Shown: positions 1 through 64,000 of the stretch, piece after piece | How positions within the stretch are numbered: the first letter of the stretch is position 1 | How the letters are laid out: each line of letters opens with the position of its first letter | NCBI GenBank assembly: GCA_964611835.1 | Contig: CAZTDW010000001.1 | Coordinates: 14,033 to 78,032 of the forward strand | Direction: 5' to 3' | DNA length: 64,000 bases | Source of the DNA: an uncultured Rikenellaceae bacterium | GTDB lineage: Bacteria > Bacteroidota > Bacteroidia > Bacteroidales > VadinHA17 | Notes under the pieces: model-generated | Databases searched by the model: none | Seen by the model: the letters and a program-made list of their open reading frames with translations, nothing else | Told to the model about the DNA's origin: nothing | Translations under genes and position numbers: made by a program

Positions 1-1086
1 TCCTGTTCCGACCAGGAAAGGTAATCTCCAGTTAATCATCCAGAGGGCACCTCCGAAAACAGGTATTATAACTGCGGAAATATGGTTTATCGTGAAGCCT
101 ACGGCAGTTGATGGTCCCAGATCTTCCGGATCGGCAGTTTTCTGCAGGTATGTGTTCAGTCCTATTGAGAAATTGAAAAATATGCTGTCCATAATAAAGA
201 GGCCGACAACCACCCAGACATTGCTTATAAAGGCGTATCCGAGGAAAAGCACGATGAGGCTGGCGCTTTCGAGTGTAAGGACAACCCGTTCGCCGTACTT
301 GTTCAATGCTTTGGATATCTGTGGATTCAATAGATATGTAAGAGCATAGTTAATTACGTAGATACCTGTTACCACCCTTAACCCCAGATTATATCGTTCG
401 ACAAGAAGGAAAATAGCAAATACGGTAAATATCTGGCGGCGGGTTCCTGCAAGGAAATTAAGGACGTAAAAAAGACAGTACTTCTTTTTAAATATAAGCT
501 TCTTATGCTGATGTGGCATCTCCTTTTTTACAGGATTATTGAAAAGCATGCTTATTCCGGAAAAGCTTATCAGTATTCCCAGCAGAAGGAAGGTAAACAT
601 ATAAGGAAGGATGAACGACAGCAACCAGATGGCGAAACCTACAGCTATGTTTGCCAGGGCGGTATATCCCCTCATTCTGGCAAAAACCACGGGTGATTCG
701 GTGGTGTTGAAATACTGAACAGTAAGTGATTTGTTGGTGGTTTCGAAAAAATGAAATCCGACCGACATTATGAATGTTGTGACGAGTAATCCTCCGAAGG
801 ATGTGAATATTCCGGTAAATGCAGTTCCTATTCCCAGCAGGATGACCGACCATGCCGACAACCGGTGTTCTTTGAAAAGCAGCAGAAGAAAGATTGCTGC
901 GAATGAAAGGAAACCCGGGATCTCCCTCACTGCCTGCGACACGCCTATCTGGAATCCGTTAACCCCCACTATTTCCTTTGCATAGTTTGTGAAAAGGGCT
1001 GTCCACCCCTGGAGGCCTGCATTTGCGCAGATCCCCAGTATCATAAGGTATCGGTACATCGGGTTCGACCGGAGGAGGTCCATCAT
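1..1086 (-). CDS. Multi-pass membrane transporter, MFS-like; the 3' end runs off the window
   Basis: Absent from the ORF track because there is no stop codon inside the window. My own minus-strand translation from ATG at 1086 reads MMDLLRSNPMYRYLMILGICANAGLQGWTALF...TINHISAVIIPVFGGALWMINWRLPFLVGTG and is uninterrupted to position 1. It shows repeated hydrophobic helices separated by short charged loops. The short ORFs listed for 92..1165 are out of frame or antisense to it. Confidence 0.6.
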   Translation of the reverse strand, partial: MMDLLRSNPMYRYLMILGICANAGLQGWTALFTNYAKEIVGVNGFQIGVSQAVREIPGFLSFAAIFLLLLFKEHRLSAWSVILLGIGTAFTGIFTSFGGLLVTTFIMSVGFHFFETTNKSLTVQYFNTTESPVVFARMRGYTALANIAVGFAIWLLSFILPYMFTFLLLGILISFSGISMLFNNPVKKEMPHQHKKLIFKKKYCLFYVLNFLAGTRRQIFTVFAIFLLVERYNLGLRVVTGIYVINYALTYLLNPQISKALNKYGERVVLTLESASLIVLFLGYAFISNVWVVVGLFIMDSIFFNFSIGLNTYLQKTADPEDLGPSTAVGFTINHISAVIIPVFGGALWMINWRLPFLVGTG

Positions 1087-1193
1087 TTGCTGAATAAGGC
1101 CGTAAATGTAGTACTAATTGCAATACATGTTTGGATTTTCTTGCATTTCCCGGCCTGAGGGTCAATTCCTGGTTGTTTTAAGCTGTAGTTTTT

Positions 1194-2186
1194 TCATGAG
1201 AGTTTTGCCGCCAGCTTTACCGCCTCCACCATGCTTCTTTCCGAAGCTATGCCTTTCCATGCGATCTCAAAAGCAGTACCGTGGTCGACACTTGTCCTTA
1301 CGAATGGCAGCCCGGCCGTTACATTCACTCCCGTATTGAATCCCAGTAGTTTCAGCGGAATATGTCCCTGATCATGATACATTGCCACAACAATATCGTA
1401 TCTGCCTTTCATTGCCTGAAGGAAAACCGTATCGGGCGGGCATGGACCTTCAACATTCAGTCCTTTTTCCTTCATGCTCCTTATTGCCGGCGTAATTATT
1501 TCAATTTCTTCCCTTCCGAATAATCCGTTCTCCCCTGCGTGCGGATTCACTCCGGCAACTGCTATCCGGGGTTCCCTGATGTCAAGCTTTTTCATGACAT
1601 CGTCAGCAAGCACAATTACTTTTTCAATCCTTTCCCTTTTAAGTCCGGTGACGGCTTCAAGCAAGGATAAGTGTGTTGATACATGTATAACGCTGAGCTT
1701 TCTGTCGTGAAGGAACATCGCATAATCGGTCGTTCCTGTAAGACCGGCCAGTATTTCTGTATGCCCGGGATAGTTATGTCCGGCAAGATGGAGAGCCTCC
1801 TTGTTCAAAGGTGCGGTGACTATTGTATCAATATCCTTTTTTTCAGCAAGTTCAACTGCTTTCTTTATTGCCTGGAAAGCTGCATTTCCCGATATTGCAC
1901 TTACAATACCCGGCCGGAATTCCTTCATGTCGGTAAGATGAAGATCGAGGATATTGAGAACTCCGGGATCAAAATGACATTTTCCGGTATCCTCAATTCT
2001 GTTCAATCTGAAAGGCTGAATGCCAGGCAGAACCGAAGCCGCTTTCATTACATCATAATCACCAATAACAAGTACCTTTTTGTTCCTGACAGCTGGTTTT
2101 TCAAAGCATTTAAGAATGATCTCCGGTCCAATCCCGGACGGATCACCCATTGTGATGCCGATAACAGGCTTTATTCTTCTGTTCAT
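1194..2186 (-). CDS. pdxA2: PdxA-family NAD-dependent dehydrogenase (PdxA2-type 4-phospho-hydroxyacid dehydrogenase)
   Basis: The 330-aa ORF has an N-terminus IGITMGDPSGIGPEI, plus GHTE, NPHAGE, HDQGHIP and VRTSVDHGTAF motifs typical of the PdxA family. Its start overlaps the upstream kinase gene by 4 nt. Confidence 0.85.
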   Translation of the reverse strand: MNRRIKPVIGITMGDPSGIGPEIILKCFEKPAVRNKKVLVIGDYDVMKAASVLPGIQPFRLNRIEDTGKCHFDPGVLNILDLHLTDMKEFRPGIVSAISGNAAFQAIKKAVELAEKKDIDTIVTAPLNKEALHLAGHNYPGHTEILAGLTGTTDYAMFLHDRKLSVIHVSTHLSLLEAVTGLKRERIEKVIVLADDVMKKLDIREPRIAVAGVNPHAGENGLFGREEIEIITPAIRSMKEKGLNVEGPCPPDTVFLQAMKGRYDIVVAMYHDQGHIPLKLLGFNTGVNVTAGLPFVRTSVDHGTAFEIAWKGIASERSMVEAVKLAAKLS

Positions 2187-3526
2187 TTGTCTTGTCCTTC
2201 CCTGAAAAAATTCAGGATCCTGAGAATTGCTTCCTTGCTTCCGAATCCACCGGCTTTTGTAACAACAGTGATATTCCTGAATTTTTCATCAATAAAATTG
2301 CCATATGGTATTCCCGGCTCAATTTCTTTATGAATGACAGTTCCCGATACATTAAGGGCTTTCACGGTTTTTATCGCGGTATCTCCGCCGGTAAGCAAAA
2401 TACCGTTGACAGGGAATTTCTCAATAATCTCCCTGGTCAGTTTTCCCAGAAACAATGCTATGTTCTCGCTTACTTCAACCGGAGTAAATCCTTTTTGATG
2501 ACCCTCCTCAACACTTGATCTGACGGAATCCCGCGACGGGGAGCTTCTGACTATGATATCCTTGTCCTCAGAGGAGGATTCATTGATTAAGCGAAGGATT
2601 CTCTTTATTTCCTCCGTCTCTTTTCCTGAAATAAGTTTACCTGTATCGATGTCGATAACAGACAGATGCATTTTCTTTTGAGCATGGTCTATCTGATCTC
2701 TGGTCACATTGCTTACACTGCCTGCGATAACTATGTTTATCTTTCTCCGTTTTCCCGTATTCAGGTAATGGGGCAGGGATCCGGCAAAGCCGGGAGATCC
2801 TGAAAACAGAACCCGGTCTTTCAGGGGCGCGGTTACGGAAGCGATCATATCCATATCCCTGTCATCAAGCGCATCAATAACAATGATCTCGATATTGTTT
2901 TTAACAAGCTGTATTAGTTTATTTTCAAGGGCCTGCCTTCCGGACTGAACAATCTCAAAGCTGATCAAAGCTATTGTTTTGTCGGTCTGTCCGGAAATGA
3001 TCTTTGGTATGTACGAATCCCTGACAGGAGTGCGTGGATCAGCTGATGCTTCGGTATCTTCAAGCAGTTTGCCGTTCACATAAACCATCCCGTTTTTTGT
3101 TGTTCTCCCGTTTGAAGGGAATGCAGGCACAAGTATGGTATGCCCTGTGCCAAGTGATTCCATCAGTCCCGCAATCTCGGCACCGATGTTGCCCCTGAAT
3201 GTCGAATCGATTTTTTTATAAATAAAGTCAGGCTTTTTTCTTTTCACAATCTCACCGGTTTCATAAGCTTTCCGGTAAGCAGCATCCGGTGTATCAAACC
3301 TGCTTTCAGTGTCAATTACAATAACGTCAAAATCATTCCACAAACTGTTGATTTTTTCATTATTTATTACGACAATGCTTCTCAGGTGCCTTTTGCTGAA
3401 CTGCACACCTGTATCATTTGATCCCGTAAAATCATCAGCCACAATTACTATTTTCCCTGTCTTATTTAATGAACTGTGCATCATGGCTGACAAAATGGGA
3501 TTAGTTTCATGCCCTTGAAAATGCAA
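2183..3526 (-). CDS. Four-carbon acid sugar kinase family protein (DUF1537)
   Basis: The 447-aa ORF carries the DUF1537 N-terminal signature IVIVADDFTGSNDTGVQF and a C-terminal LTGGDTA...TKAGGFG. The true start may be the internal MM (around 3484). It is translationally coupled to pdxA2. Confidence 0.8.
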   Translation of the reverse strand: MHFQGHETNPILSAMMHSSLNKTGKIVIVADDFTGSNDTGVQFSKRHLRSIVVINNEKINSLWNDFDVIVIDTESRFDTPDAAYRKAYETGEIVKRKKPDFIYKKIDSTFRGNIGAEIAGLMESLGTGHTILVPAFPSNGRTTKNGMVYVNGKLLEDTEASADPRTPVRDSYIPKIISGQTDKTIALISFEIVQSGRQALENKLIQLVKNNIEIIVIDALDDRDMDMIASVTAPLKDRVLFSGSPGFAGSLPHYLNTGKRRKINIVIAGSVSNVTRDQIDHAQKKMHLSVIDIDTGKLISGKETEEIKRILRLINESSSEDKDIIVRSSPSRDSVRSSVEEGHQKGFTPVEVSENIALFLGKLTREIIEKFPVNGILLTGGDTAIKTVKALNVSGTVIHKEIEPGIPYGNFIDEKFRNITVVTKAGGFGSKEAILRILNFFREGQDK

Positions 3527-4768
3527 TTAAAATCCGGTAAACTCATTGACCTGATTAAACATGCTCACATTTTCCTTTATCACACTGATTCCCGGTCTGT
3601 TTCTAAGTACCTTCATAACAGCTTGTGATACATACATCTCATCAAGATGCAGGGTGTCTTTTATGCGGATTATCCTTTCCTCTCCAGGCACAATGTAACC
3701 GCAGCTACGGAGTGCTATCTCTGAGGCTTCCCTGTCGCTGTCAGCTACCAGCGGGACCTTTGCTCTTTCAAGAAAATTGCTGGTCTTTATATTTGTGTAG
3801 GTAACCTGGAAGTTGATCTTATCATACAGCCTCCTGGTTATTACATCCGCCAGTCCAATACCGATGGCATTTCCATGGGAGTTTTCGGTCAGATCCGAAA
3901 TGACTATGGCCGAGATCTTTGGCGTTTCAGGCTCCTGCTGCCCGGTAATTCTTAATCTACCTATAATGTTGGGGTCAAGTCCAACGCCGCTGATATCCTT
4001 ACCTATCCTGTCGATCAGGAGAACGTCTATCCTGTCAACAGGGAATGACGGCATATTTTCTTTTGAAAGTTGGAGAAGAGCAGGCTCTTCATCAAATATT
4101 TCCCTGCTTCTCAGGGCTTTAATCAGCATCGTCTCGTCATAGGCATTTTCAACAAGTGCAATTCCCCCGATGATCTTGCCTGAAGAAAAGATCTGCCTGG
4201 CAATTTCCGGCATGATCACCGCCAGGCCATAAACCCCGTATCGATGAGCTGCCGAAGCCTGTTTCTCTTTTCCAAGGCCGATAACCGACATTTTTACGAG
4301 GCCGCTCTCATACTTACTGTGATAATCAGTATGGAGCTTGATCCTGTTGATCATTATAATACCGTCTGATCCGAAGGCGGCTTTATCCATATAGACCGGT
4401 ACGGGAGAATCACCCTGAGGAAGTTCAACCACTTCCATTGTGGCGACAACCGGAGCCCCTGTATTCTTTTCCGTGATGCCGTAACCTGCAAGTATCTCCT
4501 CCTGCCCCTCGGCTGTCGCACCTCCATGGCTACCCATGGCAGGCACAATGAAAGGAGTTGCATTTTTCGCTTTTATAAAGTCAGCGACTTCCTTTACTAT
4601 AAGCAACGCATTGCTTATCCCCCGGCTGCCTACTGCAAGGGCAATTCTTGAGCCGGGCTTTATTAGATCACTGAACTTTACAAGCTCTTTTGCAAGTTCC
4701 CCCTTTATGTCTTTCAGGGCATTGCCGGGAAAGAGCTGCTTTATCTTTGTGAACTGTATATTATCCAT
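3527..4768 (-). CDS. LarA-N-terminal-like (DUF2088-type) domain protein, function unknown
   Basis: The 413-aa ORF has an overall layout (IALAVGSRGIS...VPAMGSHGGAT...) that I recognise as the lactate-racemase-domain superfamily. I could not see canonical LarA catalytic residues by eye. It abuts the kinase gene with no gap. Confidence 0.45.
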   Translation of the reverse strand: MDNIQFTKIKQLFPGNALKDIKGELAKELVKFSDLIKPGSRIALAVGSRGISNALLIVKEVADFIKAKNATPFIVPAMGSHGGATAEGQEEILAGYGITEKNTGAPVVATMEVVELPQGDSPVPVYMDKAAFGSDGIIMINRIKLHTDYHSKYESGLVKMSVIGLGKEKQASAAHRYGVYGLAVIMPEIARQIFSSGKIIGGIALVENAYDETMLIKALRSREIFDEEPALLQLSKENMPSFPVDRIDVLLIDRIGKDISGVGLDPNIIGRLRITGQQEPETPKISAIVISDLTENSHGNAIGIGLADVITRRLYDKINFQVTYTNIKTSNFLERAKVPLVADSDREASEIALRSCGYIVPGEERIIRIKDTLHLDEMYVSQAVMKVLRNRPGISVIKENVSMFNQVNEFTGF

Positions 4769-4880
4769 TTGTGCTGCCGGTTTATTTTTGAGTTAATATT
4801 GTCAAACATTAAAAATACGAAATATAATCAAAGCTGTTAAATGCCTGCTTACGGTTCGGAAAAATACCATTTATCCCGGT

Positions 4881-6218
4881 TTACAGAATGAATATGCTCA
4901 TTACCATCACCGTCAGTGAGGCGCACAAGCCCACTGTAAGCGTACCAAGGGTCTGGAGTCTGTAACCCTGGTTGACGTTCATGCCCGAGAACTGGGTTAC
5001 TACCCAGAAATAACTGTCGTTTGCATGGCTGGCGATCATGCCTCCTGCACCCAGGGCAACGGCGACAAGCGCACGTCCGGAATCAGTATCCATACCAAGT
5101 GAACCCAGGAGAGGAGCCATCAGGCTTGCTCCGGTTATAATTGCAACTGTTCCTGAACCCTGGGCTGTTTTAAGCGCTGCGGCTATTATGACCGGCAATA
5201 ATATGCTCAGGTTACGAACTTCGGAAAGATTGTTTTTTATCACGTCCCCTATTCCGGAATTCTGCAGAACCTGACCGAAGGCGCCGCCACAGCCTGTAAT
5301 AATAATGATTGTTGCCGCACCGGTTATCGCCTCTCCCATCCATCCTGAGGTTGAGACCATATTCCGGGTCAGCTTCTGCGGAAGAAGGAAAGAAAGCAGT
5401 ACACCGATCAATAGAGCAACAACCGGTTGTCCGATAAATCCGGTCAGCAAGTAAAAAGACCCTGATCCAAACGGGGACTGCGGCAATTCCCCTACCGATC
5501 TTAAAATAATAAGTATGACGGGCACAAAGACCGGCAGAACAGCCTTGAAAAGCGGCGGTATACGTTGCGGATTAACTTCAGCAGCCGGTTCGCCGGATAC
5601 AGGTTCAAGATTTACTTTCGAAGCGATCCTGGTTGCAAAAAGCCATCCGGCCAGCATGCCAATAAAACTTACGGGAAGTCCCAGAAGAATTACCAGGCCA
5701 AGATCGGCATTCAGGATGCCGGCAGCTCCAACAGGTCCGGGTGTTGGAGGTATTATGGAATGGGTAATTATCAGTCCGAGGCTCAGAGCCATGGCTCCTG
5801 CGGCAAAAGAGATCCCGGCCTGTTTTGTAAGTGCTTTTGCAAGAGGAGCCATTATTATAAACCCGGAATCGCAGAATACGGGTATGCTCAATACATATCC
5901 GATAATGCTCAATGCCAGGGGTACATTCTTTTTACCTGTGATCCTCAGAGTACCATTGGCGAGAGCAAAGGCTCCTCCTGTCTTCTCAAGGAACTTTCCT
6001 ATTATTGATCCTGCAAGAATTACTATTCCTATAACTCCGGCAGTATTCCCGAAACCTGCGTTCACTGATTTTACTACATCCTGCAAAGACATTGTTCCTG
6101 ATAATGCTCCATATCCGAAGGCTGTAGCCAGGAGTGAGAAGAACGGGTGCCATTTAAGCCGGGCAGTGGTAAAAATTATAAAGGCGACGGAAATGACCAG
6201 CAGGATTATAAGCCACAT
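4881..6218 (-). CDS. GntP-family gluconate/acid-sugar:H+ symporter
   Basis: The 445-aa ORF is highly hydrophobic with about 12 predicted helices. GntP-like segments include FLEKTGGA, IPVFCDSGFII and HANDSYFW. It is the first gene of the acid-sugar operon. Confidence 0.8.
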   Translation of the reverse strand: MWLIILLVISVAFIIFTTARLKWHPFFSLLATAFGYGALSGTMSLQDVVKSVNAGFGNTAGVIGIVILAGSIIGKFLEKTGGAFALANGTLRITGKKNVPLALSIIGYVLSIPVFCDSGFIIMAPLAKALTKQAGISFAAGAMALSLGLIITHSIIPPTPGPVGAAGILNADLGLVILLGLPVSFIGMLAGWLFATRIASKVNLEPVSGEPAAEVNPQRIPPLFKAVLPVFVPVILIILRSVGELPQSPFGSGSFYLLTGFIGQPVVALLIGVLLSFLLPQKLTRNMVSTSGWMGEAITGAATIIIITGCGGAFGQVLQNSGIGDVIKNNLSEVRNLSILLPVIIAAALKTAQGSGTVAIITGASLMAPLLGSLGMDTDSGRALVAVALGAGGMIASHANDSYFWVVTQFSGMNVNQGYRLQTLGTLTVGLCASLTVMVMSIFIL

Positions 6219-6235
6219 ATTTTTGAAGAATTATT

Positions 6236-6243
6236 CAAATATA
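6236..6243 (-). promoter_or_regulatory. Bacteroidota-type -7 promoter element (TATATTTG) for the GntP operon
   Basis: Exact match to TAnnTTTG on the minus strand, 17 nt upstream of the ATG at 6218. Confidence 0.45.
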
Positions 6244-6378
6244 AACCAACTAAAATTATCTAAAGTCTCAGAAAATTGAGTAAAATGTACCGGTAAATTC
6301 TTTTAAACTGCAAACATTTTTCAGGATGACAAAGTTGCAGAACTTGAAAATTGGTAGGATAATTGTAAAACTTCTTTC

Positions 6379-7371
6379 ATGAAACAGTTTGATTTACCTT
6401 CAAATCTTATCGCGGTTACCGATAACCAACTGCTGGATGCCTATTCAAAAACGGTTACAGGGGTTGTAAAGACTGTTGCTCCCGCAGTCGTTCATATAAG
6501 GGTTGCAAAACAGGTCAGGGATCCGGGAACGGGGAAAACAAACGATCAATCACAATTCGGTTCGGGATTTGTGATTTCAACTGACGGATACATTGTGACA
6601 AACAACCATGTAATTGAATCCGGTAGCAGGATCATTATAACATTTTCAGATGGGTCTGAGCTGACCGGATCATTAGTTGGCACCGATCCGTCAACCGATA
6701 TTGCAGTAATAAAGGCCTATGACGGTGATTTCAAGCCATTGCAGTTTGCCAATTCGTCGTCCCTCGAACCCGGCCAGATTGCTATTGCAATAGGCAATCC
6801 CCTTGGCCTGCAGCATTCGGTAACCACTGGCGTTGTAAGTGCCATAGGACGTACATTAAGAGCCGTTAACGGGAGGCTGATTGATGATGTTATACAGACA
6901 GATGCTGCGTTAAATCCGGGTAACAGCGGCGGACCTCTACTGAATTCCGAAGGAAAGGTTATCGGAGTTAATACTGCTGTCATTTCTGCCGCCCAGGGAC
7001 TGTGTTTTGCTGTTTCCTCAAATCTTACGGCATATATTGCAGGTCAGCTTATACTTCACGGGAAGGTTAAAAGGGCTCAGCTGGGTATATCCGCACAACC
7101 TGTAAATCTTAGCCATCGTATGATTGAAGTCAATCAGCTTAAAACCAAGACAGGGGTCTATATTTTTGAGATAAGCAAAATACCCGGGATCATCAACACA
7201 GAGTTAAGAATCGGTGACATAGTTGTAGAATTTGAATCAAATCCTGTAGCCACGGTTGATAATCTTCATAAATATCTGAACGAAAATGTTATCGGCAAAA
7301 ATATCACGATCGGACTCCTTCGGGGTGGCAGGAAGCAATCTGTTACTGTGATTCCTGGTGAACTGAAGTAA
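6379..7371 (+). CDS. S1C (HtrA/DegP-like) trypsin-fold serine protease with C-terminal PDZ-like region
   Basis: The 330-aa ORF carries TNNHV (His), DIAV (Asp) and GNSGGPLLN (Ser) catalytic-triad motifs. Confidence 0.85.
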   Translation: MKQFDLPSNLIAVTDNQLLDAYSKTVTGVVKTVAPAVVHIRVAKQVRDPGTGKTNDQSQFGSGFVISTDGYIVTNNHVIESGSRIIITFSDGSELTGSLVGTDPSTDIAVIKAYDGDFKPLQFANSSSLEPGQIAIAIGNPLGLQHSVTTGVVSAIGRTLRAVNGRLIDDVIQTDAALNPGNSGGPLLNSEGKVIGVNTAVISAAQGLCFAVSSNLTAYIAGQLILHGKVKRAQLGISAQPVNLSHRMIEVNQLKTKTGVYIFEISKIPGIINTELRIGDIVVEFESNPVATVDNLHKYLNENVIGKNITIGLLRGGRKQSVTVIPGELK

Positions 7372-7462
7372 GCACCCTTCGTTTCAGACTCAATATTTTA
7401 CCATTCGGCAATATAAATCTTCGACTCAGCATATTTGATTTTTGTCAGACTTTCCATGGATC

Positions 7463-7470
7463 TATTTTTG
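7463..7470 (+). promoter_or_regulatory. -7 promoter element (TATTTTTG)
   Basis: Exact TAnnTTTG match 30 nt upstream of the ATG at 7501. It lies inside the longer 7435 ORF, which argues for the 7501 start. Confidence 0.4.
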
Positions 7471-7500
7471 TCGTGTCAGGTTAATTTAAAAATCAAAGCC

Positions 7501-8346
7501 ATGAAAAACAAAGTCAACACAATGATTAAAATGCTGGTAGCCAGCGTTTTGATTTTTTCGTTTATGACATCATCCTGTCAGAGTGAGAAAGCTCTAATTA
7601 GTAAGTATATGCAGGATCTGCCAGCCGTCAGTGCAGGCAATGAGTTGCATAAATACAGGATGACGGCTGTATATTTAAACCGTGACCTGTATGGAAATTT
7701 CACCGGTAAGACAAAAGTTACCGGAGAATATACCCGGGGTCTGAAAGATGGCGCTGTCTGCTGGAATAATGTAATTATTTCAGGTTCGGACAATATGAAT
7801 GAAGATTTCGGTATGGGTACAAAGCAGGTATATATGGAAAACTTCCGGTATTCTCCGGCAGCAGATATGCTGAAACCCGATTCTTTCAAAGATTTCCCTG
7901 CAGGGCCGGAGACCGTTCTTGCAAAAAATCTTGTATGGGATATGGGAGCAATTGAATCATTTGCCTGGGGATATACCAAAGACCTGAAAATGAATACCGA
8001 TTATACAATTCCTCAGAGCAATGAGGAGTTCGATATGGGTGGTATCGGGACTTATGCCCACAACAATATTCATTTGTGCTGGACCGGTATCTGTTCATTT
8101 AATGATGAACTGTGCGGAGTCATTGAATTCAGGGCTGTTGACAATAAAATCGAAATGTCTGTTGAACCTATAAAAACAAAGGGAACGGAACAATACTGGG
8201 GAACGATCAGGATATCGCTTGAGACAGGGCTTATAGAACATGCTGAAATGTATGGAGGAACAATACAGGAAATAGAAATAACCGGGATGGAAAACAAAAT
8301 GATCGCGAAAACAATCAGGGAACTATGGGTGGATAAAATTCAGTGA
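7501..8346 (+). CDS. Hypothetical lipoprotein
   Basis: The ORF-track entry is 7435..8346. The internal start gives MKNKVNTMIKMLVASVLIFSFMTSSCQ, a signal peptide with a lipobox-like Cys. I recognise no family. Confidence 0.6.
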   Translation: MKNKVNTMIKMLVASVLIFSFMTSSCQSEKALISKYMQDLPAVSAGNELHKYRMTAVYLNRDLYGNFTGKTKVTGEYTRGLKDGAVCWNNVIISGSDNMNEDFGMGTKQVYMENFRYSPAADMLKPDSFKDFPAGPETVLAKNLVWDMGAIESFAWGYTKDLKMNTDYTIPQSNEEFDMGGIGTYAHNNIHLCWTGICSFNDELCGVIEFRAVDNKIEMSVEPIKTKGTEQYWGTIRISLETGLIEHAEMYGGTIQEIEITGMENKMIAKTIRELWVDKIQ

Positions 8347-8366
8347 GGAACTTGTAAATTTGAAAT

Positions 8367-9416
8367 ATGGAAAAACTGAATTCTGAAAATTTTCTTGACC
8401 AGGGTAGGCCTTTTGCACATATTATCATCACTATTATTTCATTGATGGCTGTCTTATGGCTTGCCCTGATAAGCCAGTCAGGAGAATCCTTTTATTCACT
8501 GGCAGGTTTATTCATTCTTATGGTGATTCTTATAGAGACATTTATCTATATAGGCCGGCTAATATTCAGGGAACTGAAACCCGGGATAAACAGAAAAGAA
8601 TTCACCAGGATAATTCTTATACGGCTGGTATTATTCATTTTTGTCTGTTTTGCGGCTGCGTTGATAATATTTCTTTGTTACAGGCATCTCGTGACCTGGA
8701 TCACTGGAGGTAATATGTCAGAAGTTATAGGAAATTTCTTCAATGTTGAGTTCAGGCCCTGGTTTAAATCAACATTATCGGGACTGGGAATAGGTGCGGT
8801 AATTTTTCTGATAATCCAGTGGCAGGATGCACTGAAGAGGGAACAGAAACTGAAGGAGGAAAACCTTATTTTTCAGAATGAGACACTTAAAAATCAGATC
8901 AATCCTCATTTCCTTTTTAACAGCCTAAATACACTATCGGCTCTGATATCAGCAAATCCTGAAACTGCAGAACGGTTTCTGGCGAAGCTTGCTTCAATTT
9001 ACAGATATATTCTTGAGAACAGTTCAAAGGAGAAGGTACCTTTTGAAAGTGAACTTGGATTCATTAATGACTATTTTTTCCTTCAGAAGATCAGGGATGA
9101 GGATAAAATTGTCATGGAGGTTTCCATTGGCGATTCCGGGAAGTATGACATTATTCCGGTTTCTTTGCAGATACTGGTTGAGAATGCCATAAAGCATAAC
9201 ATGGCCACCCATGAAAATCCCCTGAAAATCAGCATTTATGCTGAATCGGGTTATATTGTGGTCGAAAACAACCTTCAAAAGAAGAATATTCCTGAAAAAT
9301 CAACCAGAATCGGCCTGAAAAACCTGTCGGAGCGGGTCAGGATCACAACCGGATTAGATTTGATCATCAATCAGACAACAGATAAATTCCAGGTGAAAAT
9401 ACCTCTTTTCCCATGA
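8367..9416 (+). CDS. LytS-type sensor histidine kinase (membrane-bound)
   Basis: The 349-aa ORF has N-terminal TM helices followed by NQINPHFLFNSLNTL, the His_kinase/LytS motif, and an ATPase region LQILVENAIKHN. Confidence 0.85.
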   Translation: MEKLNSENFLDQGRPFAHIIITIISLMAVLWLALISQSGESFYSLAGLFILMVILIETFIYIGRLIFRELKPGINRKEFTRIILIRLVLFIFVCFAAALIIFLCYRHLVTWITGGNMSEVIGNFFNVEFRPWFKSTLSGLGIGAVIFLIIQWQDALKREQKLKEENLIFQNETLKNQINPHFLFNSLNTLSALISANPETAERFLAKLASIYRYILENSSKEKVPFESELGFINDYFFLQKIRDEDKIVMEVSIGDSGKYDIIPVSLQILVENAIKHNMATHENPLKISIYAESGYIVVENNLQKKNIPEKSTRIGLKNLSERVRITTGLDLIINQTTDKFQVKIPLFP

Positions 9417-10168
9417 ATATACTTATTGCAGAAAATGAGAAACATGCTGCAGAAAAGCTGATCAGGCTGCTTCAGAAAATTGATTCAACTATAAGGATTT
9501 CAGGTATCACGGAAACTGTTGAGGGATCAGTGAACTGGATCCAATCCAACAACAGGCCTGACCTTATCCTGATGGATATTCAGCTTGATGACGGCCTGTG
9601 CTTCGAGATTTTCGAGACAATCAATGTCGAGATACCTGTGATTTTTACTACAGCATTCGATGAATATACACTAAGGGCATTCAAGGTCAACAGTGTTGAT
9701 TATCTTTTGAAACCGGTTGAAGAAGAAGCGCTTAGAACTGCAATTGAGAAATTCAGGAAATATCATTCTGAGAGATCAACAGGTGCTGCTGATTATGGAA
9801 AACTGTTCAGGGAATTTTCAGGCAGGCATAAATCGAGATTTCTGGTCAGGGCAGGCTCAAGATACAGATCGATACCGGTATCTGAAATCAGTCATTTCCA
9901 TATTTTGGACCGAAATGTGTTTTTAAAAGATTTCAACGGCAAGGATTACGGTATCGATTATTCCCTTGACCAGCTTCAGCATATGCTTGATCAGGATAAA
10001 TTTTTCAGGATCAGCCGGGATTGTATAATTAATATTGATGCGATAGCCCTTATCAGCAGATATTCATCGAGCAGACTGATAATATCGCTTAAACCGGAAG
10101 AAAAAAGCGAAAGGTTCATTGTAAGCCGGGATAAGGTTGCTGAATTTAAGAGATGGGCAGACGGGTGA
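9413..10168 (+). CDS. LytTR-family response regulator
   Basis: The 251-aa ORF has a receiver domain (ILIAENE...DLILMDIQLDD) and a C-terminal LytTR DNA-binding region. It overlaps the kinase gene by 4 nt. Confidence 0.85.
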   Translation: MNILIAENEKHAAEKLIRLLQKIDSTIRISGITETVEGSVNWIQSNNRPDLILMDIQLDDGLCFEIFETINVEIPVIFTTAFDEYTLRAFKVNSVDYLLKPVEEEALRTAIEKFRKYHSERSTGAADYGKLFREFSGRHKSRFLVRAGSRYRSIPVSEISHFHILDRNVFLKDFNGKDYGIDYSLDQLQHMLDQDKFFRISRDCIINIDAIALISRYSSSRLIISLKPEEKSERFIVSRDKVAEFKRWADG

Positions 10169-10172
10169 TGAA

Positions 10173-10261
10173 GAATTGCGGATTTCGGATTGCGGATTGC
10201 GGATTTAAAATAAAAGGACCGGTTTTATAAATTCGCAATCCGCAATCCGCAATCCGAAATT
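10173..10261. repeat. Imperfect palindrome built from four GCGGATT heptads per arm (terminator-like hairpin)
   Basis: The left arm is GAATTGCGGATTTCGGATTGCGGATTGCGGATTT. The right arm is AAATTCGCAATCCGCAATCCGCAATCCGAAATT, complementary with 3 mismatches. The loop is about 22 nt. It lies directly after the response-regulator stop. Confidence 0.7.
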
Positions 10262-10274
10262 GATATATAATTCT

Positions 10275-10282
10275 TATTTTTG
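10275..10282 (+). promoter_or_regulatory. -7 promoter element (TATTTTTG) for GH20 gene
   Basis: Exact TAnnTTTG match 22 nt upstream of the ATG at 10304. The 12-mer TATTTTTGGCAA is shared with the ATP-grasp promoter. Confidence 0.45.
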
Positions 10283-10303
10283 GCAATCTAAAAACCATTT
10301 AAA

Positions 10304-11878
10304 ATGACAAACAGAAAACTTTCAGGCATACTGGCATTCATTGCCTTATCTGTAATTGTTTTATTCCAGGTCTCATGCAAACCCGGCACGCCATCAGACC
10401 TGTCGAAGGAGAATATAATACCAAAGCCTGTATCGGTCACCGCCACAGGTGAATATTTCAAGCTGTGTGATAAAACAGGGATATATATCGCAGATGGATC
10501 AGATGAATTAAATCAATTGGCAGAATATCTCGCAGAAAGGCTGAAACCTGCCACAGGATTTAGTTTAGATATTAATACTGCAGAAGGAATACCGCCCCGC
10601 GGTAATATTTATCTGACTTTAACGGGAGCAGATACAGTTCCGGGCGAAGAAGGGTATACAATCACGGTTACAAAAAAACTTCTGACACTTGCAGCAAAAA
10701 CGCCGGCAGGTCTTTTCAGGGGTATTCAGACGATAAGGCAGTTACTGCCTTCAGAGATAGAGCTTTCCTCAACACAGGAAAAGGAATGGAAGATCGCCAC
10801 CGGTACTATTGTAGATTTTCCGGTTTATGGTTATCGCGGTATGATGCTTGATGTGGCACGCCATTTCTTCAGCGTGGATGATGTAAAAAGGGTTATCGAT
10901 CTCATATCTGCCTATAAGATGAATGCATTGCACCTGCATCTCTCCGACGATCAGGGGTGGAGGATAGAGATCAAGTCATGGCCTAACCTTGCTCTTCATG
11001 GAGGAAGCACGGAAGTGGGAGGAGGTGAGGGAGGATATTTTACACAGGAGCAATATTCTGAAATTGTGAAATATGCTGATTCGAGGCACATAACGGTTGT
11101 TCCGGAGATTGACATGCCGGGGCACACCAATGCCGCGCTTGCTTCATATGCAGAGCTGAACTGCAACGGAAAGGCCACGGAGCTCTATACCGGAACAGAA
11201 GTAGGGTTCAGCACCCTGTGCACAAAGAAGGAAATTACATATAAATTTATCGATGATGTTGTAAGAGAGCTTGCCGCACTTACGACTGGTCCTTATATCC
11301 ATATCGGTGGTGATGAGTCGCATGCAACCAAAAAAGAAGATTATATACCTTTTGTGGAAAGAGTGCAGGATATAGTACTTGCTCATAACAAAAAATCTTT
11401 TGGGTGGGATGAGATCACCCTGGGTGTTCTCAGGCCGGGAACTGTTCCCCAATACTGGTCGAGTGCTGATAATGCCAAACAGGCTGTAAGCCAGGGTGCA
11501 AAACTCCTTATGTCGCCCTCCGCAAAAACATACATTGATATGAAATATGACTCAACAACGGTGATAGGATATACCTGGGCCGGTTTAATAGAAGTTGATG
11601 TCGCATATAACTGGGATCCCGCAACACTTGTACCGGGTATAGGAAAGGAAAATATATTTGGTATAGAGGCTCCTCTGTGGACAGAGACCATAACAGACAT
11701 CAAAGAGGTTGAATTTATGGTTTTCCCGAGGCTTCCGGCTATTGCCGAAATAGGATGGACCCCTGCCGGGCTCAGAAACTGGGATGATTTCAGGGTAAGG
11801 CTGGGAAATCAGGCTAAACGGTTGGAAAACATGGATATTAACTATTACAGGTCTCCGCTCGTTCCCTGGGCTGAATAA
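10304..11878 (+). CDS. GH20 beta-N-acetylhexosaminidase (secreted)
   Basis: The 524-aa ORF has a signal peptide, LHLHLSDDQGWRIEI, IDMPGHTNA and HIGGDE motifs. Confidence 0.9.
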   Translation: MTNRKLSGILAFIALSVIVLFQVSCKPGTPSDLSKENIIPKPVSVTATGEYFKLCDKTGIYIADGSDELNQLAEYLAERLKPATGFSLDINTAEGIPPRGNIYLTLTGADTVPGEEGYTITVTKKLLTLAAKTPAGLFRGIQTIRQLLPSEIELSSTQEKEWKIATGTIVDFPVYGYRGMMLDVARHFFSVDDVKRVIDLISAYKMNALHLHLSDDQGWRIEIKSWPNLALHGGSTEVGGGEGGYFTQEQYSEIVKYADSRHITVVPEIDMPGHTNAALASYAELNCNGKATELYTGTEVGFSTLCTKKEITYKFIDDVVRELAALTTGPYIHIGGDESHATKKEDYIPFVERVQDIVLAHNKKSFGWDEITLGVLRPGTVPQYWSSADNAKQAVSQGAKLLMSPSAKTYIDMKYDSTTVIGYTWAGLIEVDVAYNWDPATLVPGIGKENIFGIEAPLWTETITDIKEVEFMVFPRLPAIAEIGWTPAGLRNWDDFRVRLGNQAKRLENMDINYYRSPLVPWAE

Positions 11879-11930
11879 GTTCAATATTCAGGATTTTTAT
11901 ATTTTAATCTGCGATCCACATTCATTATAT

Positions 11931-11962
11931 AAACCCTGACTTGAATTTCCCGGTCAGGGTTT
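11931..11962. terminator. Bidirectional hairpin terminator between convergent GH20 and GH105 genes
   Basis: AAACCCTGAC (11931-11940) and GTCAGGGTTT (11953-11962) form a perfect 10-bp stem with a 12-nt loop. The hairpin includes the GH105 stop codon. Confidence 0.55.
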
Positions 11963-13036
11963 TATCATTTCATTGTAGGCCGCCTCCATCAGAAGGAAGA
12001 ATGCCTGGCCTTCCGTTGCCGTTCCGGGCCTGTTGAAATTTGGAGCCCCGCAGACACCCTGTACAAGGCCGTATTTATCGACTTTATTATGTGCAGCCCT
12101 GCGCATTTTCAATGCATATTTGAGGTATGAGCTGTCAAGCCACCCTCCCTTGATACCTCTGAAAATTGTGTATGCGAGCATCTGTGCGGTATTTGTCTCA
12201 ACGAATGAAGAAGGATCATCAAGGATATCATGAAAAAGACCATCAGGCCGCTGGTATTTCAGACAGGCGTCAAGAAGTTCCCTGATGAAACCGATTATCA
12301 TTTTCTTTTCCGGTTCCATAGACTGGGGAAGGGTTCTCACAACCCTTGTCATGCCGGCAGCAGCCCAGCCGTTTCCGACTCCCCAGAATAATCCTCTTTC
12401 ATATTTTTTCCTGTCCTGATCCCATATATGGTAGTACATTTTCTTTTCAGTATTCAGAAGGATCTTTCTGTATCCGGCGACCTGTTTGACAGCTTCCTCA
12501 GGATGCCCGGCCACGACCAGAAATGGTGGAAGCATGTAAAAAGCGTCAACCCATATCATATTCTCGATATAATTATGATATATGATGCCGTCGGTGGTCC
12601 TGGGAGCTTTGTAAAGCAAAAATTCCAGCATCCTGTCTGCTGCAAGCTTTAAAGATTCGTCGCCCGTTTCCCTTGCAGCGAAAAGCACCGGTTCACCGTT
12701 TGAAGCAGGATCTGCAACAGGCTTGTCCCCTTCATTCAGTCCGAGCCTGCCGTCTTTTTTCTGATTAACGACAGCATCCTTTGCCATAAGGATCACCAGA
12801 TCCTTTTCTCCGAGTTCAAGCAGTGCCTGAGCTGCCACACCCTGCTCCCAGGCCCTTCTCTGCATTGAAAGCATGGCATTAATCACCTTTGTTACCGTAT
12901 CATTACCAGCCCCCTTGATCTCATTGCCAGGAAGAGTTACAGGCACGTTGAAACCAGAAGGACAGGCATCTATTGAAAAGGAATTTAAAATAAAAAATAA
13001 CAACAAAACCGGCCGGACTACCTTTAACATAATCAT
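11954..13036 (-). CDS. GH105/GH88-type unsaturated rhamnogalacturonyl/glucuronyl hydrolase (YteR-like)
   Basis: The 360-aa ORF has a signal peptide, FWGVGNGWAAAGM, and an alpha/alpha-barrel-type sequence that I recognise as the GH105 family. Confidence 0.75.
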   Translation of the reverse strand: MIMLKVVRPVLLLFFILNSFSIDACPSGFNVPVTLPGNEIKGAGNDTVTKVINAMLSMQRRAWEQGVAAQALLELGEKDLVILMAKDAVVNQKKDGRLGLNEGDKPVADPASNGEPVLFAARETGDESLKLAADRMLEFLLYKAPRTTDGIIYHNYIENMIWVDAFYMLPPFLVVAGHPEEAVKQVAGYRKILLNTEKKMYYHIWDQDRKKYERGLFWGVGNGWAAAGMTRVVRTLPQSMEPEKKMIIGFIRELLDACLKYQRPDGLFHDILDDPSSFVETNTAQMLAYTIFRGIKGGWLDSSYLKYALKMRRAAHNKVDKYGLVQGVCGAPNFNRPGTATEGQAFFLLMEAAYNEMIKP

Positions 13037-13122
13037 GAATTTTAAAATAACAGATCAAAATGATGTTTTTTACTTATACCTTTTACGATTTGTAAACTTA
13101 CCAAAATTTTATTATTCACTTA

Positions 13123-13217
13123 CTTTGCGACCTTTGTGACAACCTTTGCGGGACTTTGTGGTAGGAAAAATTTAACCACAAAGGAACCCTAAGGTTTACA
13201 CAAAGTAACACAAAGGG
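13123..13217. repeat. Long imperfect palindrome: four phased CTTTG(C/T)G units, then four C(A/C)CAAAG-type units
   Basis: The left arm reads CTTTGCGACCTTTGTGACAACCTTTGCGGGACTTTGTGGT. The centre is AGGAAAAATTTA. The right arm reads ACCACAAAGGAACCCTAAGGTTTACACAAAGTAACACAAAGGG. It lies in the divergent intergenic region between GH105 and DUF364. Confidence 0.7.
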
Positions 13218-13378
13218 ATACAATATATTAAGAATATTTATGAATAAAAAATACAAGATACTGTTTATGAAGATCCTGTCACAAATTGACATGTTATCAT
13301 AATGGCTATGAGAAGTAAAGTCAAATAAATATTGTTATTTTAGAATTCTCTAATTCACTATGCCAACTATCTGTTGAA

Positions 13379-14206
13379 ATGTCAAAGATTATAGATCAGA
13401 CATATGATCTGATACTTAAAAAATACCGGTCAGCTATTAAGGATCTCGTTATTTCGGAAATAAGTATCGGTTTATATCTTACTGCTGTCAGGCTTTCAGA
13501 CGGGACCATCGGTACTTCCGCCACCCTGACCGAAAATAAGCCTGTCTGTGCAAAAGGCAACAGGGATTATGGTGATTTTACCCCTTTGAAAATAAAGGGA
13601 CAGGAAGTGCTGAAAATCCTTGAGACACAGAAAGAGTCGTCTGTGATCCTGTCGCTGAAAACGGCTGTCCTGAATGCTGTGTCTTCAGGGTTTATCACGC
13701 CCGGGCGGTACAGGATAATTGATGATTGCGATCCGGTTGAACTGCTGGATCTCGAACCGGATAAAACAATTACCATTGTAGGGGCATTCCAGTCATATAT
13801 AAGGAAAGTCTCACAGACTCCCAATAAGCTTTTTGTACTTGAATTGAGTGCGAATGCCCTTACTCCTGAGCAGAAACAATATTATGTTCCGGCTGATAAT
13901 TTCAGGGAAATACTGCCACTGTCGGATATTGTGATAATTACGGGACAAACACTGGTGAACAGGACGATTGACGATCTGCTTTCAGCCGTATCTCCCACAT
14001 CAAAGGTTGTAGTAACGGGACCTTCGGGTAATATTCTTCCCGATGTCTTATTTGAGAACAAAGTAAACCTGATAGGTGCAATAAGGATAACCAGGCCCGA
14101 ACTGCTTTTTGACATTGTCAGCCAGGGGGGGACAGGCTTTCATCTTTTTGAATATTGTGCACGGAAAATATGTATTTTGAGAAACGATGGAACATCCCCT
14201 GAGTGA
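13379..14206 (+). CDS. DUF4213/DUF364 domain protein (putative heavy-metal chelation fold)
   Basis: The 275-aa ORF carries ITIVGAFQSY and VIITGQTLVNRTIDDLL motifs typical of DUF364 as I recall the family. Confidence 0.6.
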   Translation: MSKIIDQTYDLILKKYRSAIKDLVISEISIGLYLTAVRLSDGTIGTSATLTENKPVCAKGNRDYGDFTPLKIKGQEVLKILETQKESSVILSLKTAVLNAVSSGFITPGRYRIIDDCDPVELLDLEPDKTITIVGAFQSYIRKVSQTPNKLFVLELSANALTPEQKQYYVPADNFREILPLSDIVIITGQTLVNRTIDDLLSAVSPTSKVVVTGPSGNILPDVLFENKVNLIGAIRITRPELLFDIVSQGGTGFHLFEYCARKICILRNDGTSPE

Positions 14207-15914
14207 AAAATGGATTAAGGCTTCAATAACGGGAACAATCTGGGCTGCATCGGAGATAGTTCTGGGAAGTTTTCTGCATAACCTTAAAGTGCCGTTCAGT
14301 GGCAACATACTGACCGCTATCGGGTTGGTTATACTTATTTCAATGAGTTACAAGTGGGCTGAAAAAGGCTTGTTCTGGAGGGCAGGGCTCATATGTGCAC
14401 TTATGAAAACCATGTCGCCCAGTGCAGTTATTTTCGGGCCGATGATAGCCATCATTGCCGAGTCTCTGATCCTTGAACTTTTTACCCGCCTTTCGGGCAG
14501 AACTTATGCAGGTTACATACTCGGCGCCATGGTCGCCATGAGCTGGAATCTTTTTCAGAAGATCATTAATTATATAATTTTTTATGGCGCCAGTATTGTG
14601 GATGTATATGTTGATCTTCTCAAACTTGCGCAAAAACAACTCAATATTAATACCGACCTGGTATGGCTGCCGATAATTGTATTATTGATAGTATATGCAT
14701 TGTTTGGTCTTCTGGCTGCAGTTACAGGTATAAGAGTGGGAAGAAGAATGCTGAGGCAACCCGGTCAGTTCACCAGGGCTGAAATGAAGGAAACTGTAAC
14801 TGAAGTTTCAGGCAAGTCAGACAGTCCATTTAATTATTCTATCGGATGGCTGATTCTCAATGTTATCATTATAATTTTTTCTTTTTTTCTGCTTAACAAA
14901 GCTCACTGGATAGTCTGGAGCCTCACGATCACAGGTATAATAATTATCTGGTCATTTAGATACAGGAGAGCTTTCAGGCAGCTTTCAAAACCCGGATTCT
15001 GGATATTTTTCGTGATCATCACGCTTATTACAGCTTTTGTTTTCACCAGGGCCCAGTCGGGTGAGAATATGTTGCAGAAAGGGCTTCTGACCGGATTTCA
15101 GATGAATTTCAGGGCGGCACTTATTATTACAGGTTTTTCCGTTTTGGGGACAGAATTATATAATCCGGTTATAAGAAACTTCTTTTTAAAAACATCATTC
15201 AAACACCTTCCTCTGGCATTGGAGCTTTCAGTTGAAAGCCTTCCGGCTTTCATATCTAAAATGCCTGATTTCAGGACACTAATTAAGAATCCGGTTTCTA
15301 TTTTATATGATGTCATGGCAGAAGCAGATAAAAAACTATCTGAAATCAGATTTATAGCCGGGAAATCCAAACGAGTCTATGTGATAACTGGAAAAACTGG
15401 AGAAGGTAAAACAACCTTTGTGAAGAACCTGATAAAAGTTTTAACTCAAAAAGGCATTTCAACATTTGGTATCATCTCGGAAAAAATTACCAGTCATTCA
15501 GAAGTTACAGGTTATGATGTGGTTAATATAAAAACTGGCGAGAAGGAAGTATTCTTACGACTTAATGAAGATTGTGGTCAAGAAAAGATCGGAAGGTATA
15601 CCATTTGTAAGAATGGTTTGGAATTTGGCAGGAATGTTTTAAAAACAATTGTTCCATTCAAGAATTCTTTTATCATCATAGATGAGGTCGGAGTACTTGA
15701 ACTTAAAAGTTCGGGATGGGCTGAAAGTATTGACCAGCTGACCGGCGCCGGCGTGGATAATCTTTTACTGGTTGTTCGTGAAACAAACCTCGCCTCTGTC
15801 ATGAAACGATGGAATCTTGAGGATGCAATTATTTTCAATATTGCAAAAGTCAGTCACTCTGAAGCTATCGACACAATTATTGAACATGCAGGAATAAAAT
15901 CACTTGTGCAATGA
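14187..15914 (+). CDS. Fusion protein: about 370-aa polytopic membrane domain plus C-terminal P-loop NTPase (THEP1/DUF2478-like)
   Basis: The 575-aa ORF has many hydrophobic helices in its N-terminal two thirds. The C-terminus has Walker A VITGKTGEGKTT and Walker-B-like FIIIDEVGVLE. It overlaps the DUF364 gene by 20 nt. Confidence 0.6.
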   Translation: MEHPLSEKWIKASITGTIWAASEIVLGSFLHNLKVPFSGNILTAIGLVILISMSYKWAEKGLFWRAGLICALMKTMSPSAVIFGPMIAIIAESLILELFTRLSGRTYAGYILGAMVAMSWNLFQKIINYIIFYGASIVDVYVDLLKLAQKQLNINTDLVWLPIIVLLIVYALFGLLAAVTGIRVGRRMLRQPGQFTRAEMKETVTEVSGKSDSPFNYSIGWLILNVIIIIFSFFLLNKAHWIVWSLTITGIIIIWSFRYRRAFRQLSKPGFWIFFVIITLITAFVFTRAQSGENMLQKGLLTGFQMNFRAALIITGFSVLGTELYNPVIRNFFLKTSFKHLPLALELSVESLPAFISKMPDFRTLIKNPVSILYDVMAEADKKLSEIRFIAGKSKRVYVITGKTGEGKTTFVKNLIKVLTQKGISTFGIISEKITSHSEVTGYDVVNIKTGEKEVFLRLNEDCGQEKIGRYTICKNGLEFGRNVLKTIVPFKNSFIIIDEVGVLELKSSGWAESIDQLTGAGVDNLLLVVRETNLASVMKRWNLEDAIIFNIAKVSHSEAIDTIIEHAGIKSLVQ

Positions 15915-17054
15915 TTTTCTGAGCCTTTTTGTTTTCATTTTTACAAAGTCCATAAGCACTTCCCAGCTACGAATGAACTCAGGTAAAGGATCCCTTGCAA
16001 TCAAAGCAAGTCTTGTGTGACGAAATTTTATCGGCATTTTGTTCTTCAGGAAAAAATTCCTGAAATGAGTTTGAAGGGCTGCTTTTGTACAATAATAAGT
16101 TCCGGTTGCAGAATCAGAGAAATTAATTTGTTTACCTAATGAGTACGCTGTTACAAGCAAGGGGAAATTTACGCCCATAAACATTGATCCTTCAAGAGTA
16201 CTCCAGTATCTTGCATTGAAATCAAGCAAGACAAATTTGCAATTCTTAGAATCGTAACGGAAATCCATGTTTGCAACCCCGGTGTATCTGAGTTTTTCCA
16301 CTATTGATGACGCAAGTTCAAAAAGCTCTTGATTTTTCACAAATTCGGTTCCTCTTGAATATGTAAGTTGTCCTGAAAAAATTGCCTTCTGAATGGTATG
16401 GAAAAGTATTTCACCATTAATGGAAAATATGTTGACTCCTATATCGTAGCCATTAATGTATTCCTGTATAAAATAATCGTTTTCAGATAAATGGTCCGAG
16501 GTGAGAATCAAATTCAGTTGTTCCTTTGTCTCTATTATTCTTATGCCTTCGCCTCCAAGACCTAAAGCAGGTTTTAATAATACAGGGAATGATAGACTAC
16601 CTGAAACGCTGTTTATGCTATCCTTGTCATTCAACAAAACAGATCGTGATGAGGGGAAGTTATTGGTTTCAAGCCAGTTATTTAATTTACGCTTATCATT
16701 TACAGTTTCTATGGTAGTTATATCAGAAACAGGATGTACCCTGACCACAGCTTCAAGAGCAGCCTTGTTTTTCCATAATAGTTTTGATATCCACTCTCTT
16801 GTCGGAATAATAAAATCGGCAGATATTTTTAACGCAACCGTTGTTACAACATCCACAAAATTCTTTTCAGTCAGTTGCATTGGAAAAATCTGCTTCAGAT
16901 ATCTGGAGTATCGGTAATAATTGGGTTTTTTATGTGATGAAACAAGCACATAGATACTGATATTTTTATGATCTGAGAAGCTTCTAATAAGCGACAGAAC
17001 AAAAGATGAATTATCATCAATTATCAGAACCGAAAGTTTTTCTTCAAACAGCAT
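15900..17054 (-). CDS. ATP-grasp domain protein (carboxylate-amine ligase type)
   Basis: The 384-aa ORF carries FPVLLKPALGLGGEGIRII, FIQEYINGYDIGVNIF and LLDFNARYW motifs characteristic of ATP-grasp enzymes. Confidence 0.75.
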   Translation of the reverse strand: MLFEEKLSVLIIDDNSSFVLSLIRSFSDHKNISIYVLVSSHKKPNYYRYSRYLKQIFPMQLTEKNFVDVVTTVALKISADFIIPTREWISKLLWKNKAALEAVVRVHPVSDITTIETVNDKRKLNNWLETNNFPSSRSVLLNDKDSINSVSGSLSFPVLLKPALGLGGEGIRIIETKEQLNLILTSDHLSENDYFIQEYINGYDIGVNIFSINGEILFHTIQKAIFSGQLTYSRGTEFVKNQELFELASSIVEKLRYTGVANMDFRYDSKNCKFVLLDFNARYWSTLEGSMFMGVNFPLLVTAYSLGKQINFSDSATGTYYCTKAALQTHFRNFFLKNKMPIKFRHTRLALIARDPLPEFIRSWEVLMDFVKMKTKRLRKSLHK

Positions 17055-17074
17055 TTAAGTACTAAAAAAGTTGC

Positions 17075-17082
17075 CAAAAATA
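17075..17082 (-). promoter_or_regulatory. -7 promoter element (TATTTTTG) for the ATP-grasp gene
   Basis: Exact TAnnTTTG match on the minus strand, 20 nt upstream of the ATG at 17054. Confidence 0.45.
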
Positions 17083-17212
17083 GCTATTTGTAAATTCTAA
17101 ATAGTATGTTTCTTCTGATAATTGATTTATTTATTGACGAGATATTAAAAACTGCTGACAAAAGATCTGCGGGTAGCGTAAAATTGGTAGTAAAAGGTTG
17201 ACAAGCATGCAG

Positions 17213-18727
17213 TCAATTTGTGGTTTTGAGAGTATTATCCGTAACTTTTGTGCATGATACGAAGGATATTGCCTGCATGGCTGGATTCGATGGTGAAGAT
17301 GATACTGTCATATTATTAAGATTCATATTGTTAACCTTAAATGCCTTTATTGAGTGTGTATAATAACCGGCTTTAACTTCACACCAGCCTATATTTCCCT
17401 GGTTAAAATTTATGTTTTCAGCATTTTCGATGTAAACGACAGGCACCTCCGATTCATATATCTCTTTTCCCGGAACCAGATTGGGCCTGAGATCGAAATT
17501 GCCTCCGCTTTCCTTGTCAAGCCTGCTTTGCCGCAAAATGAATTCAAAGTTGCTGAAGAAAATATTTGAAAGCTTCGTCTCCTCAGATGCATACATCAAT
17601 ATTGCATTTTCTCCCCGGCAGGTAATATTGTCAAAGAAAATGTTCCTGATGTCCCCTATCCGGTTTCCGGCTACTCCGCGCATTGCAGAGATCTTTATGG
17701 GTTCGCCGTTACCCCACCAGTCGCCCGTATGAAGGCGGGTTTCGATCCTGATGTTGCTGAAATTCACATTGCTCACAGATCCCGAATCCCTTACTGTAAT
17801 GTTAATTCCGCAATTGGAATCGAAGATTGTGATATTGCTGAAATTGTAATTTGACATGTGATTCTGATCCCATCCTCCGATCCTTATGCCACTCGATCGC
17901 GACTGCAATATGCAGTTTGAAACATTTATATTCCGTGATGGCCTTAATATTCCCTTAAATCCGGGATCGCCAAAATGATGTGCATATCCTGCAAGCACAA
18001 CAGCATCGTCGCCAGTTGTTATTATGCAATCGGAAACGTTGACATTGCTGCTGGAAACAATATCCAGGCCGTCGTTATTGGGTATCATCAGGTTATTGTC
18101 GACAGAGATGCCTGTGACATCCACCCTGTCGCAGTGAACAATAAGTATTGTCCAATAGGGTGCGTCGACACACTCGAATCCCGACAGAAACACCTTCCTG
18201 CAGTTGCTGAATACAATCATCTGATGATATCTGTCTTTGGGCATGAGGGGACCATCGCCGAGTCCGTTTTCAACCTTCCTGAAGTCATATTTCTGGCGGA
18301 TGAATTTATTCACCTCCCCCCTGATGACTTTTGCACTGTCCTTATACATAAATTCAATCCCCTGTCCGCAGATCTTTCCCGGTCCGGTTATTGAGACATT
18401 CTCTGCGTCCTCAGTATAAAAAAGACCGGCAAGATGTTCCATATGTTTCTGATAATGCGAAAGATCAGTTGAGGCTTTAATTATCGAGCCCATTCCGAGA
18501 TGGAATTCTACGTTAGAACGAAGGTTAAGTGTTCCCGTGAGATATTCTCCCCGGGGTACGAAAACAGTGCCTCCTCCCTCTGTGTAACACCTGTCTATCG
18601 CATTCTGTATCATGACAGTGGTTATTTCCCTGCCATTGTTTTTTGCACCAAAATCCATGACATTGTAAACTTCAGCTTTTGAGGCAAAAGTCAGTCCTGA
18701 TAAAAAAAGGCATAGCAATATCCGCAT
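17213..18727 (-). CDS. GH28 polygalacturonase-family glycoside hydrolase (secreted)
   Basis: The 504-aa ORF has a signal peptide, NNDGLDI, TGDDAVVL and a RSSGIRIGG parallel beta-helix signature. Confidence 0.85.
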   Translation of the reverse strand: MRILLCLFLSGLTFASKAEVYNVMDFGAKNNGREITTVMIQNAIDRCYTEGGGTVFVPRGEYLTGTLNLRSNVEFHLGMGSIIKASTDLSHYQKHMEHLAGLFYTEDAENVSITGPGKICGQGIEFMYKDSAKVIRGEVNKFIRQKYDFRKVENGLGDGPLMPKDRYHQMIVFSNCRKVFLSGFECVDAPYWTILIVHCDRVDVTGISVDNNLMIPNNDGLDIVSSSNVNVSDCIITTGDDAVVLAGYAHHFGDPGFKGILRPSRNINVSNCILQSRSSGIRIGGWDQNHMSNYNFSNITIFDSNCGINITVRDSGSVSNVNFSNIRIETRLHTGDWWGNGEPIKISAMRGVAGNRIGDIRNIFFDNITCRGENAILMYASEETKLSNIFFSNFEFILRQSRLDKESGGNFDLRPNLVPGKEIYESEVPVVYIENAENINFNQGNIGWCEVKAGYYTHSIKAFKVNNMNLNNMTVSSSPSNPAMQAISFVSCTKVTDNTLKTTN

Positions 18728-18913
18728 TTGATTTTTCTGTTATTTATTGATTTTTAAGCCTAAATTTAAACCGAATATTTGTTAATATTCGGACTAATTT
18801 TTCACAATCCGGTTTATTTGCAATAAAACCTCCATGTATTACAATACACAAGCACAACAATATATTAATAATCTACATGTAGGTTCCGTTATACCATTAA
18901 AATAAATTATTAA

Positions 18914-20806
18914 ATGATGAAAAAGCTGCTACTGTTACTGGTTATTTTCCTGGTTTTTCCGGGTATTCATGCCCAGAAGCCGCCGTTCTACAAGAATTTC
19001 ACTGTTTCTGCTTACACGCGGGCCTACGAGGTAAGGGATATGGCTGACCTGAAAAAGCTTGAACAGAGCTGGGACCTGATAAGCCGGCAGGTCAAAATAG
19101 ACAAGATATATCTGGAGACACATCGCGATAAACTGGTTGTGGATGAGAAAACCCTCGAAGGTGCAATAAAGTTTTTCAGGTCGAAAGGCCTGAAGGTAGC
19201 TGGGGGAATAACGTATACAATTGACGAGAGCAATAATTTCGAGACGTATTGCTATTCTAATCCCGAACACCGCAAAATGGCCAGGGAAGTAGCTGAATAT
19301 ACAGCCAGGCATTTCGATGAGTTCATTCTCGACGACTTCTTTTTCACAAGCTGCAAATGTGATCTGTGCATCAAGGCAAAAGGGGACATGAGCTGGACCG
19401 ACTTCAGGCTTAAGCTTATGACCGAGGCTGCAAATGATCTGATCATTAAACCTGCAAAGGCAGTAAATCCCAAAGTAAAGATTGTGATTAAATATCCCAA
19501 CTGGTATGAGCATTTCCAGGGGTTGGGCTTTAATCTTGAAGACGAGCCCAAAATGTTCGATGGTATTTACACTGGTACGGAGACCCGCGATGCTGTAAGC
19601 AGCGATCAGCACCTGCAGCAATACCTCAGCTATCTGGCGGCAAGATATTTTGAAAACATTGCCCCTGGCCGAAACGGGGGCGGCTGGGTCGATTCGGGCG
19701 GAGCATTTTATCTCGACCGCTATGCAGAACAGTTCTGGATAACTCTTTTTGCAAAAGTCCCTGAAATAACAATGTTCGACTACAGGCAGCTTCAGTCACC
19801 GATCAGGTTCGGCCAGAGGGCACCCTGGCAGGGTAGCCAGACAAGCTTCGATTTTGATGCAATGATGAAACCCTACCAGTCGGCCGGAGGTGAGACCATT
19901 CATCCGACAACCATTGCAAGGGCAGCAGGTATGACATTTGAACAGGTTGATAAATTCCTTGGTGCACTCGGCAATCCTGTAGGATTAAAAAGCTATAAAC
20001 CGTATCATTCGACAGGAGAGGACTTTCTTCAGAATTATCTTGGAATGATAGGTATTCCAATGGATATTTCCCCTGTGTTCCCTGTCGATGGGAAGATGAT
20101 CCTGCTTACCGAATCGGCTGCATTTGATCCACTGATCGTGGAGAAGATCAAAAGTCGTCTTCAGGACGGCAGGAATGTAATGATAACTTCAGGATTGCTG
20201 AGGGCGCTTCAGGGAAAGGGGATTGAAGATATTGCCGAGATAACCTATACAGACAGAAAAGCCTTTGTAACCGACTTCAAGGCCGGATGGTTCAGAAACT
20301 GCAGTTCGGAACAGGAAATCCTTATACCGCAGATCAATTACCTGACAAATGATTCATGGGAAGAAGCCTCAGCAATAAAGGGAGCAACAGGCTGGCCAAT
20401 CCTGCATCGTGCACAATACTCAAAGGCTAACCTATATGTTCTGACCATACCCGATAATTTTTCAGATCTGTATCAGTATCCCGCCGACATTCTTAACAGG
20501 ATACGTGCTGTTGCTGCCCAGGACTTTAACATAAGGCTTGAAGGCCCTTCGCAGGTCAGTTTGTTCTGTTACGACAACGGGACATTTATTGTAGAGTCAT
20601 TTCGTCCCGACCCGATCACTGTAAAAATAATAGCTGAAAAGTCAGTGAGCACGCTGGAAGATCTGTTGTCAAAGGAGATTCTGAAAGGAACCGATGTGCC
20701 GCTTCCGCCATTCAGAAGAAACCAGGCTGTTCCCTTGCGTAGTTTTGAAATCACGGTCAAGCCACATTCATACAGGGTGTTCCGCTCACTGCAGGAAGGC
20801 AGGTAA
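18914..20806 (+). CDS. Hypothetical secreted protein (possibly glycoside-hydrolase-like)
   Basis: The 630-aa ORF starts with the signal peptide MMKKLLLLLVIFLVFPGIHAQ. I recognise no family motif. Confidence 0.6.
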   Translation: MMKKLLLLLVIFLVFPGIHAQKPPFYKNFTVSAYTRAYEVRDMADLKKLEQSWDLISRQVKIDKIYLETHRDKLVVDEKTLEGAIKFFRSKGLKVAGGITYTIDESNNFETYCYSNPEHRKMAREVAEYTARHFDEFILDDFFFTSCKCDLCIKAKGDMSWTDFRLKLMTEAANDLIIKPAKAVNPKVKIVIKYPNWYEHFQGLGFNLEDEPKMFDGIYTGTETRDAVSSDQHLQQYLSYLAARYFENIAPGRNGGGWVDSGGAFYLDRYAEQFWITLFAKVPEITMFDYRQLQSPIRFGQRAPWQGSQTSFDFDAMMKPYQSAGGETIHPTTIARAAGMTFEQVDKFLGALGNPVGLKSYKPYHSTGEDFLQNYLGMIGIPMDISPVFPVDGKMILLTESAAFDPLIVEKIKSRLQDGRNVMITSGLLRALQGKGIEDIAEITYTDRKAFVTDFKAGWFRNCSSEQEILIPQINYLTNDSWEEASAIKGATGWPILHRAQYSKANLYVLTIPDNFSDLYQYPADILNRIRAVAAQDFNIRLEGPSQVSLFCYDNGTFIVESFRPDPITVKIIAEKSVSTLEDLLSKEILKGTDVPLPPFRRNQAVPLRSFEITVKPHSYRVFRSLQEGR

Positions 20807-20826
20807 AGGGGGCAGCCGGATAAATA

Positions 20827-22905
20827 TCAGGGTGTAATAAGGATGACCCTGGTTCTTTCAGCGGGTATTGTAAGCCTGAAAGTTCCGGCTTTTATTTCAA
20901 CGGCATTTCCCCCGGTCATTTCACGGGCAGTATATTTGTCCGTTATTCCAAGTTTACCGGCATCAACCTTCACAGTGCACTCTGTATTGCTGGCAGAGTT
21001 GTTCCTTACGGTGAAAAATATCCTGTCACCCCTTCCGAAACGCTCTATCCTTATTCCGGCGGAACCTGATCTGGCCATTGTAACGGGTTCCCATCCTGCA
21101 GCTGAGATCTCTTTTATGAGAGGGATATATTTTTTAAAGAAAGGCCTTCCGTTTTCAATCTTACGCTTGTCCTGCCAGTAGGGATCATTTGAAGCATCGA
21201 CGCTGAAGAATGACGGGAAGAATCCGTAAGCCATCATTTTTTCAAAATAAACTTCGTAACCGTAGTATGGTGCTTCTGTAAAAGCCTTGTCATTCAGCCC
21301 TTCATTGAGAAGGAAAACAATAGGCTTGCGAAATGAAATGGCCCTTTTGAAATCAAGTGCGTCAACATCATGGTCATGGGATGAGTACCAGCTCAGTTCA
21401 GCGCCGAAAAGGTCGAGGTTGGATGCTGCGAAAGGATTCCATCCATGGCCATTGCCCATCGCCAGTTTTCCCTGAAGATGCATTTCGTCGGCAATCTTTT
21501 TCATGAATTCAAATTCCGAGCTGAAGTTCCATATTGCCGGTTTTCCAACTGATTCTGAAAAAGTCAGCGGGTAGTCTGTGTATGCAAAATGCTCCTCCCT
21601 GTAGTTCAGATCGTGATGCCAGTTCCATTCCATAGAATCGAAATATATCCCATCCACATTCATTTTACGTGCAGGATCGATCTCTTCTTTAAGAACGAAC
21701 TGATACCTGTTGAATCCTTGGATTTCAGGATCACAGTTGGTTGTTATGCTGGCAGCCCATCCGGTCCTGAACCATGGTGTATTAAGCCTTCTTGCCTGCC
21801 AGCGACCGTTTTTATCATGCGTTGCACTGGTCCTGAGATATTCCCTGTGCTTTGCAGGAACACTCTTATCCGACACCAGGGTATCATAGGCGATAGTCTT
21901 TGTCGATATGGGCAATTGTACATCCCATGGTTCGGTGTATTGAAAACTGAGTACGCCGGTCTCCCTGTCGGAGAGAATATTTGGTATTTTCTTCCCGTCT
22001 TTTATATCATTACTGCCCCAGGATGTCTCATGAAAAGCAATGCCAAAATCGCTCCATCCGGGGATTGACCTGAGCGGAGTGAACGGCAGCCATATTCCTT
22101 CGGTGATGACCCTCTTCCGGAATGCTTCTTCATAAATTGCATAATATTGTTCCAGTGCTTTCCTCATTCCCCATTCAGGTTCAAAATCAAACCTTACAAG
22201 CCTGAAGAAAGACCTGTCGGGGAATTTAACGGTAAGAGGACTTGTAGCGAGGTCAAATTCTGCAATAAGGCCTGCATCATTTTTTCCGGCCAGCCTGTAA
22301 ACAACAGGGACGGACATGTCAACGCCGATGCAGTAACCTTTCGCGTCTGAAGAGATCGCTGCCAGGGGATAGTACGACATTGATCCTTTTCCAACCGGAT
22401 CACCGTATCCACCCTGACGAAGGACTTCCGCATTAAAGGCTCCGTCGGGAGGAATCGCGGTTCGTATGCTTACAGTGTCGGTGTAAAGCATTCCGTCTTC
22501 CATCATTTCGGTTTTATCGAGGCCACGGTGCCATTTCCAGGTTATTGACTCAAGAGGAAAAATGATCCTCAGGGTTGCGCATGAGTTACCGGCCTTAAGA
22601 TGAATAAGCTCACCGTTGATTTCCGTATAGGCAGGTCTGTGAATCTCATGAATGACTGCCCTGTAAGTATCATTCATGTATGTGGAGATCCTGGTGCTGG
22701 CAGTAATTTTGGTTGAGGCAAGCGGCAGTTCGAAGACCTTTGTGGCGCCATTTTCCTGCTGTTCATATTCAACCGCTATTGAGGGAGCTTGTTTAAAAGA
22801 AGAAGGCCCGGAAGCAACTACGGTGTCGGATCCGGCCACAGGCAGAATAAAAAATGCCAGGTATGGCAATATGAGCCTGATGGAAATATTTCTTAATGAT
22901 TTCAT
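20827..22905 (-). CDS. Hypothetical secreted protein
   Basis: The 692-aa ORF has an N-terminal signal peptide. Its start lies 12 nt downstream of the Trx-TrxR stop on the same strand. I recognise no family. Confidence 0.6.
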   Translation of the reverse strand: MKSLRNISIRLILPYLAFFILPVAGSDTVVASGPSSFKQAPSIAVEYEQQENGATKVFELPLASTKITASTRISTYMNDTYRAVIHEIHRPAYTEINGELIHLKAGNSCATLRIIFPLESITWKWHRGLDKTEMMEDGMLYTDTVSIRTAIPPDGAFNAEVLRQGGYGDPVGKGSMSYYPLAAISSDAKGYCIGVDMSVPVVYRLAGKNDAGLIAEFDLATSPLTVKFPDRSFFRLVRFDFEPEWGMRKALEQYYAIYEEAFRKRVITEGIWLPFTPLRSIPGWSDFGIAFHETSWGSNDIKDGKKIPNILSDRETGVLSFQYTEPWDVQLPISTKTIAYDTLVSDKSVPAKHREYLRTSATHDKNGRWQARRLNTPWFRTGWAASITTNCDPEIQGFNRYQFVLKEEIDPARKMNVDGIYFDSMEWNWHHDLNYREEHFAYTDYPLTFSESVGKPAIWNFSSEFEFMKKIADEMHLQGKLAMGNGHGWNPFAASNLDLFGAELSWYSSHDHDVDALDFKRAISFRKPIVFLLNEGLNDKAFTEAPYYGYEVYFEKMMAYGFFPSFFSVDASNDPYWQDKRKIENGRPFFKKYIPLIKEISAAGWEPVTMARSGSAGIRIERFGRGDRIFFTVRNNSASNTECTVKVDAGKLGITDKYTAREMTGGNAVEIKAGTFRLTIPAERTRVILITP

Positions 22906-22917
22906 TATGATTATGCT

Positions 22918-24186
22918 TTAATCCAATTCCTTTGCAATCGACATGGCAGCTATGGTACCGTCGGCAACGGCCGTGGTTATCTGCCGGTATTTCTTGCTTA
23001 TGACATCACCTACCGCATAAACACCAGGAATACTTGTCCTCATATCTTCATCGGTCTTTATATAGCCCCATTGGTCGAGCGCAAGTTTATCCCTGAAAAG
23101 GCCTATGTTCGGTTTCATGCCTATGAAGATAAATACTCCGTCGCTAACAAGCCTGGAACGCTCGCCGGTTTTTAAATTTTCTGCTTCGGTTATTATTTTA
23201 TCTCCTTCCCTGGTAAAAGCCCTGGGCTCGGTGTTGAAGATAATGCTGATCTTCGGATTTCTAAACACCTTTTCCTGTGCCTGTTTGTTTGCAGTAAGCC
23301 TGTCAAACTGATGGACGATGGTAAGCTTGCCTGCAAACCGGGTTATATATTCAGATTCTTCCACAGCTGAATTGCCTCCGCCTATTACAAGCACCTCCTT
23401 ATCATTGAAATATTTGGCATCGCAAGTGGCGCAGTAGGAGATACCCCTGCCCTTAAGTTCTTTTTCTCCTGAAGCTCCTGTGAGGTTCGGCGTTGTTCCG
23501 GTGCCAATTATGATCCTCTTTGCTCTTATGGTCTCATATTCATCGATAACCACTTCCTTCTTCTCGAGGTCAACGCTTGTCACATCAACGGCCACCTTAT
23601 ATACTGTCCCGCACATTTTGGTCTGTTCGCTCATGTTGTGAGAAAGCATATATCCGGCCTGTGGTTCTATGAATCCGGGATAATTGGATACCTCATGCGT
23701 CGTTGCAACATGCCCTCCCGGCAATGCGACATCTATCAATACCGTGTTGATCTTAGCCTGGCAAAGGTATAGTCCGGCGGTCAATCCTCCTGGTCCGGCA
23801 CCAAGGATTATGACGTCAAATTCTGAGGTCGAAGGCCTGATTCCTGATTTGATCTCGCTTACCCAGTCTTCAGGCAGCATGCTGTTTAGATTGCGTATGA
23901 TTTCGCTTCTTTTTATTCCTCCGGTAAGTCTGGTGGCAACCTCTTTCCCGTTGTTGAAAAACATAAGTGTGGGTGAGGATTTTACTCCAAGCTTTTCAGC
24001 AAGATCGCGATTTTGCTGCCTGAATATTTTCATGAATTTAATGTCGTTGCCGTAAAGGCCGGCAAGATCCTCAAATTTTGATGCGAGCGCTTCGCAGGGA
24101 GGGCATTCTGTAGAATAGAAATCAAGGATGACCTTTCCTGACTGCAATACCTCTTTTTCGAATTCAGATGAATTGATCTCTTTCAT
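22918..24186 (-). CDS. Thioredoxin domain fused to a thioredoxin-reductase-like flavoprotein
   Basis: The 422-aa ORF has an N-terminal Trx fold with CPPC (residues 28-31). It is followed by an FAD site DVIILGAGPGGLTAG, the redox-active CATC and a GGGNSAVEE dinucleotide site. Confidence 0.85.
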   Translation of the reverse strand: MKEINSSEFEKEVLQSGKVILDFYSTECPPCEALASKFEDLAGLYGNDIKFMKIFRQQNRDLAEKLGVKSSPTLMFFNNGKEVATRLTGGIKRSEIIRNLNSMLPEDWVSEIKSGIRPSTSEFDVIILGAGPGGLTAGLYLCQAKINTVLIDVALPGGHVATTHEVSNYPGFIEPQAGYMLSHNMSEQTKMCGTVYKVAVDVTSVDLEKKEVVIDEYETIRAKRIIIGTGTTPNLTGASGEKELKGRGISYCATCDAKYFNDKEVLVIGGGNSAVEESEYITRFAGKLTIVHQFDRLTANKQAQEKVFRNPKISIIFNTEPRAFTREGDKIITEAENLKTGERSRLVSDGVFIFIGMKPNIGLFRDKLALDQWGYIKTDEDMRTSIPGVYAVGDVISKKYRQITTAVADGTIAAMSIAKELD

Positions 24187-24188
24187 GG

Positions 24189-25514
24189 TTAACTTTCAAA
24201 ATATGCTTTAAATCCTATTTCCATTAGTTCTTTTACCGGTCTGCAGTCGGAAGAACAGATTTTCCCGGTCCTGTTCTTTGCCACCGAGCCGCAGCCTCCG
24301 CCGCAGGCAAGTCCTGCATTGCATTCCCTGCATTCGGGGATGGAAAAGATATCACGTACCTGCCATTGTTCAACAGCTGATTGGTCAAGAGCAACATCGG
24401 GATAAAAAGTTCCCAGCGATTCATCCGACTTACCAACTGTCGCAGTGCAGGAATAGATCTTTCCAGTATAGTCGAAAGCCCATTCGGTCTTGCAGGCCGG
24501 ACACGAATCAAAGAGCGGTCCGGGAAGCTCACCGTTTTCTGCAAGATACCTGGAGACAGAATAGGCAGGCTTGTAAAACTCCCGGACGTGCGGGTGTTTT
24601 TCGATTAATTCCGATATGCTCTCATACAGGGAAAGCCTGTCGAAAAGCTTACCGGGCGACGACTGGCAGTGATGCAGTTCATAGTTTCTTCCTATCTGAG
24701 TCTTGAAAAGCGAATTCCGGGTCCAGCCTTTGTCAGTGGCAAACTGTGCAAGTTCAGGCAGGTTGCCTATGTTTTCCCTGTCAATGACCACTCTCAGATT
24801 GACATCAATACCGGCCTCAAGGCACGAATCGATCCCTTCCACGATCTTTTCAAAGGTACCGCCTCCGCCTTTCAGGAAACGGCGGCTGTCGTGTACAGGT
24901 CCGGTGCCATCAAGGGTCACCTGTACTTCCCTGATCCTGCCTTTCGAAAGTATGGGATTATACTCCCTGAGATGGTACCCGTTGGTTACGAAACAAAGCG
25001 CGAGACCGGCTTCATTGGCTTTTTCAATGATATAACTGATCTTTTGCTTCTGCAGGCTGCTGCCAAGCAATGGTTCTCCTCCGAAAATTGTGATATACTT
25101 GCGACGGGATCCGAATTCTTTTCTGATATAACTGAAAAAAGCATCGATCACTTCATCACCGGGATTGTTTCCAGCATTCTGGTATTGATCCTGGTAACAA
25201 TAGGAACATGCGAAATTGCAGCTGTAGTTGGTCACGAAGAAAAGCTGAATCTCATCATTTTCCCTTGAGTCGGTAAAATCGAGATATTTGTTGCGGTATT
25301 CCCGGGCTTCCAGCAATTCATCGGTCATGTATCCCTTTTCAGCGAGCTCAGCCACAAAATCAGGATCGGAAGGATCCTCTCCCCTTCGTATTGCTTCAAG
25401 CTTTATGGCATCACCGGAGTCGAGAATGTCGGCATTCCCGGAAAGAAGATTCACAATAAAATATTTCTCTGAATCCCGTATCCTGGAGAAAATATTGAAT
25501 CTGGAATATTTCAT
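24189..25514 (-). CDS. Radical SAM / SPASM-domain enzyme (peptide-maturase-like)
   Basis: The ORF-track entry is 24189..25592. I prefer the ATG at 25514 (MKYSRFNIF...). CNFACSYC is a CX3CX2C motif at residues 99-106. The C-terminal SPASM pattern is CKTEWAFDYTGKIYSC (CX9GX4C) followed by CRECNAGLACGGGC (CX2CX5CX3C) and a further Cys. Confidence 0.85.
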   Translation of the reverse strand: MKYSRFNIFSRIRDSEKYFIVNLLSGNADILDSGDAIKLEAIRRGEDPSDPDFVAELAEKGYMTDELLEAREYRNKYLDFTDSRENDEIQLFFVTNYSCNFACSYCYQDQYQNAGNNPGDEVIDAFFSYIRKEFGSRRKYITIFGGEPLLGSSLQKQKISYIIEKANEAGLALCFVTNGYHLREYNPILSKGRIREVQVTLDGTGPVHDSRRFLKGGGGTFEKIVEGIDSCLEAGIDVNLRVVIDRENIGNLPELAQFATDKGWTRNSLFKTQIGRNYELHHCQSSPGKLFDRLSLYESISELIEKHPHVREFYKPAYSVSRYLAENGELPGPLFDSCPACKTEWAFDYTGKIYSCTATVGKSDESLGTFYPDVALDQSAVEQWQVRDIFSIPECRECNAGLACGGGCGSVAKNRTGKICSSDCRPVKELMEIGFKAYFES

Positions 25515-25551
25515 GTTGACTGTATTGCCAGCCACCCTGGAATAAACATTT

Positions 25552-25650
25552 TCAGTCGTGGCAGCCGGCAACGGTTTTGGATATCTTTGCACAGCACTGG
25601 GCTATTTTTGCCTTGACGGCATTTACCCTGTTCTTAACGAGACTTTTCAT
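25552..25650 (-). CDS. Unannotated 32-codon ORF encoding a basic tri-cysteine peptide (candidate radical-SAM substrate/precursor)
   Basis: My codon-by-codon translation of the minus strand gives MKSLVKNRVNAVKAKIAQCCAKISKTVAGCHD followed by TGA. The ATG is 11 nt after the thioredoxin stop. The stop is 37 nt before the radical SAM ATG at 25514. It is below the ORF-track size cutoff. Confidence 0.5.
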   Translation of the reverse strand: MKSLVKNRVNAVKAKIAQCCAKISKTVAGCHD

Positions 25651-25661
25651 CTTTTTGATTG

Positions 25662-26120
25662 TTACTTGTTTAACAATATTTCATTTACTGCTTTCACCAG
25701 ATGCTCTTTTGGAAGTGCCCCCATTGCCACCTGAGGCTTACCTTCGGCCGGAATGAACAGCAAAGTAGGCAGCCCGGTGATGCCTAGGCTCTGTGAAAGG
25801 ATCTTTTCCTTTTCAGTGTCAACCTTATATACATCAATTTTTCCCGAATATTCCTTTGCAATCTCCTCGATCAGGGGCGACAGCTGCCTGCATGGCCCAC
25901 ACCAGTCGGCATAGAAATCGATCAGTGCAGGTTTTTTGCCTTCGAACTTCCACTCCTTATTGACATCGTAATTGAAGATCATCTTTTTGAAGCTCTCATT
26001 CGTCAGTTGAACAATAGTTCCATCGTTCCCTTTTGCCGGCGGGGTAGCGGGAGTTTCCGCAGTGCATTCGGCAAATATCAAAGGAAGCATAATTATGGTA
26101 AAGAAAAAAAACTTTTTCAT
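25662..26120 (-). CDS. Secreted/lipoprotein thioredoxin (WCGPC)
   Basis: The 152-aa ORF has a signal peptide ending in FAEC, then FYADWCGPCRQL and GLPTLLF Trx-fold motifs. Confidence 0.85.
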   Translation of the reverse strand: MKKFFFFTIIMLPLIFAECTAETPATPPAKGNDGTIVQLTNESFKKMIFNYDVNKEWKFEGKKPALIDFYADWCGPCRQLSPLIEEIAKEYSGKIDVYKVDTEKEKILSQSLGITGLPTLLFIPAEGKPQVAMGALPKEHLVKAVNEILLNK

Positions 26121-26138
26121 CTTGTCATTATTAATTAA

Positions 26139-26798
26139 TTATTGAACATTATTTCCACAGCAGCTTTTGCCGGCTTGTTTGCGACCCGCAACGGTCCAGC
26201 TCGATATCATTGCTTTCCCTTTTTCATAGGGGGATGATTCTTCAAGAATACTGACCGAATTAAATCCGGCTTTCCTGAGTTGATAAAGGTATTCATCGCG
26301 TGTCACTGAGCCAGCCCAGCATTCAGAGACCGCGACAGGATCATTCCTGTATTCTTCGGGTATGGGATTTACTGAATAAATGTCACTTACAACAAAACGC
26401 CCACCGTGCTTTAAAATACGATAAATCTCGTTCCATACGGCCTGCTTGTCGGGAGAATGATTTATTGTACAGTTTGAAATCACCAGGTCGGCCGTATCAT
26501 CGGCAAGAGTTATCTTCTCGAGCTTGCTGAATATGAACTCAAAATTCTTTATACCTAGCTTTTCAGCAGTAATTCTGGCTTTACGTATCATCCCTTCAGA
26601 GATATCTATCCCGTAAACAAATCCCTTTTCGCCGACTGTTTCAGCCAGCCTTATGGCATCGGTACCGCGTCCGCTTCCAAGATCAACACATATCTCGCCC
26701 TCCGACACTTCAGAATAGTTGATTGCTCCCCCGCATGAGAGGCAGCATTCCGATTCAGCAAGTGCTGAGTACCTTTTGTCAATTTCAGAATAATCCAT
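26139..26798 (-). CDS. Class I SAM-dependent methyltransferase, arsenite methyltransferase (ArsM)-like
   Basis: The 219-aa ORF has an N-terminal CCLSCGG, the SAM motif VDLGSGRGTD, and ISNCTINHSPDK, KHGGRFVVSD and ECWAGS. These resemble the conserved Cys-containing ArsM blocks as I recall them. Confidence 0.6.
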   Translation of the reverse strand: MDYSEIDKRYSALAESECCLSCGGAINYSEVSEGEICVDLGSGRGTDAIRLAETVGEKGFVYGIDISEGMIRKARITAEKLGIKNFEFIFSKLEKITLADDTADLVISNCTINHSPDKQAVWNEIYRILKHGGRFVVSDIYSVNPIPEEYRNDPVAVSECWAGSVTRDEYLYQLRKAGFNSVSILEESSPYEKGKAMISSWTVAGRKQAGKSCCGNNVQ

Positions 26799-27094
26799 TT
26801 GTATAAAAACTAATTCTTTTTAGCCGCAGCCTTCAGATCACGCATCATACATTGCCGGCTGAGGCTGCAATCCCGGCGTTATGGCCATTAACCAGGGCAC
26901 AAATATAGATAAAAAGTATTAAATCGCAATAGTATCACTTAAATCTTTTTAATATCACTATTTTTTCTATTTTTGTGGTCTGTATTGTTTTGATCCGTCA
27001 GGCTGTCCGGATAGCAGAACGTTGGCGGACATGAATGTAAAATATTCCGGGTCCTGAAATCCCGGTACCCCGCTGTCTTAGTCGCAAGGATGTT

Positions 27095-27559
27095 GTGGAC
27101 AGGCTCCGGGGTTCATGCCACATGATTATGGGAGTGATTTTCAAAAAGGAACTTACTGAGGACCGGCTTGCCGGGCTTTTCAACAGTGATGAAAAATGCC
27201 TGGAGTTTCTGGCTGAGGTGAAATGGGAGAACGGATATACGTGCCGTAAATGCGGCAATGACAATTACTGCCAGGGCAGGACACCCTATTCCCGCAGGTG
27301 CACCAGGTGCAAAACAGAGGAATCGGCAGCGGCAGGCACAATTTTTCATAATTGCAAATTCCCTATTCATAAGGCATTTTATATAGCTTACAATGTATGC
27401 AAGGGAAAAGCAGAGCTGTCGTCGTATGAGCTGGCCCGCAGGCTTTCGCTCAGGCAGATGACATGCTGGAAATTCAGGACCAGGATCCATAAAGCGATTA
27501 ATCAGATGGAGGTTCTTACGGAAAGTGAAAAGGCTTCTCTGGAGAATATAATGCAGTAA
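27095..27559 (+). CDS. IS1595-type transposase N-terminal zinc-ribbon protein with no DDE domain (remnant or domesticated)
   Basis: The 154-aa ORF's likely true start is the ATG at 27122. CLEFLAEVKWENGYTCRKCGN...RRCTRCK matches the Zn_Tnp_IS1595 pattern. No catalytic domain and no flanking inverted repeats were seen. Confidence 0.55.
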   Translation: MDRLRGSCHMIMGVIFKKELTEDRLAGLFNSDEKCLEFLAEVKWENGYTCRKCGNDNYCQGRTPYSRRCTRCKTEESAAAGTIFHNCKFPIHKAFYIAYNVCKGKAELSSYELARRLSLRQMTCWKFRTRIHKAINQMEVLTESEKASLENIMQ

Positions 27560-27631
27560 TTTGTGGTTGACTCATTTCAAGGCGGACAGGATATTAAAAC
27601 ATAATTCTGATCAAATTATGCAGGATGCCAG

Positions 27632-29158
27632 TCAGCCGCTGATAAAGAGGCTTTTGCTTGAATATTCAGGATCGCAGGTAAGGTTCACCTTGAGTTTTCT
27701 CCAGCCGGCTTCGTCGCCCGGGGTAGGGATGTGTGTCAGATGTACCTCACAGTCGCGGAGCCATTTGAGGTTTTCAACCGCCATTTTTGCCGCCGGATTT
27801 GACAATGCGCTTATTCCAAGGACTATAAGTGTCTCATCAACATCGAGGCTTACCATTTTGCCATTCAGGATATCTTTCTTGAGATGTGTTACGGAGTCGA
27901 TAATATTTTCAGGCAGAAGATACATTTTATCGGGTAACCCTGAAAGATGTTTCGTTGCATTCAGGATGAGGCTGGATGAGGCGTTCATCAGTGTCGAATT
28001 CTTACCTGTAATGATTGTCCCGTCAGGAAGCTCGATAGCTGCTCCGCTGAAGATCCCTGCATTGCCCTTGCCGCATTTCTGGGCATCCTTTGCCGCTTTT
28101 CTGGCAGGCACCACTACTTTCCTGTCTTCAACTTTGGCTCCGGTGGTTTGCATTATCGACGTGATCCTTTTCATGGTATCGCTGTCGACAAGCCCCAATG
28201 CATATTCAACCGTACACCTGAAGTATCTTCTTATTATTTCCTGGTAAGATGCTTCCCTTATTATGCTGTCGTCAATTATTCCTGCACTGGCCCGGTTCAC
28301 TCCCATATCTGTCGGGGAAAGGTACATCGACTCGCCGCCTGTTATCTTTTCAATGATCCTTTTAAGCAGATGAAATGCTTCAATATCACGGTTATAATTT
28401 ACTGTTTTTATATTATAGGCCTTAAGGTGATATTCGTCTATCAGAACCCTGTCCTGCAGGTCAACGGTTGCCGCTTCATATGCAAGATTAACCATGTGAT
28501 CGACCGGCAGATCCCATATGGGAAATGTCTCAAATTTGGCATATCCGGCCTTGAACCCGTTTTTATATTCGTGATAGAGGTTAGACAGGCATGTGGCCAG
28601 TTTCCCGCTGCCCGGGCCCGGACCTGTTACGATAACGATTGGATTGGTGGTATGAATGTATTCATTTGCCCCGTATCCCTGATCGCTTACTATAAGATCA
28701 ACATCAGTCGGGTATCCTTTAGTGGGGTAATGAAGGTAGACCTTAATGCCTCTCATCTCAAGCTTGTTCCTGAAGGCTTTGGCGGGAGGCTGACCCTGAT
28801 AGCGTGTGATCACCACGGCAGTGATGTCTATGTCCCACTCCCTGAAATCATCAATGGTTTTAAGGGCGTCAACATCATAGGTGATGCCAAAGTCGGCCCT
28901 TACCTTTTGTCTTTCAATGGCTCCTGCATGAATGCAGAGTATAACATCAATCTTGTCCTTCAGCATCTGAAGCAGACGCATCTTCACATTTGGATCAAAT
29001 CCCGGAAGTACACGGGAGGCATGGTAATCATACAGTATCTTCCCTCCGAATTCAAGATATAGTTTATGATTGAACCGGTTTACTCTTTCAAGGATCGCAG
29101 AGGTCTGCTCCTCAAGATACCTTTCGTTGTCAAATCCTGTGCGTTTTGAAAATCCCAT
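27632..29158 (-). CDS. DUF1846 (UPF0371) family protein
   Basis: The ORF-track entry is 27632..29221. The internal ATG at 29158 gives MGFSKRTGFDNERYLEEQTSAILERV...KLYLEFGGKILYDYHASRVLPGFDPN, the conserved UPF0371 N-terminus. Confidence 0.75.
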   Translation of the reverse strand: MGFSKRTGFDNERYLEEQTSAILERVNRFNHKLYLEFGGKILYDYHASRVLPGFDPNVKMRLLQMLKDKIDVILCIHAGAIERQKVRADFGITYDVDALKTIDDFREWDIDITAVVITRYQGQPPAKAFRNKLEMRGIKVYLHYPTKGYPTDVDLIVSDQGYGANEYIHTTNPIVIVTGPGPGSGKLATCLSNLYHEYKNGFKAGYAKFETFPIWDLPVDHMVNLAYEAATVDLQDRVLIDEYHLKAYNIKTVNYNRDIEAFHLLKRIIEKITGGESMYLSPTDMGVNRASAGIIDDSIIREASYQEIIRRYFRCTVEYALGLVDSDTMKRITSIMQTTGAKVEDRKVVVPARKAAKDAQKCGKGNAGIFSGAAIELPDGTIITGKNSTLMNASSSLILNATKHLSGLPDKMYLLPENIIDSVTHLKKDILNGKMVSLDVDETLIVLGISALSNPAAKMAVENLKWLRDCEVHLTHIPTPGDEAGWRKLKVNLTCDPEYSSKSLFISG

Positions 29159-29458
29159 TTCGTTGCCCCGGAGGTACTGTTTGAATAAATTAATGACCTT
29201 CAATATTAGGAAAATTTTCATTTCACGATATTTCTAGATGGATAATAAAAAAAAATTGCGATGTGTAAACAGATCTCCGCAGAGGTTCGTGCAGATCTTT
29301 TTCAGGTGATATTTACATTATGCATTTCATGCTTTTTTGGATAATAAAGTTTATGTAGTTTTGATAGGATTGTTGATACTCCCTGTTTGACGGCAGTTAT
29401 TACGGATCAGATTGCTGAGTGATTTGCCTGACCGCGCGGGAGAAATAATTTTATCATT

Positions 29459-30481
29459 ATGAGACAGGCCATTATGATTTCTCCCGGGGTGATTGAGTAC
29501 CGCGATGTACCCGATCCAGACACCTTGAAGGAAGATGAGGTTTTACTCAGAATCAGGAAAATAGGCATCTGTGGTTCTGACGTGCATGTATTTCACGGCA
29601 AGCATCCTGCCACTTCGTATCCCGTAGTTCAGGGTCATGAATTCTCTGCTACCGTGGAAGCTGCCGGAAAGAATGTCACAGGCGTTAAGCCGGGGATGAA
29701 AGCCACTGCCAGGCCGCAGCTTGTTTGCGGAGTATGCGGACCCTGCAGAAGGGGACAGTACAATGCATGTCAGAAACTAAGGGTTCAGGGATTTCAGGCA
29801 CCGGGAGTTGCACAGGATCTGTTTGTGGTACCTGAGGAAAGGCTTCTTGTTCTGCCCGACACCTTTACCTTTGAACAGGGAGCCCTTGTGGAACCGGCAG
29901 CTGTGGGAGCGCATTCCACAAACAGGTTACCGGACCTGAGAGGAAAAAATGTTGTGGTTTCAGGAGCCGGAACGGTGGGAAACCTTGTTGCCCAGTTTGC
30001 GATGGCAAGGGGTGCAGGGAAAGTAATGATATCAGATATCAGCGATTACCGTCTGGATATTGCCAGGCAATGCGGTATAGAAGGGACTGTAAACGTAAGC
30101 CGGATCCCTTTTGATGAAGCAGCAAAATCATTTTTCGGGGACGAAGGCTTTCAGGCCGGTTTTGAGGCTGCCGGAGTCAGGGAATCACTGGATGTTCTTA
30201 TGAAAAATGTTGAAAAGGGCGGAGATATTGTAATCCTGGGCGTATATTCAGAAAATCCGGTTGTCAACATGTATTATCTCGGAGAACATGAGTTGAATAT
30301 CTTCGGATCAATGATGTACAGGCATGAAGACTATGTGGCTGCAGCTGAAATGATTGCTTCGGGAAGGATAATGACAGCTCCTCTTGTTACATCAGAATTT
30401 CCTTTTGAGGAGTACCACGATGCTTACCGTTTCATTGAGAAACAGGGCGACAAGTGCATGAAAGTAATGATTGAACTATAA
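29459..30481 (+). CDS. Zinc-dependent medium-chain alcohol/polyol dehydrogenase
   Basis: The 340-aa ORF carries GICGSDVHVFHG, GHEFS, the structural-zinc Cys cluster CGVCGPCRRGQYNAC and GAGTVG. Confidence 0.85.
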   Translation: MRQAIMISPGVIEYRDVPDPDTLKEDEVLLRIRKIGICGSDVHVFHGKHPATSYPVVQGHEFSATVEAAGKNVTGVKPGMKATARPQLVCGVCGPCRRGQYNACQKLRVQGFQAPGVAQDLFVVPEERLLVLPDTFTFEQGALVEPAAVGAHSTNRLPDLRGKNVVVSGAGTVGNLVAQFAMARGAGKVMISDISDYRLDIARQCGIEGTVNVSRIPFDEAAKSFFGDEGFQAGFEAAGVRESLDVLMKNVEKGGDIVILGVYSENPVVNMYYLGEHELNIFGSMMYRHEDYVAAAEMIASGRIMTAPLVTSEFPFEEYHDAYRFIEKQGDKCMKVMIEL

Positions 30482-30581
30482 GTGACTTCCCGTTTCTGCA
30501 CCAAATGACCACCGGCAGATAAATTGGACCAGAAGAATATATACAATAGAATTTCATCAACAGATTAAACTGAAAATTACC

Positions 30582-31616
30582 ATGAAGGGAGAAAAAATCC
30601 TGTCAATTATAAGTGCAATCCTGATAATGTATGCCCTGGCTGCCTGCAAAACGGGGCCCGATGCAAATAAGCAGGAGAGGAGCAGTCAGTCTGACACGGC
30701 AGCCATAAAATCCAGCCGGGATCTTTCAGCCATCAGGGTAGGTTATTGCACTCCGTCGCATAATGCTCCTTTTTATGTAATACTGACCCAATATATAAAG
30801 GAATATTCTGAAGGATACGGAATGAAGTTTGTTTCGGCAGACGGTCAGGATGATATAATAAAACAAATCACTTCATTTGAGGATTTGATTGCTGCAGGTG
30901 TTGATGTACTGATACTTAATCCCCTTGACCATAAGGCTCTTGTACCTGCAGTGAATGCAGCCGTAAAATCAGGCGTACCTGTATTTATCGTAGACAGCGC
31001 CATTGACCCTGACGCAGATTATATTACATCCGTTCAGGCTAATAACGAAGGCAACGGAGAGCTGATTGGCGAATGGGTTGTAAGCAGGATGGGCAATACA
31101 GCGATCAGGGCAGCCATGATAAGCGGAAGCCAGGGCAACCCTGTCGGAAGGGAAAAAAGGCTGGGATTCATCCGGGGATTTACAGAAGCTCAGCTGATGA
31201 CCCAGGGTAAGGCAGATCTGACCATTGTTTCCCAGGGCTGGGGCAACTGGACCAATAACGGAGGGTTGAAAGCCATGGAGGATATTCTTGTGGCCAATCC
31301 TGATATCAGTCTGCTTGTTGCTGAGAATGACGCAATGGGCATGGGAGCTCTGAAAGCTATTGAAGAATCGGGGAAGGCAGGCAAGATCACAGTGGTGGGC
31401 TTCGACGGCCAGAAAGAAGCCTATGAGCTTATAAAGCAGGGTAAATTCGGGGCAACGGCGCTGAACAGTCCCAGGGAGCTGGCCAGACTGGTCGTTGAAG
31501 CAGTTGTAAGATACCTGAATGGAGATAAACAGCCCGACAAGATAATATACACACCGGCAGTCATAATTACACGGGAAAATGTTGACAGTTACTATGATCC
31601 CAAAGCTCTGTTTTAA
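30582..31616 (+). CDS. Sugar ABC transporter substrate-binding lipoprotein (ribose/CUT2 type)
   Basis: The 344-aa ORF has the signal/lipobox ALAAC and a periplasmic-binding-protein type I layout (VLILNPLD..., VVGFDGQ). Confidence 0.75.
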   Translation: MKGEKILSIISAILIMYALAACKTGPDANKQERSSQSDTAAIKSSRDLSAIRVGYCTPSHNAPFYVILTQYIKEYSEGYGMKFVSADGQDDIIKQITSFEDLIAAGVDVLILNPLDHKALVPAVNAAVKSGVPVFIVDSAIDPDADYITSVQANNEGNGELIGEWVVSRMGNTAIRAAMISGSQGNPVGREKRLGFIRGFTEAQLMTQGKADLTIVSQGWGNWTNNGGLKAMEDILVANPDISLLVAENDAMGMGALKAIEESGKAGKITVVGFDGQKEAYELIKQGKFGATALNSPRELARLVVEAVVRYLNGDKQPDKIIYTPAVIITRENVDSYYDPKALF

Positions 31617-31691
31617 AACGCGCATCAGTGATTTTTCCGGCTAGCCGGTGATGATATTCATGCATTTGTTCGGATTCTTAATAATGGGTGA

Positions 31692-33206
31692 GTGAACCGG
31701 GTAGAACTGATAGATATTTCAAAATCTTTTGGGGGCATTTCTGCGCTGAAGAATGTCACTCTAAAAGTGTTGCCGGGCGAGATCCATGCGCTGGTAGGAG
31801 AGAACGGAGCAGGCAAATCAACCCTTATGAAAATATTGTCGGGTGCCTATTCCAGGGACTCCGGCAGGATCTTCATTGATGGCCGGGAAGTGCAGATAAG
31901 GAATACTCATGACAGCAAAAAACTGGGAATAGGGATCATCTATCAGGAATTTTCACTTGTACCCGCATTATCGGTGGCAGAGAATATTTTTCTGAACAGG
32001 TTACGCTCAACGGGTTTCTGGATGAGGTGGGGGGAGCTGAAAAGAAAGGCCGGTGAAGTAATGGAAAGCATAGGATTCAGCATTGACCCTTCTCTAAAAG
32101 CAGCTGATCTGAGTGTTGCCGGGCAGCAGATAGTTGAAATTGCAAAAGCCCTTTCTGAAAATGTAAGGGTGCTGATACTTGATGAACCTTCGGCGGTGCT
32201 GGGCACCGAAGAGATCGGGAAGCTTTTCATCACACTTCAAAAGCTTAAGAAAGAAGGTGTTGCAATAATCTATATTTCGCATCATCTGAGTGAGATCTTC
32301 AGAATCGCTGACAGGATAACGGTGCTGAAGGATGGCGTCTCCGGTCCTGGTCTGAATGTGTCGGAAACCAGCAGGGATGAGATAATAAGGATGATGCTCG
32401 GGCGATCGCTGGAGACAATGTATCCTGTTCGTGATCCGGTGATCGGGGAGGAGGTTTTCAGGGCTGAGGGAATTACAAACGGGAAAAAGGTGAATGATGT
32501 CAGAATCTCAGTAAAAAGAGGAGAGATACTGGGGTTAGCCGGACTTGTTGGCAGCGGCCGCAGTGAAACGGCCAGGGCGCTCTTTGCCGCTGATAAAAGG
32601 GACAGAGGCACTCTTTTTATGTCGGGCAGCGAAGTAAGTATCCCTTCTCCCCGCAAAGCGGTACGGCAGGGAATAGGTTTTGTCCCTGAAGACAGGAAGC
32701 GGCACGGTTTGATAATGCCACTTACGGTGAAGGAAAATATCAGTCTCACCGGTTTCCGCAGGATTGCCGGCCCTCTTGGTTTTATAAGACGGGAAAAAGA
32801 AAAAAGCTATGTCGCAGAAATGATTGGTATTTTAAAGATCAGGGCGGAAAGCAGGGACCAGATTGCAGGAACCCTTAGCGGAGGGAATCAGCAGAAAGTT
32901 GTTCTTGCGAAATGGCTCAACGGCGATTGCAGGATCCTGATCGTTGATGAACCTACCAGGGGAGTCGACATAGGTGCCAGGGTTGAAATCTATAACCTGC
33001 TTTGCGGGCTATCGGAAAAAGGGATGGCAATAATTCTGATCTCATCTGAAACCCCTGAATTAACAAGTCTCTGCGACAGGATAATAGTGATGCGCAAGGG
33101 ACAGATACAGGGCGAACTGATGAAGAAGGATTTTTCCGAGGAGGAAATATTGAGGCTTTCGATAGGCGCAACCCAAAATGAGGTTTCAATGCATACTGCC
33201 GGATGA
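31692..33206 (+). CDS. Sugar ABC transporter ATP-binding protein, duplicated ATPase (RbsA/MglA-like)
   Basis: The 504-aa ORF has a GTG start. It carries Walker A GENGAGKST, the signatures LSVAGQQ and LSGGNQQK, and two Walker B sites (LILDEPS, LIVDEPT). Confidence 0.85.
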   Translation: MNRVELIDISKSFGGISALKNVTLKVLPGEIHALVGENGAGKSTLMKILSGAYSRDSGRIFIDGREVQIRNTHDSKKLGIGIIYQEFSLVPALSVAENIFLNRLRSTGFWMRWGELKRKAGEVMESIGFSIDPSLKAADLSVAGQQIVEIAKALSENVRVLILDEPSAVLGTEEIGKLFITLQKLKKEGVAIIYISHHLSEIFRIADRITVLKDGVSGPGLNVSETSRDEIIRMMLGRSLETMYPVRDPVIGEEVFRAEGITNGKKVNDVRISVKRGEILGLAGLVGSGRSETARALFAADKRDRGTLFMSGSEVSIPSPRKAVRQGIGFVPEDRKRHGLIMPLTVKENISLTGFRRIAGPLGFIRREKEKSYVAEMIGILKIRAESRDQIAGTLSGGNQQKVVLAKWLNGDCRILIVDEPTRGVDIGARVEIYNLLCGLSEKGMAIILISSETPELTSLCDRIIVMRKGQIQGELMKKDFSEEEILRLSIGATQNEVSMHTAG

Positions 33207-33264
33207 ATTAATCATAATGACCAGATAGTTTAATAGGGGAATTATTTTTTACACCAAAACAGGA

Positions 33265-34221
33265 ATGAACAAGAAGACAGATTTGAAATCGCTGTTGAAA
33301 TATGTAATCAGGCATAATACGGTATTGATTTTCCTGATTATGCTTATAGTCTCGGCAATTGTTTCTGATGTTTTTTTCACAGCCTCCAATCTTTTCAATC
33401 TTATAAGGCAGGTCACACCGGTAGGGATAATCAGCATGGGGATGCTTCTGGTCATTCTGACCGGGGGTATTGATCTTTCAGTGGGTTCGGTTGTAGCGAT
33501 GTGCGGGGTACTGTGCGCGCTGTTCACGAAAAACATGCCATTGCCTCTTGCGATAACTGCCTCGGTCTTATGCGGCCTGCTGGTAGGCAGCCTTTCCGGT
33601 TATCTGGTATCATTTCATAAAATGGCTCCTTTTATTGCAACTCTTGCCCTTATGTCGATTGTAAGAGGGCTGGGATTTATTTTTTCAAAGGGTGCACCGG
33701 TCCTGGTAAGTGAAAAAGCATCTGCCCTCACTGATTTCGGAAGCGGCAGCTTTCTCGGACTTCCCAATCCGGCCTATATTCTTTTGCTGACTTTTGCAGT
33801 AACGGCAGTCTTCCTTAAATACAATGTTTTCGGAAGGATTGTAATCGCTATAGGAAGCAATGAGGAAGCCGTCAGATTGTCGGGAATAAAAACAGCTGCA
33901 TACAAATTCAGTGTATATGCCATTGCAGGCAGTTTATCTGCAGTGGCTGGTATCATCACAACAGCAAGGACAGCTGTCGGATCTCCGGTAATGGGTATGG
34001 GAATGGAATTGGATGTTATCGCCACTGTTGTTATCGGCGGTGCGAGCCTTAGCGGGGGCAAAGGCTCGGCAATAAATACCCTTCTGGGAGTTCTGATCCT
34101 CGGAATGATCGGCAACATAATGAACCTTATGAATATCCCTGCATATTCACAGCAGGTCATAAAAGGACTGATCATCATCCTTGCAGTATTGCTCCAGCGG
34201 TTTCAGATAAGAGCTGAATGA
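33265..34221 (+). CDS. Sugar ABC transporter permease (RbsC-like)
   Basis: The 318-aa polytopic ORF carries ILTGGIDLSVGS and GGASLSGGKGS motifs typical of CUT2 permeases. Confidence 0.8.
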   Translation: MNKKTDLKSLLKYVIRHNTVLIFLIMLIVSAIVSDVFFTASNLFNLIRQVTPVGIISMGMLLVILTGGIDLSVGSVVAMCGVLCALFTKNMPLPLAITASVLCGLLVGSLSGYLVSFHKMAPFIATLALMSIVRGLGFIFSKGAPVLVSEKASALTDFGSGSFLGLPNPAYILLLTFAVTAVFLKYNVFGRIVIAIGSNEEAVRLSGIKTAAYKFSVYAIAGSLSAVAGIITTARTAVGSPVMGMGMELDVIATVVIGGASLSGGKGSAINTLLGVLILGMIGNIMNLMNIPAYSQQVIKGLIIILAVLLQRFQIRAE

Positions 34222-34231
34222 TTTACAACAT

Positions 34232-35719
34232 ATGCAACAATATTTAAAACTTAATCAGGAAAACCTTTTCCGGCTTCCGGCAGGAATAATGACCCCGGGA
34301 TATGACAGGCGGCAGGTGAAAGCCGGAATTATCCACATAGGAGTAGGAGCTTTTCACAGGTCACATCAGGCATATTATACCGACCTGATACTACGGGATA
34401 AAAAAAACTCAAACTGGGGCATCTGCGGGATCGCATTGCTGGAATCGGATATGCGTAACTACACTGCCCTGGCAGCCCAGGACGGACTTTATACACTAAC
34501 CGTTGCCAAACCTGACGGATCATCTGAAACAATGGTGCCAGGCTCTCTGATTGAATATATGTTTGCCCCGGAAAACCCTGATGCAGTGATTGAAAAGATC
34601 GGTAATCCGGATATAAAGATCATTACGCTTACAATCACCGAAGGAGGATATAATTTTAATACAGCCGGTGAGTTTCTGCTGAACGAACCGTCGGTCCAAT
34701 GGGATATCAACCATCCCGCTCAGCCGAAAACAGTATTCGGATACCTGGCTATGGGATTAAAGCGACGGATGGAGAGATCGCTGAAAGGATTAACGATCCA
34801 GTCGTGTGACAATATCCAGAAAAACGGGGATCTGCTGAAGAGAATGCTTTTGTCATTCATTAAAGTGTCGGACCCAGGCCTGGTCGCCTGGGTTGAAAAG
34901 GAAGTCACTTTTCCCAACAGCATGGTTGACAGGATAACTCCCGCGGCAACTGAAACTGATACTGAATACATCAGGAATTCTTTCGGGATTGAAGACAGAT
35001 GCCCTGTCGTTTGTGAACCATTCGTCCAGTGGGTTATCGAGGATAATTACGCACAGGGCAGGCCCGACTGGGAATCTGCGGGAGTTCAGTTTGCTGATGA
35101 TGTGGCTCCCTTTGAAAAAATGAAGATCCGCCTTCTGAATGCCGGACATTCACTTCTTGGATTTTTGGGCGCTCTGCATGGTTATACATATATTCATGAA
35201 GTAGTGAATGATCCGGTTTTTGCGCGGCTGCTGCGTGATTTTATGGATAATGAGGTAACACCGGTTCTGGATGAAGTGCCGGGAACAGATCTGAGCAGAT
35301 ATAAGGACAGTCTGTTGGAAAGGTTTGGAAATCCAAGGATAAGGGATAGGGTTGCAAGAATATGCCAGCAAAGCTCGGCAAAGATCCCAAAATTCCTGCT
35401 GCCAACTATTCATGATCAGCTTCGGAGGGGGGCGCCGGTGGAGCGTTCAGCGCTGGTGATCGCTGCGTGGTGCAGGTATGCTGAGGGCTTCGGTGAAAAT
35501 GGCAGCAAATATCAGATAGAGGATGAGATGAGCGATATCCTTCAGGAGAAAGCCATAGCTTCACATTTAAATCCTCTTGCTTTCCTTGAAATCGAAAAGG
35601 TTTTTGGGGATATCATCAGATCAGAAAGATTTACCAAAGCCTATTTGAGATCCCTGAATTGCCTGTATCATAAAGGAGCAGCAGCATGTGCCAGTGAATC
35701 AGTCGGCATTTCTTCTTGA
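34232..35719 (+). CDS. Mannitol dehydrogenase family oxidoreductase (mannitol/fructuronate/altronate type)
   Basis: The 495-aa ORF has IIHIGVGAFHRSHQAYY at the N-terminus and DRITP and LLNAGHS motifs. Confidence 0.8.
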   Translation: MQQYLKLNQENLFRLPAGIMTPGYDRRQVKAGIIHIGVGAFHRSHQAYYTDLILRDKKNSNWGICGIALLESDMRNYTALAAQDGLYTLTVAKPDGSSETMVPGSLIEYMFAPENPDAVIEKIGNPDIKIITLTITEGGYNFNTAGEFLLNEPSVQWDINHPAQPKTVFGYLAMGLKRRMERSLKGLTIQSCDNIQKNGDLLKRMLLSFIKVSDPGLVAWVEKEVTFPNSMVDRITPAATETDTEYIRNSFGIEDRCPVVCEPFVQWVIEDNYAQGRPDWESAGVQFADDVAPFEKMKIRLLNAGHSLLGFLGALHGYTYIHEVVNDPVFARLLRDFMDNEVTPVLDEVPGTDLSRYKDSLLERFGNPRIRDRVARICQQSSAKIPKFLLPTIHDQLRRGAPVERSALVIAAWCRYAEGFGENGSKYQIEDEMSDILQEKAIASHLNPLAFLEIEKVFGDIIRSERFTKAYLRSLNCLYHKGAAACASESVGISS

Positions 35720-36351
35720 TCTGAAGGATTGAGTTCATATGTGAATCCTTTTTCCGACGCATTGACCAGGATAATCTTCAATATTATCAGGTTTGCAAGT
35801 ATTGATTCAGCCCTGTATGGAGAGATGCGTGCTATTTTCCTGAATTTTGAAAGGGTTATCGGCCCTTTTTCCTTCAGATATTCCAGCAGCAGGTTTTCGG
35901 CTTTTCCAAACTTTACAAGAATTCCGGGGCTTTTTTCCTCTTTTCTCCAAACCTGAAGCAAAACCCTGTTGGCTTCCAGATTCTGATCATTATGCCTGAA
36001 GTAGGTTATCCATCTGCCGTTTTCATCCTTAACCTGATAAGGCCTGTGTTTTCCCCTGCTTACATCAACCTCGAGAATGGTCTTGTTTCCCGATGAATGC
36101 TGCCTTATGGTATAGGTTATTTCAGGCCTGCAATACAGATGGGCTGCGGTGTCGACCATATAGATCTCCTCATCGGTTTTTATTCCTGCTATGCTTCCGT
36201 TATCCCTCACTCCTATAAGTATCCTGCCACCGTCGCTGTTTGAAAAGGCGGAAAGGGTCCTGGCTATTTTCCTGCTGTCGGAGACACAGTACTTGAAATC
36301 AAGTTGCTGATTTTCTCCCCCCGATATCAGATCCCTTATATACCTTTCCAT
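35668..36351 (-). CDS. AlbA_2 (divergent AAA-4/Schlafen-like) putative DNA-binding domain protein
   Basis: The 227-aa ORF carries ENQQLDFKYCV...AFSNSDGGRILIGVRDNGSIAGI. Its 3' end overlaps the convergent mannitol dehydrogenase gene by 52 nt. Confidence 0.6.
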   Translation of the reverse strand: MERYIRDLISGGENQQLDFKYCVSDSRKIARTLSAFSNSDGGRILIGVRDNGSIAGIKTDEEIYMVDTAAHLYCRPEITYTIRQHSSGNKTILEVDVSRGKHRPYQVKDENGRWITYFRHNDQNLEANRVLLQVWRKEEKSPGILVKFGKAENLLLEYLKEKGPITLSKFRKIARISPYRAESILANLIILKIILVNASEKGFTYELNPSDQEEMPTDSLAHAAAPL

Positions 36352-36473
36352 TTTTTCAGCTATTGTATGGATTTCAGCCTGAATACAATCCTAAAAATAC
36401 AAAATCGTCAGACGCAAATAAAATATTCTTTTGCAGTCTGCGTCCGGGGTGGAAGATTCAAATTAGACGGGTA

Positions 36474-36731
36474 TTATTTTTTAAGCGACTCAACAGCGTT
36501 ATGCCAGTCATCTGCAGGTGAGCCTGATTCACCCCGGCTGATCCGGGCCTGATATAATTCGTATGCTTTCCTGCTTATTTCATCTTCACCGGGCATTTGA
36601 CCGGCACCTTTTCTTCCAGGCTTTCTTCCAACTGTTGTTTTCCGGCCCGGACCTTTTGTGCTTTCAACTGATTTCGCTTTGCCTGCTGTTTTCTTTGATC
36701 TGGCGGCCGGTTTTACTTCTGATTTTTTCAT
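36474..36731 (-). CDS. DUF2934 domain protein (small, basic)
   Basis: The ORF-track entry 36474..36734 begins at a TTG, and the adjacent ATG is at 36731. The C-terminal EDEISRKAYELYQARISRGESGSPADDWHNA matches the DUF2934 pattern. Confidence 0.6.
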   Translation of the reverse strand: MKKSEVKPAARSKKTAGKAKSVESTKGPGRKTTVGRKPGRKGAGQMPGEDEISRKAYELYQARISRGESGSPADDWHNAVESLKK

Positions 36732-36750
36732 CAATTTCAGTTTAAATTTT

Positions 36751-36758
36751 CAAAAATA
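36751..36758 (-). promoter_or_regulatory. -7 promoter element (TATTTTTG) for the DUF2934 gene
   Basis: Exact TAnnTTTG match on the minus strand, 19 nt upstream of the ATG at 36731. Confidence 0.4.
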
Positions 36759-36962
36759 AAAAGCGGTCAAATTTACTAAATTATTTATCCTTCATGCCGG
36801 AAGGTAAATATGACCGGCTAAAATGTTTCAACATTGTCTTAACAAAATTCAGTGACGTTTGTTTAATCCGCCTTCGCATAAAACTTTGGTTGGGGCGCTG
36901 GTCCGGGGTACATATCATTTAACTTCCGACAGTAAACATTTATTTACGAATAATTATCGATT

Positions 36963-36982
36963 CAGGTAAAATATTTTACCTG
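36963..36982. promoter_or_regulatory. Perfect 20-bp palindrome CAGGTAAAATATTTTACCTG (candidate operator)
   Basis: I verified that the sequence is self-complementary. The 12-mer GGTAAAATATTT recurs directly at 36986-36997. It lies in a 393-nt intergenic region about 145 nt upstream of the 37128 gene. Confidence 0.4.
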
Positions 36983-37127
36983 GATGGTAAAATATTTATT
37001 GTAAAACAACATGAAATATTGCAATTAGAAGATTTTGAAAACTTAGAAAGCAGATAAATTTAAAATTCCTTTTATACTTACCAGAAGCAACTAAAAGATG
37101 TAAATTGAAGAAAAATTAAATATCGAT

Positions 37128-37775
37128 ATGAAAGCAATTCTCATAGGAGCAACCGGTCTTGTTGGTAACCTGATACTGAAGGAGATCCTTGATGACAATC
37201 ATTTTAGTGAAGTAAGGGTTTTTGTCAGGAAACCAACAGGAATTAGCAATCCCAAAATGGTTGAAATTGTAAATCCAATGACAGATATTGATGGTTTGTC
37301 CCAAAATATCAGAGGCGATGTTCTTTTCAATGCTATGGGGACGACATTAAGAAAAGCGGGCAGCAAAACGGAGCAGCAGAGAATTGACAGGGATCTGCCT
37401 GTGGCTTTTGCAAGGATCGCTTCAGGGAACGGGGCTAGGCTCATGCTTAATGTATCGAGTGCAGGGGCAAGCATGAAAGGCAATTTTTATCTCAGGACAA
37501 AGGCTGAGATGGAAAAGGGAACGGAAGAATATTTCCATGAGAATGTTTTCCATTTCAGGCCCAGCCTTCTTGATGGCAAACGCAAAGAGTTCAGGCTTGC
37601 GGAAAAAATTGCGGCTTTCATTATGAAGGCAATAGATCCATTGCTTACGGGCTCTTCCAAAAGATTCAGGAGCATGCCGGTGGAAAAACTTGCCAGGGCA
37701 ATGGTAAACCTAAGTAAAAATCCTGCTGGCAGGGAACATATTCTGCATTATTCGGAAATAATGGGTTGTTTATAA
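37128..37775 (+). CDS. NAD(P)H-binding (atypical SDR / HTATIP2-like) oxidoreductase
   Basis: The 215-aa ORF has an N-terminal Rossmann motif, MKAILIGATGLVGNLIL. Confidence 0.7.
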   Translation: MKAILIGATGLVGNLILKEILDDNHFSEVRVFVRKPTGISNPKMVEIVNPMTDIDGLSQNIRGDVLFNAMGTTLRKAGSKTEQQRIDRDLPVAFARIASGNGARLMLNVSSAGASMKGNFYLRTKAEMEKGTEEYFHENVFHFRPSLLDGKRKEFRLAEKIAAFIMKAIDPLLTGSSKRFRSMPVEKLARAMVNLSKNPAGREHILHYSEIMGCL

Positions 37776-37830
37776 AGATTCGTGTCTGGATGCGAATTTG
37801 TTAAATATTTGTCATTTCCCTGTTTTTCCG

Positions 37831-39954
37831 TCACATAATAGCCTGATAAGCAAGATTTAAGAAAGGATTTTCTTCTTTTCTATTGTTTTTATCCCCGTAA
37901 ATCCTGAATTTTTTGCTTTCATAGAAAGTCCGTATTCCGTTTTTCCTTGTTATCAGAACCAGTTCTACCAATCCGCTTTCAGTGAACGGGACATTGAATT
38001 CACACTGAACTTCCCTATGCTGTCCAAGCTGTAGATCAGTATCCATTATTTTGTTGATCAGCAATTTACCCTGATCCTCCAGTCTTACTTCAATCTGGAT
38101 GGAATTCCCTGAAAAGCAATCGTTGTATAATACCAGTGTCCTTTTAACAATTTCTCCCGTTTTGATTTCAGGATATTTATTGTTTCTAAGCGCTTCAATG
38201 CCAAGATCATCATAATCCTTATCAAACAGTGCTACCGGTGCAAAGCTGTTTTTAAGGTTTTCATGCACCGGAGCAACTGTATCGACCGACCAGGACCAGT
38301 CAAGAGTGTAAGGCATAATCTGGGAAACATTGATATACCTTAAACCCCTGCACCAGGTCCCATGCCACCATTCTTTGCCATCGGTTCTGCCGAACAGGAA
38401 TTCGCCGATTCCCGTTGGTTTTGTCTTTGAGACCAGAGTATCCCAGCTGTATATGCTACCTTTCACGGTTTTGCCAACTCCTTCAGGATAATGATCGCTG
38501 TAAAAATCATCGCCCACATCAAAATCGCCCTCGGCGATCACCGGTCTGGTAGGATCCACGGCTCGAATACTGTCTGCAAGTGTTTTTATCTGTTTGTCGG
38601 AAAACCATTTAAGCCAGTCTCTGCCGATCTCATTTTCGGAGCTCCACATGATCACGGACGGATGATTCCTCCTGTCCCTGATCCAGGGTTTCAGCCAGGT
38701 GAGGGCATTCCTGAAATAAACCTCATTATTTGATTTGAGAATATAATCACGGGCATACATTGGCGATTCCTCAATTACCAGCAATCCGCGCTCATCTGCA
38801 ATATCTATTATCCTGGCTGATGCAGGCTGCTGATGAAAGCGCACGCACTGAATATTCATTAATTGCAGTCTGTCAATCGTATGATTCCATGTTTCAGGTG
38901 AAATATACCTGTATCTTCCTGAGTTATACCCCTGCCCGTGAGTATTGATGCTGGTTCCCCTGAGGTTAAGACGGTGCCCGTTGAACAGGAGCTCTGTTCC
39001 TTCGATCCAGATTTCCCTGAAACCAAATCTCCTGATTTCATTATCAATGGATTCCGCTTTCTTATACCTTTCTTTTATCATTACAGATGAGAAAAGATTA
39101 TACAAAACAGGATTTTCGGGACTCCATAATTCCGGATTATTCCAGGGGGATCTCACCCTGATTGTTCTTTTTTCTCCCGGAGTGAGAATAATTCTTTCAC
39201 TGGAAATAATAAGGTCAGCTTCAGGTTCCTCCTTTGCACTTATCTCTCCCTTTATCTGTACCTCCTGTTTTTCACCTGACTGATTTACCAGATCATAATC
39301 GATGGTAATATCTTTTTTTCTCCATGATGTCTGAATAAAAGCATCTTCGATATATACCGTCCCGTAAGCCCTTAACCATGTGTCAAATATTATTCCCCAG
39401 CGGCTTTCATGTCCATACCATCCCACGGGCCATTGAGGGATACCATTTTCATCGGAAACAGGAGGATGGTTACCTCCTTTTACAACCACCTTAAGTTTGA
39501 CTGTTTCTCCGGCCTTTGCCAGATTTGTAATATCAACTTTGAAAGGGGTCCATCCGCCGACATGTTTCAGAAGGAACTTTTCGTTCAGGTAAACATCGGC
39601 AATATGATTTATCCCTTCAAATTCGATTTTGATTATTTTATCTTTCCATGTTTCAGGAATTTTCATCTCCCGTTCATAAATACCGGTACTTGTGGACGGG
39701 ACAGTTACCTCACGTGTAACTTTCTCTCCCCGGTCATTTTCAAATTCCCTTTGTACTTTTTTGGTAAATCCGGGTGCTGCATCCCAGAATTCGGGAACTG
39801 GGATAGTTGTTTTTTCTCCTGTTTCCGTTGTAAAATTCCATATCCCGTTCAGCGACAATTGTTCGCGCAGGGCAGGAGCCTGAGATAAGCCGGGCAGGAC
39901 TTTCGGCAGGATCATTATGATCACGGTAAATGCAGTGAATCTGGTCTTATTCAT
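37831..39954 (-). CDS. GH2-family glycoside hydrolase (beta-galactosidase/glucuronidase-like)
   Basis: The 707-aa ORF has a signal peptide, an N-terminal sugar-binding region and NHPSVIMWSSENEIG (the acid/base region). Confidence 0.8.
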   Translation of the reverse strand: MNKTRFTAFTVIIMILPKVLPGLSQAPALREQLSLNGIWNFTTETGEKTTIPVPEFWDAAPGFTKKVQREFENDRGEKVTREVTVPSTSTGIYEREMKIPETWKDKIIKIEFEGINHIADVYLNEKFLLKHVGGWTPFKVDITNLAKAGETVKLKVVVKGGNHPPVSDENGIPQWPVGWYGHESRWGIIFDTWLRAYGTVYIEDAFIQTSWRKKDITIDYDLVNQSGEKQEVQIKGEISAKEEPEADLIISSERIILTPGEKRTIRVRSPWNNPELWSPENPVLYNLFSSVMIKERYKKAESIDNEIRRFGFREIWIEGTELLFNGHRLNLRGTSINTHGQGYNSGRYRYISPETWNHTIDRLQLMNIQCVRFHQQPASARIIDIADERGLLVIEESPMYARDYILKSNNEVYFRNALTWLKPWIRDRRNHPSVIMWSSENEIGRDWLKWFSDKQIKTLADSIRAVDPTRPVIAEGDFDVGDDFYSDHYPEGVGKTVKGSIYSWDTLVSKTKPTGIGEFLFGRTDGKEWWHGTWCRGLRYINVSQIMPYTLDWSWSVDTVAPVHENLKNSFAPVALFDKDYDDLGIEALRNNKYPEIKTGEIVKRTLVLYNDCFSGNSIQIEVRLEDQGKLLINKIMDTDLQLGQHREVQCEFNVPFTESGLVELVLITRKNGIRTFYESKKFRIYGDKNNRKEENPFLNLAYQAIM

Positions 39955-39970
39955 TTGAAATGGTTTTTAC

Positions 39971-39978
39971 CAAATTTA
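39971..39978 (-). promoter_or_regulatory. -7 promoter element (TAAATTTG) for the GH2 gene
   Basis: Exact TAnnTTTG match on the minus strand, 16 nt upstream of the ATG at 39954. Confidence 0.45.
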
Positions 39979-40164
39979 AGATTTTATTATTTCTATTCCT
40001 GCCTGAATGGCACTATGGCAGATATTATTACAAAAACCTGAATTTACTTGACTTTTGCTTTTCTCTCCCGTAACTTTGATATAATCAGGTTCTCTAAAAA
40101 CTCTTTTTCAAACAAGGATAAAAGCGCATCAGGCTTGGAAGTTTAATCTAAATAACGTGAACCT

Positions 40165-41460
40165 ATGAAGACAATAATCAATGCATTCCTGGTGTTCCTG
40201 TTTTTAGTACTCTATGTGATATGCCCGGGATGCAAAAAGGTAAAACTGCCCTCCGTGGAAACGGTCCAGATAAGCGATATAACGGAAAATGCAGCTGTTA
40301 TTAATTACAAGATCACCGAAGATGGCGGAGGATCAATAAGTTATCATGGAGTTTGCTGGGATTTAAGTACGGATCCCACAACTAACCTCACAACTAAAAC
40401 TATTGAACAGGGTGGCCCTTACGGAAGTTCCTACGGGGAATACTGGGCTTCAATTACAGGGCTCGAATTTGGCAAAACTTACCATGTAAGAGCTTATGCG
40501 ACCAATCCGGCAGGAACCTCCTATGGCAAGGATTTAACTTTCAGCACCAGGACCATCGGTCCTCCGGCAGGAGTTAAAACAAAATCCGTTTCAGCCCTGG
40601 GATCCTGGGCAGTAATTTCAGGAGGCAGCTTCACTTCTGTGGGAGGATCATCAGAGGTTGAATGCGGGCTTTGCTGGGATTTAGTACAAGGGCCAACTAC
40701 CGGATCAAACAAGATCTTTTATAATTCCTCTGATGTATTCTCATTTACAAGCATAATGACAAACCTTGCTCCCAATACCACTTATTTTGCCAGAGCCTAT
40801 GTTTCCAATCCCGCAGGAACAGTTTATGGCAATGAGATCTCCGTAACAACAACATCAAATGTGACCGATGTAGAGAACAGGACATATCATACAGTCAATA
40901 TCGGCACGCAGGTGTGGCTTATGGAGAATCTTGCCACGACAAAATTCAATGACGGCAGTCCCATCCCTCAGATTACCAGCCAGCCAACGTGGGACAACCT
41001 GTCCACTCCTGCTTTCTGCTGGTTTAATAATGAAAAGCCACTGGCAGATGACTTCAGGGGTGCACTTTATAACTGGCATGCAGTTAATACAGGTAAACTT
41101 TGTCCGGCAGGCTTTCATGTTCCTACCATTGATGAATGGAATGCTATGACGGAATATCTTGGGGGATCTGCAGCCGCAGCCGGGGAAATGCTGAAGCCTA
41201 ATGAAATGCAATGGGGAGATGTTGAATACGGTGTTATCAGCGACAGTTGTCTTTTCTGGGGAATTTTATGCGGGACAAGGGATACCATTGTCGGATTTCA
41301 GGGACTTACCGGATGCGGAATATATGAGACTTCCCATTACTGGTCATCAACTCCCGAAGGAACTTCACAGGCATGGGCTTTTGTACTTTATATGGGAAGT
41401 ACTGATAAACATGAATTCAGCCGGAAAAACGGTTATTCAGTGAGATGCCTGAAAGATTGA
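40165..41460 (+). CDS. FISUMP-domain lipoprotein (Fibrobacter succinogenes major paralogous domain) with two N-terminal Ig/Fn3-like repeats
   Basis: The 431-aa ORF has a duplicated module (...CWDLSTDPTT...YHVRAYATNPAGTSYG and ...CWDLVQGPTT...YFARAYVSNPAGTVYG). The FISUMP core follows: TVNIGTQVWLMENL...GYSVRCLKD. Confidence 0.8.
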   Translation: MKTIINAFLVFLFLVLYVICPGCKKVKLPSVETVQISDITENAAVINYKITEDGGGSISYHGVCWDLSTDPTTNLTTKTIEQGGPYGSSYGEYWASITGLEFGKTYHVRAYATNPAGTSYGKDLTFSTRTIGPPAGVKTKSVSALGSWAVISGGSFTSVGGSSEVECGLCWDLVQGPTTGSNKIFYNSSDVFSFTSIMTNLAPNTTYFARAYVSNPAGTVYGNEISVTTTSNVTDVENRTYHTVNIGTQVWLMENLATTKFNDGSPIPQITSQPTWDNLSTPAFCWFNNEKPLADDFRGALYNWHAVNTGKLCPAGFHVPTIDEWNAMTEYLGGSAAAAGEMLKPNEMQWGDVEYGVISDSCLFWGILCGTRDTIVGFQGLTGCGIYETSHYWSSTPEGTSQAWAFVLYMGSTDKHEFSRKNGYSVRCLKD

Positions 41461-41473
41461 AACAATTTCCCTG

Positions 41474-42106
41474 ATGACGGAGCAAACACCAATCCTGAAA
41501 GCCCTTAACATCCGGAAGTCATTCGGGAGAAACAGAGTGCTTAAAGGGATCGACCTTGAACTTTTTCCCGGAAAAATATACGGGATCGTAGGTGAGAACG
41601 GAACCGGAAAGACAACATTATTGAATATCCTTGCCGGATTCTGGAAACAGGATGAGGGTACCATTAATATCAGTTGCTCCATGGGTTTTTGTCCCCAGTC
41701 ACCTTTTCTTTTTTCCAATCTTACCGTGAATGAAAACCTGAAATTGTTTGAACTTGCCTACGGCCTGAATTGCGAAACCGGGGACGAAAAAAAGTCTGAA
41801 TACAGGGAATCATTGATCAGAACTTTCAAACTTCAGGATTACGGCAGATGCCAGTGCTCAAAGCTTAGTGAAGGCACCCGCCAGAAGCTGAATCTGGTCG
41901 TTTCTCTTTTGCATGATCCTGATCTTTTATTGCTCGATGAACCCTATTCGTCGTTTGACTGGGATACTTATTTGATGTTCCGCGATTTTTCTGAAAGCCT
42001 GATCAGTCGGGGAAAGACCATTCTGATCATAGCTCACTTTATTTATGATAAAAGTAAACTAGATATGATCTGGGAATTGAAGAATGGATTGCTTACATGC
42101 AACTGA
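41474..42106 (+). CDS. ABC transporter ATP-binding protein
   Basis: The 210-aa ORF carries Walker A GENGTGKTT, the signature LSEGTRQK and Walker B LLLLDEP. Confidence 0.85.
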   Translation: MTEQTPILKALNIRKSFGRNRVLKGIDLELFPGKIYGIVGENGTGKTTLLNILAGFWKQDEGTINISCSMGFCPQSPFLFSNLTVNENLKLFELAYGLNCETGDEKKSEYRESLIRTFKLQDYGRCQCSKLSEGTRQKLNLVVSLLHDPDLLLLDEPYSSFDWDTYLMFRDFSESLISRGKTILIIAHFIYDKSKLDMIWELKNGLLTCN

Positions 42107-42873
42107 AAAAGATATCATATAACCTCAGGCTTCTTTTCCTGGAAACATTCAGAAGCAGGATAACCTTGCTGCTTCTGATACTTTTACCGGCTGTTTTTTA
42201 CATCATAGCAATTTATACTACCAGTACTGTCCCGATCCTGATAAAAATAGCCTCTGCTCCGGGGAATGGGGTCTTCCTGATTGAGCCAAGGGAAATAGGG
42301 CTGATCTATATAGGTCTGGCAGCAACCGGATTCATCGCATCATTCTTTGCCATGAACCTTATGCAAAAGAACACCATGGCCAAAAAGAGGCAGATATTGT
42401 GCGGTTACACCATATTTGAACTCTGCCTTTCCAAGTTCCTGCTGATTCTGACTGTTGTCATGTTACTTGGGATCTATACCTCATTACTGGGTATTATTCT
42501 GATGGATCCGAAGCATATCCCCGGCATCGTGCTTGGATACATTCTTTGCGGGTTTGTCTATGGTTCATTCGGGCTTCTGGCTGGCGCTGTCTTTAATCGC
42601 GAACTTGAAGGGATACTGGTCATTGTCCTTCTGGCAAATCTCGATATAGGATGGCTGCAAAATCCAATATTCTATGCTGCAGCGCCCGGCAAGATGATTA
42701 TAAAGTATCTGCCCGGCTTCAATCCGTCACAGGTGGCAATTGTCTCAGCCTTCACCGATTTTACGGCAGGCCGGCAGGTACTTCTCAGCCTTATGTACGG
42801 ATCGCTTTTTCTTGTCATATCAATGATAATCTTCGGAATAAAGATGAAAATGCTGTCAGGATCCAGATCCTGA
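42097..42873 (+). CDS. ABC-2-type transporter permease
   Basis: The 258-aa ORF has six hydrophobic helices. It overlaps the ATPase gene by 10 nt. Confidence 0.65.
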   Translation: MQLKKISYNLRLLFLETFRSRITLLLLILLPAVFYIIAIYTTSTVPILIKIASAPGNGVFLIEPREIGLIYIGLAATGFIASFFAMNLMQKNTMAKKRQILCGYTIFELCLSKFLLILTVVMLLGIYTSLLGIILMDPKHIPGIVLGYILCGFVYGSFGLLAGAVFNRELEGILVIVLLANLDIGWLQNPIFYAAAPGKMIIKYLPGFNPSQVAIVSAFTDFTAGRQVLLSLMYGSLFLVISMIIFGIKMKMLSGSRS

Positions 42874-42931
42874 AGGCGTAAACCACTTGGACAGATTGAC
42901 TAATTAATAATCATTATACCAGACATCCAGA

Positions 42932-43741
42932 TTGAAGCCGGTTTTCAACATATTCAGGCATAAAAAGTTCAGGCTTGAAAAACTCTACTGTGACTCGGTT
43001 GATGATTCAGGCAACTGCTTCATCGTTTACCTGGCAAAGCTTGATTGCCGGTTTGTCAGTTTCTGTTATTCAGGGCTTATCCATATTGACGGGAAAGGCT
43101 TTGTAACCGGAAGTTCATCTTTTAAAGGGATCGCTATCCCGGGTGGAAAAATATTGAAAATTAATGTTGAAGAACCGGAAATCGAAGGGACATGGAAAAG
43201 TACTGATTCTCCGCTTGTTCGCACACTGCTCAGGGATGAGGATAATGGCGATCTGATCTGGAACTGTCATCATCCAAAAGCGGCAACTGAGATAAGATAT
43301 GACAACATGCTTTATAAAGGCAAAGGCTATGCTGAAACGCTTGTTTTGCCCATGATGCCTTACAGGTTGCCGGTTGATGAAATAAGGTGGGGACGTTTTC
43401 TATCAGATGCAACAACTGTCATATGGATCTGCTGGAAGGGAGCCAGGCCTCTTAATATACTGTTCCTCAACGGTTGCGAGTATTCTGATGCTGAGTTTTC
43501 AGTGAATGGAATAACATTCGGTGAAAAGCTTTTCCGCCTGAGTTTTTCTGAGGTCAGAATAATCAGAAAAGGCACATTTGACGATCTGTTTCCGGGAAAA
43601 CCAATCCTTAAGTTTATCATCGGGAGAAGGATACTGAAAAGCATGGAAACCAAGTATATTGCAAAAACAACCTTCAGCAGGAATTCAATTTTTACTGCAT
43701 CGGGATGGTCAATTTATGAAGAAGTAATATGGAGAAGATAA
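42932..43741 (+). CDS. Hypothetical protein (possibly AttH/CrtC-like beta-rich fold; unverified)
   Basis: The 269-aa ORF has a TTG start and no signal peptide. I am not certain of the family. Its 3' end overlaps the next gene by 13 nt. Confidence 0.5.
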   Translation: MKPVFNIFRHKKFRLEKLYCDSVDDSGNCFIVYLAKLDCRFVSFCYSGLIHIDGKGFVTGSSSFKGIAIPGGKILKINVEEPEIEGTWKSTDSPLVRTLLRDEDNGDLIWNCHHPKAATEIRYDNMLYKGKGYAETLVLPMMPYRLPVDEIRWGRFLSDATTVIWICWKGARPLNILFLNGCEYSDAEFSVNGITFGEKLFRLSFSEVRIIRKGTFDDLFPGKPILKFIIGRRILKSMETKYIAKTTFSRNSIFTASGWSIYEEVIWRR

Positions 43742-45660
43742 AACATCTGACTGCGAAGACTTTATATGGCACGCTGTTTGTGGCGGCAGTTCCGCTTTTT
43801 CTTGTTTTATGGGCTCATTATACGGAGGAGGTTGTAAGTTTGCCGGTTCCTTTAAGCAGATCATTTGGTTACATACTGATAGTTGCAGGTTTTTCGGTAC
43901 TTGTCATTGGAATTTATTATATCATGACGGTCGGGAAGGGCCTTCCCATGAATGCCTTCCCTCCTGAAAAGTTCGTTAAGAGCGGTATTTATAGTGTTTT
44001 AAAGCATCCGATATATACCGGAGCCGTACTGATAAGCTTTGGAGTGTCAGCAGCAGCGCAGTCAGCATCCGGATTCTGGCTTGTGAGCCCTGTGTTTGTT
44101 TTGCTCGTTACAGCCTTTGTTACCGGATTTGAGAATGAACGCACATTGGCCGTTTTCGGGCCTCAGGATTATAAAACTTTCTTTTCACTACCGGATGATT
44201 CGGATGAAAAACCGTCAATATCCGACAGGATCACAACTTATGTTTTTGCTTGTCTGCCGGTTATTATCCTGTTTTGGATGATCAGGTATAAAGGAGCTTC
44301 CGCCGACTCGCTTCCCGTAAGGCTTGATTTTGAAAAAGCATGGCCGGCCAGTGAAGTTTCTGCTGTGTTATTTTTGTTCACATTTATTCCATTCCTGATA
44401 GTTCCCATCGTTGCTAAAACAAAACAATATCTGAGGAATTATACAGGTGATATGCTTTCTGGTTCGATCGCAGCCGGACTCCTGTACTTTGTATTTCCAT
44501 TATCTGTTGAACGGATTGATTTTACGCCTCAGACATTTGCAGGAGGACTGATCATGTCATTGCGGCAGCCTGGAGTTGTCGATGGGGCATTAGCCGGAAT
44601 AAGTATATTTTGTACGCTTATTCCCTTAAAATATCTTGCGCCTGTTTCAGGATATAAAAGTCTGATCTGGTATTTTACTGCAGCACTGTTTTTGTTTTCC
44701 GGGATCACCTCCGGAAACTATTCTCTGATTTCTTCCGTGGCAGGATTGTTGATTTTCATTCTGATAATATTCAGGACAGAGATCTGGAATTCCGTAAGGA
44801 TGTTATCGGAAAGAATTGCCAACAGCTGGAAGGAATGGAGATTCGGTCCCCTAAGGATTATCAACCATGGCTTTTATGGAGGTGCTTCGGGTTTTGCCGG
44901 GATGCTGATCGCAGGATCATTTCTGGGGAAGGAGGTTTTTGCAGGGTTTGTTGTGATAGTAGCCATGATAGTCGGCGCCGGACTATGGGCGCAGGTTATT
45001 GAAGGTTCCTCAAAACTTTTAAGGCCATACGGGTACTATGGAGGGCTCCTGGGCGGGATTATCGCCTGTGTGTTGGTATCACTTCTTACGCCGGTGCATT
45101 TCTTTTACATCCTCGGGGCTTTTGCCATGGCGGCGCCGTGGATACAGTGCTTCGGGAGGCTCAGATGCCTTGTCCAGGGATGCTGCCACGGCAAACCATC
45201 CGGAAGCGGGATAGGTCTGAGGTTTGATCATCCCAAATCAAGGGTAATCAGGATTTCAGGATTGAAGGGAGTCTACCTTCATCCCACGCAGCTTTATTCG
45301 GTCGGAACAAACATTGTCACGGGGCTGATCCTGATCAGGCTTTACAGTCTGGGGATGCCTTCTGCCTTTATCTGTGGCATCTATATGATACTTAACGGCA
45401 CGGGGCGTTTTGTTGAGGAGGCATTCAGGGGCGAGGCACAGACGCCATACTGGCTGGGGATGAGGATCTACCAGTGGATAGCGATTGCCGCTATTCTGAC
45501 GGGGATTGTCTTTACACTCTTTACCGGAACGGGACCGCTGGTATTCAGGGCTAATATTGAGTCATTGTATCTGGCGGTCATTTCAGGGATTATAGTCACA
45601 TTCGCCTCAGGAGCGGATTTTCCGGAATCGGACCGCCGGTTTGCGAGGCTTACGAGCTGA
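43729..45660 (+). CDS. Polytopic membrane fusion: ICMT/PEMT-like methyltransferase domain + central TM region + Lgt-like (prolipoprotein diacylglyceryl transferase family) domain
   Basis: The 643-aa ORF's N-terminal part has FVKSGIYSVLKHPIYTG...ENERTLAVFGPQDYKTF, the ICMT-type pattern. The C-terminal part has FGRLRCLVQGCCHGKPS, HPTQLYS and GTGRFVEEAFRGE, which are Lgt-type patterns. Confidence 0.65.
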   Translation: MEKIKHLTAKTLYGTLFVAAVPLFLVLWAHYTEEVVSLPVPLSRSFGYILIVAGFSVLVIGIYYIMTVGKGLPMNAFPPEKFVKSGIYSVLKHPIYTGAVLISFGVSAAAQSASGFWLVSPVFVLLVTAFVTGFENERTLAVFGPQDYKTFFSLPDDSDEKPSISDRITTYVFACLPVIILFWMIRYKGASADSLPVRLDFEKAWPASEVSAVLFLFTFIPFLIVPIVAKTKQYLRNYTGDMLSGSIAAGLLYFVFPLSVERIDFTPQTFAGGLIMSLRQPGVVDGALAGISIFCTLIPLKYLAPVSGYKSLIWYFTAALFLFSGITSGNYSLISSVAGLLIFILIIFRTEIWNSVRMLSERIANSWKEWRFGPLRIINHGFYGGASGFAGMLIAGSFLGKEVFAGFVVIVAMIVGAGLWAQVIEGSSKLLRPYGYYGGLLGGIIACVLVSLLTPVHFFYILGAFAMAAPWIQCFGRLRCLVQGCCHGKPSGSGIGLRFDHPKSRVIRISGLKGVYLHPTQLYSVGTNIVTGLILIRLYSLGMPSAFICGIYMILNGTGRFVEEAFRGEAQTPYWLGMRIYQWIAIAAILTGIVFTLFTGTGPLVFRANIESLYLAVISGIIVTFASGADFPESDRRFARLTS

Positions 45661-45692
45661 GTGATCTGTTGAATAAATATTTTAATCTTGCT

Positions 45693-45714
45693 GTCAGATC
45701 AGATCTGACTTTTT
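45693..45714 (+). terminator. Rho-independent terminator-like hairpin
   Basis: GTCAGAT-cag-ATCTGAC is followed by TTTTT, 33 nt after the stop at 45660. Confidence 0.55.
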
Positions 45715-45731
45715 ACATCAGGAAAATTCAG

Positions 45732-45842
45732 TTAAGAACTTTCACAAAGACACACAGAGAAGTCACTAAGAACCATAGAGTTTGAGAAATTGTCCTTTGT
45801 GGAACTTTGAGGTTCTCAGAGGCCCTCAGTGCAAGTTCTTAA
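45732..45842. repeat. Long imperfect palindrome with phased CACAAAG-type then CTTTGTG-type heptads
   Basis: The outer arms are perfect 10-bp complements: TTAAGAACTT (45732-41) and AAGTTCTTAA (45833-42). The inner left units are CACAAAG/CACAGAG/CACTAAG/CATAGAG. The inner right units are CTTTGTG/CTTTGAG/CTCAGAG/CTCAGTG, at about 10-nt spacing. Confidence 0.65.
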
Positions 45843-46102
45843 AAGTATTTCAGTTCTGTCCAACTCTTTAGAGATACCAAAATGTATTGTTACGTGGTTG
45901 AGCCATACAGCCAGGTAAAGATTAGATACCTGAATGACTTTAAATGTATTGGTCAATTAAAACTGATGTCTGATCAAAAAATTTGGCAGCTTCATCAAAT
46001 ATCATCTTAGCCTGATCAAAATATGTTGGAGAAGCTTCCGATCGGATGTAACTTTAATATTCAGTTAACAAAATGCACACCTGAACCAAACCAAAAACAT
46101 TT

Positions 46103-47587
46103 ATGAAAAATTTTTTGTTATTCTGGGTCAGGTTCCCTAAAATTTTTACGGGAATCCTGGTAGCGGTAATTCTTTTCGGGTGCCAGAAGGACTATTTCGA
46201 GACGAATACTGCCGGATCTGAGTCATTGTCGGCCTCTGCGGTGGCTGTGAATCCTGAAACCAATTTCATGGTTATTACAAAATCTGAAACGCTTCCATCA
46301 GATTTTGAGTCGAAGCTCGCCGCCTATGGCGAGATTGTAAATACCATTCCTGAGATAGGGGTGGTAGTTGTTAAACCCAAGGTTGCAAATTTTGCTACCA
46401 AAGTTGCAAAGCTCACACAGGTTAAGGGTGTGGTGCCTGATTATAAAGCTAAGTGGCTTGATCCGGTTAAGTTTGTTCCGGAAGCAAATCCGCCAAGTAT
46501 TGGAGATGATGAGGACTGGTTCGGAATACAATGGGGTATGGATGCCATTGATGCACCTGAAGCATGGAATGCGGGATACACAGGAGAAGGAGCAACGGTA
46601 TTCATACTTGACAGTGGTATTGATGCTGACAATCCTGATCTTGCTCCAAATCTTAATACTTCATTATGTACATCTTTTGTTCCTAACGAAGAATATAATG
46701 TCGCTGATTATCATTATGATGAGGATTTAGATGAAGATGTTTGCGCATATTTTAACCATGGCACCCATGTTGCAGGAATAATAGCTGCTGCAGATAATAC
46801 TTGGGGAGTAATTGGTGTAGCTCCTCATGCTGAAATTGTTGCTGTAAAGGTCCTTTCTGAGTTTGATGGTTCTGGTGAGTTCAGCTGGGTAAATTCAGGT
46901 ATTGTTTATGCGGCCAATAATGGTGCTGATGTGATAAATATGAGTCTGGGTGCTACCTTGAACAGAAATGGTTGGTTTTTAAATGATGATGACGAATGGG
47001 AAAAAGTACCGGCTGTAGTTTTACAATATATAATTCTTGCACAGCAAAGGGCAGTGAATTATGCAATAAGAAAAGGCTCTGTCATTATTGCTTCTGCAGG
47101 AAATGATGAAATGAACGCAGATGGAAATGCAGCATGGTTCAAATTACCGGCTGACTGTGAAAATGTTTTGGCAGTTTCAGCAACTGCTCCGGATTATTGG
47201 TACAATTCTGTAATAAATGGACTAGTACCAAATTTAGATATCCCAGCTAGTTATACCAACTATGGTAGATCTCTGGTTGACCTTGCAGCACCCGGAGGTG
47301 ATTATGACTTTTACAACTCAGCAGGATGGTTTTATGATATGATATTAAGCTCAAGTGCTGGAACAAGCACATGTGAGTATCCTTTTTACTTTGCTGCCGG
47401 TACCAGCATGGCTGCTCCCCATGCATCAGGTGTTGCCGCTCTCATCATTGGTAAAAATGGTGGAGATATGAATCCGGTGCAGGTGACTCAACAGCTGCTT
47501 CAGACTGCTGATAATATAGATGGTACAGGGGTTACCTCTTATTTCGGACATGGCAGGGTCAATGCCTACAGGGCTGTAACGGAATAA
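46103..47587 (+). CDS. S8 (subtilisin-family) serine peptidase, secreted
   Basis: The 494-aa ORF has the catalytic motifs FILDSGID (Asp), HGTHVAGIIAA (His) and GTSMAAPHASG (Ser), plus an N-terminal signal/anchor. Confidence 0.9.
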   Translation: MKNFLLFWVRFPKIFTGILVAVILFGCQKDYFETNTAGSESLSASAVAVNPETNFMVITKSETLPSDFESKLAAYGEIVNTIPEIGVVVVKPKVANFATKVAKLTQVKGVVPDYKAKWLDPVKFVPEANPPSIGDDEDWFGIQWGMDAIDAPEAWNAGYTGEGATVFILDSGIDADNPDLAPNLNTSLCTSFVPNEEYNVADYHYDEDLDEDVCAYFNHGTHVAGIIAAADNTWGVIGVAPHAEIVAVKVLSEFDGSGEFSWVNSGIVYAANNGADVINMSLGATLNRNGWFLNDDDEWEKVPAVVLQYIILAQQRAVNYAIRKGSVIIASAGNDEMNADGNAAWFKLPADCENVLAVSATAPDYWYNSVINGLVPNLDIPASYTNYGRSLVDLAAPGGDYDFYNSAGWFYDMILSSSAGTSTCEYPFYFAAGTSMAAPHASGVAALIIGKNGGDMNPVQVTQQLLQTADNIDGTGVTSYFGHGRVNAYRAVTE

Positions 47588-47640
47588 AACATATTTTATG
47601 TAATCCTAAAGCTTTTAGGATTGGCTATACCAATAAAAAT

Positions 47641-47800
47641 GAAGAGGCTGTATCAAAAGACCTTTGGGTAACTTTGTGTTACCCTTTGAGGACCTTTGTG
47701 GTTAAGCCTAAGTCGCTGAACCACAAAGTATCACAAAGGCAGGCACAAAGTCCGCAAAGGTTAGAAAACCAATAAGAAGGACTTTTGATACAGCCTCTTC
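47641..47800. repeat. 160-bp palindromic element: 19-bp perfect terminal inverted repeats enclosing 4 x CTTTG(G/T/A)G and 4 x (C/G)CAAAG arms
   Basis: GAAGAGGCTGTATCAAAAG (47641-59) is the exact reverse complement of CTTTTGATACAGCCTCTTC (47782-800). The inner left arm is CTTTGGGTAACTTTGTGTTACCCTTTGAGGACCTTTGTGG. The inner right arm is CCACAAAGTATCACAAAGGCAGGCACAAAGTCCGCAAAGG. It lies between convergent genes. Confidence 0.8.
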
Positions 47801-47874
47801 TGATTGTAACTATAACAAAGGTGGTTTCTATTTTGAATCTATCATTATTTCAGGAATTGGGTTAAAGGCACACT

Positions 47875-49806
47875 TCAACTAACAGAACCAATTGCATAAA
47901 CCTTCTTTGCCCTGACCTTTATAAAATCGTTTATTTCATGTTCAACGTTTTTATTCCGGCTGAGCCGGTTTCGGCCGATATCGGCCACGGCACGCAGTAA
48001 TTCGTCTATGTCTTCCTTTGTGTTGCCTATTCCAAGACTTACCCTTGCCAGCCCGGGGAATTTGATAACAGGGAACAGAATGGCCATCAGATGCTGGAAC
48101 CGTTCCAGAAACGGACCTACGCCGACCAGATGCTTGATCAGTATATGTGCACAATGACAACCATATCTGATCCCTATACCCCTTCTTATGGCAAGCTCTT
48201 TTGCAATCTTGTCGGCAAAAATGCCATTGAGGCTGAATACTATCACACCACCTTTATGATCAAACTGCGGCGATTGCGGATCAGTAAATCCGTACAGCTG
48301 AATACCCTTTATTTCAGACAATCCCTGAATTGTTTTGGCTGTAAGGATCCTTTCCTCCTCCCGGATAAGATCAAGGCCGACCCTCAGCAAAAGTACCATT
48401 GCTTTTCCTAGTGCAGCAATACCTGCAACATTTTCCTCACCTGACTGACTTTTTTGTTTAAGCTCGTCAAAGCTGAAATTAAGTAACCCTTTTTTCGCAA
48501 CGAGCACTCCGGTTCCAAAAGGGGCATAAACCTTATGACCTGAGAAGGCAAGAAAATCAATTCCCCAGCGATCCATTTCAGTTCTGCGATGGGCTACCAG
48601 CTGTGCTGCGTCAACCAACAGCTGTGCCCCGTACTTGTGCGCTAAACGGCTTATCCCTTCCAGATCATTGAATACACCGAGCACATTTGAAGCACCACTG
48701 ACTGCCACAAGCCTTATGCGTTTTTTACCGTGCTGATTAAGCTGATTATATGAATTCAGTAAAGAGTCCAGTTCATTAAGATCGATCAAACCATCCGGAC
48801 TGATCTGCATCCTTAAAAGCGTGCTTCCTGATAACATTCTCCAGGGAAGATCATTCGAGTTATGTTCAAGCATTGTGTTCAGCACAACTGTTTCATCCTC
48901 CTTCACTTGATCCAGACTTTCAGCTACCAGGTTTATTGCTTCGGTTGTATTGGATAAAAATATGACCTCATGGTCATTTCTGCCGGCTCCGACCAGTTCA
49001 AGACAAATAGATTTTACTTCCTTAATGATCTCTTTATGAATCCTTTCTTCCTGCCTCCACACCTGGCATACAGCTTTCCAGACGGGAGCAAGCGCCTGTG
49101 TGCTGGCGCCATTGTCCAGATTAATATATTGTTTGATTCCTTCCATTGTCGGAACCCTTGTATTTAGACCAATAAGGGTTTGCCTGAGCTTTTCAAGCAA
49201 ATCCTTACCTGAGAATTTATCGAATTCGTCACGATATAAAATATCAAACGACGAAAGTTCAGTTGTTTTACCGTCATCCGGCCTGTCTGTGTCATTGCGT
49301 TTTATAAGCTGCAGTGCACGGGTAAAAGCTATGATATTGATTATCGCCGGAGTCCCTGCCTCAAACTTTTCGGGAGCTTTAGCCCATACAATCCATTTTG
49401 GTGCAATCAATCTGGTAGTTCCTCCTCCGGCCTGAAAGGGAATTCCTCCGGGCAGTGCCTTTCTTTCAACAGCAAGCACATCAACACCAAGAGGTAATCC
49501 TATATCGCGGCTTGATAATAAATGATAACTGTCTTTTTTCAGTTTGGATGCAAAAATCTTTGCCCTATCCGGACTGCAAAAAATTACCACATATTTATTT
49601 TTATCAAGCTCCAGATAATTCAGTATGATTTCCCTGGCCTGTTCAAATAGATGTGTGGTGACCATAGAAAAATGGCCGCTACCCCGATGGACATTGGAAT
49701 AAGTCTCAAGTGTTGCATAAACAGCATCCTCGAGGTGATCAAAGAAATTTACCCTATTACTGACCGTTTCATCCGGATAAGTTTCAGGATTTTTTGACAG
49801 ACCCAT
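47875..49806 (-). CDS. Aminotransferase class V-fold PLP-dependent enzyme (cysteine-desulfurase-like), unusually long
   Basis: The 643-aa ORF has a PLP-lysine motif AFSGHKVYAPFGTGVLV in the C-terminal module. The N-terminal roughly 200 aa carry a second set of class-V-like blocks (SNVHRGSGHFS, FEAGTPAI). Confidence 0.75.
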   Translation of the reverse strand: MGLSKNPETYPDETVSNRVNFFDHLEDAVYATLETYSNVHRGSGHFSMVTTHLFEQAREIILNYLELDKNKYVVIFCSPDRAKIFASKLKKDSYHLLSSRDIGLPLGVDVLAVERKALPGGIPFQAGGGTTRLIAPKWIVWAKAPEKFEAGTPAIINIIAFTRALQLIKRNDTDRPDDGKTTELSSFDILYRDEFDKFSGKDLLEKLRQTLIGLNTRVPTMEGIKQYINLDNGASTQALAPVWKAVCQVWRQEERIHKEIIKEVKSICLELVGAGRNDHEVIFLSNTTEAINLVAESLDQVKEDETVVLNTMLEHNSNDLPWRMLSGSTLLRMQISPDGLIDLNELDSLLNSYNQLNQHGKKRIRLVAVSGASNVLGVFNDLEGISRLAHKYGAQLLVDAAQLVAHRRTEMDRWGIDFLAFSGHKVYAPFGTGVLVAKKGLLNFSFDELKQKSQSGEENVAGIAALGKAMVLLLRVGLDLIREEERILTAKTIQGLSEIKGIQLYGFTDPQSPQFDHKGGVIVFSLNGIFADKIAKELAIRRGIGIRYGCHCAHILIKHLVGVGPFLERFQHLMAILFPVIKFPGLARVSLGIGNTKEDIDELLRAVADIGRNRLSRNKNVEHEINDFIKVRAKKVYAIGSVS

Positions 49807-49916
49807 TTTTTATGTTTTTATTTATACAGGATCCGACTAAATTAATTGATTTTTAGCTAAAACAATTATTTTGCAGATATTGAAATATATGTCGCTCCAA
49901 CGGGGCTCATAAAAAT

Positions 49917-50846
49917 TCAGCTTCCGCTGTTTAACAGCTGCAGCAGCTCATCAAGCTTCGGAGAGAGTATAATCTCAGTCCTTCTGTTCCTTGCCCTGCC
50001 TTCCGGGGTATCGTTTGTTGCCTTTGGTAAGAACTCCCCCTTGCCGGAGGCAGTTAACCTCGTCGGAGCTATTTTGTGATCGACGGTTATTATCCTTACG
50101 ATAGACGTTGCACGGGCTACACTCAGATCCCAGTTGTCCTTGTAAACGGCAGTTTTTATCGGCACATTGTCCGTATGCCCTTCGACAAGGATATCTATAT
50201 CGGGATTCTTGTCAAGTACCCCGGCAAGCAGCTTCAGGGCTTCCCTGCCCTTATCCTCAACTGCCGCACTGCCTGATTTGAACAATAATTTGTCGGACAT
50301 TGACACATATACCTTGCCGTTCTTTATATCGACCGACAGTTCATCGGAATTAAAACCCAGAAGGGCATTTCTCAGAGTGCTGTTCAGCCTTTTGTTTATC
50401 TCATCCTGACGATCAATGATCTTCTTCATCTCGTCAAGAGTCTTCTCCCTCTCGGAAAGAAGCTTTTCCTTTGCATTCAGCTCATCTGACTTATCCCGTA
50501 GAGCCCTGTTAAGCTTGTCAGTCTGAGAGAGGTTTTCATTGATCAGGTTTTCATACCTGGCCTGCAGTTCCTGGTTCCTCCCGGAGAGAGCATTGTGTGC
50601 TTCATTAAGGTCTTTGTGCTCTGCTGAAAGTTGGCTGAGATCATTCTTTAAAGTTGCAATTTCTTTTTCCTTTGTGTCAATCATCAGGCATAAGGCGTCC
50701 CTTTCATTGACTACCGTTTTCAGGTTTTTACTCCAGGTGATGGGCTTTTGGGCTGGCCTTGCCTCTCCGCACCGGTAAACCGGAGCACAGGCATTGGCAA
50801 ACATTACCAGGATAAAAATAAAAATGGGGTAAACTGGTTTTGTCAT
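49917..50846 (-). CDS. OmpA/MotB-domain protein with coiled-coil region
   Basis: The 309-aa ORF has a signal peptide, a long heptad-rich segment and a C-terminal VEGHTDNVPI...NWDLSVARA...NRRTEIIL. Confidence 0.85.
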   Translation of the reverse strand: MTKPVYPIFIFILVMFANACAPVYRCGEARPAQKPITWSKNLKTVVNERDALCLMIDTKEKEIATLKNDLSQLSAEHKDLNEAHNALSGRNQELQARYENLINENLSQTDKLNRALRDKSDELNAKEKLLSEREKTLDEMKKIIDRQDEINKRLNSTLRNALLGFNSDELSVDIKNGKVYVSMSDKLLFKSGSAAVEDKGREALKLLAGVLDKNPDIDILVEGHTDNVPIKTAVYKDNWDLSVARATSIVRIITVDHKIAPTRLTASGKGEFLPKATNDTPEGRARNRRTEIILSPKLDELLQLLNSGS

Positions 50847-50960
50847 AATTTCCTGTTTTATTGGTTTCTATTATATAAACGTTATAAAAGCAGGATAATT
50901 ACTTATCAGTCTGATATCAGCGGATCAGAATGGACTGAAACTGGATTGAACCTGAGTGGT

Positions 50961-51069
50961 TTTCCCGCAGATAGCGCAGATTTACGCAGATAATGATAAT
51001 ACCAAAAACCAAAAAATTGTATGTATGTATTTCCCGCAGTTAACGAAGATTTACGCAGAAGTTAATAAA
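50961..51069. repeat. Two 40-nt direct repeats, each containing three phased CGCAGA-type units
   Basis: The first copy is TTTCCCGCAGATAGCGCAGATTTACGCAGATAATGATAAT (50961-51000). The second is TTTCCCGCAGTTAACGAAGATTTACGCAGAAGTTAATAAA (51030-51069). They are identical at 32 of 40 positions by my count. Confidence 0.7.
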
Positions 51070-51126
51070 GTAAGGGCCAGCATATTTGAATTGAAAGAGG
51101 TCTGCCCCTGATCAGGTGGTATCCTT

Positions 51127-52479
51127 TTACTTTACAAGTACCTCTGTTGTACCTTTATCCAGGTCAAAACAAATTACAGAACCTGATTTATCAGCAAACC
51201 AGGTATTTGATTTAAGCAAAGAAGGATCTTTTATCCTTGCCAGGGGAATGATTTCAGACTTTGGATTTTTAACTGAGACTGACCTGGCAGCTGAATCTGT
51301 TCTGACAGTAAATCCCGGAGCCGAAAACGGAGCTTTCAGGATCACTTTGCTTTTCTCTGCTTTAATTGTTGTCAGTTCCCTTGCTGCCCAGTAGCGGGCA
51401 ATTTCGCTAAGCTTCATCCATCTGAGATTGGTGTATTTCTGATCCAGCCTTCTTTTGACCTCTTTAAGGATATTGAAACCTGCCTTTTCGCCATTAAAGT
51501 AAATCCCCGGCCAGTGGCAGACCATAACCGCCGGTTCTCCGCGGTTAATTACATCGATAAGTCTGCCCGACTGCAGGTCCTCACTTATCATCAGGCCTGC
51601 ATCTCCTTTATTTAGTCCGTCCCAGTCTCCGAACCAGTCCTCGGTGCACCCGATGATTGAAACGACGCATTCCGGATCATTACCGTCGAGGCCTGAAGGA
51701 TATAGCACCCTTGGGGCCACGCTTTTTTCTTTTTCGGTGAAAAGGTCTCTGAAGTAATGGGGTATCTCAGCTCCATATACATCCTTTACTGCATCCAGGG
51801 TGCCACGGGCAAGATTATCCTGGTTGCGGCTTCCGTATCCTCCCGGTGTGGTGATGCCTTCACATGGCAGTCCGGCCTCTTTCAGGACGGCAAGGGCATA
51901 AGCCTGGTAAGCGGCCAGTTCGTCGGCGCTCTTGTTCTGGCTCCATTCCCAGTTCTCCATAAACTCAGGCACGGGATAGGGGTAAGGCCTGCCTGTTTTA
52001 ATATCTATGACCCTGGTATGACTCACCATTTCGGGGTGAATATCCCAGTTCGGAATAATGATCTCCCTTACAAGGTTGAGGCTCTCTTCAAGTTCTTTTT
52101 TTGTCCAGCCCGGTATGAACCTGTTCACCCACCCGGTGCAGGCCGGATAAGGAACTATGCTGTACTTTCCTTTTACACCGTTTTCAATGCTCCATTCACC
52201 GAATTCCCTTACAAAACTGTCGGGGATCTCCCTTGGCAGCTTCCTCCAGTCCTGTTTATACTGTGAAGGGAATACCTCACCGAACTGGGGTATTCCGAAA
52301 TGTGCCATATTAACCAGGCAGGTCGAATCGTCTATTATCAGGCTCACAGGTACCCTGTTGAAAGGATTAAGCACTTCAACCTTAACCGGACGCGAGCCAG
52401 GCATGCCATAGGTACCGGTGGCAAGAGCCATGCCCCCAAGTCCGGCACTTTTTACGAACATTCTTCTGGAGTATTTCAA
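51127..52479 (-). CDS. Hypothetical protein with twin-arginine (TAT) signal
   Basis: The 450-aa ORF has a TTG start. Its N-terminus KYSRRMFVKSAGLGGMALATG fits the SRRxFxK TAT motif. I did not recognise the family. Confidence 0.6.
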   Translation of the reverse strand: MKYSRRMFVKSAGLGGMALATGTYGMPGSRPVKVEVLNPFNRVPVSLIIDDSTCLVNMAHFGIPQFGEVFPSQYKQDWRKLPREIPDSFVREFGEWSIENGVKGKYSIVPYPACTGWVNRFIPGWTKKELEESLNLVREIIIPNWDIHPEMVSHTRVIDIKTGRPYPYPVPEFMENWEWSQNKSADELAAYQAYALAVLKEAGLPCEGITTPGGYGSRNQDNLARGTLDAVKDVYGAEIPHYFRDLFTEKEKSVAPRVLYPSGLDGNDPECVVSIIGCTEDWFGDWDGLNKGDAGLMISEDLQSGRLIDVINRGEPAVMVCHWPGIYFNGEKAGFNILKEVKRRLDQKYTNLRWMKLSEIARYWAARELTTIKAEKSKVILKAPFSAPGFTVRTDSAARSVSVKNPKSEIIPLARIKDPSLLKSNTWFADKSGSVICFDLDKGTTEVLVK

Positions 52480-52567
52480 GGTTACTGGTCTTTTAAATTC
52501 TAAATAAAGATATTAAATAGAATCTATCCCTGAACCTATATGTGATTTTCAGTTGCACTGAGGAGCA

Positions 52568-52633
52568 CCGGAAATAAAAAAGTCGCACATAGTAAATAAT
52601 AATCACTCTGTGCGACTTTGTGAATTTCCCCGG
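52568..52633. repeat. Intergenic extended hairpin / imperfect palindrome
   Basis: AGTCGCACA (52581-89) and TGTGCGACT (52609-17) form a perfect 9-bp stem. CCGGAAAT (52568-75) and ATTTCCCCGG (52624-33) extend it with a 2-nt bulge. The element contains a CTTTGTG unit (52616-22). Confidence 0.55.
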
Positions 52634-52680
52634 CCCTCTGGGTGCAGGCTCTCAAAAAACCGGATAAGTATCCATAGAGA

Positions 52681-53067
52681 TTATTTTTTAACTGTTTTTT
52701 CGTAATTATCGCAAACGCCGTTCTTATCAGAATCAACATAAAACCTGCCGCCGGGGGCCTGACCTCTGCCCTGTCCCGGGCCTAGTCCGCGTCCCTGTCC
52801 CGGCCCCAAACCGCGTCCCTGACCGGGCTGCAGCCCGCGCCTGTTACCGGGTCCGGTTGCGTTCATCATCCTGCGCCCTCCGTTCCTGTAATAATTGCCT
52901 GGTCTTTCGAAATTATCGCAAACCCCGTTATTATTGGAATCAATATAAGCGCCTCTGTTCACAGATGCATTGCTTTGCTGCGCCTGACCTGACTGTGTAT
53001 TCTGTGCATTCACTAATGCAGCCAATACAAAAAATGCCAGAATTGTGATTAGAAGTTTTGTTTTCAT
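52681..53067 (-). CDS. Small secreted protein: two EF-hand-like loops flanking a (GRGLGPGQ)n Gly/Arg repeat
   Basis: The 128-aa ORF has a signal peptide ending in ALVNAQ. DSNNNGVCDNFE (residues 43-54) and DSDKNGVCDNYE (residues 112-123) both fit D-x-[DN]-x-[DN]-G-x-x-D-x-x-E. The repeat RGLQPGQGRGLGPGQGRGLGPGQGRG is at residues 77-102. Confidence 0.7.
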   Translation of the reverse strand: MKTKLLITILAFFVLAALVNAQNTQSGQAQQSNASVNRGAYIDSNNNGVCDNFERPGNYYRNGGRRMMNATGPGNRRGLQPGQGRGLGPGQGRGLGPGQGRGQAPGGRFYVDSDKNGVCDNYEKTVKK

Positions 53068-53090
53068 TTTTAAAAATTTAAGATTAAGAA

Positions 53091-53663
53091 TTATTTATTA
53101 TTAAATTGTCTTCCCCTGCCTCTTCCCTGTTGTAATCCCCTGCCATATTGACCCATGCCGCGTTCATTGATAAACATTGCCCCGAACATTTCATCAAGTT
53201 TTTCTTTCTGCTTTGCATCGCATATACTACTTACCTCAATATAGTAACGGTAGGTAACTTTTTTAAGGTCGGAGTGCATAAGACCGATTGAATCGGCAAA
53301 TGAGTCGAGTTTTTCACGATCAGGATTCTTTTCTGACATTTCAGAGAACATGCTTTGCCTCAGCCGGTTCAGATCATTATTTATATTCCAGACCTGTTCC
53401 CTGAATTCCGGATTGATCTGCCCGAATCTTTCCATCTGCTCTTCGTCAAGATCCAACTCATCACTGAAGTATCCACCGCTGTATCTGAACGATGCTGTCT
53501 GTAACTGATTTCTGCCGGTATCTCTTACAGTTATTTCCTTTTCGCTGCGTTTCCGGTTATAAATTACCGTTGCTACAGTTGCAATATTCATAACCGCCAG
53601 CAGTGCGATTATCCAGATCAACCAGCTTTGTCTTTTTTCCGGTTTCATAGGTCCTGCTGTCAT
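53091..53663 (-). CDS. Spy/CpxP/ZraP-like periplasmic protein with N-terminal membrane anchor
   Basis: The 190-aa ORF has one TM helix, then a helical region with LDEEQMERF...NPEFREQ...LRQSMF typical of the CpxP-like family. The C-terminal tail is Gly/Arg-rich. Confidence 0.5.
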   Translation of the reverse strand: MTAGPMKPEKRQSWLIWIIALLAVMNIATVATVIYNRKRSEKEITVRDTGRNQLQTASFRYSGGYFSDELDLDEEQMERFGQINPEFREQVWNINNDLNRLRQSMFSEMSEKNPDREKLDSFADSIGLMHSDLKKVTYRYYIEVSSICDAKQKEKLDEMFGAMFINERGMGQYGRGLQQGRGRGRQFNNK

Positions 53664-54085
53664 TCGTTTGAGAATAGATCAATGTTCTCAAGGCTTGCAT
53701 CATTGATAAGGGCAAATTCCGCCGGTATTGTCATGATTTTTTCTGAAGATCCGGAAAGATTACCAAGCATTACCCCGATAAAAATAGCTGCTGCCATTGA
53801 TATTGTTACCAGGGCAGGTTTGAGAATGCGCCTGACAAAAAAGTCGGGCGATTTTTCCTGTTCATTCAGGTTCTGAAGATGAGCCCTGATCCTGGTCGCA
53901 AGATACGGATCGGGATTGATAACCTTTTCCCAGTCGATTACTTTATCAATTAAATCCTGTACTCTGTAAATGCCTGCACATGATTTACATTCTTCAAGAT
54001 GGTTTATGATCTGCGTCATCAGACCGGAGGGCAGTTTTCCATCCTGAAAGGAATCAATTTCCCGTTTACATTGCTGGCAGTTCAT
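53660..54085 (-). CDS. Anti-sigma factor (zf-HC2 type) with one TM helix
   Basis: The 141-aa ORF has an N-terminal CQQC...HLEECKSC zinc-finger pattern and a C-terminal TM segment. It overlaps the downstream gene by 4 nt. Confidence 0.7.
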   Translation of the reverse strand: MNCQQCKREIDSFQDGKLPSGLMTQIINHLEECKSCAGIYRVQDLIDKVIDWEKVINPDPYLATRIRAHLQNLNEQEKSPDFFVRRILKPALVTISMAAAIFIGVMLGNLSGSSEKIMTIPAEFALINDASLENIDLFSNE

Positions 54086-54136
54086 TTTCTGATTTTTATT
54101 ATTAGAAACAAAACCTGTGATTTTCCTTCGCTCCTG

Positions 54137-54709
54137 TTAATGATTTTTTTTGATCCGGCCCGATATTATTTCCCTGAGATTCTTTTTTGCACGCTGCAGC
54201 AAGGATTCCACAGCTCCTTCACTTGTTTTCATTATTTCAGCTATTTCTCTCTGGGGAAGGTCGTCATATTTGCTAAGCACAATGGCGATCCGTTGATTTT
54301 CAGGCAGGCTGTCGAGTGCTTTTCTTACCAACTCGGCATTTTCATTCTGTATCATTATGTCCTCAGGATCTGTTGAATCAATAGCTGACAGGAATATTTC
54401 CCTGTCAGCCTCCGGGGTGTTTTCAAAAAGCCTGAAAATCTTTTGTAGAGGAGATTTTCGTGTTTTATTAAGGCATGCATTGAGGGTTATTCTGTAGAGC
54501 CAGGTTGAAAAGGCGGATTCACTTTTAAATCCTGCCAATGACAGGTATGCCTGAATAAAAATTTCCTGTGTCAGATCGTCGGCTTCATCCTTGTCATGCA
54601 AAAAACCCATAGCCGTCCTGAACACTGATTGCTGATAACGTTCTACAAGAAGCCGGAATGCATCTTTGTTTCCTTCGAGGATGTCTTTTATTATTTCATT
54701 ATCAGTCAT
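54137..54709 (-). CDS. ECF-type RNA polymerase sigma-70 factor
   Basis: The 190-aa ORF has region 2 (DDLTQEIFIQAY) and a region 4 HTH (LPQREIAEIMKTSEGAVESLLQRAKKNL). Confidence 0.9.
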   Translation of the reverse strand: MTDNEIIKDILEGNKDAFRLLVERYQQSVFRTAMGFLHDKDEADDLTQEIFIQAYLSLAGFKSESAFSTWLYRITLNACLNKTRKSPLQKIFRLFENTPEADREIFLSAIDSTDPEDIMIQNENAELVRKALDSLPENQRIAIVLSKYDDLPQREIAEIMKTSEGAVESLLQRAKKNLREIISGRIKKNH

Positions 54710-54817
54710 GCTTAATTTTTACATATAATTTTATTACCCGTACTTCAGGATGCCTTTTTTTGATTCAGCCGGTGGACGGATTATAAATTCACAGGCAGCG
54801 TAAAATAGCGGTGCAGT

Positions 54818-55222
54818 TCAGTTCAGCTTAATAAGCTCACTTTCGCCAAAGGCGGTGCAATCCTCGCATTTGTAGTGGTTTTCCAGGCCCTGAATGAGTT
54901 TATAGCATTTCCTGCACCTGTACCAGTCTTTGTCAAGAAGGTAGTTGCCACCTTCAATGTTGACAGCTTTTCCTTCCACAAATGATTTAGCAATTACCCT
55001 GAGTGCCCTGTTGTATATACGAGTGAATGTGGGCCGCGAGATATTCATCTGCTTTGCAGCGACATCCTGGGGAAGCATTTCATAGTTTACGAGCCTCAGA
55101 CTCTCGTATTCCTCAAATTTCAATCTCACCGATTCCTTTACGCACGACTGCATTCCAAAGGGACGGAAACCCTTCATTTTCGGAGGATTGATAATCTTTC
55201 TTGCTTTACGCGGACGGGCCAT
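54818..55222 (-). CDS. DUF134 (UPF0251) putative DNA-binding protein with C-terminal CX2C-X12-CX2C zinc-ribbon
   Basis: The 134-aa ORF has the DUF134 signature MARPRKARKIINPPKMKGFRPFG...EEYESLRLVNYE...ISRPTFTRIY. The tail is CRKCYKLIQGLENHYKCEDC. Confidence 0.8.
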   Translation of the reverse strand: MARPRKARKIINPPKMKGFRPFGMQSCVKESVRLKFEEYESLRLVNYEMLPQDVAAKQMNISRPTFTRIYNRALRVIAKSFVEGKAVNIEGGNYLLDKDWYRCRKCYKLIQGLENHYKCEDCTAFGESELIKLN

Positions 55223-55451
55223 TTTTTTTTGAATTGAAGAAAGCTTTAATATCGGGATAAATAAGATATCCGAAAAAGAGTGCCGACAAAGCTAAGATTA
55301 TTTTCCCGGCAAGGCAGAAAGGACCGCAATAGAATTCGTCACCCAGTCCGAAAAGGCAGGTTGTGCAGCCGAGCAATGCCATCAGAATGTAATCAACCAG
55401 CAAAATCAGGGGAAGCACCAGGAACACTTTTAATAAAAGAGATGCCTTCAT
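55206..55451 (-). CDS. Small Cys-rich membrane protein
   Basis: The 81-aa ORF has two or three hydrophobic helices and a GCTTCLFGLGDEFYCGPFC segment. It overlaps the DUF134 gene by 17 nt. Confidence 0.5.
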   Translation of the reverse strand: MKASLLLKVFLVLPLILLVDYILMALLGCTTCLFGLGDEFYCGPFCLAGKIILALSALFFGYLIYPDIKAFFNSKKNGPSA

Positions 55452-55570
55452 AACTTATGTTTTTTGTAAATATAATGAACCTGCGTTCAAAATACAAATA
55501 AAAGTCATGTAAAGCATTCAGGTGATGATCATGACCCGGTATTTTTCAGTTTTTTTGATTTCCCTCCTCA

Positions 55571-56860
55571 CTATGGCAGGTCCCATATGCCGGCTGCCCT
55601 TTCCAGTTCAATAAGGGCCGAGGTATAGCTGAACAGCGCATCAAGCTGGTTTAGCTGAAGTTCGATATAGGTACGCTGTGCATTCAGTACATCGATCAGT
55701 CCGCTTTCGCCCTGCTGATATGAATAGATCCTTCCCTCAAGTATTTTCAGGGCATCTTCAGCCAGGCCCTTGTTATAATGTTCCACTTTTTTGCTTTGGG
55801 CAACATAATTGTTGTAGGCCTGTATAACCTCTGAGATAATTTGAAGTTCTGTCTCCTCATATATGGTCTGGCTTTGTTTTACTGCCAGATCTGCGGCTCT
55901 GAGGGATCCTTTGTTCAGGCTTGAGAATTTCAACGGGAAGCTTACTCCGGCTGTTAATCCGTTATATGCCGGAGCCGGGGCAATTTCATTTTTTACTATC
56001 GAATTATACGAGTATCCCGTCTCCAGGTTGAATTCAAATGCCCTGTCAGCCCTTATCAGATTCATGTTCTTTTCTGAGACTTCCCTGTTCTTTACTGCAA
56101 CCATAAGGTCGGCGCGCTTATTTATTGCATTGTCGACAAGTTCATTCAGTCTGAAGTCGTATTGTTTTACAGGAAAGTTTTGAGAAGGGATATCGAGGGT
56201 ATCCCTGAATTTTTTACCCTGCAGAAGCATCAGGTTCAGCGATGAATTCTGAAACTCCGCAAGGCTCTGATACACATCTGTCAGTTGCGAGCGTGCTTCG
56301 AGTGATGACTGAAGGGCGTCGAGCCCCGTGGCCTCACCGCTGGCCAGCCTTATACTGTCGGCTCTTGCGAGCTCTGACAATTGCTTGTATATATCCTGCT
56401 GAAGACTGAACAGTCGCTGATCCCTCAGGGTGGAAAAATAACTTAATGCTGCATCAGCCCTCAGATTGTGAAAGAATGCATCGAGTACCAGCTCCGACAG
56501 TTCATACTGTGATTTTGCCAGTGCTATATTTGCCCCTCTCCTGTTGCCTGTATTTACAGGGTAACTTAATCCGGCTTCAAACGACTGTCCCATTTGAAGT
56601 TTTCTGTCTTCGTTGTATCCGTAAGTCATTCCCAGCTCAGGATCAGGGAAGACCTTTGAGGCTTTAAGCTCTGCTTCTGCCATGCTGACATTGAACTGAC
56701 CCGCAATGTAACCGAGGTTCCCTTTTACAACTCCCGAAAGAAAGCCTGCAAGGGAAACCGGATTGCTTTTGTAGGGAATTTCCTGCTGGGCCTGCAATAT
56801 TTCAAGGTTTGAGGCAAGAACTAAAGTGCAGCAAATTATTGTTATTAATTTTTTTCTCAT
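55571..56860 (-). CDS. TolC-family outer membrane efflux protein (CzcC/CusC-like)
   Basis: The ORF-track entry is 55571..56905. The internal ATG at 56860 gives the signal peptide MRKKLITIICCTLVLAS and sits 5 nt after the RND pump stop. The protein has a repeated alpha-helical/OEP pattern. Confidence 0.8.
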   Translation of the reverse strand: MRKKLITIICCTLVLASNLEILQAQQEIPYKSNPVSLAGFLSGVVKGNLGYIAGQFNVSMAEAELKASKVFPDPELGMTYGYNEDRKLQMGQSFEAGLSYPVNTGNRRGANIALAKSQYELSELVLDAFFHNLRADAALSYFSTLRDQRLFSLQQDIYKQLSELARADSIRLASGEATGLDALQSSLEARSQLTDVYQSLAEFQNSSLNLMLLQGKKFRDTLDIPSQNFPVKQYDFRLNELVDNAINKRADLMVAVKNREVSEKNMNLIRADRAFEFNLETGYSYNSIVKNEIAPAPAYNGLTAGVSFPLKFSSLNKGSLRAADLAVKQSQTIYEETELQIISEVIQAYNNYVAQSKKVEHYNKGLAEDALKILEGRIYSYQQGESGLIDVLNAQRTYIELQLNQLDALFSYTSALIELERAAGIWDLP

Positions 56861-56865
56861 GGTTT

Positions 56866-59800
56866 TTATCTGATGTTTTCGGGAATATTTCTTTTCAGAT
56901 GCCATTTTTCGAGCATGTAATACATTGCCGGAAGGATGGAAAGAGTGATTATTGTCCCAAAGGCAAGCCCGTAAACTATGACTGTAGCAAGTGGGCGTTG
57001 CACATCTGAACCTATGTTGGTTGAGAGTGAAGCCGGGACCAATCCGAGTATTGCCACTGTAGAGGTCATAAGGATCTGGCGGAAACGGTGTGTGGATCCT
57101 TTTATTACTGCTTCCTTCAGGGGCTCTCCATTGTCACGGAGGTGATTGATGTGTGATATCATCAGAACTCCGTTCATGATATATATTCCAAAAAGGGCTA
57201 TAAATCCTACTGCCGAGGAGACGTTGAATGTCATGCCGGAAATGTTCAATGCCACCATTCCGCCAAAAACTGAAAGCGGTAATATAGCCATCTGAAGCCA
57301 GGCCTGCCTGAAATTGCCGAAGCTCCAGAAAAGGAGAAGGAACATCAGTGCCAGTGAAAGCGGTACAATAAGCATAAGCCTGGCGTAAGCCCTCCTCTGG
57401 TTGTCAAACTGACCGCTCCATTTCAGTGTAAACTCATTGTGATTATAAACCACATTTCTTTCGATAGCGTCACTTGCTTCCCTGAGAAAAGATGTAATAT
57501 CACGACCCCGCATATTTATGCGGACTGTCAGGAACCTGCTGTTGTTCTCGCGGTTTATTATCCCCGGCCCGGTAGTGGTTGATATCTGGGCTATCTGAGA
57601 TAATGGGATCTTCCCTCCTGTTGCCGAAGTGAGAAGCAATGAACCGATCTTTTCAGGCGTTTCACGTGATGGTTCATCGTATCTGCAGATAACATCATAC
57701 ACCCTGTTTCCAATGAAAACCTGTGACACTGCTTTTCCTGCTATTGCAACCTCGATAAGTTCCGATACATCTGCCACATTTAATCCATACAACGCAATCT
57801 TATCACGGTTGGCACTTATCTGCAGCTGAGGAAGCGGTGGCTCCTGTTCTATGTCCACATCACCGGCACCTTTTATTCCGGAAACCGTCTGTACAATATT
57901 TTCGGCTATCCTGCGGGCTTCGTCCTGATCTTCTCCAAAAACCTTTACTGCAAGATCACTGTGTGAACCTGCGATCTGATCCATAACCATATCGATTATA
58001 GGTTGCGAAAAGCCGACACTGTACCCCGGCAGTTCAGCCAGATCAGCTGCCAGTTCCTCTATCAGGTCAGACTTCCTTTTACCTTTCTTCCATTCCTTGT
58101 AGGGTATTAATCCTACCCCGCATTCTGCATGTGATATGGAGAATGGATCCGTTCCCTCATCATCCCTGCCAACCTGGGTCATAACATATTTAACCTCCTT
58201 ATATTTCATCACATGATTCCTGAGAGTATCTGCCATTGCTTTTGCCTTTTCCAGTGTCACACCCGGAGGCATCTGTACCTGAAGCCAGAGGGATCCTTCA
58301 TCCAGTGTCGGAAGGAAATCCTTACCCACTGTGAACGACAGTATGACTGTTACCAGAAGTATGCCTGCAACAGGCATAAATACTTTACGCGGCTTTTCAA
58401 TAATATTTATGGTAAACTTCCGGTACCTTCTTGTCAGCTTTTCAAGCCATACATTATGGTATACTTTCCGGGGTTTACGATATATGAAGTAGGAGAGTCC
58501 GGGAATTAGCACAAGGGCTACCGCCAGTGCTCCCAGAATGGCAAAACCAACTGTATAGGCCATCGGGGCAAACATCTTTTTTTCAATCCTTTCAAAGGTA
58601 AAAAGAGGCAGGTAAGCCATTATTATTATGAGCATGGAGAAGAAGATGGGTTTTCCCATTTCCACGCATCGTTTCACGATATTGTCAATGTGGAGTTCTT
58701 CTTCGGGATTCTCCTCCCTTTTTCTTAGTATTGTTTCAAGCATGACAACCGATCCCTCAACCAATATCCCAAAATCTATTGCGCCCAGAGAAAGAAGATT
58801 AGCCTGGATATTTGTAAAATGCATCAGGATAAAGGCTATCAGAAGCGACAGCGGGATTGTTACGGCAATAACAAGTGCGCTTCGCCAGCTGCCCAGGAAG
58901 ATTATCAGTACTCCCACAACAAGCAAAACTCCAAAAAGCAAAGTATGTGATACAGTGTTCAGGGTTGCGTTTACGAGATGTGTTCTGTCGAGGAATATGT
59001 GGATATTGACACCCTCAGGCAGAGTCTCATTGTTCAGTTCATCTATAGCCTTGTGGATATCTTCCAGCACCCTCGAAGGATTCTCATATCTGAGAAGCTG
59101 TACGATTCCCTGGACGCTTTCGCTATATTCCCTTTCCCTGTCGGAATATCCGAAAACGCCTTTTCTTTCAAAATTACCGTATTTAAGAGCTCCCAGATCA
59201 CTCAGGTAAACCGGAATACCGTTGGCAGTTTTTACCACCACCTTCCCAAGATCTTCAAGGTCTTTAATAAGACCAACAGCCCTTATTATGTAGGTCAGAT
59301 CACCCCGGTTGACCAAGCTTCCTCCGGCATTTGCGTTGTTCTTATTTATGCTTTCAACGACATTACTGAGAGTGATATCGTATTTTTCGAGCTTTTTCGG
59401 ATCAATTTCAATCTGATACTGGGTTGTTATTCCTCCGAAATTCTGCACATCGGCCACACCCATTACCTGTTTCAGACGCGGGATTATAACCCATTTCTGA
59501 AAATCGGTAAGCTCTCGAAGATCATAAGTTTCGCTTTCGATAACATACCGGCACACCTCACCGGTAGGGGATGTGAGCGGATTCAGTTCGGGGACAGCGC
59601 CAAAAGGAAGATCTATACCCGAGATCCTCTCCTGCACCCTCTGCCTGGCCCAGTAATCGTCGGTGCCATCTTTAAAAACAAGCAGAATTGCAGAGATGCT
59701 GAAAAGATTTTTGCTCCTCATGGTCTGAAGACCAGGAAGCCCGTTGAGTTCACGTTCCAGTGGAATCGTTATCTGCTGTTCAATCTCTTCTGCTGCAAGT

Positions 59801-59961
59801 CCCGGTACCTGTGTCACCACCTGGACCGTTACGTCAGCAATATCGGGATAAGCGTCTATGGGTAACTGGAACCATGAATAAATGCCGATTGCAGCAACCA
59901 ACGCAAAGACTGTGGCTATTAAGAAACGTCTGTTTATGAAAAGTCTGAAAAGTCTGTCCAT
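56866..59961 (-). CDS. czcA: RND efflux pump, CusA/CzcA heavy-metal efflux family
   Basis: The 1031-aa ORF has the N-terminus FINRRFLIATVFALVAAIGIYSWFQLPIDAYPDIADVTVQV typical of the HME-RND subfamily, and 12 TM segments. Confidence 0.85.
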   Translation of the reverse strand: MDRLFRLFINRRFLIATVFALVAAIGIYSWFQLPIDAYPDIADVTVQVVTQVPGLAAEEIEQQITIPLERELNGLPGLQTMRSKNLFSISAILLVFKDGTDDYWARQRVQERISGIDLPFGAVPELNPLTSPTGEVCRYVIESETYDLRELTDFQKWVIIPRLKQVMGVADVQNFGGITTQYQIEIDPKKLEKYDITLSNVVESINKNNANAGGSLVNRGDLTYIIRAVGLIKDLEDLGKVVVKTANGIPVYLSDLGALKYGNFERKGVFGYSDREREYSESVQGIVQLLRYENPSRVLEDIHKAIDELNNETLPEGVNIHIFLDRTHLVNATLNTVSHTLLFGVLLVVGVLIIFLGSWRSALVIAVTIPLSLLIAFILMHFTNIQANLLSLGAIDFGILVEGSVVMLETILRKREENPEEELHIDNIVKRCVEMGKPIFFSMLIIIMAYLPLFTFERIEKKMFAPMAYTVGFAILGALAVALVLIPGLSYFIYRKPRKVYHNVWLEKLTRRYRKFTINIIEKPRKVFMPVAGILLVTVILSFTVGKDFLPTLDEGSLWLQVQMPPGVTLEKAKAMADTLRNHVMKYKEVKYVMTQVGRDDEGTDPFSISHAECGVGLIPYKEWKKGKRKSDLIEELAADLAELPGYSVGFSQPIIDMVMDQIAGSHSDLAVKVFGEDQDEARRIAENIVQTVSGIKGAGDVDIEQEPPLPQLQISANRDKIALYGLNVADVSELIEVAIAGKAVSQVFIGNRVYDVICRYDEPSRETPEKIGSLLLTSATGGKIPLSQIAQISTTTGPGIINRENNSRFLTVRINMRGRDITSFLREASDAIERNVVYNHNEFTLKWSGQFDNQRRAYARLMLIVPLSLALMFLLLFWSFGNFRQAWLQMAILPLSVFGGMVALNISGMTFNVSSAVGFIALFGIYIMNGVLMISHINHLRDNGEPLKEAVIKGSTHRFRQILMTSTVAILGLVPASLSTNIGSDVQRPLATVIVYGLAFGTIITLSILPAMYYMLEKWHLKRNIPENIR

Positions 59962-59972
59962 ACAATCACCTT

Positions 59973-61142
59973 TTACTGCAGAAATAATCCGCCTTCCGAA
60001 ATAATAATTTTTCCAGGCTCAAGACCAGAATTTACAATAAGATCTTTTTCATCTAAGGATTTTACTTCGACTCTTTTTCTGACAAAAACTCCGGGCCTTG
60101 CCTGGATAAACAAATAGCTCTTGTCATGATTCTGCAGAACCGAGCTGGCGGGTATTACTATTGAGTTAGGCATGGTATGATAAAATCTTATTGCAACAAA
60201 CATTCCGCATTTAAGAATATGTTCGGGATTCTGGCATTCGATATATACTTCAACCGAGCGGGTTTCCTGATTCATAATGTCTCCGATGTAGCTTACCTGA
60301 CCCCTGATCGGATTATCCGGCATGCTTTCGGTGAATACCTCAACCTGGTTGTTAAGGCTGAAAGCCCCGAGATCTTTTTCCTTGACATTTGCAACAACCC
60401 ATATTTTGTTGATATCCGCCACTATAACAAGAGGATCTCCGTCGGAGCGGATGAACTGACCGGCAGTTATCTGCGTACTGACAACTTCTCCTGCAATCGG
60501 CGATCTTACAACCATCGGTTTAATAAGATCCGCATCATCGGGATTGAGATTCATGATTTTCAGGATTGAGGCGGTTTTTTCCAGTTCCTTGTCGGCCAGA
60601 TCAAATTCAAGCCTTGTCTCGTCATACTCCCTTCGCGAACTGACACCTTTTTCCATGAGGTCTTTTTTACGTGCAAGGTTTTTTTCCGCCAGCTCCTTTT
60701 CTTTTTTTGCCTGCATGAACATTCTTACATGCTCCAGATAATCTGACGAGCTTACCTCGAACAAAGGGGATCCCATTTTTACTTTCTGTCCCAGGTTAAC
60801 GAAAGACCTTACTATGCGGCCTTCGAATGGAGATGCCACTTCAGCCTTGTGACCCGAAATGGGTCTGACAACACCGGTAGTGGTAAAGTAGCCTGTATGA
60901 TCGTTGACGGTGACAGTTTTAAATTTCAGTTTGGCCATTACGGGAGAAGCAGAAGAAACGAAAACCGTATCGCCGATAGTATAGATGCTTTTGGCTTCGA
61001 CTGGTTTATGCCTGCCTCTTATGCGTTTGCGGTTTTGCCCCGTATGACCATAAGGCGGGTTGACGGGCTCGTTCACAGTGTTTGCATCGTCCTGACATGC
61101 AGCAAGAAATACCACAAAAAAGAATAAAATCAGTCTGTTCAT
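59973..61142 (-). CDS. RND efflux periplasmic adaptor (CzcB/CusB-like)
   Basis: The 389-aa ORF has the lipoprotein signal FLAAC and a barrel-sandwich/coiled-coil layout of HlyD-like adaptors. Confidence 0.8.
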   Translation of the reverse strand: MNRLILFFFVVFLAACQDDANTVNEPVNPPYGHTGQNRKRIRGRHKPVEAKSIYTIGDTVFVSSASPVMAKLKFKTVTVNDHTGYFTTTGVVRPISGHKAEVASPFEGRIVRSFVNLGQKVKMGSPLFEVSSSDYLEHVRMFMQAKKEKELAEKNLARKKDLMEKGVSSRREYDETRLEFDLADKELEKTASILKIMNLNPDDADLIKPMVVRSPIAGEVVSTQITAGQFIRSDGDPLVIVADINKIWVVANVKEKDLGAFSLNNQVEVFTESMPDNPIRGQVSYIGDIMNQETRSVEVYIECQNPEHILKCGMFVAIRFYHTMPNSIVIPASSVLQNHDKSYLFIQARPGVFVRKRVEVKSLDEKDLIVNSGLEPGKIIISEGGLFLQ

Positions 61143-61231
61143 TATATTATTAAAACTTAATGGTGATTACCGAATACTCCAGAATCGCTCAGGGCTTATT
61201 CAGTATAATAAGGTAAAAGCCGGGATTTTGA

Positions 61232-61612
61232 TCAGGCAATCAGGGAAGGAGGACCCCTGAGATGGTACTTAAATTCACAGCCTCCTGACGGGGATTTAAT
61301 GACAACTCCGGAAATGATTTCTCCAGTAAAAGCCGGATGGATGTCATCAACCGAAAAAACCGCATTAATATCAGCAATAAAATTGTTCAGCAGAAAAACC
61401 AGAAGGTAAACCGAGTTGCTGTGGCTGTGAAGAGGCTTTCCGTTACAGTCGGGCTTAAAAGGATGTGAATGTACAAATATGGATCCTTCTGATATGTGTG
61501 TGTGATTGAAAAGTATGGTACTTAAGAAAAACCCTGTAAACAGAATTAAAAAAAAACACCCTGATATGTCAATTCCGCTCCGTTTCACCCGGACAACCTT
61601 TAAAATCGTCAC
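61232..61612 (-). CDS. Hypothetical membrane-anchored His-rich protein (three HxH motifs)
   Basis: The 126-aa ORF has one TM helix, then NHTHISEGSIFVHSHPFKPDCNGKPLHSHSNS. It is the first gene of the czc-like operon. Confidence 0.5.
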   Translation of the reverse strand: MTILKVVRVKRSGIDISGCFFLILFTGFFLSTILFNHTHISEGSIFVHSHPFKPDCNGKPLHSHSNSVYLLVFLLNNFIADINAVFSVDDIHPAFTGEIISGVVIKSPSGGCEFKYHLRGPPSLIA

Positions 61613-61876
61613 AAATATAGGTTAATAATGAAAATGTGTCGCTTTAAAAAAACAAAAATAAAAATTGATTATTTCCGGAATCATCATTTTTGCAATATAT
61701 GACAAATTTCATAGCAATAAATACCGGTAAATGATCGCAGATATTACTGATTTCATTTGAAATTTCTTTACTAAATTTTAATTTTGATTATGTCAATAAT
61801 TCAGGCTGACGGATACTTTTTTTGGTATTTATCTGTTATCTTTTAGGGTTTGCTTTGTTACTAAATCATTATAATT

Positions 61877-62287
61877 ATGAAGGTCGGTGGTTTAATCTTC
61901 TTTATTTTATGGATCTGCGGATTTCCTTCCTACTTATTCACTGAGAAAGCTGGAAATCTAAAAATATCGCCCGAAGGACCCGGGATCAGTTTTTCAGAGA
62001 CTGAATATGATTTCGGGACAATAAGGACAGGTTCGGATGCGGTTCACTATTTTGTATTTTCAAATTCAGGTAAAACGCCTCTGGTAATAATGAACGTAAG
62101 GACTTCCTGCGGATGCATGGCTTCTGAATGGCCTAAAATTCCCCTCGCTGAAGGCAGCAAGGATTCCCTGAGAGTGGAATACAATACCAGGGTTAAAGGA
62201 GTATTCAACAAAACCATTACAGTTCAATCCAATGCAAAGGATCCTGTTGTCGAATTACGGATAAAGGGAAATGTGGTAAAGAGATGA
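61877..62287 (+). CDS. DUF1573 domain protein
   Basis: The 136-aa ORF carries YDFGTIRTGSDAVHYFVFSNSGKTPLVIMNVRTSCGC, the DUF1573 signature. Confidence 0.8.
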   Translation: MKVGGLIFFILWICGFPSYLFTEKAGNLKISPEGPGISFSETEYDFGTIRTGSDAVHYFVFSNSGKTPLVIMNVRTSCGCMASEWPKIPLAEGSKDSLRVEYNTRVKGVFNKTITVQSNAKDPVVELRIKGNVVKR

Positions 62288-63201
62288 GTAATAATAGAAA
62301 AGATATTGTTTTTCAGACAGGATACTTGCTTAAAGTTGTTTGTTTGCTTGCATTTACGGTGTTATTTTTTCAATGTTCCGAAGAAAAAGAACCGGAATTG
62401 TCCGAAGCATTGTCGGTAGAGCTTATTACTCATGACGTAACAATATTCAGGGGATCGGACGGATCAGCAGAGGCTGTGGTTAAAGGTGGCACGGCCCCTT
62501 ACAGCTACAGCTGGTCAACCGGCGAAACAACTAAGGATATTGGAAATCTTACCTCCGGAGTTTATTCGGTTGTAGTAAAAGACGCAATTGATTCCACGGT
62601 ATCGGCTGAAGCGAAAATCAATCAGCCTGTACCTGAAAATACAGTAATTGATGTAGAAGGGAATATTTACACTACAGTAAAAATCGGGGAACAGATATGG
62701 ATGCAGGAAAATCTGCGGGTGTCGGTTGCTCCTGACAGTTCTGAAATTACAAGCTGGTTATATAATGATGATCCGGAAAATGAGGAGAAATTCGGCAGGC
62801 TCTATACATGGGATGTAGCAATGAACGGATCAACGTCTGAGAAAGCTCAGGGTATATGCCCTGTCGGCTGGCATATTCCTTCGGATGGTGAATGGAAAAC
62901 ACTTGAAATGTTCCTTGGCATGACACAACAGGAGGCTGATATGTCTAATACATGGAGGGGAGCAGGTGTGGGTACAAAGCTTGGTAAAGGAGGAGACTCG
63001 GGTTACGAGGCTCTTTATGCCGGACGGAGAACAAATTTCGGATCATACAGTCTTCTGAACATGTATGAGTATGTGTGGACATCTACTGAGGCGGGTACAA
63101 ATGCCTGGCGAAGGTGCCTTGAAGTTGGAGTCAGTACTGTTGGAAGATGGGATACATTTCCCAAAAATTATGCATTCTCAGTCAGGTGCGTAAAGAATTA
63201 G
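62284..63201 (+). CDS. FISUMP-domain protein with SprB-like repeat
   Basis: The 305-aa ORF carries GSDGSAEAVVKGGTAPYSYSWSTGE (SprB-repeat-like). The FISUMP core is DVEGNIYTTVKIGEQIWMQENL...AFSVRCVKN. It overlaps the upstream gene by 4 nt. Confidence 0.8.
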   Translation: MSNNRKDIVFQTGYLLKVVCLLAFTVLFFQCSEEKEPELSEALSVELITHDVTIFRGSDGSAEAVVKGGTAPYSYSWSTGETTKDIGNLTSGVYSVVVKDAIDSTVSAEAKINQPVPENTVIDVEGNIYTTVKIGEQIWMQENLRVSVAPDSSEITSWLYNDDPENEEKFGRLYTWDVAMNGSTSEKAQGICPVGWHIPSDGEWKTLEMFLGMTQQEADMSNTWRGAGVGTKLGKGGDSGYEALYAGRRTNFGSYSLLNMYEYVWTSTEAGTNAWRRCLEVGVSTVGRWDTFPKNYAFSVRCVKN

Positions 63202-63210
63202 CAATCGGAA

Positions 63211-63555
63211 ATGAAAAATCTGCTGGGTTTATTATTGATTTTTTTGATGATCTCATCCTGTTCCAAAGGTGATGACGGAAACCAGGAAGATCCGGGTCAA
63301 CCATTGATCTACACGTCACTCACTGCTGAAAGAGACACCATTGAATCGGGTGAAACCACAAAAGTCACTGCGGTCGCAACAGGATACAAACTCTCTTTTC
63401 ACTGGTCGGCCACAGCCGGAGATATTCTCGGAACAGGCAGCCAGGTTATTTATGCCGCTTCGCCCTGTCAGGCAGGTAAAAATAAAATTACCTGCACAAT
63501 AAGCGATGGTAATAATAATTCAAATTCAAAAGAGATATTCATTGTTGTTAAATAA
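63211..63555 (+). CDS. Hypothetical small lipoprotein (Ig-like)
   Basis: The 114-aa ORF has the signal/lipobox LMISSCS. Confidence 0.55.
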   Translation: MKNLLGLLLIFLMISSCSKGDDGNQEDPGQPLIYTSLTAERDTIESGETTKVTAVATGYKLSFHWSATAGDILGTGSQVIYAASPCQAGKNKITCTISDGNNNSNSKEIFIVVK

Positions 63556-64000
63556 GCTGAAAATAGCTGTTTTTGTTCTCGTTTCGTGGTTGTGCGTCGG
63601 TAAGCTGTCAGCCCAATGCCTTTCATCGGTTAACCCTGTGGGAGGATCAGTTAACCTGCTTGTTCTGGAGAAGAAAACATTAAGGGTAATATCTTTTTAC
63701 CGTTATAATTACGGAGACAAATATTTTGAAGGTGATAAGCAATCGGACTTCAATCTTATAAGCAGCGCTAACTATAATTATGCAGGTACAATACTTGGAT
63801 ACGGCCTGGCTGATAAACTTACCCTGGAAACGGAATTCGGTTATTTTTTTAATAAAACACAGAATTATAACTTAATTCCGGCCTATAAACTTCAGAGCAG
63901 TGGATTTTCAAATGCAATTATTTCAGCCAAATACGGACTGCTGAAGAATGACAGCAAACGATTTTTCATCTCATCCTCCATCGGATTGAAAATACCTTTC
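63545..64000 (+). CDS. Putative outer-membrane beta-barrel protein, partial (3' end off window)
   Basis: Absent from the ORF track. My translation is open from 63554 to 64000: KLKIAVFVLVSWLCVGKLSAQCLSS...YNYAGTILGYGLADKLTLETEFGYFF... It has a signal-peptide-like N-terminus and alternating aromatic/aliphatic strands. There is no ATG, so TTG at 63545 is only a candidate start. Confidence 0.45.
   Translation, partial: MLNKLKIAVFVLVSWLCVGKLSAQCLSSVNPVGGSVNLLVLEKKTLRVISFYRYNYGDKYFEGDKQSDFNLISSANYNYAGTILGYGLADKLTLETEFGYFFNKTQNYNLIPAYKLQSSGFSNAIISAKYGLLKNDSKRFFISSSIGLKIPF

Follow-up and report, generated by a model that had tools for sequence, protein, structure and literature searches.

The minus strand of the window, i.e. 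the whole stretch of 64,000 nucleotides that was analyzed, harbors six ORFs between positions 20827 and 26798. Their short intergenic gaps of 18, 11, 37, 2 and 12 nt (from the ORF coordinates, methyltransferase to 692-aa gene) raise the question whether they form a single system and what this system does. The original prediction treated all six as one transcription unit and considered a RiPP locus as well as a metalloid-linked system. The ORF listing reproduced the ORFs, their spacing and their motifs, and NCBIfam and Pfam profiles upheld the assigned families, namely an ArsM-like methyltransferase (MT), a thioredoxin (Trx) with a signal-like N-terminus, a radical SAM enzyme (rSAM) and a fusion of thioredoxin and thioredoxin reductase (Trx-TrxR).

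Composition and distribution of the module

The cluster is genuine and represents one copy of a four-gene module, which consists of a tiny Cys-rich peptide, its modifying rSAM enzyme, the ArsM-like MT (“mini-ArsM”) and the Trx-TrxR fusion, and which is kept nearly unaltered among anaerobic bacteria that span at least four phyla. Each core part is present in 97–99% of the loci from about 75 Bacteroidales genomes (MT 75/76, peptide 74/76, TrxR 74/75; loci with flanks present), and all four are found in ten of ten loci outside this order, which stem from Clostridia, Acidobacteriota, Actinomycetota and untyped contigs. This gene arrangement is far above chance expectation. Homologues of the rSAM enzyme retain an adjacent small Cys ORF together with the MT and TrxR genes (74–75 of 75–76 loci), the co-occurrence on which the original prediction had hinged. 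Five of the six ORFs belong to the system, and the claim of one unit stands for these five on the basis of synteny and co-occurrence, but falls for the 692-aa gene. The divergent Zn-ribbon gene at 27095–27559 (+) and the operator at 26933–26958 also count as parts. No description of the module was found in the literature searched; the original prediction, too, was not aware of one.

The cysteine peptide

The micro-ORF at 25552–25650 (−; 32 aa, MKSLVKNRVNAVKAKIAQCCAKISKTVAGCHD) is a real gene. It encodes a leader (MKSLVKN...) and the core AQCCAKISKTVAGCHD followed by the stop codon, and its homologues exhibit a conserved N-terminus (MKS[LV][IV]KK), a linker whose length varies and an invariant core with the consensus AQCC[AS]K-x-S-x4-GCH[D/N]-stop. 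All 79 copies start with ATG and end with GCHD-stop. The core DNA occurs in 77 distinct versions among these 79 copies with differences almost exclusively at third codon positions, and the summed entropy per codon position (2.07/4.94/20.56) is likewise indicative of purifying selection at the protein level. The same core is found in the non-Bacteroidales loci, including Clostridia, Acidobacteriota and Actinomycetota, and searches of NCBIfam and Pfam returned no family matches for the peptide. The rSAM homologues have a length of 439–444 aa and are alignable from M1, which supports the ATG at 25514 as start of the rSAM gene and thus leaves the micro-ORF free of overlap.

It is extremely improbable that unrelated housekeeping genes just happen to lie side by side with a chance micro-ORF among them. 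The micro-ORF is missing from the NCBI annotation and gene callers stretch the rSAM ORF across its 3' end (P0001, 467 aa), but this scenario is ruled out by the synteny in at least four phyla, the fusion proteins, the common operator and the codon-position substitution pattern, which reflects coding selection. The proposed unannotated gene has accordingly proven to be genuine, strongly conserved and paired with an RRE-type rSAM/SPASM enzyme. The precursor is single-copy, and in about 90 loci the module is not accompanied by a conserved protease or exporter. Because of this absence and the near-invariance of the core across phyla, the peptide looks more like SCIFF, PqqA or MftA, i.e. a conserved peptide or cofactor precursor that stays within the cell, than like a variable antimicrobial.

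The radical SAM enzyme and its relatives

The rSAM enzyme (24189–25514 from ATG, 441 aa; 24189–25592 from GTG; −) is assigned to PF04055 and contains, as claimed before, a CX3CX2C motif (C99/C103/C106, numbered from the ATG at 25514) and a complete SPASM motif (C341-x9-G351-x4-C356, C395-x2-C398-x5-C404-x3-C408). All of these cysteines are invariant in an alignment of 45 sequences, all except C341 in one of 57 sequences, and eight SPASM cysteines are conserved. The enzyme reached no cutoff of a curated family, and its best NCBIfam matches are CefB (150 bits vs. a cutoff of 600) and TIGR04463 (148 vs. 525). Its AF2 model (pLDDT 92.8) has an N-terminal beta-beta-beta-alpha-alpha-alpha domain with a predicted RRE-like fold, for which no Pfam PqqD match was obtained. 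The top structural match is CteB (TM 0.65–0.67 across the full length), followed by SuiB, and CteB is also the top PDB sequence match (E 7.5e-13). The enzyme hence resembles a thioether-type RiPP maturase rather than a sulfatase maturase, as originally predicted, and the nearest structure, at 17–18% identity, is what suggests a thioether chemistry.

The SCIFF system of Clostridia (CteA–CteB, ranthipeptide thioether; PDB 5WGG, 5WHY) shares with our module an enzyme with RRE, rSAM and two-auxiliary-cluster SPASM domains, a short, highly conserved Cys-rich peptide gene beside it and the lack of an obligatory exporter. However, the rSAM enzyme obtains 83 bits with TIGR03974 (cutoff 425), the peptide with its three Cys and its AQCC...GCH[D/N] core is unrelated to SCIFF, and neither an ArsM-like MT nor a Trx-TrxR fusion is obligatory at SCIFF loci. 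CefB (NF038107) and TIGR04463 are maturases of Cys-rich peptides whose alignment with the rSAM enzyme spans its entire length, N-terminal domain included, but the scores lie far under the cutoffs and the substrate peptides differ.

These relationships bear on the explanation that the locus encodes an ordinary tailored RiPP without any metalloid: the rSAM enzyme would introduce a ranthipeptide-like cross-link, the MT would methylate the peptide (S, N or O) and Trx-TrxR would merely keep Cys reduced or provide electrons, with SCIFF-like signaling or another physiological role of the product. Architecture and nearest structure fit RiPP maturases, the peptide has a leader–linker–core layout, and methyltransferases are frequent among RiPP tailoring enzymes. 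Moreover, the related actinobacterial-type locus L101 harbors a 47-aa ORF ending with ...DCCTAM...DGCE-stop, an rSAM gene, an ArsM-like MT and a TldD/PmbA pair, proteases that are known for RiPP leader processing. We nevertheless consider this explanation possible rather than likely, since a full four-cysteine ArsM site (97–99% conserved) is of no obvious use to a peptide methyltransferase and no dedicated fusion of the NAD(P)H-disulfide reductase type is known as a RiPP accessory. The near-invariant core, unlike that of typical tailored RiPPs, and the lack of a conserved protease or exporter in about 90 loci also argue against a natural-product locus, whereas the part of the RiPP reading that concerns a conserved Cys peptide with a CteB-like RRE-type rSAM/SPASM enzyme persists.

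The methyltransferase and a possible metalloid link

The MT (26139–26798, −; 219 aa) matches best with the arsenite methyltransferase NF008823 in NCBIfam (194.5 bits, below the cutoff of 263), and its PDB matches are ArsM/AS3MT structures. Cys22, Cys110 and Cys160 align with the ‘GCG’, ‘SNC’ and ‘EC’ cysteine positions of ArsM chains, and Cys18/22/110/160 are conserved in 97–99% of 78 MT orthologues from several phyla. As judged from the alignment the MT retains the four catalytic cysteines of ArsM, and the formerly noted ArsM-like Cys blocks turned out to be the full set. Like ArsM/AS3MT (PDB 4FS8, 5EVJ, 8XT7), the MT has a Rossmann fold, the three cysteines of the As(III) site and the upstream Cys, but it is shorter than these proteins (~270–380 aa), lacks the segment from the N-terminal CC to the GCG motif as well as the C-terminal domain, and is not part of an ars operon. 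In the ArsM/AS3MT cycle, Trx/TrxR is known to act as the physiological reductant, and we know of no ArsM that requires an rSAM-modified peptide.

In the ArsL and ArsS systems, rSAM enzymes form a C–As bond on small-molecule substrates and the arsenic is then methylated by ArsM; neither enzyme is known to contain an RRE or a SPASM domain or to act on a peptide. The joint encoding of an rSAM enzyme and an ArsM-type methyltransferase, reported for arsQML (PMC8552651), is common to ArsL/ArsM (arsinothricin), ArsS/ArsM (arsenosugar) and the present locus, but the MT scores far below the respective cutoffs (105 vs. 500, NF040538; 70 vs. 400, NF038099).

Relatives of the module provide indirect support for the metalloid reading, i.e. 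rSAM+ArsM fusion proteins (P0195, P0411, P0432), a distant clade, represented by two loci, with rSAM, ArsM and a ‘CC-peptide’ adjoining AioA (1262 bits) and AioB, or ArsC and MIP, and pairs of PF03773 (ArsP-family) permeases in two of the ten non-Bacteroidales loci (L165, L166). The CsoR-family repressors at L162, L163 and L167 are a further hint in this direction. The rSAM proteins of the arsenic-linked clade share 25–30% identity with the enzyme studied here, and those of the sister clade missed every NCBIfam cutoff. Against this reading stands that arsR, acr3, arsB and arsC are absent from the recurrent neighbors of 80 Bacteroidales loci and from the ten other loci; ArsC, PF03773 and CsoR homologues were not found within the 64-kb window. 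The suggested analogy to ArsD is confined to a similar Cys spacing, without homology.

Some of the same neighbors could instead reflect a buffer for soft metals (Cu) or persulfide, an oxygen-independent counterpart of bufferin or methanobactin in which Cys would be turned into thiooxazoles or other groups that bind metals. CsoR/RicR-family repressors adjoin three of the ten non-Bacteroidales loci (L162, L163, L167; one H-x3-C of copper type, two Y-x3-C), the PF03773 permeases are weakly similar to the SO_0444 Cu/Zn efflux family, and rSAM+DUF5714 (MbdU-like) fusions among the relatives contain a domain homologous to the ‘metal-binding’ selenoprotein MbdU. Thiooxazole formation is within reach of rSAM/SPASM enzymes according to Lewis et al. 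2021, as cited in PMC13188914. The buffer is quite improbable, because the MT has no role in it, CsoR-family genes are absent at Bacteroidales loci and every similarity to metal-related families is under the family cutoff.

Thioredoxin, the reductase fusion and the redox context

The Trx (25662–26120, −; 152 aa; CGPC) exceeds the cutoff of TIGR01068 (98.1 vs. 96.8 bits) and has an N-terminal signal/lipoprotein-like segment, as judged by eye. It is an accessory part confined to Bacteroidales, occurring in 49 of 76 loci, where it either precedes the peptide or follows the rSAM gene, and in none of the ten non-Bacteroidales loci. The 422-aa fusion (22918–24186, −) combines a thioredoxin (CPPC) with a thioredoxin reductase (CATC; Pfam Thioredoxin and Pyr_redox_2), scores below the cutoff of TIGR01292 (306.7 vs. 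343 bits) and adjoins the other genes in 74/75 Bacteroidales and 10/10 other loci. AhpF and other fusions likewise link an N-terminal thioredoxin fold to a low-molecular-weight TrxR, a layout that suggests that electrons follow a dedicated route from NAD(P)H via FAD and a pair of CxxC motifs to a single client. The present fusion differs from AhpF by its single Trx domain with CPPC, by scores under the AhpF, AhpF-homologue and TrxR cutoffs, and by a client that is not AhpC.

Recurrent neighbors in Bacteroidales are oxidative-stress and redox genes (OsmC, Prx, ferritin-like, Fur/PerR, NifX-like, DUF134) rather than metal-resistance genes. This context, the extremely conserved single-copy precursor without export genes and the ever-present reductase would suit a redox cofactor precursor or thiol buffer of glutathione-lacking anaerobes, whose rSAM product is redox-active (cf. 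PqqA/PqqE, MftA/MftC), modified by the MT and cycled by Trx-TrxR in oxidative or thiol stress defense. NifX-like, DUF134 and C_GCAxxG_C_C genes recur by the module in Bacteroidales and Acetivibrio alike. Such a cofactor is rather unlikely, given that the module lacks a conserved cofactor-dependent dehydrogenase, that the neighbors differ from locus to locus, and that the ArsM-type cysteine site and the arsenic genes of the distant clade would have no explanation.

Promoters and operator

An operator-like direct repeat, GTGATA-N14-GTGATA, is located at 26933..26958 (−) between two divergent promoters and represents the only match within the 64-kb window. It is conserved and marks the Bacteroidales regulon: the repeat is present exactly once per locus and upstream of the operon in all 57 Bacteroidales-type loci, within a block of >80% conservation in the intergenic alignment of 46 loci. 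Displaced genes have additional copies in front of them, namely TrxR in L012 and Trx in L043. The operon promoter contains a Bacteroidetes-type −7 box (TATATTTG, 26900..26907, −), which is mirrored by TATTTTTG (26968–26975, +) for the divergent gene. The conserved ‘ttTATcTTTGca’ block underlies the −7 box call, and as the motif is no more frequent in the window than expected by chance, the assignment is based on position and conservation. The divergent gene, conserved in 50 of 71 Bacteroidales loci, encodes an IS1595-type Zn-ribbon protein (27128..27559, +, open from GTG 27095; PF12760, E 3.9e-8; start inferred from homologues). It is a candidate regulator that may bind the operator.

Proposed mechanism

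With somewhat less than even confidence, we propose a self-contained intracellular module for peptide maturation and redox/methylation chemistry, in which an rSAM-matured Cys peptide, a metalloid-type MT and a dedicated disulfide reductase cooperate. The rSAM+ArsM and rSAM+DUF5714 fusion proteins and the operator copies at displaced TrxR and Trx genes speak for this proposal. The computationally documented synteny and motifs indicate that one promoter with the GTGATA-N14-GTGATA operator would drive MT, (Trx), peptide, rSAM and Trx-TrxR, and that the MKS[LV][IV]KK N-terminus of the translated 32-aa peptide would be bound by the RRE-like domain of the rSAM/SPASM enzyme. Regarding the chemistry, we infer that 5'-deoxyadenosyl radical reactions and two auxiliary clusters modify the invariant core. 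The likeliest product would be at least one Cys-derived thioether cross-link as from CteB, PapB or QhpD, for example from Cys30 to the C-terminal Asp/Asn, with the remaining thiols and His free. The matured peptide would stay in the cell and serve mini-ArsM as a dedicated Cys-rich partner, either as carrier or as cofactor. With its four-cysteine site, mini-ArsM may bind and methylate a thiol-bound soft center, for which a trivalent metalloid, e.g. As(III), is the likeliest candidate. Trx-TrxR with NAD(P)H would probably re-reduce the disulfides arising in the MT and the peptide. The module may be tied to the envelope in Bacteroidales by two further proteins, the signal-peptide Trx and a small DUF6132-like membrane protein that contains Cys.

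The flanking 692-aa gene

The last ORF of the cluster (20827–22905, −; 692 aa), originally listed as a secreted member, was wrongly included: it is syntenic in just the two nearest relatives (L001, L002) and therefore lies outside the system. This signal-peptide protein has no Pfam or NCBIfam family, and its gene travels with a 630-aa (+) gene and a GH28 gene.

Conservation of the gene module

The minus strand carries six tightly packed ORFs, whose positions and gaps of 18, 11, 37, 2 and 12 nt agree with the original prediction. The series starts with an ArsM-like methyltransferase (MT; 26139-26798; Pfam Methyltransf_31), followed by a thioredoxin (Trx; 25662-26120) that exceeds the cutoff of TIGR01068 (98.1 bits) and carries an N-terminal hydrophobic, signal-like segment with a subsequent cysteine. 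A 32-codon ORF without family match (MKSLVKNRVNAVKAKIAQCCAKISKTVAGCHD; 25552-25650) precedes the gene of the radical SAM/SPASM protein (rSAM; 24189-25514; PF04055). The last two genes encode a fusion of Trx (CPPC) and thioredoxin reductase (TrxR; CATC; 22918-24186) and a 692-aa protein that has no family in Pfam or NCBIfam (20827-22905).

A scan of one genome per GTDB species retrieved 557 relatives of the rSAM protein. The best 80 of these 557, all from Bacteroidales-type MAGs with 63-89% identity, were taken for a comparison of gene order, in which the ORFs of the 80 loci were clustered and components were counted only where the flank was sufficient. The typical order is (DUF302), (Zn-ribbon gene, reverse orientation), (DUF6132-like), MT, (Trx), peptide, rSAM, (DUF1847 or Trx) and Trx-TrxR, with variably present genes in parentheses. 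The conservation of the core is conspicuous, as the MT is found in 75 of 76 Bacteroidales loci, the peptide in 74 of 76 and the Trx-TrxR fusion in 74 of 75, plus one elsewhere in the locus. Accessory genes are sparser, namely, the signal-peptide Trx (49/76), the Zn-ribbon protein (50/71), the DUF6132-like membrane protein (47/71; none in the window), DUF302 (40/71) and DUF1847 (7/71). A mere chance adjacency of the core genes is refuted; the module is one co-regulated and co-inherited unit, and the MT and the Trx-TrxR fusion are its obligate partners on the basis of synteny, gene fusions and a shared operator.

The 692-aa gene, which had been counted as part of the unit, had to be removed from it. 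Synteny is found only in L001 and L002, two of the fetched homologous loci, where the gene is accompanied by a plus-strand gene for a 630-aa protein and a GH28 gene, thus indicating a neighbor and not a component of the module. The 630-aa (18914-20806, plus strand) and 692-aa proteins are encoded convergently, possess signal peptides, have no Pfam or NCBIfam match and adjoin a GH28-like gene (17213-18727). This arrangement is kept together only in the nearest relatives, and the two proteins may be novel carbohydrate-active proteins. The gene of a DUF1846 protein (529 aa; 27632-29221, minus strand), which adjoins the Zn-ribbon gene, is likewise not a module part; its synteny is confined to the closest relative. 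In one Bacteroidales MAG contig (L003, 1-6800), the block of peptide, rSAM and Trx-TrxR is tandemly duplicated.

The conserved peptide

The 32-aa peptide is located directly upstream of rSAM in nearly all of the best 80 loci (tblastn). All 79 recovered copies start with ATG and all 79 end with GCHD-stop, and the length variation (31, 32 or 38 aa) is confined to the middle segment. The peptide accordingly consists of a conserved N-terminal segment (MKS[LV][IV]KK), a linker whose length varies and a C-terminal core that is invariant. Eleven residues are invariant among the 79 copies (the first A, then A, C, C, A, K, S, G, C, H and D), and the last 16 codons are represented by 77 distinct DNA sequences. 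The entropy of these codons, summed per position, amounts to 2.07, 4.94 and 20.56 for the first, second and third position, respectively. Saturated synonymous change together with a fixed protein sequence is indicative of selection on the translated product. Divergent Bacteroidales-type loci from metagenomes, with rSAM identities of 52-57%, encode peptides of 30-37 aa with the same core. The presence of a conserved small ORF beside homologous rSAM genes, on which the original prediction depended, is thus documented in 74 of 76 Bacteroidales loci and in 10 of 10 loci from other lineages.

The peptide has escaped annotation. The NCBI accessions of the MT, rSAM and 692-aa genes are consecutive with none to spare, which shows that the small ORF is unannotated there. 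Public gene calls begin rSAM at the GTG at 25592 (P0001, the 467-aa public protein) and overlap the 3' end of the peptide gene, probably the reason for its absence from the NCBI annotation. The homologues measure 439-444 aa and align from residue 1, thereby establishing the ATG at 25514 as the start of rSAM and the peptide gene as free-standing.

No NCBIfam model matches the peptide. The proposed resemblance to the arsenic metallochaperone ArsD was not borne out; a family match is lacking, the vicinal cysteine pair is the sole likeness, and the spacing of the cysteines (positions 19, 20 and 30) is unlike that of Cys12, Cys13 and Cys18. A peptide system of the GG-Bacteroidales type was also rejected, as neither the peptide nor the enzyme matches its families.

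The radical SAM/SPASM enzyme

The rSAM protein exceeds the PF04055 cutoff clearly (72 bits vs 29.5), and the cysteine motifs described previously (C99/C103/C106; C341-x9-G351-x4-C356; C395-x2-C398-x5-C404-x3-C408) correspond to invariant columns among 45 homologues. The CX3CX2C residues C99, C103 and C106 are also invariant in an alignment of 57 diverse sequences, as are the SPASM cysteines C338, C356, C395, C398, C404, C408 and C424; C341 is invariant within the rSAM family. These residues make up the set expected of a SPASM domain that binds two auxiliary [4Fe-4S] clusters (7-8 Cys). The protein reaches no curated NCBIfam cutoff, with scores of 150.4 vs 600 for CefB (NF038107), 147.7 vs 525 for TIGR04463, 107 vs 340 for PapB (NF047865) and 83.3 vs 425 for the SCIFF maturase (TIGR03974). 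It falls outside the characterized non-peptide families, and the predicted distinction from anaerobic sulfatase maturases is corroborated by a low score (TIGR03942, 64.1 vs 349) and by the peptide core CCAK[TI], which lacks the Arg of the substrate motif C/S-x-P/A-x-R. This candidate was therefore excluded.

The sole substantial sequence match in the PDB is CteB, the thioether maturase of SCIFF (E 7.5e-13). An AlphaFold2 model based on the 57 diverse sequences (pLDDT 92.8, pTM 0.89), which superseded a shallow-alignment model (pLDDT 61) and its fold search, comprises an N-terminal beta-beta-beta-alpha-alpha-alpha domain (residues 1-84, pLDDT 91-97), the rSAM barrel and a SPASM domain. In a Foldseek search, the best match is CteB (TM 0.65-0.67 over 455-476 columns), followed by SuiB and then by anSME and ChlB; the modelled SPASM fold aligns with CteB, SuiB and anSME. 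CteB and SuiB, to which the model is closest and aligns over its full length, are three-domain peptide maturases with a RiPP recognition element (RRE). The N-terminal domain of rSAM may accordingly represent an RRE, an assignment that follows the modelled structure; no Pfam PqqD match is obtained even at E<=10. The peptide is clearly translated, and its evident partner is this rSAM/SPASM enzyme with its putative RRE.

A metagenome scan with the alignment A2 recovered mostly the Bacteroidales family again, together with unrelated rSAM/SPASM RiPP enzymes of 25-33% identity that are devoid of MT, TrxR and peptide, thus indicating that the module is specific to a sub-clade.

Pairing of a peptide with such an enzyme is what would be expected of an ordinary tailored RiPP, whose MT would methylate the peptide itself. 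We regard this explanation as rather unlikely. The window contains a single copy of the peptide gene. This single copy and the dedicated reductase, together with a core that hardly varies across phyla and the absence of any conserved protease or exporter, favor an intracellular role resembling that of a cofactor or carrier.

Regulation of the module

When 46 of the intergenic regions that separate the Zn-ribbon gene from the operon were aligned, a block with more than 80% conservation emerged (consensus AGTGATAttAAAAAGATTtAgGTGATAcTATTGCGATTTA), flanked by two divergent Bacteroidetes-type -7 boxes. A direct repeat, GTGATA-N14-GTGATA, is found at 26933-26958 (minus strand) as the only instance in the 64-kb window, and a search of all fetched loci located it once per locus in 57 Bacteroidales-type loci. 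Additional copies precede the TrxR gene in the single locus where that gene is displaced (L012, 12960-12985) and a displaced Trx gene (L043, 1227-1252). The recurrence of this candidate operator, which would define a small regulon, independently supports the assignment of MT, Trx, peptide, rSAM and TrxR to one regulon.

The obvious candidate regulator is presumably the product of the Zn-ribbon gene (27095-27559, plus strand), which is located divergently beside the operon in about 70% of the Bacteroidales loci. Its proteins of 144-154 aa contain the Zn-ribbon of IS1595-type transposases (PF12760) without the transposase catalytic domain and may represent a domesticated DNA-binding domain acting as a regulator. 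No riboswitch or RNA family was detected with Rfam, at gathering thresholds in the window and at E<=1 in the region 20500-27700. The 5' leader of the MT gene contains an imperfect hairpin (GCAGCCTCAG...CTGAAGGCTGC; 26838-26880, minus strand), which has no Rfam match and is not kept in the 46-locus alignment. Scans for sigma-70 promoters and terminators did not exceed the shuffled expectation, and the number of TAnnTTTG motifs in the window is not above chance.

Distribution beyond Bacteroidales

Cluster representatives at 50% identity were searched exhaustively, which uncovered rSAM relatives with about 40% identity as well as fusion proteins. One example is P0195, an rSAM/SPASM protein fused to ArsM (NF008823, 222 bits). 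Others are P0151 and P0152, in which rSAM/SPASM is fused to DUF5714, a domain that has no informative solved relative and shares homology with the "metal-binding double selenoprotein MbdU". According to a profile search, the DUF5714 fusions constitute a large sister clade with representatives named Ruminiclostridium, Acetivibrio cellulolyticus, Oscillospiraceae, Carboxydocellales, Acidobacteriota and Ca. Humimicrobiaceae (Actinomycetota).

All ten fetched non-Bacteroidales loci harbor an MT of the same type (205-236 aa), rSAM (with DUF5714 fused, adjacent or absent), the Trx-TrxR fusion (425-450 aa) and, between the module genes, a small ORF with the same core (e.g., MKKVTKKETAATCCTNFVTAQCCSKSSKVVAGCHN, MKPLNNKNVKVETAAKAVGQCCAKSSKVVSGCHD and MKAITKKIKIKKITMLKIAQCCAKNSKIVSGCHD). 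The core consensus across phyla reads AQCC[AS]K-x-S-K-x-[VIL]-x-GCH[D/N]-stop, and most of the non-Bacteroidales peptides have an additional CC upstream of it.

The accessory genes of these loci include CsoR-family repressors (3/10), split PF03773 permeases of the ArsP family (2/10) and either DUF6132 or a small membrane protein akin to it that carries a G-[TA]-C-P motif. Six of the ten loci encode, downstream of the Trx-TrxR gene, a protein of 47-49 aa with CxxxC...GCxxC (L161 11094-11240; L162 9458-9607; L164 9787-9930; L167 10524-10670; L169 8958-9104; L170 11265-11408). Its pattern MFT..L.EKE..LLKKSI.HCL.TC..G....GC.DC.A...VL..LP matches no family and no NCBIfam model, and it is absent from Bacteroidales. 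Small proteins with two transmembrane helices recur beside the module in different phyla. The two types, one DUF6132-like and one of 76-81 aa, have in common the motif G-[TA]-C-[PA]-[LIV]-T, located at a membrane boundary (L165 5898-6143; L166 5802-5966 and 10444-10674; in Bacteroidales, e.g., L011 6689-6931) and are reminiscent of small Cys-dependent transporters of the MerF/MerE type.

The methyltransferase and its possible link to arsenic

A phmmer search of the PDB with the MT placed ArsM/AS3MT structures first (5EVJ, 8XT7 and 4FS8; E 1e-27 to 1e-21). The ArsM-like cysteine blocks recognized earlier are genuine, as Cys22, Cys110 and Cys160 align with the "GCG", "SNC" and "EC" cysteines of ArsM/AS3MT chains, which we take to be C72, C174 and C224 of CmArsM. 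Cys18, located just upstream of Cys22, presumably corresponds to CmArsM C44, and all four residues are 97-99% conserved among 78 MT orthologues from all lineages sampled. The best NCBIfam match, NF008823 (194.5 vs cutoff 263), covers profile positions 56-257 of 272. Relative to an ordinary ArsM, some 55 N-terminal profile positions and the C-terminal domain are missing, and the CC and GCG motifs are drawn together as ECC-LS-CGG. Judged by its sequence, the MT is a minimal ArsM-type enzyme (mini-ArsM) with the full cysteine set and a score below the family cutoff. ArsM is known to depend on Trx, and the Trx-TrxR fusion of the module, with its GAGPGG, GGGNSAVEE and CATC motifs, remains just under the cutoff of TIGR01292 (306.7 vs 343.45).

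A distant clade of rSAM-ArsM fusions and unfused relatives shares 25-30% identity with the rSAM of the window. In L171 (5583-10760), a MIP channel is encoded upstream of the fusion gene, and downstream of it are a PiT-type transporter, another MT and an ArsC of the thioredoxin type (142.6 bits). In L172 (1-9962), rSAM and a 362-aa ArsM-like MT are located beside arsenite oxidase genes (AioA 1262 bits vs cutoff 359; AioB 183 vs 96); a flavoprotein of this locus is weakly similar to ArsO. Both loci contain a small ORF upstream of rSAM with the shared motif E[QS]CCNY[DE]I (...VESCCNYDI... and ...IEQCCNYEI...), and the clade may constitute a separate peptide system related to arsenic. The high-GC locus L101 (58-7074), which also encodes an OPT-like transporter, has a 47-aa ORF that ends in ...DCCTAM...DGCE-stop, followed by rSAM/SPASM, an ArsM-like MT with a Cys-rich N-terminal extension and a TldD/PmbA pair. 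The association of a vicinal-Cys peptide, rSAM/SPASM and an ArsM-type MT is thus a recurring theme, the distant branch of which sits among arsenic genes, as observed in two loci only and far from the module of the window.

The intact ArsM cysteine site, the Trx dependence of ArsM, the fusions and the arsenic-linked sister clade favor a metalloid as the element that is handled. The absence of canonical ars genes counts against it; arsR, acr3/arsB and arsC are missing among the recurrent neighbors of the 80 Bacteroidales loci and in the 10 other loci, i.e., in about 90 loci, and a search of the window with ArsC queries returned no homologue. The Bacteroidales neighbors, which are redox-stress genes, count against it as well; OsmC, NifX-like, DUF134, Crp, peroxiredoxin, ferritin-like and Fur-like genes recur further out in the 80 loci. 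Neighbors of this kind would suit a redox cofactor or thiol buffer derived from the peptide, an improbable explanation given the ArsM site. A buffer of soft metals or persulfide seems quite improbable.

Proposed function

The account that we favor, tentatively, has three parts. The rSAM enzyme would install at least one Cys-derived cross-link in the peptide, and the matured peptide would be retained in the cell as a dedicated thiol partner of the mini-ArsM. The latter would methylate a thiol-bound metalloid, and the Trx-TrxR fusion would reset the disulfides.

A far bolder proposal, which we consider very unlikely, regards the product of the module as the first ribosomal peptide or cofactor to bear a metalloid, or else as a peptide thiol carrier that serves ArsM. 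In the former case, As(III) or a similar element would be bound by Cys30 together with the vicinal Cys pair, and rSAM/SPASM would generate a peptide carbon radical from which, as with ArsL, a C-As (or C-S-As) linkage would arise. The bound arsenic would then be methylated by the mini-ArsM, with Trx-TrxR providing the reductive steps. In a less radical alternative, the matured peptide would take the place of glutathione, as its long-missing surrogate, and deliver As(III) to ArsM in anaerobes devoid of glutathione. Many of the "arsM" counts from anoxic metagenomes would then belong to a peptide-dependent system.

In line with the original prediction, full-text literature searches, which addressed the gene combination, RiPPs linked to both radical SAM and arsenite methyltransferase, the DUF5714 domain and the motifs of the peptide, yielded no relevant description of a system with these parts. 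A dedicated survey of Bacteroidales RiPP clusters makes no mention of a thioredoxin-linked cluster, and the NCBI names are "radical SAM protein", "methyltransferase domain-containing protein" or "DUF5714 domain-containing protein". Each part is of a familiar kind; what lacks a description is the obligate combination, and likewise the conserved peptide. If our tentative account is correct, a very widespread four-gene module of strict anaerobes has been overlooked, in part for want of an annotation of its key gene (30-38 aa). The scan of GTDB species genomes yielded 557 Bacteroidales-type hits, to which the large sister clade from Clostridia, Acidobacteriota and Actinomycetota is to be added. 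The module would join radical-SAM peptide maturation with ArsM-type metalloid methylation and a thioredoxin cycle, fields that have not yet met, and would provide a testable handle on why most "arsM"-bearing anaerobes behave unlike aerobes and on the purpose of the deeply conserved SCIFF-like peptides.

Experiments are feasible with Acetivibrio cellulolyticus, a cultured carrier of the module. Genes for C_GCAxxG_C_C, NifX/ParA and DUF134 proteins are located near its copy (L161, 11353-13449). Both in Acetivibrio and in Bacteroidales, where they are located downstream of TrxR, the surroundings of the module repeatedly contain NifX-like (Nitro_FeMo-Co), DUF134 and C_GCAxxG_C_C genes, which suggests a wider association of uncharacterized Cys-rich redox genes of anaerobes.

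Follow-up and report, generated by a model that had tools for sequence, protein, structure and literature searches.

Directly downstream of a predicted lipoprotein gene, a 64,000-nucleotide stretch of DNA from an uncultured Rikenellaceae bacterium (the window) carries genes for an ABC-2 exporter, a partner protein and a large membrane protein ending in a domain that resembles prolipoprotein diacylglyceryl transferase, Lgt. Does this locus attach lipids to cysteines and export the product, as the original prediction held, or does it serve another process in the membrane? We favor, with a probability of roughly one in two, an uncharacterized and widely distributed membrane-lipid modification module that is not a lipoprotein Lgt; this module most likely makes or remodels a membrane lipid rather than lipidating exported proteins.

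Gene Organization of the Locus

Four ORFs were confirmed on the forward strand of the window (Table 1), of which the first two overlap by 10 nt, the second and third lie 58 nt apart, and the last two overlap by 13 nt, in agreement with their earlier description as overlapping or tightly spaced genes. Directly 3' of the fusion-gene stop codon lies a hairpin that probably marks the 3' end of the transcription unit, judging from a match to the terminator consensus in a region whose total of terminator-like sites is not above the shuffled expectation. The upstream Fib_succ_major-domain lipoprotein gene stops 13 nt ahead of the ATPase start and is probably co-transcribed with the ATPase gene, outside the core module: this gene order is shared with loci L002-L005 and L006 only, and the other module loci have no Fib_succ_major gene. 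Neither this gene nor the hairpin had been noticed in the earlier description. A predicted lipoprotein gene directly upstream, in the window and in L006, counts against a lipid pathway.

Table 1. Features of the locus and domains of the fusion protein in window coordinates
Feature	Coordinates	Strand	Remarks
Fib_succ_major-domain predicted lipoprotein, 431 aa	40165-41460	+	PF09603, 1.7e-31
ABC transporter ATP-binding protein, 210 aa	41474-42106	+	DrrA/NodI-like ABC-2 class
ABC-2 type permease, 258 aa	42097-42873	+	PF12698 below cut-off
AttH/CrtC-like double beta-barrel protein, 269 aa	42932-43741	+	TTG start; AF2 and Foldseek
Fusion protein gene, 643 aa	43729-45660	+	Three domains
Fusion domain 1 (aa 1-150), PEMT/ICMT-type methyltransferase	43729-44178	+	PF04191
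Fusion domain 2 (aa ~160-350), PAP2_3-like	44206-44778	+	Pfam matches of orthologues, fold match
Fusion domain 3 (aa ~351-643), "GCC-type" Lgt-like	44779-45660	+	PF01790, fold match
Terminator-like hairpin followed by TTTTT	45693-45709	+	Consensus match only

Domain Architecture of the Fusion Protein

The fusion protein comprises a PEMT/ICMT-type methyltransferase, a PAP2_3 domain resembling inositol phosphorylceramide (IPC) and sphingomyelin synthases, and a divergent Lgt-like domain. Both terminal domains had been recognized before and are borne out by Pfam (PEMT, PF04191, 33.8 bits with the cut-off at 25; LGT, PF01790, 76.9 bits against 24.9); however, the protein had been described as a two-domain fusion, and the middle PAP2_3/PAP2 domain had been overlooked. 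Every motif quoted for the protein is present, namely SGIYSVLKHPIYTG (aa 85-98), FENERTLAVFGPQDY (aa 133-148), GRLRCLVQGCCHG (aa 476-488), HPTQLY (aa 518-523), and GRFVEEAFRG (aa 559-568). For the fusion, AF2 gave a mediocre model, with a pLDDT of 65.9 overall and below 50 in the methyltransferase domain.

The PF04191 match covers aa 45-144 and nearly the whole profile length, whereas PF04140 (ICMT) stays under its cut-off (22.2 bits vs. 24). Among 86 orthologues, HPxYxG and E135 are nearly invariant, and the FG...Y motif further on varies more. Four transmembrane (TM) helices are predicted, and loop charges place the catalytic motifs in cytoplasmic loops. The domain thus resembles the PEMT/ICMT (Ste14) family in its polytopic build, the location of its motifs, and HPxYxG with E135; it differs in that no named enzyme is close (NCBIfam isopcys_mtase, 16.7 vs. 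160) and in its constant fusion to a lipid-transferase domain. Protein carboxyl methyltransferases also belong to the ICMT family, which counts against a lipid pathway. The membrane methyltransferase LmtA is reportedly similar to Ste14. The target of LmtA is the 1-phosphate of lipid A (PMC4402001), and OlsG, a phospholipid-methyltransferase relative, methylates ornithine lipid (PMC12971839); thus, enzymes of the PEMT/ICMT type can methylate bacterial membrane lipids.

The middle domain of the window protein has no Pfam match, whereas its orthologues match PF14378 (PAP2_3) and PF01569 (PAP2), and in Foldseek the matches of the fusion model include IPC synthase (9vj4, prob 0.96) and SMSr (8ijq, prob 0.91). 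It shares a six-TM core with the PAP2_3 enzymes Aur1 (9vj4) and SMS-related protein (8ijq), and orthologues of the fusion keep the S-x-H ... H-x3-D motifs on the outer face; in the lineage of the window protein, the His/His/Asp triad has been lost (PSFH...HxxxD to AGIS...YxxxS). According to the orthologue alignment, the triad is dispensable in several lineages, and in this clade the domain evolves faster than the adjoining ones. We therefore regard it as a predicted scaffold that is catalytically dead in this lineage.

These domains bear on a narrower form of the lipid hypothesis, in which the substrate is specified as lipid A/LPS or some other envelope glycolipid. Here, the Ste14-like domain would methylate a lipid phosphate in the manner of LmtA, the Lgt-like domain would add a lipid substituent, and the PAP2 domain would remove or transfer a periplasmic-face phosphate, as do LpxE, LpxF and LpxT. 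LmtA, LpxE, and LpxT are precedents for such chemistry (PMC4402001), the 80 best-matching genomes bear names of diderm lineages, and the predicted periplasmic PAP2 motifs and cytoplasmic methyltransferase motifs fit modification on either side of MsbA flipping. However, LPS genes such as lpx or kdo do not recur near the module loci, the PAP2 domain belongs to the PAP2_3/IPC-synthase type and has a triad that is dispensable in several lineages, and a PlsC-type replacement of the Lgt-like domain in sister systems (see below) fits glycerolipids better; we rate lipid A or another envelope glycolipid as a rather improbable substrate.

Residues and Orientation of the Lgt-Like Domain

In Foldseek, the fusion has its best match in Escherichia coli Lgt (5azb; E 2e-4, TMt 0.51), and the PF01790 match spans aa 435-596, corresponding to profile positions 85-238 of 240 only. 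With Lgt (5azb/5azc; PF01790) the domain shares the fold, a beta-hairpin arm ahead of the first helix, the R143/R239 phosphate-binding pair, and the H196-P-x-Q-L-Y motif. Alignment to the E. coli enzyme shows R143, G154, H196, R239, E243, and R246 to be kept, whereas H103 is changed to Y, N146 to C, E151 to C, Y235 to N, and E202 to S; among the 86 orthologues, the position of Y235 is occupied by N, S, T or A, whereas the new residues at the positions of H103, N146, and E151 do not vary, save for a single Phe at that of H103. The H103Y and E151A/Q variants of E. coli Lgt have no activity, and H103GGL has been proposed as the site for the lipobox peptide (PMC4728403). The residues C480, C485, C486, H487, G488, R477, R560, E564, R567, and Y437 are identical in 85 of 86 orthologues, Y437 being Phe in one. 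The domain is also the best-conserved part of the fusion (90% identity, vs. 63% in the methyltransferase domain). It has eight predicted TM helices, including one additional C-terminal helix relative to E. coli Lgt, a conserved DFPxSxRRFARLTS tail, and a short basic head loop, whereas the head of E. coli Lgt is acidic and comprises ~50 residues; moreover, it sits behind two other fused enzymes.

A further difference concerns loop charge. When loops of 81 orthologues were mapped onto E. coli Lgt, those homologous to its periplasmic loops contained on average 5.1, 1.5, 4.9, and 3.0 K+R, and those homologous to its cytoplasmic loops 0.3, 0.1, 0.1, and 0.5, which is the reverse of the E. coli pattern. 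The methyltransferase domain and the 6-TM PAP2 domain are each predicted to end in the cytoplasm, and in two-domain variants the methyltransferase C-terminus is joined directly to arm-1 of the Lgt-like domain. Because of this connectivity and the loop charges, the Lgt-like domain is probably inserted upside-down, with its cavity toward the cytoplasm; against this orientation, residues 381-425 form a single 45-residue helix in the AF2 model, where the inverted topology requires a hairpin. A domain with a cytoplasmic cavity would not act on exported prolipoproteins.

An ordinary housekeeping lgt with a common N-terminal extension and variable, chance neighbors, the scenario that the original prediction had set against itself, is the least probable of the alternatives. 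The domain does match Pfam LGT, and NCBI names the orthologues "prolipoprotein diacylglyceryl transferase family protein"; however, its scores fall far under the NCBIfam Lgt equivalog cut-offs (45.9 vs. 118.9 and 71.3 vs. 334), and the replacement of H103, N146, and E151, of which H103 and E151 are essential, together with the apparently inverted orientation argues against a housekeeping Lgt. Relatives of the fusion, moreover, occur in 469 of 185,579 species genomes, scattered across many phyla, which is too few for such an enzyme, and in 76 of 80 genome loci from more than 10 phyla the gene next upstream of the fusion gene is the AttH-like one.

The AttH/CrtC-Like Partner

The AF2 model of the 269-aa protein (pLDDT 87.8) has as top Foldseek matches AttH (2ich), kievitone hydratase (7a0q), 25-phosphosteroid lyase (9g2i), and Fsa2-type pericyclases (7e5t, Fsa2), with E values of 1e-7 to 7e-7 and TMq of 0.5-0.59. 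Its earlier tentative assignment as AttH/CrtC-like therefore holds at the level of fold (AttH 2ich, E ~1e-7) and fails at the level of sequence, as PF07143 (CrtC) gave no match. The protein is cytoplasmic and has no signal peptide; in this, and in its length (269 aa vs. 320-370), it differs from the AttH/CrtC-like enzymes, with which (CrtC, kievitone hydratase, the hydroxy-GDGT synthase Hgs, 25-phosphosteroid lyase, and AttH) it shares the double beta-barrel. Among the 45 invariant residues of its family are the motifs WNCHHP, GYxE, WGR, and GWS, the first three of which are presumably unlike known CrtC motifs. Characterized enzymes with this fold catalyze hydration or elimination across C=C bonds in lipids and isoprenoids. 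For instance, hydroxy-GDGT lipids are the product of an AttH-like hydratase (bioRxiv 10.1101/2025.10.20.683597). As with Hgs and Ted, the AttH-like gene is coupled here to membrane-lipid enzymes, with radical-SAM enzymes in sister loci.

Overlaps of 4-13 nt dominate the junctions between the AttH-like and fusion genes, which appear from their layout to be translationally coupled. In addition, Rosetta-stone fusions place the AttH-like domain N-terminally on the three-domain protein itself in P0269, P0278, and P0357.

Distribution, Sister Systems, and Nature of the Substrate

Carriers of the module include Bacteroidota, Acidobacteriota, Nitrospirota, Myxococcota, Gemmatimonadota, Planctomycetota, Neisseria, and others. 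We found no published description of the module in the literature; it is widespread among bacteria but unstudied. In the 80 genome loci, no neighbor is conserved besides the AttH-like gene. Sister systems share the permease family, the AttH-like family (jackhmmer), and a homologous methyltransferase domain, with a PlsC-type acyltransferase (PF01553) where the module has its Lgt-like domain; a separate PAP2_3 gene and a radical-SAM/SPASM gene are present in some of them as well. The replacement of the Lgt-like domain by a glycerolipid acyltransferase points to a lipid product.

Adjusted to the predicted topology, the original idea of lipid on cysteine would have the Lgt-like domain attach diacylglycerol, at the cytoplasmic face, to the sulfur of a cysteine (S-alkylation) in a protein or peptide that is either cytoplasmic or anchored in the membrane; the ICMT-like domain would methylate the carboxylate of this protein or peptide, as in eukaryotic CaaX processing, and the ABC-2 exporter would secrete the lipopeptide. 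For the invariant Cys/His cluster, thiol activation by way of a metal is conceivable, as in the zinc-dependent protein farnesyltransferase with which Lgt has been contrasted (PMC4728403). Both domains are matched, the inverted topology would put both active sites on one face, and in NCBIfam the ATPases of this ABC-2 class are similar to lantibiotic, bacteriocin, and PSM exporters. Moreover, Lgt and ICMT are best known for acting on lipid-modified cysteines, and we know of no characterized Lgt that acts on anything but proteins, which also counts against the lipid pathway. However, H103 of the proposed lipobox site is not conserved, nor are N146 and E151; the predicted orientation is cytoplasmic; the methyltransferase domain scores better as PEMT; characterized AttH-fold enzymes act on lipids and isoprenoids; and the PlsC-type enzyme is interchangeable with the Lgt-like domain in sister systems. 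No substrate gene or conserved small ORF was found near the module in the 80 loci, in line with the earlier remark that no obvious substrate gene was seen. Cysteine lipidation of a protein is not supported by anything found here, and we consider it unlikely.

For the membrane-lipid modification module that we prefer, we propose the following steps. The upside-down Lgt-like domain, which retains the two phosphate-binding arginines and carries the invariant C-x4-CCH motif, may act at the cytoplasmic leaflet, where a phospholipid would donate a diacylglyceryl group, or a similar alkyl group, to an acceptor other than a lipoprotein. The AttH-like partner and the cytoplasm-facing SAM methyltransferase would then modify that same lipid, and the dedicated ABC-2 exporter, where present as in this locus, would carry the product into the outer leaflet or farther out. 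In lineages with an intact PAP2_3 domain, this head-group phosphotransferase or phosphatase might finish the head group on the periplasmic face.

The ABC-2 Exporter Pair

The ATPase matches ABC_tran (PF00005, 3.2e-26), and its best NCBIfam matches are NodI and DrrA, all far under their cut-offs. The permease scores 28.4 bits against ABC2_membrane_3 (PF12698; cut-off 31.6) and belongs to a small family of 108 clusters with no NCBIfam model.

The class of the ATPase (DrrA/NodI/lantibiotic-protection) might suggest a detoxification or resistance unit, in which the AttH-like protein binds a hydrophobic xenobiotic or toxic metabolite that is then methylated and expelled by the ABC-2 pair, with the PAP2-like and Lgt-like domains serving as a membrane scaffold only. 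AttH takes its name from the attEFGH ABC locus of Agrobacterium, where, as here, an AttH-like gene is associated with an ABC transporter, and the PAP2 domain of this clade has indeed decayed to a putative scaffold. The Lgt-like domain, however, is the most conserved and has a polar motif invariant across phyla, which argues against a passive scaffold; in addition, the ABC pair is missing from most module loci and PADLOC gave no specific match, and a role in detoxification appears improbable, even more so than one in lipid A modification.

Since the pair is missing from most loci, export is not obligatory. Where it occurs, the association is specific: 10-11 of ~13 independent permease contexts (11 if the cut locus L089 is counted) contain a PEMT-type fusion to an Lgt-like or PlsC-like domain together with an AttH-like gene. 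Thus, the permease is found almost only beside such modules, in which it differs from DrrAB, NodIJ, Wzm-Wzt, and TarGH (type V), with which the pair shares a short ATPase, a separate six-TM permease, and overlapping genes. As a partner of the module, the ABC-2 pair is dedicated yet optional. Orthologues of the ATPase adjoin the module in L006, L013, L049, L085, and L087, and those of the pair accompany it in four lineages besides that of the window, with differing gene orders; this recurrence in unrelated phyla bears out the view that the exporter and the other genes form a functional unit. For example, the gene order in a Thermodesulfovibrionales MAG is AttH-ATPase-permease-fusion.

Layout of the Four-Gene Unit

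Four ORFs were found exactly where the original prediction of a lipid-on-cysteine modification and export module had placed them, all on the forward strand, and every motif that it had quoted is present in the 643-aa fusion protein. The first two ORFs overlap by 10 nt and the last two by 13 nt, with 58 nt between the second and the third, and a terminator-like hairpin follows the stop codon of the fusion gene; overall, the scan for promoters and terminators gave no more sites than expected by chance. A search of positions 39000-47000 against Rfam at E ≤ 0.1 detected no RNA element, and a tblastn search against plasmids gave zero matches.

Features of the four-gene unit, of its surroundings in the window, and of loci in related genomes
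Feature	Sequence	Positions	Strand	Domain or fold match
Gene a few kb upstream of the module	window	35668-36351	-	SLFN/AlbA_2 (PF04326) in the L002 equivalent
Fib_succ_major lipoprotein gene	window	40165-41460	+	
ABC ATPase	window	41474-42106	+	PF00005, 93 bits
ABC-2 permease	window	42097-42873	+	PF12698, 28.4 bits (cut-off 31.6)
AttH-like protein, 269 aa	window	42932-43741	+	fold match
Fusion protein, 643 aa	window	43729-45660	+	PF04191, PF01790
Subtilase	window	46103-47587	+	Peptidase_S8, 3e-53
Aminotransferase/cysteine-desulfurase-like protein, 643 aa	window	47875-49806	-	Aminotran_5, 6e-80
LGT-domain protein, 609 aa	L008	2915-4744	+	Pfam LGT, full length, aa 17-259
Region with Orn/DAP/Arg-type decarboxylase	L085	6762-9631		
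Region with Orn/DAP/Arg-type decarboxylase	L091	3077-4927		
Region with Orn/DAP/Arg-type decarboxylase	L013	2748-3905	-	

Domain Architecture of the Fusion Protein

Both terminal domains claimed by the original prediction score above the Pfam gathering thresholds, namely PEMT (PF04191; 33.8 bits vs. a cut-off of 25, residues 45-144, profile positions 4-103 of 105) and LGT (PF01790; 76.9 vs. 24.9 bits, residues 435-596, only profile positions 85-238 of 240). The ICMT family PF04140 falls just under its cut-off (22.2 vs. 24 bits), and the isoprenylcysteine O-methyltransferase equivalog NF040696 is far out of reach (16.7 vs. 160). Across 86 orthologues, the HPxYxG motif and E135 hardly change, and the FG...Y farther downstream varies more; together these elements presumably map onto the SAM site of ICMT as known from the Ma-ICMT structure.

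The 643-aa query retrieved more than 2,500 relatives, of which the best 120 are nearly all about 645 aa long and mostly from Bacteroidales. Most of these carry precomputed PAP2_3/PAP2 matches between the terminal domains; the window protein has no match to PF14378 or PF01569 at E ≤ 0.1, and orthologues about 55% identical to it do match these families. The third domain of the fusion is thus a predicted PAP2_3/PAP2-type domain in the middle of the protein. Its motifs read PSFH and (S/T)GxHSxxDV in orthologues and AGIS and SGNYSLISSV in the window protein, a form common to the latter and its three closest relatives, in which the catalytic His of motif C2 and the His and Asp of motif C3 are replaced (by S292, Y331, and S335). 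The H/H/D triad is kept in 73 of the 87 sequences scored and lost in the window clade, in loci L006 and L087, and in a few others. Between the window protein and its homolog P0003, identity is 63% in the methyltransferase, 55% in the PAP2-like, and 90% in the Lgt-like domain; the PAP2-like domain of the window clade evolves faster than its neighbors, and in triad-intact clades the methyltransferase and PAP2 domains are about equally conserved.

The AlphaFold2 model of the fusion has a mean pLDDT of 65.9, with a poor methyltransferase part and a shallow underlying alignment. Its top and only significant Foldseek match is E. coli Lgt (5azb; E = 2e-4, probability 1.0, TMt 0.51 over 285 columns), followed by inositol phosphorylceramide (IPC) synthase 9vj4 and the sphingomyelin-synthase-related protein 8ijq, both of high probability. 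The C-terminal domain has, according to this model of moderate confidence, the Lgt fold.

A Rebuilt Active Site in the Lgt-Like Domain

Until now, Lgt has been seen as an enzyme with one purpose, the first step of lipoprotein maturation, and with a site that faces the periplasm; it is also a target of antibiotics. A MAFFT alignment with the E. coli Lgt sequence (from NC_000913.3) shows that R143, G154, H196, R239, E243, and R246 are kept in the fusion, and all 86 orthologues share the equivalents of the two arginines that bind the PG phosphate, R143 and R239, and of G154 (R477, R560, and G488, respectively). H103, the signature residues N146 and E151, Y235, and E202 are replaced by Tyr, Cys, Cys, Asn, and Ser, respectively, the first three corresponding to Y437, C480, and C485 of the window protein. 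The same Tyr, Cys, Cys-Cys-His pattern recurs in the 86 orthologues across all phyla, with a single Phe at the H103 position. E. coli Lgt has its catalytic center at R143 and a cavity open on the periplasmic side; its H103GGL motif is proposed to bind the lipobox peptide, and both the H103A/N/Q/R/Y and the E151A/Q variants are inactive (PMC4728403).

We consider it very unlikely that the fusion is a housekeeping Lgt; no canonical Lgt was found within the 64-kb window or the fetched loci. The NCBIfam Lgt equivalogs remain far below their cut-offs (TIGR00544, 45.9 vs. 118.9; NF000778, 71.3 vs. 334), and a profile of the fusion family found no sequence match to Lgt in the PDB at E ≤ 1.

Locus L008 from a Bacteroidales MAG encodes a 609-aa LGT-domain protein 140 nt upstream of the AttH-like gene. 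It carries the signature motif IGCFFYGCCFGKPS, lacks an R143 equivalent, and has a beta-rich C-terminal region of about 350 aa ending in YRFGHK. We dropped its interpretation as a canonical Lgt co-existing with the module because of this signature (IGCFFYGCCFGKPS); it is a second Lgt-like variant of the GCC type beside the module.

Orientation of the Lgt-Like Domain

The methyltransferase motifs are expected to face the cytoplasm, since SAM is there, and the K/R-rich N-terminus and loops agree with this placement. The PAP2 core crosses the membrane six times and carries its motifs on the outer side, so the arm-1 hairpin of the Lgt-like domain should start in the cytoplasm; in two-domain variants that lack PAP2, a short non-hydrophobic linker joins the methyltransferase C-terminus to arm-1. 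E. coli Lgt, in contrast, starts in the periplasm (N-out, C-in, 7 TM), whereas 8 TM helices are predicted for the Lgt-like domain of the fusion. The charge distribution is reversed as well: among 81 orthologues, loops homologous to the periplasmic loops of E. coli Lgt contain on average 5.1, 1.5, 4.9, 0.4, and 3.0 K+R residues, and those homologous to its cytoplasmic loops 0.3, 0.1, 0.1, and 0.5, the E. coli counts being 0, 1, 3, and 1 for periplasmic and 4, 4, 3, and 2 for cytoplasmic loops. Judging from connectivity and this reversed bias, the Lgt-like domain is most likely inverted, so that its cavity would open toward the cytoplasmic leaflet, next to the AttH-like partner and the methyltransferase site.

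This reading is weakest at residues 381-399 and 403-425, for which inversion requires a hairpin with the turn G-[KRHP]-x-[YD] and which AlphaFold2 drew as one long helix (residues 381-425). Y383, which comes after the predicted arm-1 hairpin and is invariant among 20 orthologues, may be the counterpart of E. coli Lgt Y26; MAFFT puts E. coli TM1 elsewhere, so that the TM1 alignment to Y26 is unreliable, and the inverted topology makes the correspondence plausible again.

The AttH-Like Partner

The 269-aa protein encoded upstream of the fusion has no signal peptide and no Pfam or NCBIfam match at E ≤ 0.1, and a sequence search of the PDB with its family yielded chance matches only. The family is well conserved, with 45 invariant residues that include D21, D24, H113, H114, E135, and R155. 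The AlphaFold2 model (pLDDT 87.8) matches 24 PDB chains at E ≤ 1e-3, all from the AttH/CrtC fold family (TMq 0.45-0.59), among them AttH NE1406, kievitone hydratase, 25-phosphosteroid lyase, and the pericyclases Fsa2, Phm7, and CghA. Thus, the earlier guess of an AttH/CrtC-like protein held at the level of the modeled fold, a predicted double beta-barrel of the AttH type, and failed at the level of sequence, where PF07143 was not matched. A carotenoid-pathway (CrtC) role was rejected, since the module has no linked crt genes and some of its carriers are Bacteroidales MAGs, which we take to be anaerobic and carotenoid-free.

Distribution and Linkage of the Module

Relatives of the fusion occur in 469 of 185,579 species genomes (one genome scanned per species) from more than 10 phyla, including those of Bacteroidota, Acidobacteriota, Nitrospirota, Gemmatimonadota, Myxococcota, Planctomycetota, Desulfobacterota, Neisseria, and Capnocytophaga. 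The Lgt-like fusion family comprises about 270 clusters at 50% identity (E ≤ 1e-30); stand-alone Lgt-like proteins are also found among the cluster representatives, as are proteins of 854-906 aa in which an AttH-like domain is fused N-terminally to the three-domain protein. The AttH-like gene lies immediately upstream of the fusion gene in 76 of the 80 best loci, mostly with overlaps of 4-13 nt, and in two of the four exceptions the fusion gene is at a contig edge. The modules of L051 (named Synechococcus sp. UW140) and of L042 and L048 (named Glaesserella sp.) cluster with Bacteroidota-like sequences; in L051, for instance, the neighbors correspond to those in L041, L066, and L083. Binning errors may lie behind the taxonomic labels of the L051 and L042/L048 contigs.

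All-vs-all clustering of neighbors in the 80 best loci identified no third conserved gene. The original prediction had seen no obvious substrate gene, and the comparison of about 80 loci agrees with it: no small ORF that could encode a peptide substrate is conserved beyond close relatives within 700 nt on either side. These results bear on the possible alternative that the module lipidates a protein or peptide at the cytoplasmic face, analogous to CaaX processing, for which neither a substrate gene nor a lipobox site nor a conserved small ORF speaks.

The ABC Pair and Sister Systems

The permease of the window scores under the PF12698 cut-off, and many of its orthologues carry a precomputed PF12698 match; the permease's own family is small (108 clusters). 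Only a minority of module loci contain orthologues of the ATPase and permease, but these turn up in lineages that are unrelated and differ in gene order, such as Fib_succ-ATPase-permease-AttH-fusion in L006, AttH-ATPase-permease-fusion in L049 (a Thermodesulfovibrionales MAG), and the ABC pair on the opposite strand in L013. Distant members of the permease family lie in an Aminicenantes locus (radical SAM, AttH-like, PEMT+LGT, separate PAP2, ATPase, permease, Orn/DAP/Arg decarboxylase, aldehyde dehydrogenase) and in a Pyrinomonadaceae locus (AttH-like, ATPase, permease, PEMT+LGT).

In several permease-family loci, the fusion partner of the PEMT-type domain is a PlsC-type acyltransferase and not an Lgt-like domain. 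These loci also carry a separate PAP2_3 protein, a protein of 308-338 aa that an iterated search assigned to the same AttH-like family, and often a radical-SAM/SPASM enzyme; L089, L092, L093, L095, and L097 combine all of these with the same ABC-2 pair. The PEMT+PlsC clusters represent another, apparently undescribed, lipid gene cluster. Their pairing of radical-SAM and AttH-like proteins recalls the archaeal Ted/Hgs system, which desaturates and then hydrates lipid tails. Two further permease-family contexts lack the module. Given the recurrence of the ABC pair and these permease-family contexts, the exporter is a dedicated but optional accessory of wider systems built on AttH-like proteins and PEMT fusions.

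Of the five independent lineages that have both the ABC pair and the fused architecture, three have lost the PAP2 triad (positions aligned to residues 292, 331, and 335 of the window protein), as have about six of some 70 loci without the pair, in a comparison that ignores phylogeny. The exporter and the periplasmic PAP2 step may be functionally linked or may be alternatives to each other.

A PLP decarboxylase of the Orn/DAP/Arg type adjoins the ABC genes in three unrelated loci (L085, L091, and L013), followed by an aldehyde dehydrogenase in two of them and accompanied by a DegT-type aminotransferase in L013; decarboxylase and dehydrogenase may hint at an amine-containing head group or substrate. 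A defense-system reading was dropped after PADLOC reported only generic P-loop matches to the ATPase and none to the remaining three proteins.

Proposed Function

PlsC-type enzymes use cytoplasmic acyl donors, and a cytoplasm-facing Lgt-like site therefore fits the replacement by PlsC. The strongest hint that the product is likely a lipid is this interchangeability of the Lgt-like domain with a glycerolipid acyltransferase, and a membrane-lipid pathway is the best-supported reading of the module. In such a pathway, the Lgt-like domain, the AttH-like protein, and the methyltransferase would carry out transfer and modification in the cytoplasmic leaflet, the ABC-2 pair, where present, would flip or export the product, and the PAP2_3 domain, where intact, would act in a periplasmic step. 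More specifically, and with a probability that we put at roughly one in three, the inverted Lgt-fold enzyme with its invariant Cys/Cys/Cys/His cluster may transfer a diacylglyceryl (alkyl) group to a non-lipoprotein acceptor at the cytoplasmic leaflet and, together with the AttH-like enzyme, the fused methyltransferase, and the dedicated ABC-2 flippase, build a novel methylated membrane lipid in Bacteroidota, Acidobacteriota, and numerous further bacteria with two membranes. For every part, lipid metabolism offers a precedent: hydroxy-GDGTs are made by an AttH-like hydratase that acts after a radical-SAM desaturase (bioRxiv 10.1101/2025.10.20.683597), ornithine lipid is methylated by OlsG, which is related to phospholipid N-methyltransferases (PMC12971839), and LmtA methylates a lipid A phosphate (PMC4402001).

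All domains of the fusion and the module belong to known families, and we found no published description of the domain combination, the architecture, or the module; the "lipocone" paper mentions lgt only in another context (PMC12419801). The present findings correct the database names of the fusion ("prolipoprotein diacylglyceryl transferase family protein" or "Ste14") and of its partner ("hypothetical protein"). The fusion family constitutes conserved Lgt paralogues that have fixed partners, an exporter of their own, and a rebuilt active site and that probably sit in the membrane the other way round. If the proposed reading holds true, the Lgt fold has a second, unknown chemistry, and an undescribed lipid class or a non-canonical lipidation would be indicated for abundant gut, digester, peat, and soil bacteria. 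The probable inversion, the rebuilt active site, the strict partner, and the dedicated exporter merit experimental follow-up, and the question is testable since cultured carriers exist (Capnocytophaga stomatis, Neisseria wadsworthii, Niabella spp., Paenimyroides tangerinum, and Minicystis rosea).

Genes Surrounding the Module

The Fib_succ_major lipoprotein gene stops 13 nt before the ATPase gene, and its product carries two repeats of fibronectin-III-like type at the N-terminus; the lipobox is atypical (VICPGC|KK) here and typical in the L006 counterpart (FFSSC|KRE). Both lineages have such a gene in this position upstream of the ABC genes, at an identity of only about 55% between their fusion proteins. 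The subtilase encoded 443 nt downstream of the module has a lipobox followed by a QKDYFE stretch (LFGC|QKDYFE), which we take to resemble the surface-lipoprotein export signal of Bacteroidota; its position is kept in the closest relatives only (L002-L005). Farther downstream, the class-V aminotransferase/cysteine-desulfurase-like protein has an N-terminal extension of about 230 aa without a Pfam match. On the other side of the module, the gene whose L002 equivalent matches SLFN/AlbA_2 is syntenic in the closest relative.
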